Assembly: GCF_963921235.1 (NCBI RefSeq) | Contig: NC_086097.1 | Span: 123,010,001 to 123,074,000 of the forward strand | Direction of reading: 5' to 3' | Length of the DNA stretch: 64,000 nucleotides | Origin: Mobula hypostoma | Lineage: Eukaryota | Part shown: one piece after another, positions 1 through 64,000 of the stretch | Layout: each line of letters begins with the position of its first letter | Position numbering within the stretch: position 1 is the stretch's first letter | The notes under the pieces: model-generated | Databases searched by the model: none | Told to the model about the DNA's origin: nothing | Seen by the model: only the letters and a program-made list of their open reading frames with translations | Position numbers and translations under genes: made by a program

Positions 1-437
1 CTTGAGTGGCCCAGTCAGAGTGCTGACCTTAACCTGATTGAACGTCTCTGGCAAGACCTCAAGATTGCTCTCTACTGATGCTCCTCAACTAACCAGGCAT
101 GGCTTGAGCAATTTTGCAAGGAGGAATGGGCAAATCTTGTTTCATCTCGTCCGTCACAGTTAATAGAGACTTATCCAAAAAGTCGACTGGCTGTAATAGC
201 TGTGAGAGGTGGTTCAACTAAGTACTGAACAAAGGGGGAATGAATAGTTTTCGACTTCTGACATTTCAGTTCTTGAATTTTTAATTTTTAAATTTTCCTT
301 GTTTTCCAGTTGCTGTGAAAGAAAAGGAGCACGTGATTCACAATAAAAAGTTTCAATTAAATTGATCAGAATCCTGGATTGTAGTACTTATTTATGTGAA
401 CACAGGGTTGGGGGCTGAATACTTTTACAAGGCACTA
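1..437 (+). mobile_element. Tc1/mariner transposon 3' fragment (decayed transposase C-terminus plus right TIR)
   Basis: Frame 1 reads LEWPSQSADLNLIERLWQDLK...EEWANL...GGSTKY*, matching the Tc1 WPSQSPDLNPIE motif, with an internal stop. It ends in GGGGCTGAATACTTTTACAAGGCACTA followed by TA. Confidence 0.85.
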
Positions 438-1581
438 TATACTTCTTATTGTTATTTATAGATTCTATTAGTATGCATTAGTATGCAGAAGTACAGCTGC
501 TGCATAACGACAAATTTTCTCTGACAAAGCCCTCCATATTTCTATCATCCATCTGCATATCGAAGAGTTTCTTAATTGTCACTATCTATAAAAAATAGTA
601 ACATCTGTCATTGTTGGTTATGAAAGAATTAAAATATGGAAGTAAACGTCCAACTGGAATGGGTCAAGGGCAGTGGAAGTAGACAAAACAAATGTCTTTG
701 TTCTTGCCATGTATTTGAAGGAATGGAGGTTGCTATTTTGTGAAACCGCTCTGCAAACTCCATTTTGTGAACTGGTGAACTGGTTTTGATTAGCTGAGTA
801 AGCTATGGTTTTGATCAGGAATTGGTAAGACAGAACATGCAGGTTCATGAATAGGACATCCTGTGTCGGACCTTAGTAACTCGAGCCTAGCAACTGGCTG
901 ATCTGCTCTGATTCAGAACAGAGATACGTTAATTACAAGTTTTACTTGCAAGAAGGGCAGTAAAATGATGCTGGTTTGGACCAAAGCCACTGGAAATCTG
1001 TTATATGTCAGCAGATAAATCAGAGCCAATGAGATTGAAACACAGCATTTGAACTGATAAGGGAAGAAGAATGGGGAGCTTCAGATGCAAAATGGTGAGA
1101 ACTCTGGAGATTAACAATCGCAAGACTCCCATGTCAGGGCCTGTGTGGAGAAGGATCAATCGTTTGGGCAATGGGAAATCCCCTATTTCAGTGTTATAAA
1201 TTAGAGAAGTGATCTTAGGTTGTATTGGGACAGAGGGAGAAGTAGAATTCATGTGTTAAGTTGTTGGCCTGGGGTCAACATAGTTATGTTGATGTTTGTA
1301 CAGAGACAATAAAGTGCGTGCTTTGATTAATTAAGAGTTGTGTAGTGAATTGCCTAACCTAGACCTGCTGATGATAGGTCAACAATGTAAAACAGATTTT
1401 TAATGGGGTTACAGTATTTTGTGAAACACCGCAGGACTGTATCAGTCCTTCATGAGCAGAAGGTGTGATTGTTACAAGTTGTTTAAGACAGTTTCTAAGA
1501 GAAATCGAAGTATTCACACACTGATTTTTTTTTGGCTGTACATCAGCTTTTTCCACCTTCTGTTTTTCTTTCTTGCTGCAG

Positions 1582-1690
1582 GGTGCCACAGAATATAATT
1601 AACCTGAGTGATTTTCCAAACAGAGTAGACCTGAACCTGATTCGATGGAACGGCAGATTCTTTTCCGATATACCACCTGTGTTTGACTGA
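1582..1690 (+). CDS. putative terminal coding exon of an unidentified plus-strand gene
   Basis: Strong acceptor tgtttttctttcttgctgcag|G. The phase-2 frame reads VPQNIINLSDFPNRVDLNLIRWNGRFFSDIPPVFD* in non-repetitive sequence. No homology check was possible. Confidence 0.5.
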
Positions 1691-2032
1691 ATCCATGCGG
1701 GACGTGAATTTTGTATTTCCTGCCTGCCCCACTTTTGGAATTCTACACAGCTATCACTTCAGGAAGTAACTTTGGTTGTCTGGCAGCAAGCTGGCCCCTT
1801 CTACCTATCCTTTAAGAAGGTTCTGTCACAGCGGGAGCCTTTGATGGGAGGCACCATGCAGATTCACCATCCAGCTGCATTGTTTTGCTTCTGAGGTTCA
1901 GCACTACATGCACAGTGATGGAATATGACATGGGGATTTTGTTAGCTTTTGATAATTACATTGATTTAGCGTAAACACCACCGTTAACAGTTGCTGCCAC
2001 AGAGGTGAAGCAATTTTAGCTCGGTGACTTCT

Positions 2033-2240
2033 GGAGTTTGGAACTGCATTCCACTGCTGTCTGTAAATAGTCTGTACGTTCTCCCCATGAACCGCATGGG
2101 TTTCCTCCGGGTGGTCTGGTTTCCTCCCACAGCCCAAAGACGTACAGGTTGGTAGATTAATTGTCCTGTGATTAGGGTAGTGTTAAATAGGAGGGTTGTT
2201 GAGTCAGAGGGGCCTGTTCCACACTGTACCCCTAAATAAA
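2033..2240 (+). mobile_element. V-SINE-like (HE1-type) tRNA SINE, degenerate
   Basis: Core TGTACGTTCTCCCCATGAACCGCATGGGTTTCCTCCGGGTGGTCTGGTTTCCTCCCACA recurs several times in the window; AATAAA-type tail. Confidence 0.7.
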
Positions 2241-2475
2241 GGAATGAACATTTTGAAAAGATTCAGTCACAAAATACTTGAATTCTGTGGTGACTTTGAG
2301 AACCATGGCTGTGTCTGTGTGGCTCAGCTTCCAGTGTGAGGTAGAACAGTGATAATACCTCCATTAGACACAGTGAAAGTAGGTCTCCTCAGACAGAGTC
2401 CAAAGACCTGGCTTCTGGACCGATGCAGGCCAAGCAGCACCTGACTAAGCTGCCGGCGCCATTGCTGTTCATTCC

Positions 2476-2900
2476 TGATGGCTCTGGGCCTGTACTCACT
2501 GCCGTTTAGAAGAGATGGACGACCTCATTGAAACCTATCAAATATTGAAAGGCCTAGATAGAGTGGACATGGAAAGGATGTTTCCTAGAATGGGGAGAGT
2601 CTAGGACAAGAGAGCATAGCTTCAGAATAGAAAGACATCCCTTTAGAAGATGAAGAGGATTTTTTTTTTGCTGAAGGGTCATGAATCTGTGGAATTCATT
2701 GCCACAGACGGATGTGGAGGCCAAGCCAGTGGGTATATTTAAAGATAAGGTTGATAAGTTCTTGATTAATAAGGGTGTCAAAGGTTTTGGGGAGAAGGCA
2801 GGAGAATGAGGTAGAGAGGGATAATAAATCAGCCATGATGCAATGGCGGAGCAGACTCGATAAACTGAATGGCCCAAATCTGTTCTCATGTTGTATAGTT
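2476..2900 (+). mobile_element. CR1/HER1-like LINE 3' fragment
   Basis: Closely similar to other CR1 3' ends in the window (for example GTGAATCTGTGGAATTCATTGCCACAG...GGATAATAAATCAGCCATGATG). Confidence 0.8.
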
Positions 2901-3544
2901 ATAGACTACTATATATCTTCTCACCCTCTGAATACATGGTACAACATCAAGCAGACCCGAATGTACACACCCAAAGAGGTACTTGCAGATGTAGGTACTT
3001 CTAGATACTTGTAGGTGTAAGTGGCTAATACAAGGGGGCATAAATTTAAGGTGATTGGAGGGAAGTATCGGCGAGATGCAGATGCAGGGTTGTTTTATAC
3101 ACAGAGAGTGGTGAGTGTGTGGAATGTGCTGTCTGGGGTGGTGGTAGCTGCTGATACTTTAAGAATATTTAACAGATAGGCACATGAATGAAAGAAAAAT
3201 GGACGGCTACGTAGGAGGAATGGCTTAGAGTAGGTTAGGTCAGCACAACAATGTGGGCCAAAGGGCCTGTACTCTGCAGTATTGTTCTATGTTCTAAATG
3301 CTCTGACATGCATAATAAGAAACAACAAATAGAGCTACAAGATCAGTAATGCAGAAAAGGCTTAATAATGAGGAAGCTAATTCTACCTTGGTAATGAAAT
3401 CTTGATCTTGCATTGACAACAGAATTTAATAACTATGCAAGTGCAAAATGGTAAGGTCCCAATGTTAAATAGGTGTGCACACCAGAAACAGAGAGTATTC
3501 TAGAGACCAGAGGGTATTCCTTGTGACAACTGTGACAGAATAGA

Positions 3545-3910
3545 ACAGTACAGGCCCTTCAGCCCACAATGTTGTGTCGACATTTTAACCTACTCTAAGA
3601 TCAATCTAACCCTTTGGTTAATGCTAAGGTTCCAAGGCATTAGAAAGGTTGGGGACCCCTGATCTAACCCTTCCCTCCTACATAGCCCCGCATTTTTCTA
3701 TCATTCATGTGCCTAGCTAAAAGTTTTTTAAAATGTTCCTATTATCTGCCTCTACCAACACCCATGACACTTTCCACTCTCTGTGCAAAAAACTTATCTC
3801 AGACACCACTCTGTACTCTCCTCCAATCACCTTAAAATTATGACCCCTGGTATTAGCCATTCTGCCTTGGGAAAATGTCTTTGGCTATCCATTTGATCTA
3901 TGCCTTTTAC
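3545..3910 (-). mobile_element. CR1-like LINE 3' fragment
   Basis: Reverse complement of the CR1 3' UTR (ACAGGCCCTTCAGCCCACAATG...TTATGACCCCTGGTATTAGCCATT); interrupted at 3612-3661. Confidence 0.7.
3612..3661. mobile_element. one-ended hAT (Charlie-like) MITE remnant with 8-bp TSD
   Basis: Ends in AAGGTTGGGGACCCCTG (reverse complement CAGGGGTCCCCAACCTT). Flanked by ATCTAACC at 3604-3611 and 3662-3669. Confidence 0.6.
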
Positions 3911-4770
3911 CTATGCAATGTTAAAGAGGGAAAGAGGAAGCATTTTAGATTCCGGAGGGTACTCCTTGTGACAACTGGGAAAACAATGTTGCTCTATGAG
4001 CACATGGTTCATAAAAACCAGTAATAGCAAATGGAGAGGTGACACAGTTGACTGGGGATGCAACAAGAGTGAGTTGGAAGTAGGTTTATATGCATGATAC
4101 CTCACAGAGAACATTTTTAGTCACGGTCTCACAACAGAGCCTGATGCCGAAGGGAACCCAGCAACAACTTGACTTGGAAACATACCATTTATTTTTTCCC
4201 TGAGCATGACCTTATATCAGTCTCCAATCACGTTTCACTACTTTCCACCCACCCCTAATATTTTATACTCCCTCCCTTGAAAAATACTTGCTTCCAATAA
4301 CAAACTAGCAGGAACAAAAATAAACATTTTTTTTCTCTTTAAATTGCAAATTGTAACTCTGATTATTTCTGTTGAGCAGAAGCCCAAATATATCCCTTTG
4401 GTTCTCCGACATTAGAATTTACATGTTATTCAGCATCAAGGTAACTGTACAACTCTAGTATCTATGAATACAAAAGTATATGATTTTATAATTCAAAATA
4501 TATTGCCATATTTCATACACCAGTGATGTATACAGCTTTTTTATTAGCACTCAATGTTTTGAACAATTATTATTTCATTCTGCTGAAGAGTAAATCTCTA
4601 AAGGATCTAAGAGCTTTGATTTAATTCATCCCAAAAGTCTTGCCATTTCATTTTTTTCCCTCTCTTGACAGATGTTGTTTGTGTGATATTTGACCCAGGA
4701 GAGGAGCTATTTACTTTCGATCTTTTACCAGTTTTCCGGCTTTCACAGAGGTTACACACGAACTGTCATC

Positions 4771-4888
4771 TTATTTCACTTCGAGTTCCAGCTCATCTTC
4801 CTCACTAATTGCTTCTGCAGAGTCATCAGGGCTATACACCGAGCTTCGCTTTATCCCAAACAGTGAGCTTGTCTGCTGTCTTCTTAAC
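4771..4888 (-). CDS. putative terminal coding exon of the minus-strand host gene
   Basis: Acceptor ctttttacatag|G. The phase-2 frame reads LRRQQTSSLFGIKRSSVYSPDDSAEAISEEDELELEVK*, with an acidic C-terminal tail. AATAAA lies on the minus strand at 4545-4540. Confidence 0.6.
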
Positions 4889-5374
4889 CTATGTAAAAAG
4901 GATTAAAATCACTGCAATATTTTGGCTTAATCTTCCAAGAAGTAGCTTTATTTGCTCAGCCAAGTGAAAACATATCACTAAGGTACAGCAAAATCCACAT
5001 TGGTAGACTTTATGTTTGTTTGATACAGAATGTACTCTCTGTCCCCACGGACACAGCTTAAGCAGAGGTTAGCAGTGCCTGGGATGATCTCTGAAGAACA
5101 TGCTGATGGAATTTAATCAGCTAAATCCGCAGAGCTTCCAATACGTAATACTTTAGCCGCCAATCCCCATTCCTCTCCACAGCCACCATCTGACATATGG
5201 GAGACAATTTAAATTTTGTTGCTTATTACTAACACTGTCCCAGGACGATGTATTCAGAAAAGTTCAAAGAGCTCAAAATTGTGAGAGCATTTTATCAAAT
5301 TCGACAGGATGGTAATCTATCACATTCTGCAATCTCATCTCCAAATATTTCCCCAATTATAACTATGTCAGTAA

Positions 5375-5970
5375 GCCAGAGGATTAATGATGTACGTATA
5401 AAGCTTGCTGAGGTTTTCTAAGGCATTGGTCAGACTGTACTTGCCTAATTTGGGAGCAGTTTTGGGCTCCTTATCTAAGAAAGGATATGTTGACATTGGT
5501 AGGTCCAGAGGAAGTTCACGAGAATGATCGTGAGAATAAAAAGGTGAATGTATGAGTTGCTTTTGATGGCTCGGGACCTGTACTCGCTGGAGTTTAGACG
5601 AATGAGGGGCGGGTTCTTAATGAAACTTACGAAGGCTTACACAGAGTGGACACGGAGAGGATGTTTCCTGCAGAAGCAGAGTCTAGGACATGAAGGTACC
5701 ACCTCAGAATAGAATGATGTCTCTTTAGAACAGAGATGTGAAGGTAATTTTTTTTAGGTAGATGGTGGTGAATCTGGGGAATACATTGCCACGGGTGACT
5801 GTTGAGTCTAAGTCATTAGGTATAGCTAAAGTTGAGGTTGACAGGTTCTTAATTAGTAAGGTCATCAGGTTACAGAGATAATGGATTTGAGGGGGATAAT
5901 AAATCAGCCATGATGGAATGGTGGAGCAGACTTGATGGGCCATTCTGCTTTGATATCTTCTGTGGTCCTA
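5375..5970 (+). mobile_element. CR1/HER1-like LINE 3' fragment
   Basis: Decayed LRLYKALVRPHLEY-like region followed by the CR1 3' UTR. Confidence 0.75.
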
Positions 5971-7204
5971 TGCCTTACGTTCAAAGTAAATATATTATCA
6001 AAGTACATATATGTCACCATATACTTCCCTGAAAGGAAAGAGGAGGGGCACCAGAGGGAGATGATAAGCAGGTAATAGGAGGGGAAGGGAGCCAGTATTA
6101 AGAATGGGAGGGGGGGGAGGGGTGGGGGAAGGAGTGGCACAAGATATGGAGAGGGCACAAGATCCAGGTGAGGAGCATGATAAGCAGATGGAGGAGGTAA
6201 GAGCGGAAATAGTGATGGAGGCTGGGAGGTGATTAGTGGACACAATGGAGGGCTGCATAGGAAATGTGAAACATAGAACCAAATAGAGGAGATGGGGTGG
6301 AGAGTTAGGGAGACGGGAACAGTGGCAAGTGTACTGGGGAAATTGGAGGCCCAATGTCTGTGAGTTTACAAGAGCAACGGAGGATGGAGGCCCAGAGGCA
6401 GCCTGCCGTTGGGTTGGAAGCCTGCCTGTGTATGTGAGTGGGAGCGAGGAAAGCGACTTGTTTTGTTGGTGGTGCTTGTGTTGTTCTCTCGAACGGTGAA
6501 GGCATGCCCCTGTCCTGTGCTCTCCAATCATTTGCTGAGGCTTGGGCCTGGCGCACCCAGACTACCTGCCAAGGACTCCCTTCGAGCTCATCTGGTTCCA
6601 TTGGCTGCACTCCTTTGAAACATGCTGGATTCACTGAAATGTTAATTAAAATTGTATTGGGTTATAAATTAAATAGCATCTGATAGTCTGGAAGATCACC
6701 TAGTCTGGCACCTCTGAGGCCGTGAACATGTGAGATTAAAGGATTTTTACTGTACATCAAACCATATAATTCAGAAGCCAAAACATGCTCCTTCCTCAAC
6801 AAAATCTTACAATGTAACATTTTAGAATGGTCAATCTTCTTTTTATCCCAACTATTCTCAGACATGATAATGGGAGATAGAGTTGAAATAAGTGCCATGC
6901 ATTCTTCCTTTTGTCCGGGATACCATAGGCTGCTCAGCCTAGTCTTATTGTGATTTCAAATGATTTTGACACATAACCATTCATAAATTGCTGTATGACT
7001 CATATTAACTGGATCTGAACTTCCTCGATAACTGGCAAAAGTGGCAAGTTTAAAACAACACACATAAAAGTTACTGGTCCAGCATCTGCAGATTTCCTCG
7101 TGTTAAAGTTTAAAACAGCCCTGTCCAGATAAATCCCTGTGAACATTATCACTGAGATTGCTACTGCACCACCCAAGTGCCATCTTCAGCCTGGCAATTA
7201 ATGA

Positions 7205-7680
7205 TACTGAAATCAGAACCAGGTTGATTATCACTGACATACAGCATATCATGAAATATGTTATTTTGCAGCACCTGCACAGTGCCATACTTAAGAAATT
7301 ACTATAAATTACAATAAGAAACATATTTTAAATAGAGTAGTGAAAAAAGTGAGGTAGTGTTCATGATCCATTCAGAAATCTGATGGCAGAGGGGAAGAAG
7401 TTATTCCTAATATGCTGAGTGTGTGTCTTTAGGCTCCTGTACCTCCTCCCTGATGCTGGCAATGAGAAGAGGCATTTCCTGGACGGTGAGGATCCTGAAT
7501 GATGGATGCTGCTTTCTGAAGGAATTGCTTTTTTAAAGATGTCCTTGTTTGTGGAGAGGCTTGTGCCAATGATGGGAGCAGGCTGAGTTTTCAAATCCCT
7601 GCAGCTTTTGCCGATGCTCTGCAGTGTCCCCTCCATACCAGGTGGTGATGCAACCAGTCAGAATGCCCTCCACGGTACAA
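7205..7680 (-). mobile_element. Rex1/Babar-like LINE 3' fragment
   Basis: Minus-strand peptides TVEGILTGCITTWYG and FSLPASGRRYRSLKTHT..NNFFPSAIRFLN. Confidence 0.75.
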
Positions 7681-7879
7681 AACAGCGGCCTCCTGGTCAC
7701 AGTTTTGCCTGATGACTTCTGCCTCCCCACTTAACAAGCAGATCCAAGTTTAAGGCTACTGCAATATAATCCAAGGATCGCATTATCACTTGGCAACGAT
7801 GGCAAAAGAAGGACGATTGGGGCAATTTTAACTACAAAGCAATCAGATGGGTTTTGAGCTCAGTGAGGATATTAAGGGG

Positions 7880-9635
7880 AAATTTTACCTGACAAATCTG
7901 TTAGATTTCTTTAAGGAAGTTACAAACAGGATAGACAAAGGAAAGTCAATGGATGCCCTCCCACCATTCTGCACATCTACATGAAGCAGGAAAGCAGTAT
8001 CTATCATCAGGGATCCCTACCACCCAGGCCTTGGTCTCTTCTCGCTGCTGCCATCAGGAAGAAGGTATAGGAGCCGTAGGACTCACACCACCAGATTCAG
8101 GAGCAGTTACTACTCCTCAACCATCAAGCTCTTGAACCAAAGGGGATAACTTTACTCAACTTCATTTGTCCCATCATTGAAATGTTCCCACAGCCAATGG
8201 ACTCACTTTCAAGAACTTTTCATCTCATGTTCTCGGTATTTATTGCTTACTTATAAATTACTATTGTTTCTTTCTTTTTGCATTTGCACAGTTCGCTATC
8301 TTTTGCACAGTGGTTAAATGCCCAAGTTGGTGCTGTCGTTCATTGATCCTACTATGGATTCCTTAAGTATGCCCGCAGGAAAATGAATCTCAGAGTTTTA
8401 TATGGTAGCATATTTTATATATATATACACACACACACACATACATACACACACATATTGATAATACGTTTACTTTGAACTTTGTTCACTCAGACTTTTA
8501 AAAGGCTTTAACCAAGGTGCCACATGAGTCTACTAAACAAATCAAAGCCCAACATTTTACAGGAAAGGTACCAGCATGGACAGAAGATAGGCTGACAGGC
8601 AGAAGGAAAGAGTAGAAATAAAGTGGGCCTTTACTGGTTGGCTGCCAGCGACTAGTGGCATTCCACAGGGGTCATTGGTTGGATCTACTACTTTTCACAT
8701 TATATGTTAATGAAATGGATGATGGAATGGGAGGACAAGATTGCAGATGACACAAAGAAAGGTGGAAAGTCGTATGGTGGTGAAGAAGCAGGAAGTTTGT
8801 AGGACTCGGACAGATTAGGAAAATGAGTAAAGAAGTGGCAGATGGAATATGGCAAAGGGAAGTGTATGGTCATACATTATGATAGAAAAATTAAAAGCAA
8901 AGATTATTTTGTAAATGGAGAGAGGATTCAAAAATCAGAGGTGCAAAGGGACTTGGGAGTCCTCGGGCAGGATTCCCTAAAGGTTAATTTGTAGGATGAG
9001 TCAGTAGCAGGAAGGCAAACGCAAGGTTAGCATTCATTTCAAAATCATTAGAATATAAAAGCAAGGATATAATGCTGAGGCTTTATAAGGCAATGGTCAA
9101 ACCACATTTGGAGTATTGTGAATAGTTTGGGGCCCCATCTCTAATAAAGGAAATGCTGGCATTGGACAAGGCCCAGAGAAGGTTCAAGAGTATGATCCTG
9201 GGACTGAAAGTATTAACGTATGAGGAGCTTTTGATACCCCTGAGCCTGCACTCACTGCAGTCTCGATGGATGAGGGGGATCTCACTGAAACCTGCAGAAC
9301 ACTGAAAGGCCTAGAGAGAGTGGATGTGGAGATGTTTTCAGTAATGGGACAGGCTAGGACCAAAGGGCACAGCCTCAGAATAGAAGGATGCCCCTTTTAT
9401 TTAGCCAGAAGGTGGTGAATCTGTGAAATTCATTGCCACAGACAGTTGTGGAGGCCAAGTCATCGCGTATAGTTAAAGTCGAGATTGGTAGGTTCTCCAA
9501 TGGTAAAGGCATCAAAGGTCACAGGGAGAAGGTAGGAGAATGGAGTTGAGAGGGAGAATAAATCAGCCATGGTGGCATGGTAGAGCAGACTTGATGGCCA
9601 AATCACCTAGTTATGCTCCTATGTCTTATGGTCCA
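7880..9635 (+). mobile_element. CR1/HER1-like LINE RT-to-3' fragment, interrupted by a Rex1-like 3' fragment (about 7950-8483)
   Basis: Decayed RT motifs (LTNLL.FF, GIPQGS, ADDTK) and the 3' UTR. The insert carries LLPSGRRYRS and a TTTACTTTGAACTTTG tail. Confidence 0.8.
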
Positions 9636-10784
9636 AAAATTTTTTAAATTCTTAAACCCATCTTTACCGACTCACTTTAAGTTCTGCTCTTCAATTAAAT
9701 ATTATAATGAAGTTGTCAACCAAATATTTAAATGGTCAGTTAGTGTTTATGTTTGACTAAGGTTTTTACGCTTTGGGAAATTAAAGGAATACCCAAACAG
9801 ACTTCCAGAAATATTTTTTTAAATATCCTAGTAGCAGTCTTGTGAGTGACATAAATCAGGAATCTTCTTCCCAGTCCAACAAATACCTTCCTTCTTTCCC
9901 ACCTTTGGCCCCAGTTTAGCCAAAGACAAAGCTCTGGTAAATCTCCCAGCACGGAGGACTGATGGACACTCCTACAATCCTGCAACCAGAACAACTCTGT
10001 TAATCTGGCATGGTTAAAATATGGGTGGAATACACAAAGTATTGTTGGAACTCAGCAGGTCAGGCAGTTTAGAGCATAGGGCATAGTATGTCATTGTGGA
10101 TTTCAATCAGAATAACCTTTGGTGACAACGTGCATAATCCTGCACAAATATTCTCCTTCTTGTGCTGTTACTTCTACCATTGTTACTGGCATTCTTGTCC
10201 AACACCTCTCACTGTACAACACTGCCAGTTGCTCCCACAAGCAATCTATAATCAAGCACACTCCTTTCCTCTCTCTATTTATTCTGGGTCTTTCTCAAGT
10301 GACAATTTAGAATATAGAACATAGAACACCACAGCACAGTGTCGCCTCTTCAGCCCATGACGTTGTGCCAAACCTTTAACTCATTCCAAGATCAATCTAA
10401 CCCTTCCCTCCTACACAGCTCTCTGTTTTTATACTGTCCATGTGCCTTTACAAGAGTCTCTTAAATGTCTCCAATGTATCTCCCTCTATCACCACTTCCG
10501 GCACAGCGTTTCGCACACACACACCACTCTCTATAAAAAATGCACTTCTGACATCCCCCCCTATACTTCCCTTAAAATTATACCCCCTTGTATTAGCTTC
10601 TCCACCCTGAGAAAAAGTCTCTGGCCGTCCACTTGATTTATGTCTATGGAGAGAATTGGGCAATCGGCATTTCAGGTTCAAACCCTTCATTTGGGTTTAC
10701 CCAGGACCTTGGTGGTGCTGGAATAAGAGTTTTTGTAATGTTATTTAGTTATTATTCCAATGCACACTTAATTCACTTTTTGGT

Positions 10785-11105
10785 CCAGCACAGTGGTATA
10801 GTAGTTAGCTTAACACTTTACAGCACCATCTGTAAGATTGGGGTTCAATTCCTGGCATTGCCTGAAGGAGCTTATACGTTTTCCCTGTGGCCCATGTGGA
10901 TCTTCTCCTGGTCCACTGGTCTCCTCTCATATTTCAAAGCCGTATGAGTTATGGTTAGTAAACTGTGGACATGCTATGTTGGTGCCCAAAACACGGTGAC
11001 ACCAGTGGGCTGCCCCAGCATACCCTCCATGCAAACGATCCATTTCACACTGTTTCCATATTTCAACATGCATGTGGCCAATAAAGCTAATCTTTTCCTA
11101 AATCT
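10785..11105 (+). mobile_element. V-SINE-like tRNA SINE
   Basis: A-box-like TGGTATAGTAG, B-box-like GGTTCAATTCC, V-domain-like core and AATAAAGCTAATCT tail. Confidence 0.65.
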
Positions 11106-11263
11106 TTTTATAAGATGTTACACGGTCACATTTCAGTGAACCCGTAAGTTTCAAGGTATCATGGGAAACTGAACCAGCTGTGCAAATGGGAACATGAGAA
11201 CCGGGACCAGGACAAGTGCACAGGAATGTTGGACCTTGGCAAGTTCAAAGTTCAAAGCTGTAC

Positions 11264-11461
11264 ACAACACGGTGCTCCCTCCTCACTACCCTGTCCACAA
11301 CATTGTGCTGCTTCCTCATTACCCTCTCCGCAGCACAGTGCTCGCTGCTCAACGCCCCCTCCGTCACACAGTGCTCCGTCCTCCCCACCCATCCTGCAGT
11401 GTCTCACTCTCACCTCATTGCACCCGTATGGCATGGTGCTCCCTCCTCACTGTCCCCTCCC
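11264..11461. repeat. degenerate 33-bp minisatellite, about 6 units
   Basis: Units resemble ACAACACGGTGCTCCCTCCTCACTACCCTGTCC at 33-bp spacing. Confidence 0.7.
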
Positions 11462-11474
11462 CTCCCCACAATGA

Positions 11475-11782
11475 TTCTGAAGGGGTCGGTGTTGGGACCA
11501 CTTCTTCTCATGCTACATGTCAATGATTTGCATGACGGAATTGATGGCTTTGTGGAAGATATGAGGATAGGTGAAGTGACAGGTGGTGTTTAGGACGCAG
11601 GGAGTCTGCAGAAGGACTTAGATTAGAAGAATGGGCAAAGAAGTGGCAGAGGGAATACAGTGTTGGGAAGTGTATGGTCATGCATTTTGGCAGAAGGAAT
11701 AGAGGCAAAGACTATTTGCTAAACGTGGAGGAAATTGAGAAAACAGAGGTCCAAAATTAACTTACAGGTTGAGTTGCTGGTA
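11475..11782 (+). mobile_element. CR1 RT fragment that hosts the L1 insertion (continues at 17711-17757)
   Basis: GSVLGPLL...VNDL motif. The sequence reads through as CAGGTT-GAGTTGCTGGTA-AGGATGGCGAATGCAATG across the L1. Confidence 0.8.
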
Positions 11783-11939
11783 GAGGGACTTCTGGTAGCG
11801 CTCATGGAGTGAAGTCGCGTTCTTGACTCGCTCCATTACCTCTGAGTTTTTTTTCTCTATGGTCAGCTATACTTTAATTAACCATTAAGGCATCAATTCT
11901 TACAATACTTTGAATTAAACTGAATTCTCCGACAACTGG

Positions 11940-12839
11940 ATGATACTTAGATCTGCTATGTCTAAGAACGGGAAAAACGGCAAGGATGGTAAACCTCCGG
12001 TTAAACCGAAAGCTACGGATCTCCCCCCGACTGAATCACCGGTGACTTTGAAAGCGATATCGGAGTTAATTCAGAGGGAAATTTCAACCTCTGTTAGGGA
12101 GATGATTCGTACGGAAATTGCAGGCTCTGTTAAAGACCTGATTCATACGGAAATCTCAACTAATTTCCAGAAAATTGCCGATTTAATTGATAAGATGCAA
12201 ACATGTATTGCGGAACATCAGTCGGCTATATCTGATCTTCAAAAATTCGCGCAACAAAGTGAGCTTAAGATGGGGAAAATCGAAGAAACAATTAATGTAA
12301 TGAAGAAGAAACTTGACTTTTTGACTTTTAAAAACTCTGACTTGGAATCTAGAATGCGACGGCAGAATTTACGAATGATCGGGGTAAGGGAAGCCGTGGA
12401 ATCCAACAATCCCATGAAATATTTTTCTCAACTTTTAAAAGATGCATTCCCTACTGTATTTCCTGACCAACCACCGCTTCTGGATCGTGTTCACAGAATC
12501 CCATCATATTCGTCTAGGTCAGATAGACCTAGGCATGTTATTTTACGTTTTCATTATTTTCAAGACAAGGAGAGACTGTTTTGATTCGCTCGATCTAAAG
12601 GTTTCATTGATTTTTTGGATCTTAAGTTCCGATTCGTGGAAGATTTCAGTAAACCAATCTGGGACCAACGGGTTCGTTACAGATCCGTGATGTCGGAATT
12701 CTATAAGATGGATTTAAGACCAGCGCTGCTGTACCCTGCACGTCTAAGGATTCGCATGTCAGATGGAGCCCTTCGTTTTTTTGATTCTCCATCGGATGCC
12801 CAGAGTTATCTGGATCAACTTTCATCTTCAACATCTTAA
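11940..12839 (+). pseudogene. L1 ORF1p (coiled coil, RRM, CTD), one in-frame TGA at 12582-12584
   Basis: Heptad coiled-coil region, DLESRMRRQNLRMIGV, LDRVHR, RPRHVILRF and LLYPARLRI motifs. ORFs 11940-12584 and 12615-12839 are in the same frame. Confidence 0.93.
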
Positions 12840-13560
12840 TTGCTTTTTTTTAATTATCTCCGTTGATCGGAGGCTGTGAATTGGTTGGTTTTAACTTTTT
12901 CGTGCCCTATTTGGGCAGAAAAGTTTACTTTTGATTTCTTAATATGGTTGCTAAACTTTCTTTTTAACTGCGTCATTTCTTTCTTTCCCCAGGGGATTCT
13001 GGGTGGTTACTTCCCTTTTGTCATCTTATGTATTTCCTGTGTGGCCTTAAATTTTGTAGTTTTTTTAAAATTTTATTCTGTTTTGCTTTTTATAACCACT
13101 TTATGTCAATAATCTTATTGTTTCTTGTTGCTGTGTCTATTCATGGGTTTGAGGTTTATTGTGGTTTTTTTTTAATATATATTTTCCGGCTTTTGTTCTG
13201 TTCTGTGTGTATTTTAATTGAGCTACCTTTTTTTTTTACTTTTTTACTGTTTTATAATTAGCTGATCCTTTTTCATATTTATACCTTTTTTTTTAGGGAG
13301 CGTATACCGGAAGTCACGGGGGTAGTTTTAGCGCTTGCTTCTTTCTGGCGGGTCTGCTTTAGATTTTGCCTTGGGGTCTTGGGGTGGGAGGTGGTGGGAG
13401 GGGCTTCACGTTTTAGTTTGTTTCTCTTTGGGCTATATACATTATTGAAGTACTGGTTGCGTCCTTTTTCCCGGTATCTTTTGTATGTTCTGTTTCCTCT
13501 CCGGGTTTGTGGGTCGCGCCTATCGTCAATCCTCCTTGTTGTGGGTTGACTTTAGGATTT

Positions 13561-16500
13561 ATGGAGTCTATTATTAATTTTGTCTCCTGGAATACTAATG
13601 GTCTTAATCATCCTATTAAAAGGAAAAAAGTTTTTAAAGTGCTCCGGAGACTTAAAACACAAATTTTATTTTTACAAGAGACCCATGTACGGAGGGGGGA
13701 CAGACTACGTTTTTTCAAATTCTGGAAGGGACAACAATTTCATTCGAACTCCAATGCTAAGATTCGAGGCGTCTCTATTTTTATAGATTCCTCAGTTACT
13801 TTTATACAACAGGATATTATTTCTGATCCGAATGGTAGATTTTTATTGGTTAGTGGTTTACTATTTAATAAAAAAGTAGTTTTGGTTAATGTTTATGCTC
13901 CTAATATGGATTGTCCGGAATTTTATAAATCATTGTTCGATCAGTTTCCGAATTTGAACGAGTTTTCATTGATCTGGGGCGGAGATCTTAATACCTGTTT
14001 GTCTCCAGCTTTGGACCGTTCGGCTCCTTTACGGACTTTACCTAATAAATCTGCAAATTTGATTAATTTTTTCCTTTCTGATTCTGGGTCGACGGACATT
14101 TGGCGTTTTCTGCATCCTCAGGAAAAAGATTTTTCCTTCTTTTCACATGTTCATTATTCCTATTCAAGAATTGATTATTTTTTCATTGATTCTCGTCTTA
14201 TTCCTTCAGTGATTAAATGTGATTATGATTCTATAACCATTTCGGATCATGCTCCACTTAAGCTCTCTATTAAAATTATGGCCAATATACCGAATAATAG
14301 ACAATGGCGTTTTAATTCGCTGTTGCTTCAGGACTCGGACTTTGTTAATTTTATGAATGAACAGATTGAGCTTTTTTTTACAATTAACCATACAGAAGAT
14401 ATTTCGGTTAACACTCTTTGGGACACTTTTAAAGCCTATATTCGGGGTCAGATTATTTCGTATTCTGTTGCTCTGAGGAAGAAACAGAAGCAGGAGGAGA
14501 TGGTAATTGTGGACAAGATTAAAGAAATTGATAAGAAATATGTTATGGCTCCTTCTGAGGAGTTATATAAACAAAGAACTGAACTTCAAATGGAACACAG
14601 TTTACTACTCTCGTCCTCGATTGTAAACCAATTAAAGAAAACAAGAAGTGACTTTTATGTTCACAGTGACAAAATTGGCAAGCTGCTGGCTAATCAATTG
14701 AAATCTAATTATGTTAAATCTCAAATCAATCAGATTTATAACCAAAATGATCGATTGATACTGGATCATGTGGGGATTAATCAAACCTTTTGTGATTTTT
14801 ATTCTTCTTTATATCAATCAGAGTCTCCTCGAGATTCTAAATATATGAATGATTTTTTAGATAAGTTAGACTTCCCTCAGATTTCACAGGATATGTCTTC
14901 CTTATTAGATACTTCCATTACAATGGATGAGATTAAGAATGTTATTTTTTCTATGAATCTGGGGAAAGCTCCTGGCCCTGATGGGTTTACCGTTGAATTT
15001 TATAAATGTTTTGCTTCTTTATTGATTCCTTGGCTCGGTAGGGTTTTTGAGGCTTCTTTGAAACTTGGTAAACTTCCTGAATCTTTTAATAGAGCATCAA
15101 TTTCTCTAATACTAAAGAAGGATAAAGACCCTGCTCAATGTGCATCTTATAGACCAATATCTTTATTAAATGTTGATTCTAAAGTTTTTTCTAAGTTATT
15201 AGCAAATAGACTAGAAAAAGTACTTCCTTCTATTATTTCGGAGGACCAAACGGGTTTTATTAAAGGTCGTTACTCTTTTTATAATATTCGTACATTGTTA
15301 AATATCGTTTATACTCCCTCACAAAATGTTCCTGAGTGTGTTATTTCTTTAGATGCCGAGAAAGCTTTTGATAGAGTAGAATGGCCTTATTTATTTAAGG
15401 TGCTTGAAATGTTTAATTTTAGCTTGAGATTTATATCCTGGATTAAACTGTTATATCACTCCCCTGTAGCCTCGGTTCGTACTAACTCTTTAAACTCACC
15501 TTTTTTTCCTCTTTTTCGTGGTACTCGACAAGGCTGTCCTCTTAGTCCCCTATTATTTGATATTGCATTAGAACCTCTTGCAATTGCTATTCGAGAATCT
15601 TCAAATATTACTGGGATAACTCAGGGATTAAAGTCCCATAAATTATCACTCTATGCTGATGATTTACTTTTATATATTTCTAATCCTGAAAGATCCATTC
15701 CTGCTGTTTTAGAGTTATTAGCACAATTTGGTCTTTTCTCAGGTTATAAATTAAATCTTAGTAAGAGTGAACTTTTTCCGATTAATAAACATCTTCCCTT
15801 ATATTATAAATTTCCATTTAAATTGATTAATAATTACTTTTCATATCTTGGGATTAAAATTACTTGTAAATACAAAGATTTATTTAAGACTAACTTTTTA
15901 CCATTAATAGACCATATTACTCAACTTTCATCTAAATGGTTTCCTTTATATTTAACTTTGATTGGTCGTATTAATGCGGTTAAGATGTTTTTTTTGCCAA
16001 AATTTTTATATGTGTTTCAGGCATTACCAATTTTCGTTCCAAAATCTTTTTTTGATAAAGTTGACTCTAAAATTTCTTCATTTATTTGGCAGAATAAGAA
16101 TCCGAGACTGGGTAAAATACATTTACAGAAAGCTAAGAGAGATGGAGGTTTAGCATTACCTAACTTCAGATTCTATTATTGGGCTATTAATATTCGACAT
16201 ATGAAATTTTGGTTACTTGACCAGGACATACTATCTATTCCTAAATGGGTAGCATTGGAATTACAATCGGTTCAGGGTTATACACTTGGTTCTATTTTAG
16301 GCTCCTCTCTCCCTTTTGATTCGAAACGTCTTAAGCAGGTCTCTAACCCGATAGTTAAATATGCTTTGCGCATTTGGTTTCAATTCAGAAAATTTTTTGA
16401 TCTTAATCAATTCAGGTTAGCGACTCCTATTTTAGGTAACATATTTTTTCCTCCCTCTTTTACGGATCGCGCTTTTCAAACTTGGAAGACTAAGGGTATT

Positions 16501-17337
16501 TTACGGTTTTTGGATTTATTTTTAGATGGTTCCCTTATGTCTTTTGAACAATTATCTAATAAATATAACTTATCAAGAATACATTTTTTTAGATATTTAC
16601 AAGTTAGAAATGTCCTAAGTACTATACTTTCTTCCTTTCCAATGCTTCCTCCTACATATATTTTAGATTCGATAATTAACCTTAATCCATGTCAGAAAGG
16701 TGCATCGGCTATGATTTATAATATTATTATGAAACTTAGGAAAGCTCCATTTGATAAGATTAGGGTAGATTGGGAACAGGAATTGGGGCTTACCATTTCT
16801 GTGGATGACTGGGGGCAGATTTTACAATTAGTTAATACTTCCTCTATTTGTGCTAAACATTCCCTAATTCAATTTAAAGTGGTTCATAGAGCACATATGT
16901 CCAAAGATAAGTTAGCGCGTTTTTACTCGCATATTAATCCTTTCTGTGATAGATGTTCGGGGCAGATAGCCTCTTTAACTCATATGTTTTGGTCTTGCCC
17001 TGCTTTGGAAACTTTTTGGAGAGATATTTTCAATATTATTTCTAAGGTATTAAATATAGATATCTCTCCTCACCCTATTACTGCTATCTTTGGACTATCT
17101 AAAATTTCTAGTAATCTTTCCCCTTCAGCCCGTTGAATGATTGCATTTCTTACTTTAATGGCGAAAAGATGTATTTTACAACATTGGAAAGAGCTTAATG
17201 CTCCAACTACCTTTTTTTGGTTTTCTCAGACGATTTTATGTTTGAATTTGGAGAAAATTAGAAGTAACCTTTATGATTCTTCATTTAAATTTGAACAGAT
17301 TTGGGGACCTTTTATTCGATATTTTCATTTGATGTAA
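13561..17337 (+). CDS. L1 ORF2p (APE endonuclease, reverse transcriptase, CCHC knuckle), one in-frame TGA at 17134-17136
   Basis: Endonuclease motifs SWNTNGL, LQETH, GDLN, SRIDY, SDH. RT motifs KAPGPDG, YRPISL, LDAEKAFD, GTRQGCPLSP, YADD, YLGI. Knuckle CDRC-x8-HMFWSC. The frame continues to 17337 after the stop. Confidence 0.96.
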
Positions 17338-17759
17338 TATTTACCCTTCTTGTTTTTTTTTCACTGTTTTTAATGGAGGTCGGGATTGAGGACGTGATTT
17401 TAAGTTTAACTCTGTTTGGTTTCAAGTTAGCCCATTGCTTTGCTTTGCTTTTAGTTAGCTGCACGGTGGGTTTTTTTTGGGGGTTTTTTTTTCTTTTTTC
17501 TTCCATTGATATATATAAAATTTAGTATACTATTATGTTATCTTGGTTTCTTATGTTTAAATTACATTGTAGTAATTTCTTTTTGGTATTGATATCTTTT
17601 GGAATTTTATTATACTTTAACATTGTATTAATGTTTATATGGCTTACCTTTTTTGTATACTTACTCAATAAAAAGATTTAAAAAGAAAAAGAAAGAAAGA
17701 GTTGCTGGTAAGGATGGCGAATGCAATGTTACCACTCATTTTGAAAGGAGTAGAATAAT

Positions 17760-19260
17760 AATGTCAAAAAAGGCAGTCCCAATACTGACTTCTGTGGAAC
17801 ACTAGTCACTGGGAGCCACGCACAATAGGCCCTTTATTCCAACTCTGTCTCCTGCCAATCAGCCAATCTTCTATCTATGCTGGTATCTTTCCTGTAATAT
17901 ATAGGCTCTTACCTTGTTAAGCAACCTCATGTGCAGCACATTGTCAAAGGCCATCTTAAAATCCAAGTAAACAACATCCATTGACTCTCCTTTGTCTATC
18001 CTGCCTGTCATTTTCTCAAAGAATTCCAACAGATTTGTCAGGCAAGATCTCTCCTTAAGGAAGCCATGCTGACTCTGGCCTATTTTATCATGTCCCTCCA
18101 AGTACCCTAAAACTTCATCCTTAATAATGGACTCCAACATCTCCCCAACTATTGAACTCAGACTAACTGCCCTATAACTTCCTTTCCTCTGCCTCCCTCC
18201 CTTCTTAAAGAGTGGGCTGATATTTGCAGTTTTCCAGACTTTCAGAACCATTCCAGAATATAGCGATTCTAATGGCTCCACAATGTCTTCAGCTATCTTT
18301 TTCTCAGAGACCTGGTGTGTAGTCCAACCTGTCAAGGTGACTTATCTACACCTTTAGATCTTTCAGCTTCCCAAGTACCTGCTCCTTAGTAATAGCAACT
18401 AAACTCACTTCTGCCCCCGACACTCTTGAATTTCTGGCACGCTGCCAGTGTCTTCCACAGTGAAGACTGATGCAAAATACTTATTAAATTTGTCAGTCAT
18501 TTCTTGATCATCCTTTAGTACCTTCTCCAGCATCAGTCTGCGGTGGTCTGATATCCACTCTTGACTCTCTTTCACTCTTTATACAGTATATTTGAAAAAA
18601 AACTTTTGGTATCATCTTTGATATTATTGGCTAGCTTACCTTCATATTTCATCTTTATTCTGTCTTACAGTTTTTTAGGTGCCTTCTGTTGGTTTTTAAA
18701 AGCATCTAATCCTCTAGCTTCCCACTAATTTTTGCTATATTATATGACTTCCCTTTTGCTTTTATGCTGTCTTTGACCTTCTCTCTGAGCCAACATTGTC
18801 TTATCCTCCCTCTAGAATACTTCTTCATCTTTGGGATGAACCCTGCACTCTGGGTGCGACAATCTCAGCAAGTGTCTCATCTGTGAAGCCTTCGCCCCCT
18901 CCCAGATGGTTCTGAATACATCCAGCTCCAGTTCTTTGATCCTGTCAGTCAGAAACAGGAGTTGCAGGCTGTTCCTGCAGATATAATCATCAGGGAGACT
19001 GTTAGGTACCGTGAAATCCCACATTAAACTGCAGGTGCATTCGACTGTCTGAGCTACCATACTGCCTACACTTGCTATGCCTCCAACTTCTCAAGTTTAA
19101 GTTCTAGCCTGCAACTGTCCTCGCCCAGGGTTGTTGAGCCAAAGCCTGACCAGTCTAACACCGGACCACTCCCACAATGGCTGCTCCACTTAAACCTTGC
19201 TTCTTTTTATTGGCCCTTGCTAAATTACTATTAATCTAAGCAGTCTCTGACTCCACAGGT
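17760..19260 (-). mobile_element. internally deleted CR1/HER1-like LINE (ORF1 N-terminal remnant plus RT fragment)
   Basis: RT peptide WKTANISPLFKKG..SQHGFLKERSCLTNLLEFF..VYLDFKMAFD. ORF1-like VECTCSLMW..PDDYICRN.LQL..DRIKELELD at 18812-19060. Confidence 0.8.
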
Positions 19261-19410
19261 AAGTCTTGATAGGCCTGGCTAGCTTTTTAAAAATGCCACG
19301 TGAACTCCACAAGGAACTATCTCCAACTCCCCCTGTGATCCCCCGCTCCACAGACAATGCCCTAGAGGCCCCATTTGCTTTTCAAAACTGGTGTGAATAG
19401 TCCACAAGTA

Positions 19411-20043
19411 CAGTGCCTATAAAAAGTATTTGTCTCCCTTGGAAGTTTTCTTGTTTTATTGTTTTACAACATTGAACCACAATGGATTTAATTTGGCTTT
19501 CTTGACACTGATCAAAAGACTCTTTTCTGTCAAAGTGAAAACAGATCTCTACAAAATTATCTAAATTAATTACAAATGTAAAACACAAAATAATTGATTG
19601 CATAAGTATTTTTGTATCCATGTCCTGACTTGTGCTTCTCAATAACCTTTTTGCGTGGTTGCTTGCAGTTTTATTTTGTCTTCATGGTGTAGTTTTTGCC
19701 AGGATACTGACTCACCAGCAGCTGGACCTTCCAGATACAGGTGCATTTTTACTACAATCAATTGAAACACCTTGACTGCACATGGTGATCTCCATTTAAC
19801 TAATTATGTGACTTCTAAAACCAATTGGCTGCACCACTGATGATGTAGTGTGCCATATTAAAGGGGGTGAAAACTTATGCAATCAATTATTTTTGTGTTT
19901 TATATTTGTAATCAAGTTAGGTCACTTCACAGAGATATGTTTTCAGTTTGACATGAAAGGCCAAATTAAATCCACTGTGACAATGTTGTAAAACAATAAA
20001 ACATGAAAACTTGTAAGGGGGTGAATGCTTTTTATAGGCACTG
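19411..20043. mobile_element. non-autonomous Tc1-like element with long TIRs
   Basis: TA|CAGTGCCTATAAAAAGTATT ... AATGCTTTTTATAGGCACTG|TA; imperfect inverted repeats of roughly 200 bp; no transposase. Confidence 0.9.
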
Positions 20044-20094
20044 TAACTGTCTCCAACTCTAGGTTACCTGAAGTTGAAAGCTAATCCAATTTTA

Positions 20095-20408
20095 GATTAG
20101 CTTTTAACTTAACTTGCTTCTGTCACACGTACATCGAAACAAACAGTGAAATACGTCGACTGTGTCAACAATCAACGCAGCCTGAGTGTTCCCACACTTC
20201 CAGTGCCAAAATGGCATGCGAACAACTTACTAATTCTAACCCATATGTCTTTGGAATTTGGGAGGAAACCAGAGCACTTGGATGAAACCCACGTTGTCAC
20301 GAGCAGAACCTCTACAAACTGCTTACAGGCAGCGGCAGAAATTGAACCTGCTCGGTGTTCGCTTGTGCTGTAAAGTGCTGCGCTAGCTGCTACACTAACA
20401 TGCCGCCC
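20095..20408 (-). mobile_element. V-SINE-like tRNA SINE
   Basis: Reverse complement starts GGGCGGCATGTTAGTGTAGCAGCTAG, with B-box-like GGTTCAATTTC and the V-domain core. Confidence 0.65.
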
Positions 20409-21044
20409 TGCAACTTTATTGGCTGCCTACACTGCACTTTCTCTGTAACTGTATCACTCTATTCTGTATTCTCTCTTTGCTTTTTCCCTTCCCAGATACT
20501 GATGGGGTGAAATGATCCATACGGATGGATTGCAAAACTGTACCCGGCTACTTGAGACAATAATAAACCAATTACAATTACCATCTGCAATTGCACTGTA
20601 AATTCATTATAAGATAAACACATAATAAATAATAAATGTAATAGATCATTTAATATATAAATACATAATAAGGACATATCATAATAAGATAGTATTTCCG
20701 AGGAACTCAACTTCTTTGTTAAAAAATATTGTCATGAAAAGTCTTTCCTTGTTCTGTACTATTATGGTAATGGCTCCTGTCCAAGTAGATGGAAACAGCT
20801 TCACAATTATTTATTTCACAGCATGAAATGGCAAATCATTACTGCCGAGTAACACACATAAATCGATGCTTCAGGCACAGAAATACATTTCCAGTATGTT
20901 CCTGAATGATTTAATGCACTAAAATTCAAATTAATTCCATAGTTTAAGTATGTTTTTCAGTATTATATTTACTTCTGCAAACTCCATTAGCATGAACATA
21001 CACTCAGCAGCTACTTTATTAGGTACACCTGCTCTTTAATGCAA

Positions 21045-21335
21045 ACCATATAACCATATAACAATTACAGCATGGAAACAGGCCATCTCGGCCCTTCTAG
21101 TCCGTGCCGAAATCTTACTCTCACCTAGTCCCACTGACCTGCACTCAGCCCATAACCCTCCATTCTTTTCCTGTCCATATAGTGATCTAATTTAACTTTA
21201 AATGACAACATCGAACCTGCCTCAACCACTTCTGCTGGAAGCTCGTTCCACACAGCTACCACTCTCTGAGTAAAGAAGTTCCCCCTCATGTTACCCCTAA
21301 ACTTTTGCCCTTTAACCCTTTAACTCTCAACTCAA
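21045..21335 (-). mobile_element. CR1-like 3' end with (TATGGTTA)-type tail, inserted after a Tc1 MITE end (21001-21044)
   Basis: AACCATATAACCATATAAC tail followed by the CR1 3' UTR in reverse orientation. Confidence 0.7.
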
Positions 21336-21914
21336 TTCCAGTTGGACAAGTCTCATGGACAGTCAGACAGTTCAGTACTGTGTGTCTGGCATCCCTGAAT
21401 TTAAACGTTTAAACATTGGCAGCTATTTCATCAACTAAAGATGGGATTTTGAGTTCACCTTTGTGCATCTCTCTTGTCTTCTGAGATGCTCCCAACATGT
21501 TCTCCTTAAGCTTTTGGACACTTGCCCTGTTACTGACTTATGAGACTGAATCAGAATCAGGTTACTATTTCAAGGCTCCTGTACAACCTCTTTGGTAGCA
21601 ATGAGAACAGGGCATGTCCTGAGTGGTGGGGGTCACCAACGATGGATACCGCTTTTTTTTTGGAAGCATTGCATTTTGAAGATGCCCACGACGCCGCGGA
21701 GCCTAGCGCCCATAATGGAGTTGGCTGAATTTGCAACTCTCTACCACTCCCTCTGATCCTGTGCAATGGCCCCTCCAAGCGAAGCAGTGATGCAACCAGT
21801 TATCCATGATACATCTGTAGAAATCTGAAATATGGCCAGTGAGTCACTATGAAATGAAGCTCTTTGTGCAGGCAGAATGCACCATGTTTCATTGTAGACT
21901 TAAGCTGTAATTTT

Positions 21915-22113
21915 AAACACAAGATATTCTGAAAAAATAGGAAATCCAGACTAACACACAGAAAATGCTGGAGGAACTTAGCAGACCAGGGAGTATCTAT
22001 GGAAAGGAATAAAGAGCAGGAGTTTCATGCTGAGACTGGACTCAGTACTGATGAAGGGTCTTGGCCCAAAACGTCAGCTCTTTATTCCTCTCCATCTCTG
22101 CCGCCTGACCTGC
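21915..22113. mobile_element. Penelope-derived inverted-repeat element with degenerate hammerhead motif
   Basis: Left arm AAAATGCTGGAGGAACTTAGCAG..ATCTATGGAAAGGAATAAA. Right arm CAGTA-CTGATGA-AGGGTCTTGGCCC-AAAAC-GTC-AGCTC-TTTATTCC. Confidence 0.65.
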
Positions 22114-23149
22114 AGAGCTGTAATTTTACTTCTGTTGTGATTTTTAACCTACGAAGTAATACCAAACCCATCAGGGAAGTTTACAGAACTGTATTTCCTG
22201 GGTAGATATAAGCAATTATTTCTTGCTGAATTTGTAAAGTCTGTATTTAAAGATCTTAATTTGCTGCACCATTACTGTCCTTTCATTGCTTTTATTTCTC
22301 TTGGGATGAAGCTCCAATGCTTTGTGGGTTATTTTAAAAAGGTAAATAATTGGTTTTGGAGCAATGCCAACAATGTCTTCAGATGACTACTATTAACATG
22401 GCAATATGGAAAATATAGCCATGAGCTCCATCAAAAGACCAGAAGAAAATAGAAGCAGGAGTCAGCACTTGGCCTCCTAAGGCAGCCTTACCATTCAATG
22501 TGATCACAGCTGATCTGCCACAGGCCTTTTTATTCTGCTCGGTGTCAGATCTCCATAGCATTTTATTCCCTAATCTTTCAAAAATTCATCAATTTCCTCT
22601 TTAAATAACCCCACTGAAAGTGCTCCACCACGTCTGGAGTAGGAAATGGATCATCCCGTTTGCAGCAAGTCATTAGAATTTCTGCAGATCTATTCCAGAG
22701 CTAGACCTCAGAACATACGTGGTAAACATATTCAGCATTTTCAATTTCTACAGGTTACAGTTTTCCCTTGCTCAGTTAGAAGTACGTACAGCTCCTGCAT
22801 AAGGTTGAGCTTTTGGAGACCATCGGGAAGGATTTGTCAGGGCCACTGTCACCTGGCCACATTTCCCACTGGCAAACAGTTTGGCCTCGGAACCGGACAC
22901 GGTAGCCTAACGGCTGGTGCAATGCTTTTACAGTGCCACCAACCCAGGTCTATTCCCCACTGCTGTCTGAAATAAATTTGTACATTCTCCCCGTGAGCAG
23001 ATGGGATTCCTCTGGGTGCCGACGGGTTGTGCGCCATCTGTGGGGGGGGTGGGGGGGGCGAGGATTTATCCACATTTCAGACCGAAACCCTGCATGCATC
23101 CTCGGCATTTTCATTTCAGCCGGATCTGTCCTGAGACCAGCAGGTAAGT

Positions 23150-23842
23150 GCCATTGCAAAGAAGGCAGAGCAGCGCCTCTACTCACTTAGATCTTTGCGC
23201 CGATTCTGCATATCATCTAAAACTCTGACAGACTTCTACAGATGTACAGTGGAAAGGATCCTGACTGGTTGCATCAGGACCAGGGATGGAAACACCAATG
23301 TCCATGAATGGAAAAGCCTTCAAAAAGTGGTGAATACAGCCCAGTCCATCACAGGAAATGCCCTCCCCATCATTGAGCACATGAACAAGGTATGCTGATG
23401 CAAGAATGCAGCATCCATTATCAAGCACCCCCACCATCCAGACCGTGCTCTCTTCTCACTACTACCATCAGGCAGGAGGTGCAGGAACTTTAGGTCCCAC
23501 ACCACCAGGTGCAGGAACAGTTATTACCCTTTCAACATCAGGTGCCTGAACTAACGTAGATAACCTCACTCACCTTAATACTATGGACTCACATTCTACA
23601 ACTCATGTTCTCTTTTTTTCCTTTTTTATCTATTATTTGTTTTTTTTCTTGTAATTGCACAGTTTGTCGTCTTACGCACATTGGTTGTTTCTCCATTTTT
23701 GTTTATGTGCAATCTGTTTTTTGCTTCTATTGCATTTCTTTGTATCTACTATGAATGCCCAAAAGAAAATGAATCTCAGGATACTACATGGTAACATATA
23801 CGTACTTTTATAATAAAGTTAATTTGGACATTTGAACTTTGA
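23150..23842 (+). mobile_element. Rex1/Babar-like LINE 3' fragment
   Basis: LRRFCISSKTLTDFYRCTVERILTGCI...LQKVVNTAQSITG peptide; TTTGAACTTTGA tail. Confidence 0.8.
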
Positions 23843-24434
23843 TCTGTCCTAGTCTAGATTCCAGTATCTCCAATCTAGAGCTGAATATGGATAAAGGAGA
23901 TTTGGCTTGTTGTAAAATCTCTACTTGATTATTAATATTCAGATATGCTTGACATTGAATAACATTTATGAACTCTTACCTTTGATGTAAACAATTTGTA
24001 ACAAAAATGTAATGTTACATGAAATGCATATTACTTTTCTGTAACATTCATTTCCCCAAAAATATCAATCAGTCCCATGACTACATCTGGTTTTCTTAGG
24101 GTTGACCTCCAATGTTTTGTGACCAATTTTTAGTGAAGGTTTACTTCATAAACTTTTTCCCTATAAAGACCCATCCCAACCCAACATTCACTCTTCTCCT
24201 GCCTCCACTGGGCAGAAGATACAAAAGCTTGAAAGCACACACCACCAGACTCAACGGCAGTTTCTATCCTGCTGTAGTACGACTCTTGAATGGACCTCTA
24301 TTCAATAAAGATAAACTCTTGACCTCACAACCCACCTGTTCTTAGGGTGTTGCACCTTATTGGCTACTCGCACTGCACTTTCCACAACTATAACTGTAAC
24401 ATTATATTTGGCGTTTTCTTTTTTTTTCCTTTTG

Positions 24435-24720
24435 TATATAGGCATCCGTTAGACTCGTGAGACCATGGATTTGCGTCTTGGAAGGTTTCCAGGGTGCAGG
24501 CCTGGGCAAGGTTGTATGCAAGTCTCCCCTCTCCACGCCACCAATGTTGTCCAAGGGAAGGGCACTAGGGCCGATACAGCTTGGCACCGACGTCATCACA
24601 GAGCAATGTATGGTTAAGTGCCTTGCTCAAGGACACAACACGCTGCCTCAGCTGAGGCTCGAACTAGCGACATTCAGATCACTAGACTGACGCCTTAACC
24701 ACTTGGCCACACAGCAACAC
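24435..24720 (-). mobile_element. tRNA-derived SINE (second family), copy 1
   Basis: Minus strand has A-box TGGCCAAGTGG, B-box AGTTCGAGCC and core TGTGTCCTTGAGCAAGGCACTTAACC. Near-identical to 42297-42619. Confidence 0.8.
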
Positions 24721-24949
24721 TTGACTTCAGCATACTTAGGTTTTGAAGTGATCTGTATGTATGGTACGCAAGACAAAGCCTTTTCTCTGTATCGCAGCAC
24801 ATGTGATAATAGTCAACCAATTACCAGTTCCAATTGAGATCAATGGGGTCTCACATCCTGACAATTTTGGGTTAGAGTCATAGAGTCCTACAGCACAGAA
24901 ACAGATCTTTTGGCCCATCTAGTTCATACTAAACTATCATTATCCCTAG

Positions 24950-25520
24950 TCCTAAGAAATCTGGGAATACAGATCAACAACTCCTTGAAAGTGGTGCCAC
25001 AGGCAGATTGGGTCATAAACGGAGCCTTTGGGCTTCATAGATTCAAATATTGAGTACAGCAGTTAGGATGTTAGTTTGAAGTTGTATATGACATTGGTGA
25101 GACCAAATTTGGAGTATCGTGTGCAGTTCTGGTCGTCTACCTACAGGAAAGATATTAATAAACTTTAAAGAGTTCGGAGAAAATATACAAGGACATTGCC
25201 AGGACTTGAGGATCTGAGTTATAGGGAAAGGTTGAATAGGTTAGCACTTTATTCCTTGGAGCATTGAAGAATGAGGGAGATTGGATAAAGTTGTACAAAG
25301 TTATGGATGGTAAATGAAAGCAGGCTCCTTCCACTGAGATTGGGTGAGGCTAGAACTGGAGGTTGTAGGATAAGGGTGAAAAGTGTAATTTTTAAGGGAA
25401 CATGAGGGAGAACTTCACTCAGAGGGTAGTGCGAGCTGCCAGTGGAAGTGGTAAATGCAGGTTCAATTGCAATGTTTAAGAGAAGTACATGGATGAGTGG
25501 GATGGTTATGGAGGGCTTTA
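24950..25520 (+). mobile_element. CR1-like LINE 3' fragment
   Basis: Decayed KLY.TLVRPNLEYRVQFWS region. Confidence 0.7.
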
Positions 25521-25789
25521 ACACAAGTGTGGGTTCTACCACTAGATTCCATGAGGAATCCAAACGCAATACATGTGCAGAGATTTTGGTCCGTCAGTTC
25601 TGAATGTTCACTGTCACTGGTACTCGCCTAGACATCTGCAATTTAACTCCACCTTCAACAGCTGAATGCCAGCAGTTCCAATTAGAGCTCCTGGCAATAG
25701 TCAGTGAGATCTGGCATAATGCAGAATGAAGTCACACAACAGTACCAGAAGGCAACATCGTTCACAGATGATGAATGTCAGAACCATGC

Positions 25790-26395
25790 ATCAGAGTCAG
25801 AATCAGGCTCAATATCACTGGCCTATGTTGTGAAATGTGTTGTATTGTGACAGCAGTACATTGCAATACATAATAAAAAATATAAATTACAATAAGGAAG
25901 ATATATAAAGACATAAATAAAAAACCAAATGAAAGAAAAAAGAGTGAGGTAATGTACATGTGTTCATCGTCCATTCAGAAATCTGATGGCAGAGGGGCAG
26001 AAGCTGTTCCTACAAACATTGAGTGTGTGTCTTCAGACTCCTGTACCTCCTCTCTGATGAAGGCGTGACTTAATGATGGGGGTCCTCAATGATGGATGGC
26101 GCCTTTTTGAGGCGTCACCTTTTGGAAACGTCTGCGACGCTGGGGAGGCAAGTGCCTGCTACGGAACTGGCTGAGTTTACAACTTCCCGCTGCGTTTTCT
26201 GATCCTGTGCAGTGGCCCTCTCTGTACCAGATGGTGATGCAACCAGTTAGAATGCTCAGCACAGTACGTCTGCAGAAATTTGCGAGAGTCTTTGGTAACA
26301 TACCAAGCCTCCTCAAACTCCTGATGGAATATAACCACTGGCGAGTCTTCTTTGTAATTGCAGCAAAATGTTGGGCCCAGGGTAGCTCTTCAGAA
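25790..26395 (-). mobile_element. Rex1/Babar-like LINE 3' fragment
   Basis: LRRLGMLPKTLANFCRRTVLSILTGCITIWY peptide; (TTCTGA)-type tail. Confidence 0.75.
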
Positions 26396-27031
26396 GTGTC
26401 GCATTTGTATAAGGCTAAAATTTAGGTACACAAGGTATATTGGAAGCTGAAGTCTAAACGTTTCAGTACTGTTACTTTCACCTGCTTCCTTAGAAGCCTA
26501 TAGAAGTTTGGCATGTTCCCATCGAGCCTTGCCAGTTTTTATTGATGCACCATAGAAAGCATCCTATCCAGTTACATCACGGCTGGGTACGGCAACTGAT
26601 CTGCACATGACAGTGTTTTAGACACAGCTGGGCAGATTACCGAAACCCGCATAGACTCCATCTGCACTTCTCTGCCTCAGTAAAACAGCCAGCATAATTC
26701 AAGACCACACCCATTCTGGACATTCTCCCTTCTCCCTTCTCTCATTGGCAGAAGGTATAAAGTCTGAAAGGATGGTCCATCAGGTTCAAGGACCTACTCT
26801 GCTGTTATAAGACAGTTGATGGATCGCTGCTAAAATAGATAGGTTCTCGTCCTCACAATCTACCTCATTATGATCTTGCACGACACTACACTTTATCTGT
26901 AGCTGTTATACCTTATGTCCTCAGTGCACTATGGAATGATTTTATCTGTGTGAACAACATGCAAGACAAGCTATTCCCTGTATCTCAACAATAATCCGTT
27001 TCTGATTCCAATTACATTGTGGTCGCAGAAA

Positions 27032-27571
27032 CACTTTATTTGGTACCTAATAAAGTGGCCACGGGGTGTACGTTCATGGTCTTCTGCTGCTGTAGCCCAT
27101 CCACTTCAAAGTTCAATGTGTTGTGTATTCGTAGATGCTCTTCTACACAACACTGCTGTAAGCGTGTGGTTACGTAAGCTACTGTTGCCTCTTGTCAACT
27201 TGAACCAGTCTGGCCATTGTCCTCTAATCTCTTTCACTAACAATGCATCTTCACCCTCAGAACTGCCGCTCACGAGATGCTTTTAGTTTTTCACACCATT
27301 CTCTGTAAACTCTAGAGACTGCTGTGTCTGAAAATCCCAGGAGATCAATAGTTTCCTGAGATACTCAAACTACCCCATCTGGCACCAACAACCAGTCCAC
27401 AGTCAACTTAGATTTGTTTCCCATTCTGATGTTTGGTCTGAATAACAATTGAACCTCTTGACCATGTCTGTATGCCTTTATGCATTGAGTTACTGCCATA
27501 TGATTGGCTGAGTACATATTCGCATTAACAAGCAGGTGTATAGGTGTAACTAGTAAACTGCTAACTGAGCG
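27032..27571 (-). mobile_element. Tc1-derived MITE family copy (left end truncated)
   Basis: Shares the TIR CACTCAGTGGCCACTTTATTAGGTAC and internal sequence with the copies at 29551, 44281, 49056 and 51437. Confidence 0.8.
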
Positions 27572-28194
27572 TAGTATAACACAAATGTCCTTCTCTCAAA
27601 ACTGTTTAACAGTCAGGACCAAAACAGTATAAGGTTCTGCTCCTCTCTGGTAATTGTACTATGATTCTCATCTCTTATCAGTTCAGTTCCAGTGGCATGA
27701 AAAGAAAAAGATTAATGAAATGGTTTGTGTATTTGTGTTAATTGTTGATGTCTTTTAGAGAGAAACACAGATGCGGGGGGTGGAATAATGCGGTATAGTC
27801 AAAATATGTTATTGAACAATTTCGGATTTTACTGCACAAGCTTACGCTGATAACATTTATTTTGGTGTTTTACCAATTTGGTTTAAACATAAGAGGCGGT
27901 ATATAACTTGGTAGAAAATCCTTGACATAACATTATCAGAATAGTGCAAGTGATGGCAGCCTGTTACCGAGCTGCAGCTCTAAAAATAAAATTCATTATG
28001 ATACAGTGCATTGATTATATTTTCATATATTCCATAGGATTACTGTTAAGAATAACGATGATATCATGTATTCCATTAAATTACCATGATCTGTGTATTA
28101 TACAACAGGATTATATTTTCTCTAGCAAGCAAGGCTTCTGTGTCTTGTTTTATAGCGTCAGAGGAAATGAGAGTGGCTGACGCGGCATTCAAAC

Positions 28195-28339
28195 CTAATG
28201 GGATGCCTGTGCTGAAGACTGCCAAGGAGGCAGCTGCTGTCAGCAACAGAGCTGAGGGAAAATACGTCCACAAAGGGAGTTGTGCTATGTAAAGCCGCAG
28301 CAGCAAAGACCAAGTGGTGCGAAAACATTGCAAGTATCC
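28195..28339 (-). CDS. putative internal exon of the minus-strand gene (3' boundary ambiguous: 28195 or 28085)
   Basis: Acceptor ttttgtcctttcatacag|GG. The phase-1 frame GILAMFSHHLVFAAAALHSTTPFVDVFSLSSVADSSCLLGSLQHRHPI ends at AG|gtttga and joins the terminal exon in phase 2. An alternative phase-0 frame is open to ATG|gtaatt at 28085. Confidence 0.5.
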
Positions 28340-29550
28340 CTGTATGAAAGGACAAAACAAAATGAAAACTTAGAAAACAACAATAAACGCAAACTGGCTT
28401 CTTTAAAACCGGAGTTCTGAAGGTCAGAAAATTGGCCATAAGACAGGACACCAAATTGGACGCCATCAATTGGTCCTAGGACCTACTTACAGCATCAGAA
28501 AAATCACTGCTTTCTGAGGAAGCCTCCAAGAATTTGTACGCCTGAATTTCGTGAGTCATGATTATTTGTCATGTGTAGATTGAAACATATAGGGAAATGT
28601 GTCATTTGTATGAACCATCAACACAGCTGAGGGTGTGCTGGGAGTAGCCTGCAAGTGTCGCCATGCACTCCAGTGCTAACAGAGCATGGCCACAACGCTC
28701 GGCAGAACAGAAAAAAACAGCCAAAAAATTCTGTTTCTCCCTCCCACCCACACACGCCTTCCTGATACTGCAGATTATTTAGTATCAACCAGTGACCTTT
28801 ACACAAATAAAACGATTTCAAAGTCAATTTATCAGTACCAGCCACAGTATGTAATGCTAAATACATCTTAAAATCAAATTGTCAGACTGAAGCAAGTGCA
28901 GCAAGATAAACAAGAGATTCAAGCCTTTTATCTAGGACATTTTCAAAATAGGCTCATGGTAGACCATGGGAAAATATTATCCTTTAATTAAATTTATGTG
29001 AAGGTTGGCATCTCATAGTTTAATTAGCTATTAGCCTAAGGATATTATGCTGAAATCTAATTGTGAATTCTTATTATAGCTAAAAAGGGAAATGGTCTTA
29101 TTTGGGGTTATAGCAACTCTGACTTGAGGGGTATAATAAATAATATGATTGTTCCAGTGAAACAGACTCAGTGGTAGAGAAAAATAGAAGCTATTTTATT
29201 ACAGATAAAACCTTATGGAAATTCAAACATTATTAACTCTCAGCAGAGGAATCAGCCTACTCTGTTAAACATAAATATTCAGGTTTATTATATATGAAGT
29301 ATTTATTTTGTGCCCAATTCTCCAATTTATTGATTTGGTTGTTATACATTAATTAATGAGTCCAAGGCATTATTTTTATGCTTAAATAATGCATTCAATT
29401 GGGATCTACACCTAAACCCTCTGGCACCTTTTGTTTTGCCATTGGAATGACTTTTTTGTTTCAAAGAATCAACTACAAATACTATATTTCAGCAAGAGAA
29501 GAACCAGAGCAAAGAACATCAGATTAAAGGTTATGGGCCCAGCGAAAATA

Positions 29551-30085
29551 TACTCAGTAGCTACTTTACACCTGCTCATTAAAGCAAATATTTAATCAGT
29601 CAATCATGTGGCAGCAACTCAATGCATAAAAGCATGCACACTGGGTCAAGAGGTTCACTTGTAGTTCAGACCAAACATCAGAATGGAGAAGGAATGTGAT
29701 CTAAATGACTTTGTTTGTGGAAAGTTTGTTGGCGCCAGAGATGGTGGTTTGAGTCTCTCAGAAACTGCACATCTCCAGTCTCTACAGTTTACGGAGAATG
29801 GTACGAAAAATACAAAAAAATCCAATGAGTAGCAGTTCAGTGGGCGGAAATGCCTTGTTGATGAGAGAGGTCAGAAGAGAATGGCCAGACTGGTTCAAGC
29901 TGACAGGAAGGTGACAGTAACTCAAATAACCTCACATTACAACAGTGGTGTGCAGAAGAGCATCTTTGAATGCAGACACATCAAACCTTGAAGTGGATGG
30001 GCTGCAGCAGCAGAAGACCACAAACATACACTCGATGGCCTCTTTTTTCGGAAGAGGAGGTACCAAATAAAGTAACCACTGAGTG
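29551..30085 (+). mobile_element. Tc1-derived MITE family copy
   Basis: TA|TACTCAGTAGCTACTTTA ... TAAAGTAACCACTGAGTG|TA; decayed transposase N-terminus inside. Confidence 0.85.
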
Positions 30086-30279
30086 TATATTACCACAACA
30101 AAAGAAAGAGAGAATAAGCAACACTTTATTCGAAGTCTGAGCACCAGAGAAAATATAGGACAAGAAAGCCACTGTTCCCACCATGTTCTACTTTAAAGTT
30201 TAATTGAAAATTGTCCAGGATTAAATTATAATTTAAGATATTATTCCATATGGTGGGTGTTTTAGAGACCATAGTCATA

Positions 30280-31235
30280 ATGTCATAGAAACAGGCCCTT
30301 CTGCTGATTCCGAACTCTTATTCTGTCTAGTCCCGTCAACCTGCACCTGGAGCATAGCCCTCCATTACCCTCCCATTCATGTACCTATCCAAATAAATGT
30401 TGAAATCAAACCCGCATCCACCTCTTTCTCTGGCAGCTCATTACACACTCTCACCACCCTCTGAGTGAAGAAGATTCCCTTCACGCATTTCACCTTCCAC
30501 CTTTAACCTATGACCTCTGGTTCTAGTCTCATCCAACCTCAGTGGAAAAAACCTGCTTGCATTTACTCCATCTATACCTCTCATAATTTTGCATACCTCA
30601 TTCAAATCTCCAAGGAAATAAAAAGTCCTAATATATTCAACCTTTCCATATTACTCAGGTTCTCAATTCCCAGTAACATCATTATAAATTTTCTCTGCAT
30701 TCTTTCAAATTTATTTGTATCTTTCCTGTAGGTAGGTGACCAGAACTGCATACAATACTCCACATTAGGCCTTACCAACATCTTATACAACTTCAATGTA
30801 ACATCCAGGAATTAAAGGGTTAACATGAGGAGTGTTTGATGGCTCTGGGCCTGTACTTGCTGAAGTTTAGAATTACGAGGAGTGACCGCATTGAAACCAA
30901 ATATTGAAAGTCCTAGATAGTGTGGCTTTCAATAGTGGAGAAGTCTAGGACCAGAGTGCATGGTCTGAGAATACAAGAACATCCTACTGGAACAGAGATG
31001 AGGAGGAATTTGTTTAGCCAGAGGGTAGTGGATCTATGGAATTCATTGCCACATACAACTGTGGAAACCAAATCACTGGGTGTATTTAACACTAAGGTTG
31101 ATAGGTTCTTGATTAGTAAGGGCATCAAAGGAAGGCAGGAGACTGGGGTTTAGTGGGATAATAAATTAGCAATGATGGAATGACAGAGCAGACTCGAAGG
31201 GCGGAACGGCCTACTTCTCCTCACATGTCTTATGG
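30280..31235. mobile_element. two CR1 3' fragments joined head to head (30280-30805 minus, 30806-31235 plus)
   Basis: Minus-strand KLYKMLVRPNVEYCMQFWSP; plus-strand EMRRNLFSQRVVDLWNSLP. Confidence 0.75.
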
Positions 31236-31499
31236 CCCTTGGACAACGGTGACTAAATAATCGAATCTATGTAGGTATTTAATGAGTTTGATATGTTTTA
31301 AAGAATAAAAACCCATGTGGCTTTCATTGAGTGTTTACTCAAGCTTCATATCCTCTACACCGTGTGGAGTGAGTTTTGACTCATTATTACTGGTTGACTG
31401 TTGAGAACTACCCAGACACCAGATACTGTTGTCAATAAAGAATGTTTGCTTTAGTAACTTTATCCTTCTCCCTTGGCTGTCTTGGAGATCGATTTCCTA

Positions 31500-33080
31500 A
31501 GAGATAGGATGTACCTTTTACTGTTGCTCTGGAAAGCAGTCTTATTACCCTACCCTTCTCCTTATTCTGTACATGCTCCCCTTAGGAGTCATCATTAGAG
31601 AGCATAAACTTGATTTCCACAGTTGAACAGATGACACACAATTGTAAATCCCGGTTGAGCCTGATGATGATAACACCCTATCTTCTCTGATTCTTGGTAT
31701 GGCTGCAATAATCAAAATGGATGAGCAATAATTTCATCAAACTAAATGAAGATAAGACTGAAATCTTTTTGATTGGCCTGAAAGCCAAAAGAGATAAAAC
31801 TGGAAACTTGACTCCCTTTGTAAAACCAGAAGTAACAAACCTGGTTTTATTATCCTTGATTCAGATTTGAATTTCAAATCCCACATTAAAAAAGTGACCA
31901 GAGTGGCATTTTTACACATAAGAAATATTATAAATGTATGTCCATTTCTGTCACATAATGATGCTGAAAAACTAATTTACGCCTTTATATCGAATAGACT
32001 AGATTACTGGTATGTACTCTTTACAGGCCTTCCACAGCAATCTACTGACACTGACAAACTTCAACCTATTCAGTACACCGCTGCTGGACTTTTAACTAAA
32101 ACCAGAATGAGGGAGCATATCACCCCTGCCTAGCTACTCTGTGTCTTTTAGAATTGATCTTGCTTGTTTTTAAAGCTCTCAATGGTCTGGGACCAGAGTA
32201 TATCACAGAACTGCTTTCATTCTATAATCCTGCTCGAGCTCTCAGATCTTCTTCTGCCGGTCTCTTAAATTCCAACAATTTCCCTATAAAGGTAATTGGC
32301 TGGTCAGCTTTTTTGAACTACGCTCCGAAACTATGGGAGTTGAATACCTACGAGGGGTGATTGATAAGTTTGTGGCCTGTGGAGGGAGTCGATTATAGAA
32401 AACCTAGCACATCTATTTTTCAACATAGTCCCCTCTTACATTTATACACTTACTCCAGTGGTTGTGGAGCATACGGATCTTGGATCTCCAGAAAGTGTCC
32501 ACAGCAGGCGTGATTGATAAGTTTGTGGCCTAAGGTAGAAGGAGATGAGTTATACAGCTCTCTTTACATGCACATGCAGTTCAACTCCTTGAGTGATTAT
32601 GCAGAAAGTTTGAAGTTAATAACTCATCAGGGGTGATTGATAAGTTTGTGGCCTAAGGTAGAAGGAGATGAGTTATACAGCTCTCTTTACATGCACATGC
32701 AGTTCAACTCTTTCAGTGATTATGCAGAAAGTTTGAAATTAATAACTCATCAGGGGTGATTGATAAGTGTGTGGCTTAAGGTAGAAGGAGATGAGTTATT
32801 AACTTCAAACTTTCGGTATAATCACTCAAAGAGTTGAACTGCATGTGCATGTAAAGAAAGCTGTATAACTGTATAACTACCTTATTCCACAAACTTATCA
32901 ATCACCCCTCGTAAAACTGTAAGGGATGCAGATTCAGTTGACACTTTTAAACAGCAGCTCAAAACCTGTTTGTTTACCTCACATCTTTTTGTCTTATAGT
33001 TTCATGTTTACACTTTATCCCTCTGTAATGAACTTTGATCTACATCGCCTGTATGAAAATAACAAGTTGTTATTATTACT
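31500..33080 (+). mobile_element. L2-clade LINE 3' fragment, interrupted by a mariner MITE
   Basis: DDTQL, LNEDKTEI, NFKSHIKKVTRVAFLHIRNI, AEKLIYAFISNRLDY, ILLVFKALNGLGPEYI and YAPKLW motifs; (TTA)n tail. Confidence 0.85.
32351..32911. mobile_element. mariner-type MITE with internal 123-bp tandem units
   Basis: TA|CGAGGGGTGATTGATAAGTTTGTGG ... CCACAAACTTATCAATCACCCCTCG|TA; repeat units start at 32505, 32628 and 32751. Confidence 0.9.
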
Positions 33081-34442
33081 GTCTTAACAAGCAGCAACAC
33101 AGATCAACCTAATCCTGTATCCGAGAGCTGTCACAAAGTATCTGTGCTTTATCAGACTGTGTGTCTTCTGTAGCTGAGCACCCTGACGAGCAAAGCAGAG
33201 GCTACAAAGTGAGCAGGGATACCTGCTGACCACGTGGCTCTTCATTCTGGCAGGCAGCCGCGCACTCAAACGCAACAAGTGTACAGCCAATGCCTTGCTC
33301 CCAAGCACGATGTCACAGTGTGTGGACACCTCACAAATATATTAGGACATTCGGACAGTATGGAACAAGGACCACCACCCCCTCCCCCGCACATGCTGGA
33401 GGATATGTGCAATATTTGGCTGTGCGCATCACATCAATGGTGGCCTGTTGTGTGAGGCCCTTCCTTTATGGGGGAAAGGCAGTTTCAATTATGCGGGGGA
33501 GCAACTACAGAATGTGGAGAGAAAGGGAAGGAAGAGGAAAGGGAGAGGCCATGTGGCAACCCAACATCGAATGAGTTCATAACCATCTTAAGTGCAGAGG
33601 ATAATTCTACTCAGTAGTGGCAACCTTGCATCTGAGTTAAAGACTGTGGATTCAAGTGGTACTTCAGATTTAACAGTTTACATTAATAATTGTGTGCAGT
33701 ACCAGGGGAAATCCTGCACGGTTCTGTTGCTAATACAAAATGTTGAATTGTAGACTCATCTGCTGGGGATGAAAAGACTGCAAGACATTAGAGTCCCGAT
33801 GAAGGATTTTGGCCCGAAATGTCTACTGTTGATTACCCTCCATGACTTGCTGAGTTTATCCAGCATTTGTGTAAGTGTTGCTCAAGATTTCCAGCATCTG
33901 CAAAATCTCTTGCTTGCTAGACATAATCTGACTAATTTCCTGACCAACATTTATCCTTTGACCAAAGGCAATAAAGCAGCTTTGGCGAGGAATACTTCAA
34001 CGCATTTAAGAAAATTCTGGTTTAAGATGGCACTGGTGAATCTCAACAACTTCTGGCTGGTGGCCGATGAAACAAAGAAAACAACTAAATACTTTGTTAA
34101 TCACTATTTTTCTGGTAAACTTCCCTTTGGATTTGAAGGCAATTCATTGCAGCAGAACCGAGGTAAGACGAGGCAGCAGGCCTGTTGCCAAGAGCAAGGA
34201 AGAACCCAGGTTCGATCGATTCCTGTCAGTTAAGCTTCATAGACTAATGTTTTGACTTCGTATAAAGATATGGAGCCACTTGCCCAACTTAGGAATGTTT
34301 GTTTTGGTAACGTGTTGTAACTTTTTTCCCCGATGGGATGCAATGGAAGATTCGAGAGGGCTGGGCGGGATCAGATTTCTGAAGGACAGTAGCCTGGTTT
34401 GGAGCCTTTTGTGATGAGCTGCAGAGAAGAGCACAAGGGGAA

Positions 34443-35818
34443 TATCATGGTCCGGATCGGGGTCCCTTTAAATTTACCTTGTTTATGTTACGATCTGGAC
34501 CCTGTTTTCTCGTGTCCCTCGGCTATGGTGATTAGAGGCAATTAACACGCGGCTGAACCGGTAGTTTATAGTCTCTGGCTTTCAGCTGTTCGGCACAGGA
34601 GCATCTGCAAAGTCATCCAAGGTACGGTGTGCCGATGTCATCTGGCCGGAGCAAGCCTAGTCTCTGCCGAAGCGAGTACCAGTAATTCACCCTTCCTCAC
34701 CGGAGCAACCCTGTCCAGTTACCTCGCCAAAGCGAGTCTGCAAAGTTTCCTCACCGAGGTGGGTCCATCAGTTAACCCGTCGGAGGGAATCAAGAACCGC
34801 TGTCTACTGTTCCTGGGCCGAGTCGAGAGCTTGCCAGTACCCGGAGGCTCCAAGTCAAGTCCTGGCTCCAGCGGCATTCAAGCTCCAAGTCAACCAAGTC
34901 AAGTCCTGGCCCTGGCGGCTTTCAAGCACCAAGTCAAGTCCTGGCCCTGGCCGCATTCAAGCATCAAGTCAAGTCCTGGCTCTGGCCGCATTCAAGCACC
35001 AAGTCAAGTCCTGGCCCTGGCGGTCTGTGATTCCTGCCCTACCCCTTGTCTGAATCCCTTCTCTGCCCCTCTTGCCTCTAGCCTTCATCTGCAGCCCCGG
35101 CCTGCACTTCGGTCTAGTTCCATCACCAGAGCTAGATAGGTACTGTCTGGTGTTCATTCGTGTTGGTCTTGTCTTGTCTTCTCCTCGCTCTGTGGGGTAA
35201 GTCAGGCTGTCCTGTCATTGCTCCGCGGGGGGTCATGTTCTGTCTTGTCTTGTCCTCGCCTCCGTGGGGTAAGTCAGGCCATCTTGCCGTTGCCCCACGG
35301 AGGGTCATGAGTCCCGGCCCTATGTCCTGTACCCAAGGAGGAGTCCCGGCTCTCTGTTCTGTGTGCGAGTCCCGGCCCTATGTCCTGTACCCAAGGAGGG
35401 GTCCCAACTCTGTGTTCTGTGTATATGTCCACGGTTCCATGTACCTGCTCTCCTGAGACCGAGGCTCTGTGTTCCCATGTTCCTCCTCTCCCTAGCCCAT
35501 GTCATGTCCATGCCTGGTTCTGGGGTCCGAGCCCGAGACAAGACCCAGGTACTGGGTCCTTGCCCAGTCTCTGGCTCGGAGTCCATACCCTAGCCTCTTC
35601 ATGTCTCCTCTAGTTCTGGGAGCCAGTTCCGAGTCCAAACCCAGACCCTTGGTCCCAGCCTAGTCGTAGTCCTGAGTCCTTGACCAGTTCGCTATTTCCT
35701 GCTCCTGCCTAGCTCTCCTGGTATCAAACAATAGACTAAATCTAAGTAACCTCACAAGATGTGTCTTGCATTTGGGTCCACTCTTGCTCCCAATGCCCCC
35801 CACCCCCCCAGTGTGACA
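34443..35818 (+). mobile_element. probable solo LTR with internal tandem repeats
   Basis: Termini TATCATGG (decayed TGTCAC) and GTGACA, with 5-bp flanks GGGAA/GGGAG. GC-rich, TATA-like TTTATA near 34565, no coding capacity. Confidence 0.65.
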
Positions 35819-36666
35819 GGGAGATGCTCGAAGAAAGAGTGCTTTGTGCAGGTGAATGAAAACTTTGCATGGGGCAGTATTTACACAGCATTCACCACAA
35901 TTTTCATTCCCTCATCAGAACATCCAACTTTTCAGTTTAGTTGAAACCAAATCATACTGACCCTAGACACCTGTTGCCTATTGAAAGTGGCCTTCTGAAG
36001 GCTGAGTCACATGGCTTTTAGCAGAGTTAGATAACAAGCCACGTTTGTTACAAGCCATGGTGAGAGGGATACACAATATTGTACCGTGTACCAACCCAGG
36101 TTTCTAGGTGGCAAGTAAAGGCCTCGTGCATACAAAAAAAATGAAAGGCCTTGCCTCTGATTTCAGATGCATCTGTGCCGGATAGACATCATGGAAGAAT
36201 CAACCAACAGAACAAATTGACAGTGGGGAGAGATGATCAATATGGGAAAACCAGAGCTCATGAAGGAATGATCCTGACAGGGAGAGAAATTGGAGCACGT
36301 AAATAGAAGGAGGAATGGACGAAGCAAGTGGGGAGATAATCTGAAGAATGGGCAAGGAGTTGACTGTAAGTTGCAGAAAGCAGTTGGTGGGGAAACCAAG
36401 GAAAGCAACTGACTGGGGAGATGTTTGAAGGAATCGATTGCGAATGCATCAAGGAAACGTTGGAGAGGGGCCAAGGTGAAATACAGCAATATTTCACCTT
36501 CAACAAAAAGGCAGTTATCTTATTAGTGTTCTGTGCCTCTAGAAATATAACAACAAGGTTGATCCTCCCATATTGTAAGTCTCAAATTTATAATACTGGA
36601 GGTGTGCTGAACTTATGATGTGTTTTTAGGTGGCAGTTTCAATATCACACTTGTTTGTAAATGCCT

Positions 36667-36704
36667 GAGTCCTGATGAAGGGCTATGGCCTGAAACGTTG
36701 ACTC
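36667..36704 (+). ncRNA. minimal type-I hammerhead ribozyme motif (Penelope-type)
   Basis: GAGTC-CTGATGA-AGGGCTATGGCCT-GAAAC-GTT-GACTC: stem I GAGTC/GACTC, intact CUGAUGA and GAAA cores, stem II AGG/CCT, palindromic ACGU in place of stem III, NUH triplet GUU. Confidence 0.7.
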
Positions 36705-36819
36705 TTTATTCCTCTCCATAGATGCTGCCTGACATGCTGAGTTCCTCTAGGACTTTGTGTGTGTCACTCTGGATTTCCACTATCTGGTGAGTCTCTTGTG
36801 TTACAGATGCAAAACTTAC

Positions 36820-37028
36820 CTTTTTGCAATTCTTCAAATAGCGATGGTGCGGAACATAAAACAGCACAGAAGTATTGATCTTGACAGCCAGACTGTCCAG
36901 TGCAAACCCAACCCAAATGCAGATGGGAGGAGAAGAACAAGACTCTGTGTTTGAAATGATCAATGATTGTGTTAATTACTGTTTTCTGTTTCCATCTTAC
37001 CGTGCTAAAAAGGTACATTTTCAGTAGC
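36820..37028 (-). CDS. putative internal exon of the minus-strand gene
   Basis: Acceptor tgtgttctcttcag|G and donor AAG|gtaagt. 209 nt open from phase 2 to phase 1: LLKMYLFSTVRWKQKTVINTIIDHFKHRVLFFSSHLHLGWVCTGQSGCQDQYFCAVLCSAPSLFEELQK. Confidence 0.6.
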
Positions 37029-38155
37029 CTGAAGAGAACACAGACTTCCTCTCCAGACAGCAGGGAGTTAATGGCAGTCAGCCATGAGATGCATATGTTG
37101 GGAAACAGGATGTCTTTGTGTTAATTAAAATCTTCTTGTTTAGGATACCACATGCTTTAGACTGATTACAAGAACCAACAACATTACTGAGCCCTGCTGG
37201 TAAAACTCTCCCACTTTATAAAGTGGTTGGTCATGCAAACACAACTTTATTTCACAGAAACAGGCCCTTCAGCCACAATGTCTGTGCCAAATACTATGCC
37301 AAATTAAATAAATTTCTTCTGTCTGTACATGATCCATGTCCCTCCATTTCCCATTTCCTTCATATTCATGTATCTAGCTAAAAGCCACAAAAATGCTTCT
37401 ATCATGTTGTCTTTGACCACGACCCCAAGCAGTGCATTCCAGGTACACCACATTCTGTGTGAAAAAAAAACTTGTCCTGAATATTTCCTTTAAAATTTTT
37501 CCTGCTCACCTTAAGTGCATGTCAAAGTCAAAGTACATTATTATCCAAGTACATACAGGTCATCATATACTGCCCTGACATTCACTTTCTTGCATGCAAT
37601 CACATCACAGTGGAACAAAAGATATACCATTGAATCAATGAAAAACTACACACAAAGAAAGACCAACAAACAACCAATGTGAAAAAGAAGACAAACCACA
37701 AATAGAAAAATAAATTTTAGATGACATGCCAAATCTGTGCAATTGCCTAAAAAAGTAGAGGCACTGCATTGTGCTGGCTGTTCACTGTCAATGACGATGC
37801 TTGACAATGTTTTTCCTATTAACAGGTGACCAAAACTGTATGCAATACTCCAAGTGCGGAGTCACCAATGGCTTATTTATCATTCCTCAGCACGTCTCCC
37901 TAACTGATCAAGGTCGCATTGCAATTCATTGTAATCTACTTTATTATTAACATGACTCCCGAATTTAGTCTCATCAGCAAACTTGCTGATCGTGTCATGT
38001 GCATTCATTTTCAGATCATTAACATGACTTCAGAACATCAGAGTTTTCAACGCTGACCTCTGGGGCAATAGTGATTCTAGATGTCCTATCAGTCTTTGAA
38101 CCTCTTTGTAACTGTGATAGTGAGCACTCAGTAAACACACTCTGTATACATGCGT

Positions 38156-38158
<3 letters not shown>

Positions 38159-38196
<38 letters not shown>
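38159..38196. repeat. (CA)19 microsatellite
   Basis: Perfect CA dinucleotide run. Confidence 0.95.
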
Positions 38197-38200
<4 letters not shown>

Positions 38201-38684
38201 CTGCCTTGTCATTCTGCTGTCATTGCACTGAGTGTACGCACTTCAATAGATATATTTTTATAATGGGTTCGCTTTAGACTGCCTTCCTGCCATACACTTC
38301 TGAATATTCCATTTCTTTAGTAATGGGGTTGTGTAAATATGTATATATTGTTTGTATACTGTAGCTGTATACTGTGGGGTTCTAATTTATGTGTAGTCTT
38401 TAGTTAACTGTGGGTAATTAAAGGTAGTTCGTTCTGATGTCTAAAAACACAGGGCAGTTCGCTCTCGGTGGGGGGAGAGGAGAGGATAGATATGCCGGGA
38501 TTTCACACTGGGCATTCTATGGAGATATTTATTGTGTTTTCAGGTAGATAACTTTTTGCAAACATTAGCAGTTTTCTTTTCACTAATTTTTGCAAGTTTG
38601 ATTTTTGATGCCCCCGTGCTTGAAAGTTCTACGTGACTCCAGCCATCATTTTTCTTTGGGTCATAACCCACGTACTATAACAGT

Positions 38685-38946
38685 AACACACCCAAAATGC
38701 TGGAGAAACTCTTCAGGTCAGTTAGCATCTACGGAGAGGAACAGACAGTCGACATTTCAGGCCAAGAGCCTTATCAGGACTATATGATCACCAGTTCATT
38801 AGAATTGATGAGTCATGATAAAGGTTCTCAGCCTGAAACGTCAACTGGTTATTCCTTTCCATTGATGCTGCCTGACCTGCTGAGTTCCTCCAGCATTTTG
38901 TGTGTGTTGCTCTGGATTTCTAGCCTCTGCTGACTTTCTCGTGTCT
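38685..38946. mobile_element. Penelope-derived palindromic element with two opposed degenerate hammerhead motifs
   Basis: Arm 38685-38781 is the reverse complement of about 38810-38908. Each arm carries a decayed CTGATGA..GAAAC-GTC motif. Confidence 0.7.
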
Positions 38947-38959
38947 TTGAATCTCTTTT

Positions 38960-39220
38960 TTTGTCTACCACATGGCTATTCACTCTTGGTAAGTTCCCCA
39001 TAAATAGCTGCTTCAGTATGGTGTCATCAAAACGTCTGACATGCCCTGCCCACTTGATCTGTGATTTTTTTTCAGCAATGTGTAAACGCCAGGGAGTTTT
39101 GTTTGGGTTAGAATCTATGTGTCTGGAACCTTGTCTTGCTTGGCATTTGATGTGAAGTATTTTGCATAGACAGGTCATGTGGAGGTGGTTTCACTGTCTG
39201 ACATGTCCACTGTACACTGC
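38960..39220 (-). mobile_element. ancient RTE-clade LINE remnant
   Basis: Peptide SQIKWAGHVRRFDDTILKQLFMGNL resembles the RTE QLRWAGHV..PKQLFYGEL motif. Confidence 0.55.
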
Positions 39221-39926
39221 CTTCAATCCTATCAGACTTCCCAATTTATTCTTTCCTCTCTCATAACTCATACTGGGCACTCTTTACATTTTACCTTTAC
39301 TTTTACCCTTAGCTTTAAGGGTGATATGGTAGCTTTGCAGTCAGCACACTTTACAGCGCAACAATCACTGATCGGTGTTCAAACCCCACCACTACTTACA
39401 GGGAGTTTGTATGTTCTCCCCGTGACTAAGTGGGTTTCCTCAGGGTGCTCTGATTTCCTCCCACATTCCAAATGCCTATGGTTAGAAGTTAGTGAGTTGT
39501 GGGCATGCAAAATGGTCCCGGAGCATGGCTGCCTCTAGCATAATCCTCATTGATTTGATTTGACGCAAAACAACCCATTTCACTGTATGTTTCAATGTTA
39601 GAGTGACAAATAAAGATAATCTTGTTTTCTTCTTTTTAAAAGCTTTTCCTGATGAGTCAAAAGATAATGCTTTCTTCCTGGATGTTGTCTGACCTGGAAG
39701 GATATTTCCACCATGCTATGGATTAGAAGTATTCCAGTAATTGTTATTGTGCATGGGGATGGGGCTTTGAACTTATGAAGTCAAACGTTTACGAATTGCA
39801 CAGATATATTAGTTGCATTGCCTACTATTTTAACTGATTGCAAGAGAAGATCTCAATGTGTCTACTTAATAGATTGCAGCAAGAGCAGCAAGTAAGTTTT
39901 CTCTGCTTGCCCCACAAGGAATTTAC

Positions 39927-39980
39927 TTGCAGACAGATGTGCTGTGGCCCTGCTGATTTACCAGCAAGCTTAAAAGCTCC
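39927..39980 (-). CDS. putative 54-nt internal exon
   Basis: Acceptor cactgcttttgtag|G and donor CAA|gtaaat. Phase 2 to 2 reads ELLSLLVNQQGHSTSVC(K), which joins 36820-37028 in frame. Confidence 0.4.
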
Positions 39981-41319
39981 CTACAAAAGCAGTGCAAGGT
40001 TCAAGTTTATTTCCCTGATATTTTTCACTCTCAGGCATGCTGTTAGGAAAGGGCACAGAGGTGAACATTTTCATTAAAACCAATGAGGAAAGAGCAGTTA
40101 TTGTTTACTTGGAGTCACAGAGTTATAGAACACCAGAGCACAGAAACAGGCCCTTGGCCCATCTTATCCATGTCGAACTAGTATTCCACCTAGGTTCATC
40201 GACCTACACTTGGATCATAGCCCTCCACACACCACCCATCCATGTACCTATATAAACTTATTTTCAAGAGTGAAATTGAACTCATATCTACCATTTCCGC
40301 TGACAGCTGGTTCCAGACTCTCACCACCCTTTGAATGAAGAAGTTGCCCCTCACGTTTCCCCTTAAACAATAGCATCAATCCACTGAGATGCTCTGGCTC
40401 TACATTTCTAGTTGACAGACAGGAGATGGAAAAACTACAGCTGTATGTTTTTGGTCCCCACCCCCCCCCCCCGCCCATATGGGGGTAAGAGGAACCCACC
40501 ATAATAGGGCAGATCTTCTACTGTCCCAGAATCACTGCCCTCCTTCTTCTGGGCCACAGTGCTTGCTCCAGCACTGTATTCTAGAGAGAGTACGGTTTTC
40601 AATACTTTGGGATGGTAATGTGCGTCCAAGGAAAGACTGTCAACACAAACAGCTGGTCCCACTCATAGAAAGGCCTCGCAGGAGGCTTTATTACCCCCCA
40701 GGCTCAACAGATGTCGAAGCTTGAACGTTGTGTACATCTTTGACATTCACAAATGTTTAGTAACTCCTAGGACTGTTTCAACTAAAATGACAGTAAACTA
40801 TTAAAAATATTAAATGTATAGGAATATTCAATATTTTTAACAAATAAAACACCATAAAATCCATATAATACAAAGAAACTAAAAACATTTGAAGTGGCAT
40901 CTATGGAGCGGAATAAACTGCTGACATTTTGGACTGAGTGCCTTCATCAGGTCGACCATTTATTCCCTTCCATTGATGCTGTCCGACCTGCTGATTGCTT
41001 TCAGTATTTTGTGTTTGGATTTCCCGCATCTGCAGAATCTCTTCTCTTCATTATTTAGGTGCCAGAGACCTGAGCTCAGTCCTGACATGTGTGGTGTTTG
41101 CACGTTCTCCCTGTTTGATGCAGGAATCCAGTAGGTTGCTGCTAATGAGGAGATGAGTGGCAGAATCTGAGGAAGGTTTAAGATGATGTGGGGTGTATAA
41201 AAACAGTAATTAATACAGAATGTATATATGAATGAGCTGCCAGAGGAAGTGATTGAAGCAAATACAATAATAAAGTTTAATAGACAGTCTGGTGGGTACA
41301 TGGAGAGAAAAGGTTTAGG

Positions 41320-42128
41320 CCATAAGATATAGGAGCAGAATTAGGCTACTTGACCCATCAGGTCTGCAACTCCATTTCATCGTGGCTGATCCATCTTGCC
41401 TCTCAGCCCCAATCTTCTGCCTTCTCCCCATATCCCTTCATGCCCTGACTAATCAAGAATCTATCAACTTCTGACTTAAATATACCCAATGACTTGGCCT
41501 CCACAGCCATCTGTGGCAATGAATTCCACAGATTCACCATTCCCTAGCTAAAGTAACTCCTCATCTCCATTCTAAATGGATGTTCCTCTCTTCTGAGGGT
41601 GTGTCCTCTGGTCTTAGACTCTTCCACCAGAGAAAACGTCCTCTCCACATCCACATTCTTTCAACATTCAATATGTTTCAATGAGATCCACTTCATTCTT
41701 CTGAATTCCAGTGAGTACAGGCCCAGAGCCATCAAACACTCCTCATATAATACGCTTGTCAATCTCAGAATCATTTTCACAAACTTCCTTTGAATCCTCT
41801 CCAATGTCAGCACATCCTTTCTTAGATAAAGGGCCCAAAAATGCTCACAATACTCCAAATGAGGCCTCACCAGTACCTTATAAAGCCTTAACATTACATC
41901 CTTGCTTTTATATTCTAGTCCTCTCAAGATTAATGTTAACATTGCATTTGCCTTCTTCACTACTGACTCAACCTGCAAATTAAGGTTTAGTGAATCCTGC
42001 ACAAGGTCTCACAAGTCCATTTGCACCTCAGATATTTGAATTTGCATCTCCATTTAGAGAATAGTCTACCCTTTCATTTCTTCTTCCAAAGTGTGTGACC
42101 ATACACTTCCTGGCACTGTATTCCATCT
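41320..42128 (-). mobile_element. CR1/HER1-like LINE 3' fragment
   Basis: QVESVVKKANAML..EYKSKDVMLRLYKVLVRPHLEYC peptide plus 3' UTR. Confidence 0.85.
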
Positions 42129-42296
42129 TAGAGGGACATGGGCCAAACAAGGGCAAATGGACCAGCTGAGGTGGGCATCTTGGTTAGAGTTGGGCAAAAG
42201 GGCCTATTCCTTGCTGAATTACTCTTTCACTTTATGACACTACTGTAAATAGGTATGGTCCTGACGGGCTGAAGGACCTGCATTATATCTCGCTAT

Positions 42297-42619
42297 ATAT
42301 ATAAAAAAATAGGCATCCGTTAGTCTCGTGAGACCATGGATTTGCACCTTGGAAGGTTTCCAGGATGCAGGCCTGGGCAAGGTTGTATGGAAGACCGGCA
42401 GTTGCCCGTGCTGCAAGTCTCCCCTCTCCATGCCACCAATGTTGTCCAAGGGAATGGCATTAGGACCCATACAGCTTGGCACCGGTGTCATCGCAGAGCA
42501 ATGTGTGGTTAGGTGTCTTGCTCAAGGACACAACACGCTACCTCAGCTGAGGCTTGAACTAGTGACCTTCAAATCACTAGACCGATGCCTTAACCACTTG
42601 GCCACGTGCCAACACCAGT
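42297..42619 (-). mobile_element. tRNA-derived SINE (second family), copy 2
   Basis: A/B boxes as in copy 1. Probable TSD TATCTCGCTATA (42285-42296) / TATCTCTCTATA (42620-42631). Confidence 0.8.
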
Positions 42620-43454
42620 TATCTCTCTATAACTCACACTGAGATTCATAGAGAGCATCCTCATTTCAGCCATTTCTCTGTGGCTTGGTGCAGCATCCTC
42701 TCCTAACACATAAAAACTGCAGCAAGTTGTCAGCAGAGCAGAAAAGGTCACTGACTGCAGTCTATAATGACTGCAGGGCTTGTATGTGTCCAGGACAAAA
42801 AAAAATGGGCAGGAAAATTCATTGAGGACACTACCCACCCTGCAGACTGCCTTTTCATTATATTCCTTGTTACAGAAGGCAGCTGGCAGTCCTTGTTCAG
42901 GATTGCCTTCAGACTAACTTGCAGATTGAGATGGTAGTAGGGTAGGTAAATGCAATGTTCCTCCAATCACCATAAACTTATGGCCCCTTGTATTAGCCAT
43001 TTCTGGCCTGGGGAAAGGTCTCTGGCTATCCACTTGGTCTATGCCTAAGTGGCCCCATTCTACTAGAGACAGATTCCCAATGAAATATTGGAGTAGTTCA
43101 ACAAGAGTGTGACCTACTACTGGATCCCATGGGAGAGTCCAGTAGAAAAGCAGTAACAGAACTGCCAACTCTGTAATCCCATACTTACAACAGGTCTGCA
43201 AATTACTTGCACGAAACAGCCAAAAGCCAGCATTTTACTGTCAGTCTCAGGGTTTGTTCAGTCTTGGTGGCCAGTTCATTTCTTATTCAATACTTTGCCA
43301 GAGTCATTGGAGACATAGCAAACCTTCTCAAACTCCTAATGCTGCGACACCACTCCTGTTGGGTGGTGTCACAACAAGAATCTTGCACTCTACGCCAGTA
43401 ACACCAAGGAATTCAGTATGGACCAGGAAGGGGAGGTTGGGAGAACATACAACA

Positions 43455-44100
43455 GTCCCCATGGAGCGGTGAGCAGCGGAAAGGGTGATCAGATTCATGT
43501 TCCTAGGCATCAACATCTCTGAAGAACTATTGTGAGCCCAACATAATGATGCAATTCCAAAGCAGGCAGACCAACAGCTATGCTTCATCAGGAGCTTGAT
43601 ATTTTAAGAAAGACTCTCACAAATTTCCACATATGTACTATGGAGAGCATTCTAACTGGTTGCATCGCCATATAGCATGGAAGGGCCACTGCACAGGATT
43701 GGAAAAGGCTCCAGAGAGTTGCAAACTCAGTCAGCTCCATCATGGGCACTAGCCTCCCAAGCACTGAGAACATCTTCAAAAGGTGATACCTCAAAAAGAC
43801 AGCATCTATCATTAAGTACCCCCATCACCCAGGACACGCTCTCTTCATATTACTACCATCAGAGAGGAGGTATAGGATCCTGAAGACACTCACTCAACAC
43901 TTCAGGCATCAGATTTCTGAATGGTCGATGAACCAACCTATGAACACTAACTCGCTATTTTGGTCTCTTTTTGCACTACTTATATATATAATTTTTTAAA
44001 TATTACATTACTTATAGTAATATAGTTTTTATTATTGTACTGTACCACTGCTGTAAAACAATACACTTCATGACATATGTCAGTGATATTAAATTTGATT
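43455..44100 (+). mobile_element. Rex1/Babar-like LINE 3' fragment
   Basis: Decayed FLGINISE.L, TMESILTGCI and LLPS.RRYR motifs; ATTAAATTTGATTCT tail. Confidence 0.7.
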
Positions 44101-44280
44101 CTTCAGTGGCAGCCATGGTAGATCTGCAGAAATTTCATTCTATAAACTGACTTGATCACACCAACAGCCACTGTCTGGCTCATGAAGAGCAAAGTGACCA
44201 AGAGGTGGATAGGCTTTATACTGCATACCTCGAGACCAGGATGTATTTCCTTTAACCTTAGTCAATGCATTCCCTTTTCA

Positions 44281-44839
44281 CACTCAGTAGCCACATTACT
44301 AGGTACTGCCTTTACTTAATACAGTGGCCACTGAGTGTATGTTCATGGTCTTCTGCTGCTGTGGCCCAGCCACTTCAAGGTACGACGTGTTGTGCATTCA
44401 GAGGTGCTCTTCTGCACACCACTGTTGTATCAGCTGGTTATTGAAACTACTGTTGCCTTCCTGACAGCTTGGACCAGTCTGGCCATTTTCCTCTGACATC
44501 TCTCATTAACAAGGCATTTTTCTCCACAGAACTGCTGCTCACTGGATTTTTTTTTTTGATTTTCACACCATCCTGTGTAAACTCTAGAGACTGTTGTGCG
44601 TGAAAATCCCAGGAGATCAGCAATTTCTCAGATACTCAAACCACCCTGTCTGGCACCAACAATCATTCCACTGTCAAATCATTTCACTTAGATCACATTT
44701 CTTCCCCATTCTGATGTTTGGTCTGAACAACAAATGAATCTCTTGACCATGTATTAAGTTGCTGCCACATGATTGGCTGATTAGATATTTGCATTAATAA
44801 GCAGGTAAAAGGTGTACATAATAAAGTGACAACTGAGTG
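44281..44839 (-). mobile_element. Tc1-derived MITE family copy
   Basis: CACTCAGTAGCCAC ... ATAAAGTGACAACTGAGTG termini, with an extra inverted TIR ending at about 44337. Confidence 0.85.
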
Positions 44840-45979
44840 CAAAACTGCAGCAACTTTACTGGTGAATATTGCACACTCCTCTATGCAGGCGTGAAATATT
44901 GTATTATATTTTTCATGAACTGCTGATGCTTTTATAATAATAATGGTGCAGGGGATGTACAATCATTTGTTAGGTAATTTACTGTTGTTGCAACAAATGA
45001 TTATGGAGACAGGACATTAAACTCATGCATTACAACTAACGTAGAATGCAGTTGTGCTTTTCAGATCAGAGAAGATTTAATGGCCATTGCTATGCTAATA
45101 TTTTATTCCATCTAAACGGACAGCAGTTATTACTTACTTCACCAAACAGACCCAGCAGAGGACATTGATGCTAAAATGCTGTCAGTACTACTTCAAAGCT
45201 TGAGAAATCTGTTCTTCTCGGGTTGTGAGAGCGTGATCTCACTGGCACGCAAATGATTTCCATTCTGATTCCACAATGTGTTCTGGTTGACCTCTTACGT
45301 GTATTTCATGATTCTAATTAATTTACGTGTTGCCCTTGGTTCAGAGGCAGTTCACTTGCTTCTGAGGCAAGACTCAAGATTTAAGTTTATTTCTCACGTG
45401 CACACTGAAAGGTATGGTGAAATGCGTCATTTGCATTGGCAAACAACATGCCCAAGGGTGAGCTGGGGGGGCAAGCCCGCAATTGTCGCCGCACGTTCCG
45501 AGCATGCCTACTATGCTTGGCAGAACAACACAGAACACAAGCAGCAACAAAACAACAGCAGCAAAAACAAGTCCCATTCCTCTCTCCCACCCCCACACAC
45601 ACATACACAGCCCTTTAACCCCAGGACAGGCCTCCAGCGAACATGGACTCAGGCCGGCAGGCACCGGGCTTCATCCTCCCCAGCGGACTCGCAGAGCAGG
45701 CTCTGGCCAACGGGCCTCAACACAATGGTGTTAACATAACTTTAATCAGCATGCCATAAAGATACCCGTACACAATCAGTATTGTGGGAGTAATATACTA
45801 TCAAAGATAACCCGTTAAACCGCAAAGCCACCTATCCTCTGAAATGTAAAGCATGCTGTGGAAGTATCTAAGTGAGATGGGGAGACCTCTCCAAGTGTCC
45901 TGACATTGCTCATCTTTCAAATGATACCACTAAAATAATTTCCTTGTAATTTATGCTATTGTTACTTGCCTAACTAGCT

Positions 45980-46410
45980 CCCATCCACCACCACCCCCCT
46001 CCATCTGGCAGAACTGATCCTCACCTTCTCTGGGCCCCTCCTGCTTTCTCCAAACCCAAGGTGCAGCCATGGGCACCTGCATGGGCCCCAGCTATGCCTG
46101 TCTTTTCATTGGAAAGTCCATGTTCCAAGCCTAGACTAATAAAGCTCCCCTACTCTTTACACGCTACACTGACACTACATTGGTGCAGCTTCCTGAACCC
46201 ACTCCAAATTCGTCAATTTCACCAAATTTGCTTGTAACTCGCTTTCCGTGCCTCACTTATGAACTTCTGCCCCTCCTCTTCTACCCACCTTCGCGTTCTA
46301 ACCTCTTCCGCCTGATGAAGGGTCTTGGTCCGAAACATCAACTGTTTATTCCCCTCCGTGGATGCTGCCTGACTTGGTGAGTTCCTCCAGCACTTTCTGT
46401 TCCTTGTTAT
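45980..46410 (+). mobile_element. Penelope-like element remnant: RT fragment joined to a hammerhead-bearing terminal repeat
   Basis: From 46045 the frame reads FLQTQGAAMGTCMGPSYACLFIG (PLE RT motif), then LFTRYTD (decayed RYIDD). CTGATGA-AGGGTCTTGGTCC-GAAAC-ATC lies at 46312-46339. Confidence 0.75.
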
Positions 46411-46589
46411 TTTACTTGATTTACACACAGTGAGTGCCAAATTTTCCATTACAACAGTGACTCAATATCATTGGCTGTGAAGCATTTTGGGAGATCTAGC
46501 AAACAAAAGAGACACCTTATAAATAGAAGTCATTCCTCCATTTGCACTTATTGGTATTGGTGCAATAGACCTAGATAGACCAATGATCA

Positions 46590-47190
46590 AAAAGATATAG
46601 GAGCAGAATTAGGCTATTCAGCCCATCAAGTATGATCCACCATTCTATCATGGCAGATTTATTATCCTTTTCAACCCCATTCTCCAGCCTTCTCTTCGTA
46701 ACCTTCGACACTCTTACTAATTAGGAACCTATGAAGCTCCTCTTTAAACATACCCAATGACTTGGCTTTTATAGCCATCTGTGGCAATGAATTCCACACC
46801 TCTGTTCTAAAGGGATATCCTTTTAGTCTGCGGATGTGCCTTCAGGTCTTAGACTTCCTCGCTATAGGAAATATCCTCTCTATGTCCACTCTATCTAGGC
46901 CTTTCAATATTCAATGGATTTTAATGAGATCTCCCCTCACTCTTCTAAACTCCAGCAAGTACAGGCCAAACGCTTCTCACGTATTGACCCTTTCATTCCT
47001 GGGATCATTCTCATGAACCTCCTCTGGACCTTCTTCAATGCCAGTGCATATTAGATAAGGGGCCCCAAACTGCTCACAATACTCCAAGTGCGGTCTGACC
47101 AATGCATTATAAAGCCTCAGCATTACATTCTTGCTTTTATATTCTAATACTCCCAAAATGAATGCTAGCATTGTATTTGCCTCTTTACCA
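46590..47190 (-). mobile_element. CR1/HER1-like LINE 3' fragment
   Basis: EANTMLAFI..EYKSKNVMLRLYNALVRPHLEYCEQF peptide plus 3' UTR. Confidence 0.8.
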
Positions 47191-48047
47191 GTGACATTGT
47201 TCCAGGCGTGAAGATTTTGTTTCATTTGGTATCCAGAGCATGGTGCAACTTTCTGCTTTATCGTTACTTCTAAACCTTTATCATAATTGGCAGAGGGAAG
47301 TAATTTAATTTGCATTAGTCAGCTTCTCTCCTGCGGATGAGACGACTGCATCTAAATGGTACCTTTGACATCCAAGTAGCAGAATCGATGGCACTCAAAC
47401 TTAAATGAAGTGACACGGCAGTAATGAAATCTGCTATAACGCTCACAGCTTTGTGCTCAACATAAGGCACATAATTACCGCATGTTTTGCAGAATTGAAC
47501 TGAACGTTTGTATTGTTACCTTTGAAGTTTTGAGGTTAACCTTTAGAATCAGCTTGACCTGAGCACAACAAACCTGCAAAGGGATGGATCGCTGTGACAA
47601 GTTCGGCATTTTTCAAGAGTGGGGGAAAATCCTTGGAAATAAAAAAGATTCCACATTTGAATGCACCCACTTTCTACCTGCGGCAGACTGTGTTGCAATG
47701 TGTCTTGGCTGATGTTACTGAACACAGCAAACAGCTCTGTTTTCATCAAGTCACACATTGTGAGCACAAAAATGACAAGGCTTCAGGTTAAAATGATCAA
47801 ATTCCTTTGCTAATAAAAACTACGCATTGCTGATTATGTAAACAGATGGAGCTGAACTGTTCAGGACTTATGAATTTGTTTTGCTTATTTTGCAAATGAA
47901 TTTGTATCACTCAGGCAGAGGGACCATTGTACTTGCCCACTGACTGACACTGTTGAAAACATACATACATAAAAGCTTATGCACTCACTGCAAACTCGGT
48001 ACAATTTACATCATTATTGGTTTTTCCAAGTGAGGCAAGAATAAATA

Positions 48048-48885
48048 CAGTGGATTCTGGTCAATGAGGACACATCGGGACCAGTACATTTTGGCCCAGG
48101 TTAAGCAGCTGCCCCAATTCGTCAAAGTTTATTGGAAATTTAAAATAGTACAAAAACGACAAACTACCATTTAACTGAGTAACAAATTATGTATTTTAAT
48201 GAAACACAGAGCAAATTAGAACTTTACCAATACTAATACAGTACAATAAAACTGTGTATTAGTTCCTAATAATTATTCCTGGACACTGGAATTATTCCTA
48301 ATAATTCATCCTGTGTGCACTGCTGTTTTCTTTGATTGACTGTAAATGAACAAAATCAGCAGAGACATCTAATGCAGATAATGGAATGCCTTCATACAAT
48401 GCTTTTGATGACTGCATCCTCCAAATCTTCATTTTCATTGTAACATTCGAGAAGATTGTTGATACCTTCAAATTCTTCATATTTCCTAATTTGTTGAAGT
48501 ACAAGTGAAACAGTTTCATTTTCACTCCCGGCTGTTTCTGGCATCTCTAAGCCTGAATGCTTGAAACTACAGTGAGCAAAATCAATTCTGAATTGTCTTA
48601 CTGCTTATTTCTTGCCAACTATCAGTGACAAAATCACTGCTTTTTGAACACAAATACACGCAAGGGACACTATTTATAAACTGTTTGCTCTAAGCACGGT
48701 GTAGTGTCCAATGGCTGCGCAAGTGCATGCAACCGATGCTAGTTAGAAACATTTCGGGCACGTACTTATGTCCCAAGTAAGTGGGGAAAGTAAGCAAAGG
48801 GAATCCTGTCTATTTTATTAATTAACTTTTGTCTTTCAGAATTGTCCCAAATATGCAGCTGCCCCCAATTAACCATAATCCACTG
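48048..48885 (-). mobile_element. pogo/Tigger-like non-autonomous DNA transposon
   Basis: TA|CAGTGGATTCTGGTCAAT ... ATTAACCATAATCCACTG|CA termini; decayed transposase C-terminal-like interior. Confidence 0.7.
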
Positions 48886-49055
48886 CAGATTTGTAATGCC
48901 AAAAAATCCTCCCAAACAACAGCAGACTATTATTCTATTTTAAAAATTATGTATCTATGTCCCAAAATGTTCTGTAAAGTGTTTAATTAATATTTATATT
49001 ATTCTTGTCACATCTCAATTCTCTACAAAACTAAGCATATATAAAACCAGATATA

Positions 49056-49618
49056 CACCCACTGGCCACTTCATTAGGTACCTCTTGTACCTAATAAAGT
49101 GGCCACTGAGTTTACGTTTGTGGTCTTCTGCCACTACGGCCCATCAAGGTCGATGTGCTGTTTGTTCAGAGATGCTCTTCTACACACCACTGTTGTAATG
49201 TGTAGTTATCTGAGTTACTGTCACCTTCCTGTTAGCTTGACCCAGTCTGTCCATTCTCCTCTGACCTCTCTCACTAACAAGGCACTTTCACCCACAGAAT
49301 TGCCACCTACTGGGTGTTTTTTTCACCCTTGCACCATTCTCTGCAAACTGTAGAAACTGTTGTGCCTGAAAATCCCAGGAGATCAGCAGTTTCTGAGATA
49401 CTCAAAACAGCCTGTCTGGAATCAACAATCACTCCACAGTCAAAGTCACTTAGTTTATATTTCTTTCCCATTCTGATGTTTGGTCTGAGCAACAACTGGA
49501 CCTCTCGGCCATGGCTGCATGCTTCCATGCATTGAGTTGCTGCCACATGATTGGCTGATTAGATATTTGTATTAATGAGCAGGGGTACAAGTAGACCTAA
49601 TAAAGTAGCCACTGAGTG
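49056..49618 (-). mobile_element. Tc1-derived MITE family copy
   Basis: TA-flanked TIRs. The minus strand encodes MGKKYKLSDFDCGVIVDSRQAVLSISETADLLGFSGTTVSTVCREW, a Tc1 N-terminal HTH. Confidence 0.9.
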
Positions 49619-50046
49619 TATGTATTCATGTCCCTGCCAGCTCATATTAAGAATTCGTTCAATTTGGCTTAAAGGATTTAACTTTCCTTATGTACTCTTG
49701 CCCCCATCTATTATCGCAATCAATGTACAGCTAACTCTAAATTAACAATAATTTAAAAAACGAAAATGCTGGAAAGAGAAACAGTTAACATTTTAGATCA
49801 AAGATCTTTCACCAGAAATGCAGATTTCAATTCCAATTTCCAGCACTTGCAGTTTTATTGATTTATTTACTAGTAAATTAATTAGCACATTTTGCAATTT
49901 AAACTTCTTGGGATTCTGTATGCAAGCAGCAAATGTACTTAACAAGGAAAAAAGGTAAATTCGCAATAACTTTTTCCATTTGGCAAGATGACCCAATTGA
50001 TCCAAATGAAGTGCCCATTGAAGGAGTTGGAGAAGGAAAAGATTAC

Positions 50047-50148
50047 CCTCTCATCGCTGCTTGTATTAAACATCCACTCTTTATTCTTCTTGAAGACAAC
50101 AAATGCACATAAAGCTAATGAGCTGGAGAAATTGGTGAAGGCAGGAAC
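50047..50148 (-). CDS. putative 102-nt internal exon
   Basis: Acceptor tttcctcactgtag|G and donor AGG|gtaatc. Only phase 0 is open: VPAFTNFSSSLALCAFVVFKKNKEWMFNTSSDER. Confidence 0.4.
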
Positions 50149-51436
50149 CTACAGTGAGGAAATTTAGAATATGCATTCAAATCTTAGGGTACCATTTTTA
50201 AAAGAGACACAAGTTACAGACAGTAATTGTTGCTCTGGTCATTGGGGATCCAGCAGATGATACTTGTATTTGGCTCCAAATGCCAGCATTTCAGAATTCT
50301 GAGGCAATTCTATTTATCTGATCAGTGCAGTTCTTCTAAAGCCCCTCAACTGTCAATACTTAACTCCATTTTAACAATTTTTTCCCCAAGGAAATCCACA
50401 AACCTTCAATTATGAGAGCTTTTACATTATGTAGGACTCGATGTCTGTCCAAGCCTTTCTTTTACTGCAGCACTGAAGCTAAACTGCATAACACCAGGAC
50501 AACGGGCTGGAACTGGGGTATCAGCGGAAGACCGTACCCATGACTACGCTGGAGAGAATTGTGCACTCTCAGTTTTGAGAGCCAGAGAGGGCCCCTCCCA
50601 CGAGTTAACCAGCTGTCAAAGCTCTCACCATCAGAGATTTTTTTGTGAATTCCTTGAGCATGTCAAAAAATTAAAATGATTAAAACACACGTGTAAATCA
50701 AAGATCTGAAAAATAACACAAACATAAAAAAAACATGGCATAAAAATTAATTTAATTATATCAAATCGAAAGCTCCACTCTCCCTCCAGAAGCCAAATTT
50801 AAGAGAAAAGATGAACTTTATTTAAAAAATAAATCTGAATCTTGAGATGACTCCACTCATTCTGAATGGTGGTTTTATGTGTGTTATTCTTCTGTTCTCT
50901 GGTATAGAGAGTTAAGAAATATTTTACAGACTTTTAGCTGCATCTTATTTTATTTCCTTTAATTTAAGAGCACAGAAACTGTTGTTCAAGTGTCAGATAT
51001 TCAACTAAACTGTGTTTCTTCAGGTTACGGTCATTGATAATTCTAAATGAATGTCATTAGTTGTGGAATTTATTCAAATATTTTAATGACCAATATGAAA
51101 AATCAATGTATCATGTAGATTGATTTCTAAACCACACATTTTTTAAGATACAACAAATTCATGAACTGTTCCAAGCAATATGATAGCCAGATATATCCAA
51201 AGCACTGATTTGCACTTTAGTATTAAACCTACTAGTTCGAGTTAATGCGTTACGCAGTTCTCAAGTAGAATGCAGTCATCTTTCCTTAAGTATAAATTTA
51301 TATTTGCAATCATTTGGAAATTGCACTATATTGACTGACAAATGCCATCTCAAATGCTATCTTATCCCAGGTACCCACACACCTCCCCTGCAATTATTCA
51401 GGGATTAAACTCACCTATCTCCGGGAAAGATACATA

Positions 51437-52196
51437 CTGTCAGTAGCCACTTTATTAGGTACCTCCTGTATGATTATGGTCTTCTGCTACTGTAGCTCAT
51501 CCACTTCAAGGTTCAAAATGTTGTGTGTTCAGGGGTGCTCTCTGCACATCACTGCTGTAACATGTGGTTAGCGGAGTTACTGACGCCTTCATTTCATCTT
51601 GAAAGAGTCTGGCTGTTTTCCTCTGACCTCTCTCATTATCGAGGCATTTTTATACTTTATACTTTATTGTCACCAAACAATTGATACCAGAGTGTACAAT
51701 CATCACAGCGATATTTGATTCTGCACTTCGCGCTCCCTGGAGTACAAATCGATAGTAAATAGTAAAAATTTAAATTATAAATCATAAATAGAAAATAGAA
51801 AAGGGGAAGTAAGGTAGTGCAAAAAAACCGAGAGACAGGTCCGGATATTTGGAGGATATGGCCCAGATCTGTGCTCAGAACTGCCAATAACTGGATTTTT
51901 TTTTGATTTTTGCATTATTCTCTGTAGACTCTAGAGACTGTTGTGCAAGAAAATCCCAGGAGACCAGCAGTTTCTGAGATACTCAGATCACCCCATCTGT
52001 CACTGACAATCATCCCATATTTAGTCACTGGATCACATCTGTTTCCCATTCTGAAGTTTGGTCTGAACAACAACTGAACCTCTTGACCATGTTTGCATGC
52101 TTTTATGCATTGAGTAGCTGCCACATAACTGACTGATTAGATATTTGCATTAATGAGAAAGTGTACAGGTGTACCCAATAAGGTGGTCACTTAGTG
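51437..52196 (-). mobile_element. Tc1-derived MITE family copy with a nested LINE 3' tail (about 51651-51869)
   Basis: TA-flanked TIRs. The insert ends in ATAAAGTATAAAGTATA on the minus strand. Confidence 0.8.
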
Positions 52197-52384
52197 TACT
52201 TCAAGATAGGAAAACAATCAAGATTTGAGTATTATTAAAATTAAAAGAGATGGAAAGATTGATTAATTTCCATGAGCAAATTAGTCAGTGTTAACTATTT
52301 GAGAAATAAGTCTGTTTTACCAATACTTTCCAGCCATGTGTTCACATTCAGTAATCTTCTCTGTGGCTGAGATTGGAAAGAGAT

Positions 52385-54675
52385 ATTGTCTGTCAACTCT
52401 ATCCAGGCCTCTCATGATCTTATAAAGCTCTATCAGATCCCCCCTCAGCCTCCACTGCTCCAAAGGAAACAACCCACATTTGTCCAATATCTCGTTATAA
52501 CATATGCCCTCTGATCATGACAACATATTAATAAATCTCTTCTGCATCCTCTCCAAAGCCTTGACATCCTCCATATACTGGAGTGACCAGAAAACTATGC
52601 AATATTCCATATGCGTCCTAACTAGAGTTTTATAAATCTGCAACAAGGCTTCCTATCTTTTGAACTCAATGCCTTGACTAAGCATGCCATATGCCTTCTT
52701 AATCACCCTACCATCCTGTGCAGGCACTTTCAGAGAAATGAATGTGGACCCCAAGTTCCCTCTGCTCACCAACACTGTTAAAGGATCTTGCCTCTTTACA
52801 TTTGACCAAAGAGCAACACTTCACATTCGGCCGGATTAAATTCCATCTGAATCTAGCTGACAGTCCTCTAACTAGAATAAGTCCCTCGACCACTAGTCTC
52901 TGTCTTCTATGAGCAACCCAGTTCTGAATCCAAAAGCCAATTCACCATAGAACCCATGCATCTTAACCTTCTTGAAGAGTCTCCTTTGAGGGACCTTGTC
53001 AAGTGACTTACTAAAGTTGAAGTAGACAACATCCAGGGCTCTACCTTCATCACCTTCATCCACGGCTCTACCTTCCGCCCTTGTCACCATGTCAAAAAAA
53101 CTCAACCAAGTTAGTAAGACATGACTTGCCCCACATAAAACCATGCTGGCTCTCCTTAATTAGGCCATGGTTTTTCAAATGCTCATAAACTCTATTGATA
53201 AGAATTCTCTCCAGTAACTTCCTTACCACTGACATGAGAAAGTCTCAGCAGTCTATAGTTTCCAGGATTATCCCTTGTTCCCTTCTTAAATAATGAAACA
53301 TTAGCTACTCGCCAGTCCTCTGGGACATCACCTGTGGCTAGAGAGGATATGAAGATCTTGGTCAAGGCCCCAGCTATCTCTTCTCTTGCCTCTCTCGATA
53401 ACCTGGGGTATATCCCACCACACCCTGGAGACTTATCCACCTTAATGCTCTTTAAATGACACAACAATATCTCCTCCTTAACCTTGAAATGCCCAAGCAC
53501 CTATGCTTACCACTGATCTTCCTATCCTCTATGTCCTTCTCCTTGGTAAATATTGATGTAAACTACTCATTAAGGGCCTTACCCACATCCTCCGCATCCA
53601 AACAAATGTTCTCCCCCTTATCTTTGGATAGTCCTATCCTCTCCCTAGTTATCCTCTTGCTCTTGATTGATGTATAGAATGCCCTGGGATTCTCTTTAAT
53701 TCTTCTTGCCAAGGACTCTTCCTGGCTTTCCTAATTCCCTTCTTGAGTTCTTTTCTGGTTTCTTTGTAATCCTCATGGGCTCTGTTCAATTCCAGCTTCT
53801 GAAGCTTTACATACTTTTCTTTGTTTCTTATTGAGTAAATTCATCATCTCCTTCAACATCCAAAATTCTCTTCCCTTGACACCCTTGTCCTTCCTGCATA
53901 CTGAAACATACTTGTCCTGTACTCTGGCAAATATGCTCCGCATGTCAGATGTGGACTTGCCCACAAACAGCTGTTCCCAATTAACTCTCCCTAGTTCCTG
54001 CCAAGTGCTCTTGTAATTTGCCCTGCCCCAGCTTAATATTCTCCCACAAGGTCTATACTTGTCCTTATCTATGGCTACCTTAAAACTGAAGGATTGTGGT
54101 CACCGTTCCCTAACTATTCACCCAATGAAAGGTTGGTCACCTGGCCAGGCTTAATACGCAACAACAGGTCCAGTACAGTCCCTCCTCTTGTTGGACTTGC
54201 TATGTATTGATTTTGGAAACCCTCCTGGATGCACCTAACAGATTCTTCCCCATCTAAATCTCTTGTACTCAAAGGTTCCAGATAATATTAGGGAAACTGA
54301 AGACCCCTATAACAACAACCCTATGATCATTATTACAACCCTTCACCTGCCCAAATAGTTGTTCCTCAAACTCCTGGTGGTTATTGGGGTGGGGGGGGTG
54401 GAGATCTGTAGCATAAACAGATCAGAGCGATTGCACCTTCTTATTTTTGAGTTCTACTCATATAGACCTCCCATTATGTCCCTCCTTACTACAGTAGTTA
54501 TATTGTCCCTGATTGGTTTGCAATTCCTCCATCTCTTTTACTTCCCTCTCCATCATTTCTAAAACATCAAAGCCCGGAGATATTAAGCACCATTCCTGTC
54601 CCTCTCTCAACCAAATCTCTGTAATGGCCACAACATCATAGTTCCATGTACTGATCCATGCTGTGAGTTAATCAC
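52385..54675 (-). mobile_element. decayed CR1-like LINE ORF2 fragment
   Basis: IKVDKSPG.GGIYPRL..WRVANV.LFKKGTRDNPGNYR and LDVVYFNFSKSLDKVP motifs, with many frameshifts. Confidence 0.85.
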
Positions 54676-54769
54676 CAATCATTTTACCTTTTAATTTGGT
54701 TTCACATCCCTCCATCCGAAATAATTCCAAATATTTTTAAATTATCATTTGATCAAAGATTATTTGTTT

Positions 54770-55060
54770 TATAATTATTATTTATTGAGATATAGCGCAG
54801 AAAGGGCCCTTCTGGCACTTCGAGCCACACTGCCCGATAGTTTCCCAATTTACTCCTAGCCTAATCACAGGACAATTTACAATGACTGATTAACCCAACA
54901 ACCAGTACGTCTTTGGACTGTGGGAGGAAACCGCAGCATCCAGAGAAAACCCACATGGTCACAGAGAGAACGTAGAAACTCCTTACAGGCAGTGGCAGGA
55001 ATTGAACCTGGGTTGTCTGTATGGTTAAGCTTTGTGCTAACCACTACACTACTGCGCCAC
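54770..55060 (-). mobile_element. V-SINE-like tRNA SINE with CR1-like tail
   Basis: Minus strand has GGCGCAGTAGTGTAGTGGTTAG, GGTTCAATTCC, the V-domain core and an (AATA)n tail. Confidence 0.7.
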
Positions 55061-55162
55061 ACCATTTCCAGAGGAGTAATTATTAGTAGAGATTATTTCT
55101 AGAAATGTGAATTGCCAGGTAATTGCAAACGATTACTTCTTTAGAAACCACCTTACACTCAC

Positions 55163-55270
55163 CCCAGCTGGCAAGGTAGTGCGGACAAAAGACACCAGAA
55201 ACAGACTTGTGTGCAAAATAGAAAATAATATTTCCAGAAAACAACCTAGCTCCAGAGCAGAGTTCAAAAC
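55163..55270 (-). CDS. putative 108-nt internal exon
   Basis: Acceptor ttcctgtcattcttag|G and donor GGG|gtgagt. Open in phase 0 (VLNSALELGCFLEILFSILHTSLFLVSFVRTTLPAG) and in phase 1. Confidence 0.45.
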
Positions 55271-55549
55271 CTAAGAATGACAGGAACTGAACCTTGAGAA
55301 AGATTGTCACAATGACTGAAGGAAGTTTACAATATAAAACCAGCAGGTTTGTTTTGATGTTGTTGTTGCTTGTATTGTTTTGTGAACATGGTGGGTGTGC
55401 TATGCTGGCACCAAATGTGCAGTGACACTTGGGAGCTTCCCCTAGCACAACTTCAGGTACAAAATTCAAAGTTCAAAATAAATGTTATTCTCAAAGTGCA
55501 TATACAGTATGTCATCATACACTACAATGAGATTTATTTTGTTGCAGGC

Positions 55550-56418
55550 TGTGTACATACATCTATTGGTACTTCTGGACACATCTTCAGTGATGTTCCT
55601 GGAATCATCGGGTGTTTCGGGTCTTTCAACATCATACAACCTCCTCCAGGTGACCCAGCCGGGGCTGATCAGACCCCAGCTTGTGTCCAGATGGCTAGCT
55701 ACTTATGACTCCATGTCTCCCCTCTTTTGAGCCACAGCCATCTTGAGACCCTCTCTGCCGCATCGGTGGTACTGCGGATGGCTCTCCTCTTCCTCTCTCC
55801 CTCGATGCCCAAAATGCTGAAGGCTCTAACTAAAGAACAGGCTACGAATCCCCTACAACCGACCTCCACTGGGAGACACCTCGCTCTCCATCCAGCCTGC
55901 TGACAGTTGCTGACCAGTCCTGCGTACTTGGAGAGCTTCCTTTCAAAGGCCTCCTCCAAGCTATCTTCCCATGGGACTGTCAGCTAAAGCAGCACCACTT
56001 GCTTAGACACTAGGACAATGTCTGGTCGCAGGATGGTGGCTGCGATATGGTTGGGGAACTTCAGCTGCCCTTTGAGGTCCACCAACAGTTGCCAGTCCCT
56101 TGCAGAGGTCAGAATGCCTGCAGATGTTCTTTTGGCAGGTATTGGCTGCTCCCCAGCTCTGACAAAGGCAATGGTCTGCTTGGAGGGTCGGGACCGCTTC
56201 GCCCACTCAACTCCAACACTGATAGCTTCAGCGATGGTCTTCAGGACCTGATCATGCCTCCACCTGTACCGTCCCTCACCAAGTGCCCTTGCACAGCCAC
56301 TGAGGATGTGCTCCAGGGTTCCTCGCTTGGAGCACAGTAGGCACGCAGATGATTCTGCCTTGCCCCATGTGTGCAGGTTTGATGGGCTTGGAAGCACATC
56401 GTACACTGCCTGGATGAG
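55550..56418 (-). mobile_element. 5'-truncated RLE-type non-LTR retrotransposon (HERO/NeSL-like)
   Basis: CLLC-x6-EHILSGC knuckle, YRWRHDQVL, RPDIVLVS..(E>stop)LTVPWE..ERKLSKY..PVEVGCRGF; short 3' UTR. Confidence 0.85.
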
Positions 56419-57666
56419 TGAATGTCAGGGTAACAAATAATGACATATACATACTTCGATATTAAATGTATTTTATTAGGTTAATAAATTAGGCTGTGTT
56501 AGTTGTTGATGCAGATGGCAGATTCCTCTGTATGTTTTAATGTATATTAATAAATAAATCTGAATCTAAATGCTATCTGATCTGAATACTATATCATCTG
56601 AATGCTAAGAGTAGAGTGTAGAACAGAAATGTTTGATTCTGGATTTTTAAATGATTACCGAATGAATAGTAATTACAGAATGAATGATCAGAAAATATCA
56701 ACTTCAAAAATATTAGGTTTCAACAGGTACATTTAATGTCAGAGAAATGTATACAATATACATCCTGAAATTCTTTTTCTTCACAAACATCCACGAAAAC
56801 AGAGGAGTGCCCCAAAGAATGAATGACATTTAAATGTTAGAACCCCAAAGCCCCCCAGCTCCCTCCTCCCACGCATAAGCAGCAGTAAGGCAATGACCCC
56901 CCCTCCTCCACCAGCAAAAAAACATCGGCGCTCTCCACTGAGCACTCAAGCATGCAGCAAAGCACCAATAAACACACAGACTTGCAGTACCCCAAAGACT
57001 ACCTGTTCACCTAGTATTTCACCACAGGCTCTCTCTCTCGCTAATAAGGGGAAAAGAGGTGTCCCCACTTCACCTGAGGAAGCTTAGGATAAATCTATTT
57101 CATGAGTGGTGAAAGCCCATTAGATTTTTCCACTGGGAAGAATGGAAGTAAGGCGACTTAATAGAGGTTTACAAGATGATACGAGGCATAGGTTGAATGG
57201 AGCCATAGACATTTTCCTGGGGCAGAAATGGCTAATACAAGGAGGGTATGATTTTAAGGTAATTGGAAGAAAGTACTGGGGGGGATGTCAGAGGTAAGTC
57301 TTCTTTACACAGAGAGTGGAATATGCTTGGAACAGTCTGCCGGGGGTGGTTGTTGAGGCAGGTTGATTAGGGACATTTAAGAAATGCATGGATGATAGAA
57401 AAATGGAACGCTACGTAGGAAGGAAGCATTAAATTGATCTTCGAGAATTTTTAACATTGCTGTGCTCTTGGTTACTTTCAAGCAGGTTTTCCTGCAAGGG
57501 GTGGAGAAATAATAGGCATGAACACAGTATACCTCAAAAAAATATTGTCTTTGGAGATGAGTATCTAATTACAAATCTTTTCATCTTTCCTACTTGCTAT
57601 ATTATGATTCTACCCCATTATGCTAATAGATTTTGATATATATTCAGAAGGAGCAGCAATGTATCC

Positions 57667-58480
57667 TAGTCATAGTCATAGTCATACTTTATTGATCCTG
57701 GGGGAAATTCGTTTTTGTTACAGTTGCACCATAAATAATAAATAGCAATAGAAATAGTAATAGTAATATTACTATTAGTAAATAGTAAATAGTAATAGTC
57801 ATAGAAATAATAAATAGTAATAGAAAATAGTAATAAATAGTTAAATAGTAATATGTAAATTATGCCAGTAAATTATGAAATGTCCAGGACCAGCCTATCG
57901 GCTCAGGGTGTCTGACCCTCCAAGGGAGGAGTTGTAAAGTTTGATGGCCACAGGCAGGAATGACTTCCTATGACGCTCTGTGCTGAATCTCGGAGGAATG
58001 AGTTTCTGGCTGAATGTACTCCTGTGCCCAACCAGTACATTATGTAGTGGATGGGAGACATTGACCAAGATGGCATGCAACTTAGACAGCATCCCCTTTT
58101 CAGACACCACCGTCAGAGAGTCCAGTTCCATCCCTACAACATCACTGGCCTTACAAATGAGTTTGTTGATTCTGTTGGTGTCTGCTACCCTCAGCCTGCT
58201 GCCCCAGCACACAACAGCAAACACGATAGCACTGGCACCACAGACCTCAGTCTCCTCAGGAAATAGAGACAGCGCTGACCCTTCTTGTAGACAGCCTCAG
58301 TGTTCTTTGACCAGTCCAGTTTATTGTCAATTCGTATCCCCAAGTATCTGTAATCCTTCACCGTGTCCACACTGACCCCCTGGATGGAAACAGGGGTCAC
58401 CGGTACCTTAGCTCTCCTCAGGTCTACCACCAGCTCTTTAGTCTTTTTTACATTAAGCTGCAGATAATTCTGCTCACACC
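57667..58480 (-). mobile_element. young Rex1/Babar-like LINE 3' fragment with (ATGACT)n tail
   Basis: YRYLGIRIDNKLDWSKNTEAVYKKGQ and CWGSRLRVADTNRINKLI..KSFLPVAIKLYN peptides. Confidence 0.85.
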
Positions 58481-59977
58481 ATTAATATAGACACAAATAG
58501 ATACGAAATACATCAGGGGCATTTTAAGTAGGCACACAGATAGAAAAATTGGAGGGCTATGTCGGAGAGAAAGATCAGATTGATCTTCGAGTAGATTAAG
58601 GGTTCAGCACAACATCATGGGCTGGAAGACCTGGATTGTACTGGAATGTTCTATGTTTTAAATTGTTACATGAGGAAAGCAATGTGCTTGGTTTCAGATT
58701 GCTGGAGGGAGCAACTGGCAGACTGCTGTACAGTGTGAGATGTTGGACAGGAATGCTAGTAACAACGGTACAGATTATGCACCTTGTCACCAAAGATCAT
58801 CCTGATGAAAGTTTCTGAAGACATACTGTAAAAGCAGACATCTGCAAAAAAAAATCACCTACTCCAAATAATTATAATGAACTGCAGACATTCATTCCAT
58901 CAAACATTCATTCAAAAAAGACATACACATTCCTCCATCAAACTTAAATTGGATATCTAAAATTTGACAGTCTTCTATAGATACACAGTTGGCATAACAT
59001 CGTGGGCAGAAGGGCCTGTACTGTAGCATTCTATTTTCCATGTAAAACAAACTTTATAACCAATATTTTACACAGGACTGACTTTAAAACACAATATTCG
59101 TATTTTACAAATTTATTTCAATTGCTCATTGTCATTTGTCTCAAGGAGTTTGCAATTGCAGACATATTTTTTCCCCAAAGTAATTACTGCAGCTCTATAG
59201 AAATGTATTTATCACCATGGCAGGATTTCTAGCTTCTCGCCAGCTTTTATCAATGTTTCTCAGCCCTGAGACTTTTTACGTTGTAAATGTGGCCCGACGG
59301 AAGCAGTACCTAAGCAGAGACTGAGACTGTGCACAACCCTAGTCAGTTTACCTTTCCTTTGCCGTCCAAGATTTGTGTTTCCTACAGCAAGTAAGGAGAG
59401 AAAGTGGGTGTGTACTTGTGGTTTAACCAGAGACCCTTGCGGTCAATTGTGGGCCATCAAGGAGATGTCTGCCCCATACTGTCAAACTACTAGAGGCAAA
59501 TACTTTTGTTATTCAAGAATGTTGTCTGCATGCAAATGCTCATCGATGACATTCTGTCAATATTCAACAGTCGTCAATACCCAATAACTTTAACTTGTGC
59601 TCTTGCTGTGTTTTGCAAATTAAGCAGAATAAACCAAATATTTTGTGGTGACATTTTAATAAATAATTTGAAGTGATTATTCAGAGCTAAATGACATTGA
59701 ATTGATTATTCAGAGCTAATTGACATTGAATAAATATTCAATGGCATTCAGTGGCACAACAGCGTAGTGGTTAGCACAATGCTTTACGGCACAGACGACC
59801 ACTGCCTGTAAGGTGTTTGTACATTCACCCTGTGGAGTTTCCTCCACAGTCCAAAGATGTACTGGTTGGCAGGTTAATTGGTCATTGATAATTGTCCCAT
59901 AATTAGCCAGGGTTAAATTGGTGTTTGCTGGGTGGTATGGCTCAAAGGGCTTATTCTACAGCATCTCAATCAATCAA

Positions 59978-60423
59978 TCATAGTCATAGTCATACTTTAC
60001 TGATCCCCGGGGAAATTGGTTTTCGTTACAGTTGCACCATAAATAATAAATAGTAATAGAACCATAAATAGTTAAATAGTAGTATGTAAATTATGCCAGT
60101 AAATTATGAAATAAGTCCAGGACCAGTCTATTGGCTCAGGGTATCTGACCTTCCAAGGGAGGAGTTGTAAAGTTTGATGGCCACAGGCAGGAATGACTTC
60201 CTATGACGCTCTGTGCTGCATCTCGGTGGAATGAGTCTCTGGCTGAATGTACTCCTGTGTCCACCCAGTACATTATGTAGTGGATGGGAGACATTGACCA
60301 AGATGGCATGCAACTTGGACAGCATCCTCTTTTCAGACACCACCGTCAGACAGTCCAGTTCCATCCCCACAACATCACTGGCCTTACGGATGAGTTTGTT
60401 GATTCTGTTGGTGTCTGCTACCA
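59978..60423 (-). mobile_element. second copy of the same young Rex1/Babar-like 3' end, inserted in a SINE tail (SINE about 59750-59977)
   Basis: Nearly identical to 57667-58190. Confidence 0.85.
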
Positions 60424-62399
60424 ATACATAAGTAAATATATTACCATTCCAGTGCAGGCACTATTTTGGGTATTAATGCAGGCTACTAGACCATAAGACA
60501 TAGGAGCAGAATTATGCCATTCGGCCCATTGTGTTTACTTCGCTATTCAATCGTGGCTAATTTATTTTCCCTCTCTGTTCTCCTGACTTGCATGTACTAA
60601 ATGACCAATATTATACAACAAAGAAATCGAATGGAGTACAGTGCACAACCATTCATATATGGAACATCTGAACGTCTGGCCAAAGCCGATCTGATTTATA
60701 CTGCACAACAGGCCATCCTGTTTAAAAATGGTTTCCATTTTTACAGCGATACAAATGTTAATTTTGTCCATAAACAGGGAAATACACAAAATCACTCAAT
60801 ATGATAACCGTATCTCCACAGGGTGTAATGAATAGTGTTGATGAGGGCCTAATACCATGATTTTTTTTGTCATACTCTACCTAGTTACCATAGTACAAAA
60901 TCAGGATGTTGAGCTTGAAATATCCATGCATGGTACATAGCTGAACAATCACTGCACAAGTATCAATGGAAGTGATTGTCAGTTTCCAATGCAACTCTCT
61001 TAAGTGGCCTCCTGTGGTGAAAATTGCAGCTTATGCACTTAAGGGACAATACTGCCTGAATACTACGGAGAGGTTACACAGAACAATAGCTTATTTTCAA
61101 GACTAGATTTTGTTTGAATTTAAAATTCCATTAAAATCTGTAAGCCAAATTTTCTGCATTTAATGGATTAACTACATACTATGGCAAAATAATTCAGATG
61201 GAAGTACAGGTCTGATTGAACCATGTGGTTTGAACTGTGAGGCAAGAACTATATTAGCTATGGCACTGTGCCAATAAATTTTCCTTTTACTATCTCATGT
61301 CTTTCCAACAAATGCACCAATAGCCAGCTGAATTGTACGTTGTTAAATAATATTCCATTTGAAATGCAAGTGTACAAGAATTCATAAAATCAATAAACTG
61401 AGCAGAAATTCACTGAATGAATTGCCAAACCACTGTTTTAGACGTAAAGTGCGGTCCATCAAAAGAGAATGTTTAATTCAAAACCACTGCAAAACAATGA
61501 ACACTCCTAATGTACAAGTGCTACAGGTGTGGTGTTCAAATCAGGGGACTCTGACCTTGTTGCAGTAAGTACCAATCTTACCTGCTCATCAAAAGCCGCT
61601 TCCCCACGCTAGCTAGGGATTGGCTTGTTTAAGGAACATTGCAGCCCTTCTACTGGCTGCTGCCTGGCGCCATGGCGCCTGCTGATGACATCATGGTGCC
61701 AACAGAGTATAAGTCTACCATGTTAAAAGCAGCTAGTCTTTTGCTTCAGGGGCTTGCCAATTGACAGGTTCGTGACCGATGCTACAGGAACTGTGGAAGT
61801 GTGCTGCCGTGAGAGATGGCCTGAATGCACACTTCAGATAAGTAACTGGGTGTTAACATGAAGAGTTTACTGAATATTTATGGTTTGTCTTTTCCTGTAA
61901 GTAGATAGTTAACTTACTTACCGGTACTGAGTATCTTCGGTCCCCACTCACCGAACCTGACTTTACAGGAAATTGAGATATTTCCTGCACAATGCTATTA
62001 GGGATGCCAAGAGACAATCCTAGTCCAAAGTCAAGGCCCGGAGCAGCCATAAATTGTGGCAGCATCTGTATTCCAGAATGGGCTACACAAAGAAGTTAGG
62101 CAGCATTGACGACAACAGTGCATCCCTTCCCGATGAGCTTAAAGCATTCTATGTATGGATAGAATGTACAGAAGAGAATTGGGATGTCACCAATCACAAA
62201 ACAAGGTGCTCTCGGTTGGTTTATTAATCCTTTTATTTCAGATCCCTCAGCAAGCAGTGACCCAATTACCACAAGCAGTTCATCATTCAAAATTTGCAGC
62301 GATTATCGAAAACGAGAGCAGTCAGCTCAATCTCTCCCGACAAAGGCACATTCTCACAGACAGCGGCAGCAATAATCAACACACACACACACACACACA

Positions 62400-62589
62400 T
62401 GAAATCCAGAGTAAATACACAATTTACAGGAGGAGCTCTGCAGGTAAGGCAGCCTCTATGGAGAACAACAAAGTGTTAATGTTTCAGGCCAAGACCCTTC
62501 ATCAGGACCTCAGCCCAAAATGTCAACTCTTTATTCCTGTCCATTGATGCTGCTTGACCTGTTGGGTTTCATTCGCATTTAGTGTGTGT
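62400..62589. mobile_element. Penelope-derived inverted-repeat element with hammerhead motif on the minus strand
   Basis: Reverse complement of 62473-62510 reads AGGTC-CTGATGA-AGGGTCTTGGCCT-GAAAC-ATT-AACAC; the right arm is truncated. Confidence 0.6.
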
Positions 62590-62959
62590 AATTCAATATA
62601 TGCAATTAAATGTTCATAATGTGACATTATAAACAGCTGCTTTGTGTACTAGCACTAAAGAAAACCGTGTAAACAGATACCCAAACACTCCTGTATTGCA
62701 TAAGGCAAACAAGGACCAAACATACAGATGCAGTGTCAAGACAGCATTGGATTCTACCATCAGTGGCAATGTGAAAATGCTCCCTGCTAACATTGAAGAA
62801 GTATGCCCTTAAAGATTTTTTTTCTCTCTATGATATGGGTTTCCCCTTTCTTGACTTTGATTGCTGTCAGAAACCAGGTTCCTGATGACCAGCAATAGTG
62901 ATGTCATCAGGCCAGTAAATGAGGCAATCAATTTGAAGATTTTTCATACAGAACAAACG

Positions 62960-63410
62960 AAGAATAGAAGGTCATCCGTTTAGAACAGAGATGAGGAGGA
63001 ATTTCTTTAGCCAGACGGCGGTGGATCTGTGAAATTCATTGCCACGGATGGCTGTGGAGGCCAAGTCATTGGGTAGATTTAAAGCAGAGGTTGAAACTCA
63101 TGGTTTCCTTACTGGTAACATGCTATGGTGGAACCTTATTTTGAGGGAGGGTGGGATTAGAAGTTTCAATGGTAATGGTTGTAGGGCATGAACCAACAGA
63201 TTAAATGGTTATGGTAGAGAATGAGAAATGGCAGTTTCAATCATGGTGACTGGCTGGTCTGGTTCTTGATTAGTAAGAGTGTCAAAGGTTACCAGGAGAA
63301 GGCAGGAGAACAAGGTTGAGAGGGTTAATTAATCAGCCATGATGGAACGGCAGAGCGAATACAATGGGCCAAATGGCGTAATTTTGCTCCTACGTCTTAT
63401 GGTCATATGG
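62960..63410 (+). mobile_element. CR1/HER1-like 3' fragment with a ~165-bp interruption
   Basis: GAGATGAGGAGGAATTTCTTTAGCCAG...AATCAGCCATGATGGAA 3' UTR. Confidence 0.7.
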
Positions 63411-64000
63411 TCTAAATCAGCAAATAAAAGCAAAAGTTTTAAATACTTTGTTAAACAATTTACAAATCACCAGTTTGAAACTGGAACTCTCGGGGAATCA
63501 AGGCTCATAGCTCTGGTGACCTAGATTCAATTCTGTCCTTGTATATTCTCTCTGTCACTGTGTCAGTTTCCTCCCACATGTTAAAGATGTATAATATAAA
63601 GATAGTATAATTGAAAGTAAAAAAAAACACTTCAGCTGCTGAAAATATTACATCAATAGAAAGAAAGTGCTGGACACGCTGAGCAAGTCAGACAAAGCAC
63701 CTATGGAAAGAGAAACAAAGTTGACTTTGAAGATCTCAACCCTCTATAACTTAAAATAACTTTTTTTTTGCTTTCTTTTCCTGTTCTCTTGAAGGGTCTT
63801 TGTGATGAAATGGTAACCCCACCTGATCTAATGAATGTTTCCAGTATTTTCTGCTCTTATTTCTAATGGGATAATTGCACCATTTTTGTAAGCTTGAAGT
63901 AGCAAGAGTCAAAGGAGGGTTGATGGGTATGTGAGAACAAGCTGCAAAGACACTGATAGAAAATAGTGCAGCACAGGAGCAGGACTTTTGGCCCATGGTA

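Follow-up and report, generated by a model that had tools for sequence, protein, structure and literature searches.

A minimal hammerhead motif at the front of a Penelope-like element end fragment in the Mobula hypostoma genome

Minimal hammerhead ribozymes in the pLTRs of Penelope-like elements (PLEs) have already been published (Cervera and de la Pena 2014), and the motif at positions 36667-36704 of the window, the stretch of 64,000 nucleotides of the Mobula hypostoma genome that was analysed in this study, is of this known kind. Its family shares with the described motifs the type-I topology, a helix I of 4-5 bp, an extra nucleotide separating positions 9 and 10.1, which is a described minimal-hammerhead trait (PMC4209133), palindromic positions 15.2-16.2 without a helix III, the presence in both pLTRs and the occurrence mostly as dispersed single motifs or opposite-strand pairs. 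It differs in its helix II, which contains 4 bp compared to 7-8 bp in the motifs of Schistosoma, in the G.U (or slipped A-U) pair that takes the place of G10.1-C11.1 in the youngest subfamily, and in its abundance, with at least 42,429 exact cores compared to a motif count of about 9,000 in Xenopus tropicalis, although these counts were obtained by different search methods. In fish, the part of PMC4209133 considered here reports such motifs in Xena, Poseidon and Neptune elements.

Three further systems invite comparison, each as far as described in the portion of the source drawn on here. With the endonuclease-positive PLEs of the Neptune and Nematis type (Craig et al. 2021, PMC8557442) the family has in common a C-terminal GIY-YIG domain with CCHH, a CX2-5CxxC linker and DKG, and also partial tandems, inverted 5'-truncated copies and a tail of 30-40 bp. 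The Poseidon element PAc of Anolis carolinensis (Frangieh et al. 2024, PMC11167929) resembles it in having its tail delimited by two fixed 3' ends and in a hammerhead close to the ORF's start that is uncut in inserted copies, whereas PAc does not show the Zn linker as a clade trait and has an ORF that begins within the hammerhead, compared to a methionine located about 165 nt after C3 in our family. Non-LTR retrozymes, which were reported in one chondrichthyan, carry type-I hammerheads related to those of pLTRs (Li et al. 2026, bioRxiv 10.64898/2026.07.22.740005), yet they are tandem repeats, whereas the copies in the window are single or inverted and do not form the tandem units by which retrozymes are recognized.

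Against this background, we consider it very probable that the motif at 36667 is a hammerhead fronting a 135-nt PLE end fragment, that the lone copy here is a passenger that likely does not cleave, and that the element spreads by the mechanism proposed below. The copy itself would be ordinary debris, and it is the family, with the intact frames of a young PLE and ends that are near-identical in tens of thousands of copies, that provides a test bed for mapping the start of PLE RNA and the sites where copying starts and stops, and for in vivo cutting by minimal hammerheads. Among the papers listed by our literature searches, none is devoted to this PLE family in sharks or rays.

The motif at 36667 and related fragments in the window

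The preliminary description of this locus had proposed a hammerhead sequence, and both catalytic boxes, a 5-bp stem I, a stem II, the ACGU and an NUH triplet are indeed all found within the 38 nt at 36667-36704 on the plus strand, where the arms GAGTC and GACTC constitute stem I. The motif, its parts and the fragment that contains it are as follows:

36667-36704, plus strand: minimal type-I hammerhead motif (sequence, RNA fold)
36672-36679, plus strand: C3-A9 box CUGAUGA (36672-78) and an extra A preceding stem II (sequence)
36680-36691, plus strand: stem II of 4 bp (G.U, G-C, G-C, C-G) with a UAUG loop (RNA fold)
36692-36699, plus strand: GAAA box (36692-95), ACGU palindrome as empty stem III (36695-98) and GUU triplet (36697-99)
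36668-36802, plus strand: 135-nt 5'-truncated pLTR remnant of an old PLE subfamily (nhmmer 36666-36801, E 6.8e-43)

The copy displays the features by which minimal hammerheads are defined, with the boxes C3-A9 and G12-A15.1, the NUH triplet, a helix I of 4-5 bp together with helix II in the fold, and palindromic positions 15.1-16.1 without helix III (ACGT at 36695-36698). The cut site is predicted downstream of 36699, following a GUU triplet, compared to the GUC of the family majority (101 C and 69 T at H17, a CpG site, n=180). The extra nucleotide between A9 and 10.1 is present, 137 of the 146 copies sampled having an A there, and the register containing it is the more stable one: the open-core fold amounts to -10.6 kcal/mol with the 4-bp stem II and to -7.5 kcal/mol in the alternative 3-bp A-U register. 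This copy has G.U as its 10.1/11.1 pair, as do the youngest full-length copies (among 172 copies sampled, 82 carry C and 79 carry T). The 12 Rfam matches in the window do not include a hammerhead model.

The remnant begins with the first base of stem I and reaches the end of the tail, where similarity to its relatives ceases, and is surrounded by unique sequence. Its identity is 83-86% to three copies of the old subfamily and 72-75% to three younger ones (young or middle), and its motif differs from that of its subfamily at several positions. In a related organism, a contig with about 94% identity crosses the 5' junction and continues through the motif, which indicates that the insertion is old; the best candidate for a target duplication is a decayed 6-of-9 match. 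The position equivalent to 36667 is C or T in copies of the subfamily, and the G found here, judged from this comparison, is likely an insertion-junction base outside the element sequence. A cap-derived origin of this G was not supported, with the non-T base before stem I being G in about 27, A in 27 and C in 46 cases among 100 listed young-type copies (hand count).

An nhmmer profile built from 30 genome relatives detected 14 family fragments in the window, including all eight places named in the preliminary description, of which the seven beyond 36667 are each confirmed as family members. Their density of one fragment per 4.6 kb is typical for this 3.48-Gb genome. Apart from the remnant described above, nhmmer located the following fragments:

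10030-10694, minus strand: two decayed pLTR fragments (10030-10068 and 10643-10694), absent from the preliminary description
21917-22119, both strands: head-to-head pair of pLTR fragments, plus copy with G12>A
33790-33912, plus strand: pLTR fragment with U4>C and no ACGU
38682-38943, both strands: head-to-head pair with both cores broken (G8 missing in one; C3>A and G8>A in the other)
40892-41044, both strands: head-to-head pair, minus copy with G12>A
46311-46400, plus strand: pLTR fragment with intact boxes, ACGU and stem I broken
62400-62594, both strands: head-to-head pair, minus copy with intact boxes, ACGU and first stem I pair lost
63630-63743, minus strand: decayed pLTR fragment, also absent from the preliminary description

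Only the 36667 copy is complete among the 14, no copy on the minus strand is, and this is the number expected from the rate in a genome sample (17 of 202, about 8%). In the seven other copies named initially, five have a broken catalytic box and those at 46307 and 62473 keep their boxes and lose the ACGU and the stem I pairing. The very high genome-wide number that had been anticipated stands, as quantified below. The self-cleaving potential ascribed to the eight listed copies does not, seven of them being broken. Tandem arrays of the 135-nt unit were not seen in the window.

The parent element and its abundance

Longer sister copies extend upstream into a pyrimidine-rich 3' UTR that is preceded by a GIY-YIG C-terminus, and a search of the genome with this protein end yielded 138 scored matches, five of them in open frames of 1043 codons. 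In four of these elements (L113, L114, L116 and L117) the motif region is found at both ends at a distance of about 3.5 kb, with the upstream motif of L113 carrying G8>A, and the fifth retains no more than a partial pLTR upstream. The full-length layout consists of a pLTR with motif, a 1043-codon frame encoding RT, Zn-linker and GIY-YIG, and a second pLTR with motif, with a conserved methionine about 165 nt downstream of C3. The presence of the motif in both pLTRs of full-length relatives bears out its initial classification as a Penelope-type minimal type-I hammerhead with ACGU replacing stem III. What had been described as a dispersed ribozyme family, in contrast, consists of PLE end fragments and not of independent ribozyme genes.

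All five frames contain DKG, a CxxxxCxxC linker (CKRNKCYTC) and GVIY..CxxC..YIG. Their RT motif C reads YIDD in two cases and YIND in two others (L113 and L117), with no match in the remaining frame, and an open frame should therefore not be equated with an active copy. Pfam matches to RVT_1 (E 0.0023) and GIY-YIG (E 0.0011) both score below the curated cut-offs, and the nearest clusters in the Atlas are RVT/HTH_animal/GIY-YIG proteins at 0.98. The family has the single ORF with RT followed by GIY-YIG with CCHH that characterizes endonuclease-positive PLEs (the 36667 copy itself contains no ORF), together with partial-tandem pLTRs, inverted 5'-truncated copies and a tail, and the CX2-5CxxC between RT and EN that is typical for Neptune, a linker also common to Nematis, is found in five of five frames. 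Judged by the sequence traits listed in the part of PMC8557442 considered here, the family is an endonuclease-positive PLE with a Neptune/Nematis linker.

In a 1-Mb sample composed of 100 unselected 10-kb stretches of the genome we have identified 202 fragments, which corresponds to about 700,000 ± 130,000 genome-wide, compared to none found by nhmmer in the reversed 1-Mb control. An exact core pattern similarly gave 2,871 matches in the genome and none when reversed. Counts of exact patterns are equal on the two strands. The motif is spanned by 113 of the 202 fragments, with 35 keeping the core, 20 also both stems and 17 also the ACGT, the last number (17/202) providing an estimate of about 59,000 structurally complete motifs in the genome.

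Insertion ends, folding and decay

The 3' ends of the insertions in the 1-Mb sample are bimodal, at about +94 and +130 relative to C3, which we attribute to two internal RT start sites as they bound the PLE tail in the relevant part of PMC11167929. Head-to-head pairs, the standard PLE layout in the sections of PMC8557442 used here, account for 59 of 198 mapped fragments of this sample (4 of 202 are unmapped). The 5' ends are variable and form a continuum to full length with a pile-up at the start of stem I: of the 195 fragments whose 5' end is visible, 60 begin within -8 to +3 of C3, a count in which one row was entered twice and three fragments touching the end of a stretch were left out. Among the 42,429 exact young-type cores of the genome, the element sequence breaks off at -4 in 3,399 (8.0%), at -5 in 3,554 of 39,030 (9.1%) and at -6 in 1,109 of 35,476 (3.1%). 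These counts, which cover breakpoints at -4, -5 and -6 only, show that the first bases of stem I, and not the cut site (+28), are the preferred point for copies to end. Thirty inspected cases at -5 include 13 inverted junctions, at least five untruncated variants and seven solo insertions with a target duplication of 7-15 bp at a distance of at most 2 nt, and in four of these seven, short untemplated pieces with G are found at the junction.

We favour the view that the pile-up may mark the 5' end of the RNA, with a release of the polymerase at the hairpin as alternative cause. The context of the stem I start resembles YYANWYY, the consensus of initiators. A splice acceptor in stem I was discarded as source of the fixed 5' ends since it is not needed, the target duplication of the solo copies abutting the first base. 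Snap-back priming was similarly dismissed as cause of the inversions, with an exact fit in only 1 of 13 inverted junctions. In the copy that fits (L199), the turn of the inverted insertion falls exactly across stem I, as expected from snap-back of the new DNA strand, which is not the case in the 12 others.

The best fold of the 38-mer (-11.2 kcal/mol, z -2.5) is an off state in which G5-G8 are paired with the cut-site strand, and with 101 nt of context the motif is absent from the best fold. The open core lies 0.6 kcal/mol above the best fold in the 38-mer of the U7 copy at 36667 and 4.0 kcal/mol in a young pLTR. In the youngest subfamily (copy L117:4655-4691 and other young pLTRs) core position 7 is a C, which gives perfect pairing of GACG to the cut-site CGUC; the modelled off state of these C7 pLTRs, 4 kcal/mol under the open core, possibly acts as a tighter switch. 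The computed ACGU duplex is worth only -1.7 kcal/mol. Single minimal hammerheads showed no cleavage in vitro and dimers cleave at low level (PMC4209133), a dimer model that is also given in the part of the review PMC6765202 used here. The hammerhead of the anole PLE is described, in the passages of PMC11167929 considered, as protein-assisted and dispensable for insertion in vitro, with no RNA-seq ends reported at its cut site.

We propose that the PLE protein would prime reverse transcription internally, just 3' of the motif on uncut RNA, and that synthesis would run back to the RNA 5' end or halt earlier, so that the motif would be carried along in nearly every insertion. The ribozyme would be active only with two copies in one transcript, either as pLTR-ORF-pLTR or in tandem, which would pair via ACGU, probably with help of the PLE protein, and inserted copies would decay neutrally, with CpG sites being lost earliest. 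The retention of all core bases, both stems and the ACGU in the 36667 copy speaks against its description as a passenger, and in light of the intact core and the predicted gap of 0.6 kcal/mol it could cut if provided with a partner.

The decay of the family was compared with that of its flank. Conservation of the core above the flanking repeat, one half of the refutation test that the preliminary description had set for itself, is not found in old copies (n=145), where ten non-CpG core positions show 128 substitutions at 1,036 sites compared to 138.5 expected from base-matched flank (p=0.18). In young copies (n=38), 8 core substitutions at 308 sites compared to 15.6 expected (one-sided p=0.025) count against pure neutrality, although the events are few and the flank may contain subfamily differences. 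An unmatched comparison gives 0.894 for the core and 0.840 for the flank, values that mix subfamilies, gaps and base composition. At the CpG sites of the motif, the majority base is retained in 646 of 1,062 cells. Between subfamilies, identity amounts to 75-89% in the motif, 54-66% in the upstream 100 nt, 31-62% in the 16 nt directly 3' of the motif and 68-81% in the downstream 80 nt. At the sequence level, this pattern fits source elements under constraint and inserted copies that decay neutrally. The suggested covariation of the outer stem I pair did not hold up: a 5' G is combined with a 3' C in 5 of the first 100 listed of 2,442 matches (one being the 36667 copy), compared to 24 of the first 100 listed of 11,778 matches with a 5' C. 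Restricted to U7 copies among the listed matches, the numbers are 5 of 31 and 10 of 55 (all hand counts), and of the 12 copies starting with G in the unselected 1-Mb sample, one has the G-C pair.

It appears unlikely that the 135-nt unit is instead a self-standing non-autonomous element, SINE- or retrozyme-like, with a short RNA of its own and borrowed PLE proteins. The 60 of 195 fragments starting near C3 and the 7 of 30 inspected young copies that start there with a close target duplication would be expected from such a unit, and retrozymes were proposed as PLE derivatives in the portion of bioRxiv 10.64898/2026.07.22.740005 used here. However, the 5' ends are continuous out to full length, the short copies match the pLTR of autonomous subfamilies, the window shows no tandem arrays, and run-off from the RNA 5' end of the full element explains the short copies equally well.

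We regard it as very unlikely that dispersed complete motifs cut host transcripts, as dimers in cis or trans or with help of the PLE protein, and constitute a genome-wide layer of RNA cleavage. Such activity would be of importance for how genes are regulated in these genomes, and the large numbers of complete motifs and exact young-type cores, the intact 1043-codon frames and the family sequence in contigs of related organisms from runs guessed to be RNA (which may be DNA) would be compatible with it, but the evidence points to neutral decay of old copies. Moreover, with 1 of 14 fragments complete the 36667 copy has no complete partner in the window, the ACGU duplex is weak, published dimers cleave weakly (PMC4209133) and the anole cut site is without RNA-seq ends in the part of PMC11167929 considered. 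A related scenario, in which PLE RNA starts exactly at stem I, short insertions are full run-off copies and tens of thousands of complete hammerheads in host transcripts are activated in trans upon expression of the intact PLE protein, would amount to a retrotransposon-controlled RNA-cutting switch acting genome-wide and is highly improbable.

Search for a host gene and other features of the window

The candidate splice donor that had been noted about 115 nt from the motif is present on the minus strand at 36820 (AAG/GTAAGT, matching in nine of nine positions), but for the proposed location of the motif in an intron, antisense to a host gene, the candidate exons yielded no credible homolog and no support in RNA contigs. 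If the gene were antisense as proposed, the motif would be absent from its pre-mRNA. Four stretches on the minus strand that are open, non-repetitive and flanked by acceptor- and donor-like sites (28085-28339, 36820-37028, 47574-47717 and 61922-62082) are candidate exons of a minus-strand gene, as judged from these signals, and Pfam, homolog and Atlas searches with all four returned nothing credible. Contigs of seven runs guessed to be RNA, from other or unidentified organisms, contain no exon joints, which is no evidence either way. Catfish SUSD1 (E 1.2e-5) was rejected as a homolog, with tblastn giving no match within the 164 kb surrounding the motif and own-genome matches on other contigs. 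That the host has kept the 36667 copy to serve as a splicing element or regulatory ribozyme close to the donor is scarcely credible: it is the sole complete motif of 14 in an insertion whose 5' junction is bridged in a related organism and which is old, but one complete copy is expected from the sampled rate, the motif has drifted from its subfamily at several positions, it would lie on the untranscribed strand if the minus-strand donor is real, and no gene was confirmed in the searches with the four candidate exons.

Other repeats are found in the window. A family of about 550 bp (27033-27577, 29561-30090, 44280-44839, 49051-49625 and 51467-52198), with hairpin ends that score weakly for mir-9256 and far under the gathering threshold, likely represents MITEs or remnants of DNA transposons. 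SINE-like repeats with tRNA-like heads are located at 24438-24716, 42309-42605 and 54845-55058, a block of tandem and inverted short repeats with a period of about 123 nt at 32349-32909, and a C-terminal fragment of a non-LTR element with a weak zf-RVT match at 55984-56424 on the minus strand. An apparently intact LINE at 11919-17136 on the plus strand contains an ORF1-like frame of 221 codons and an ORF2 of 1239 codons with AP endonuclease, RT and zf-RVT, and is, from its domain content, likely a young element of the L1/Tx1 type.
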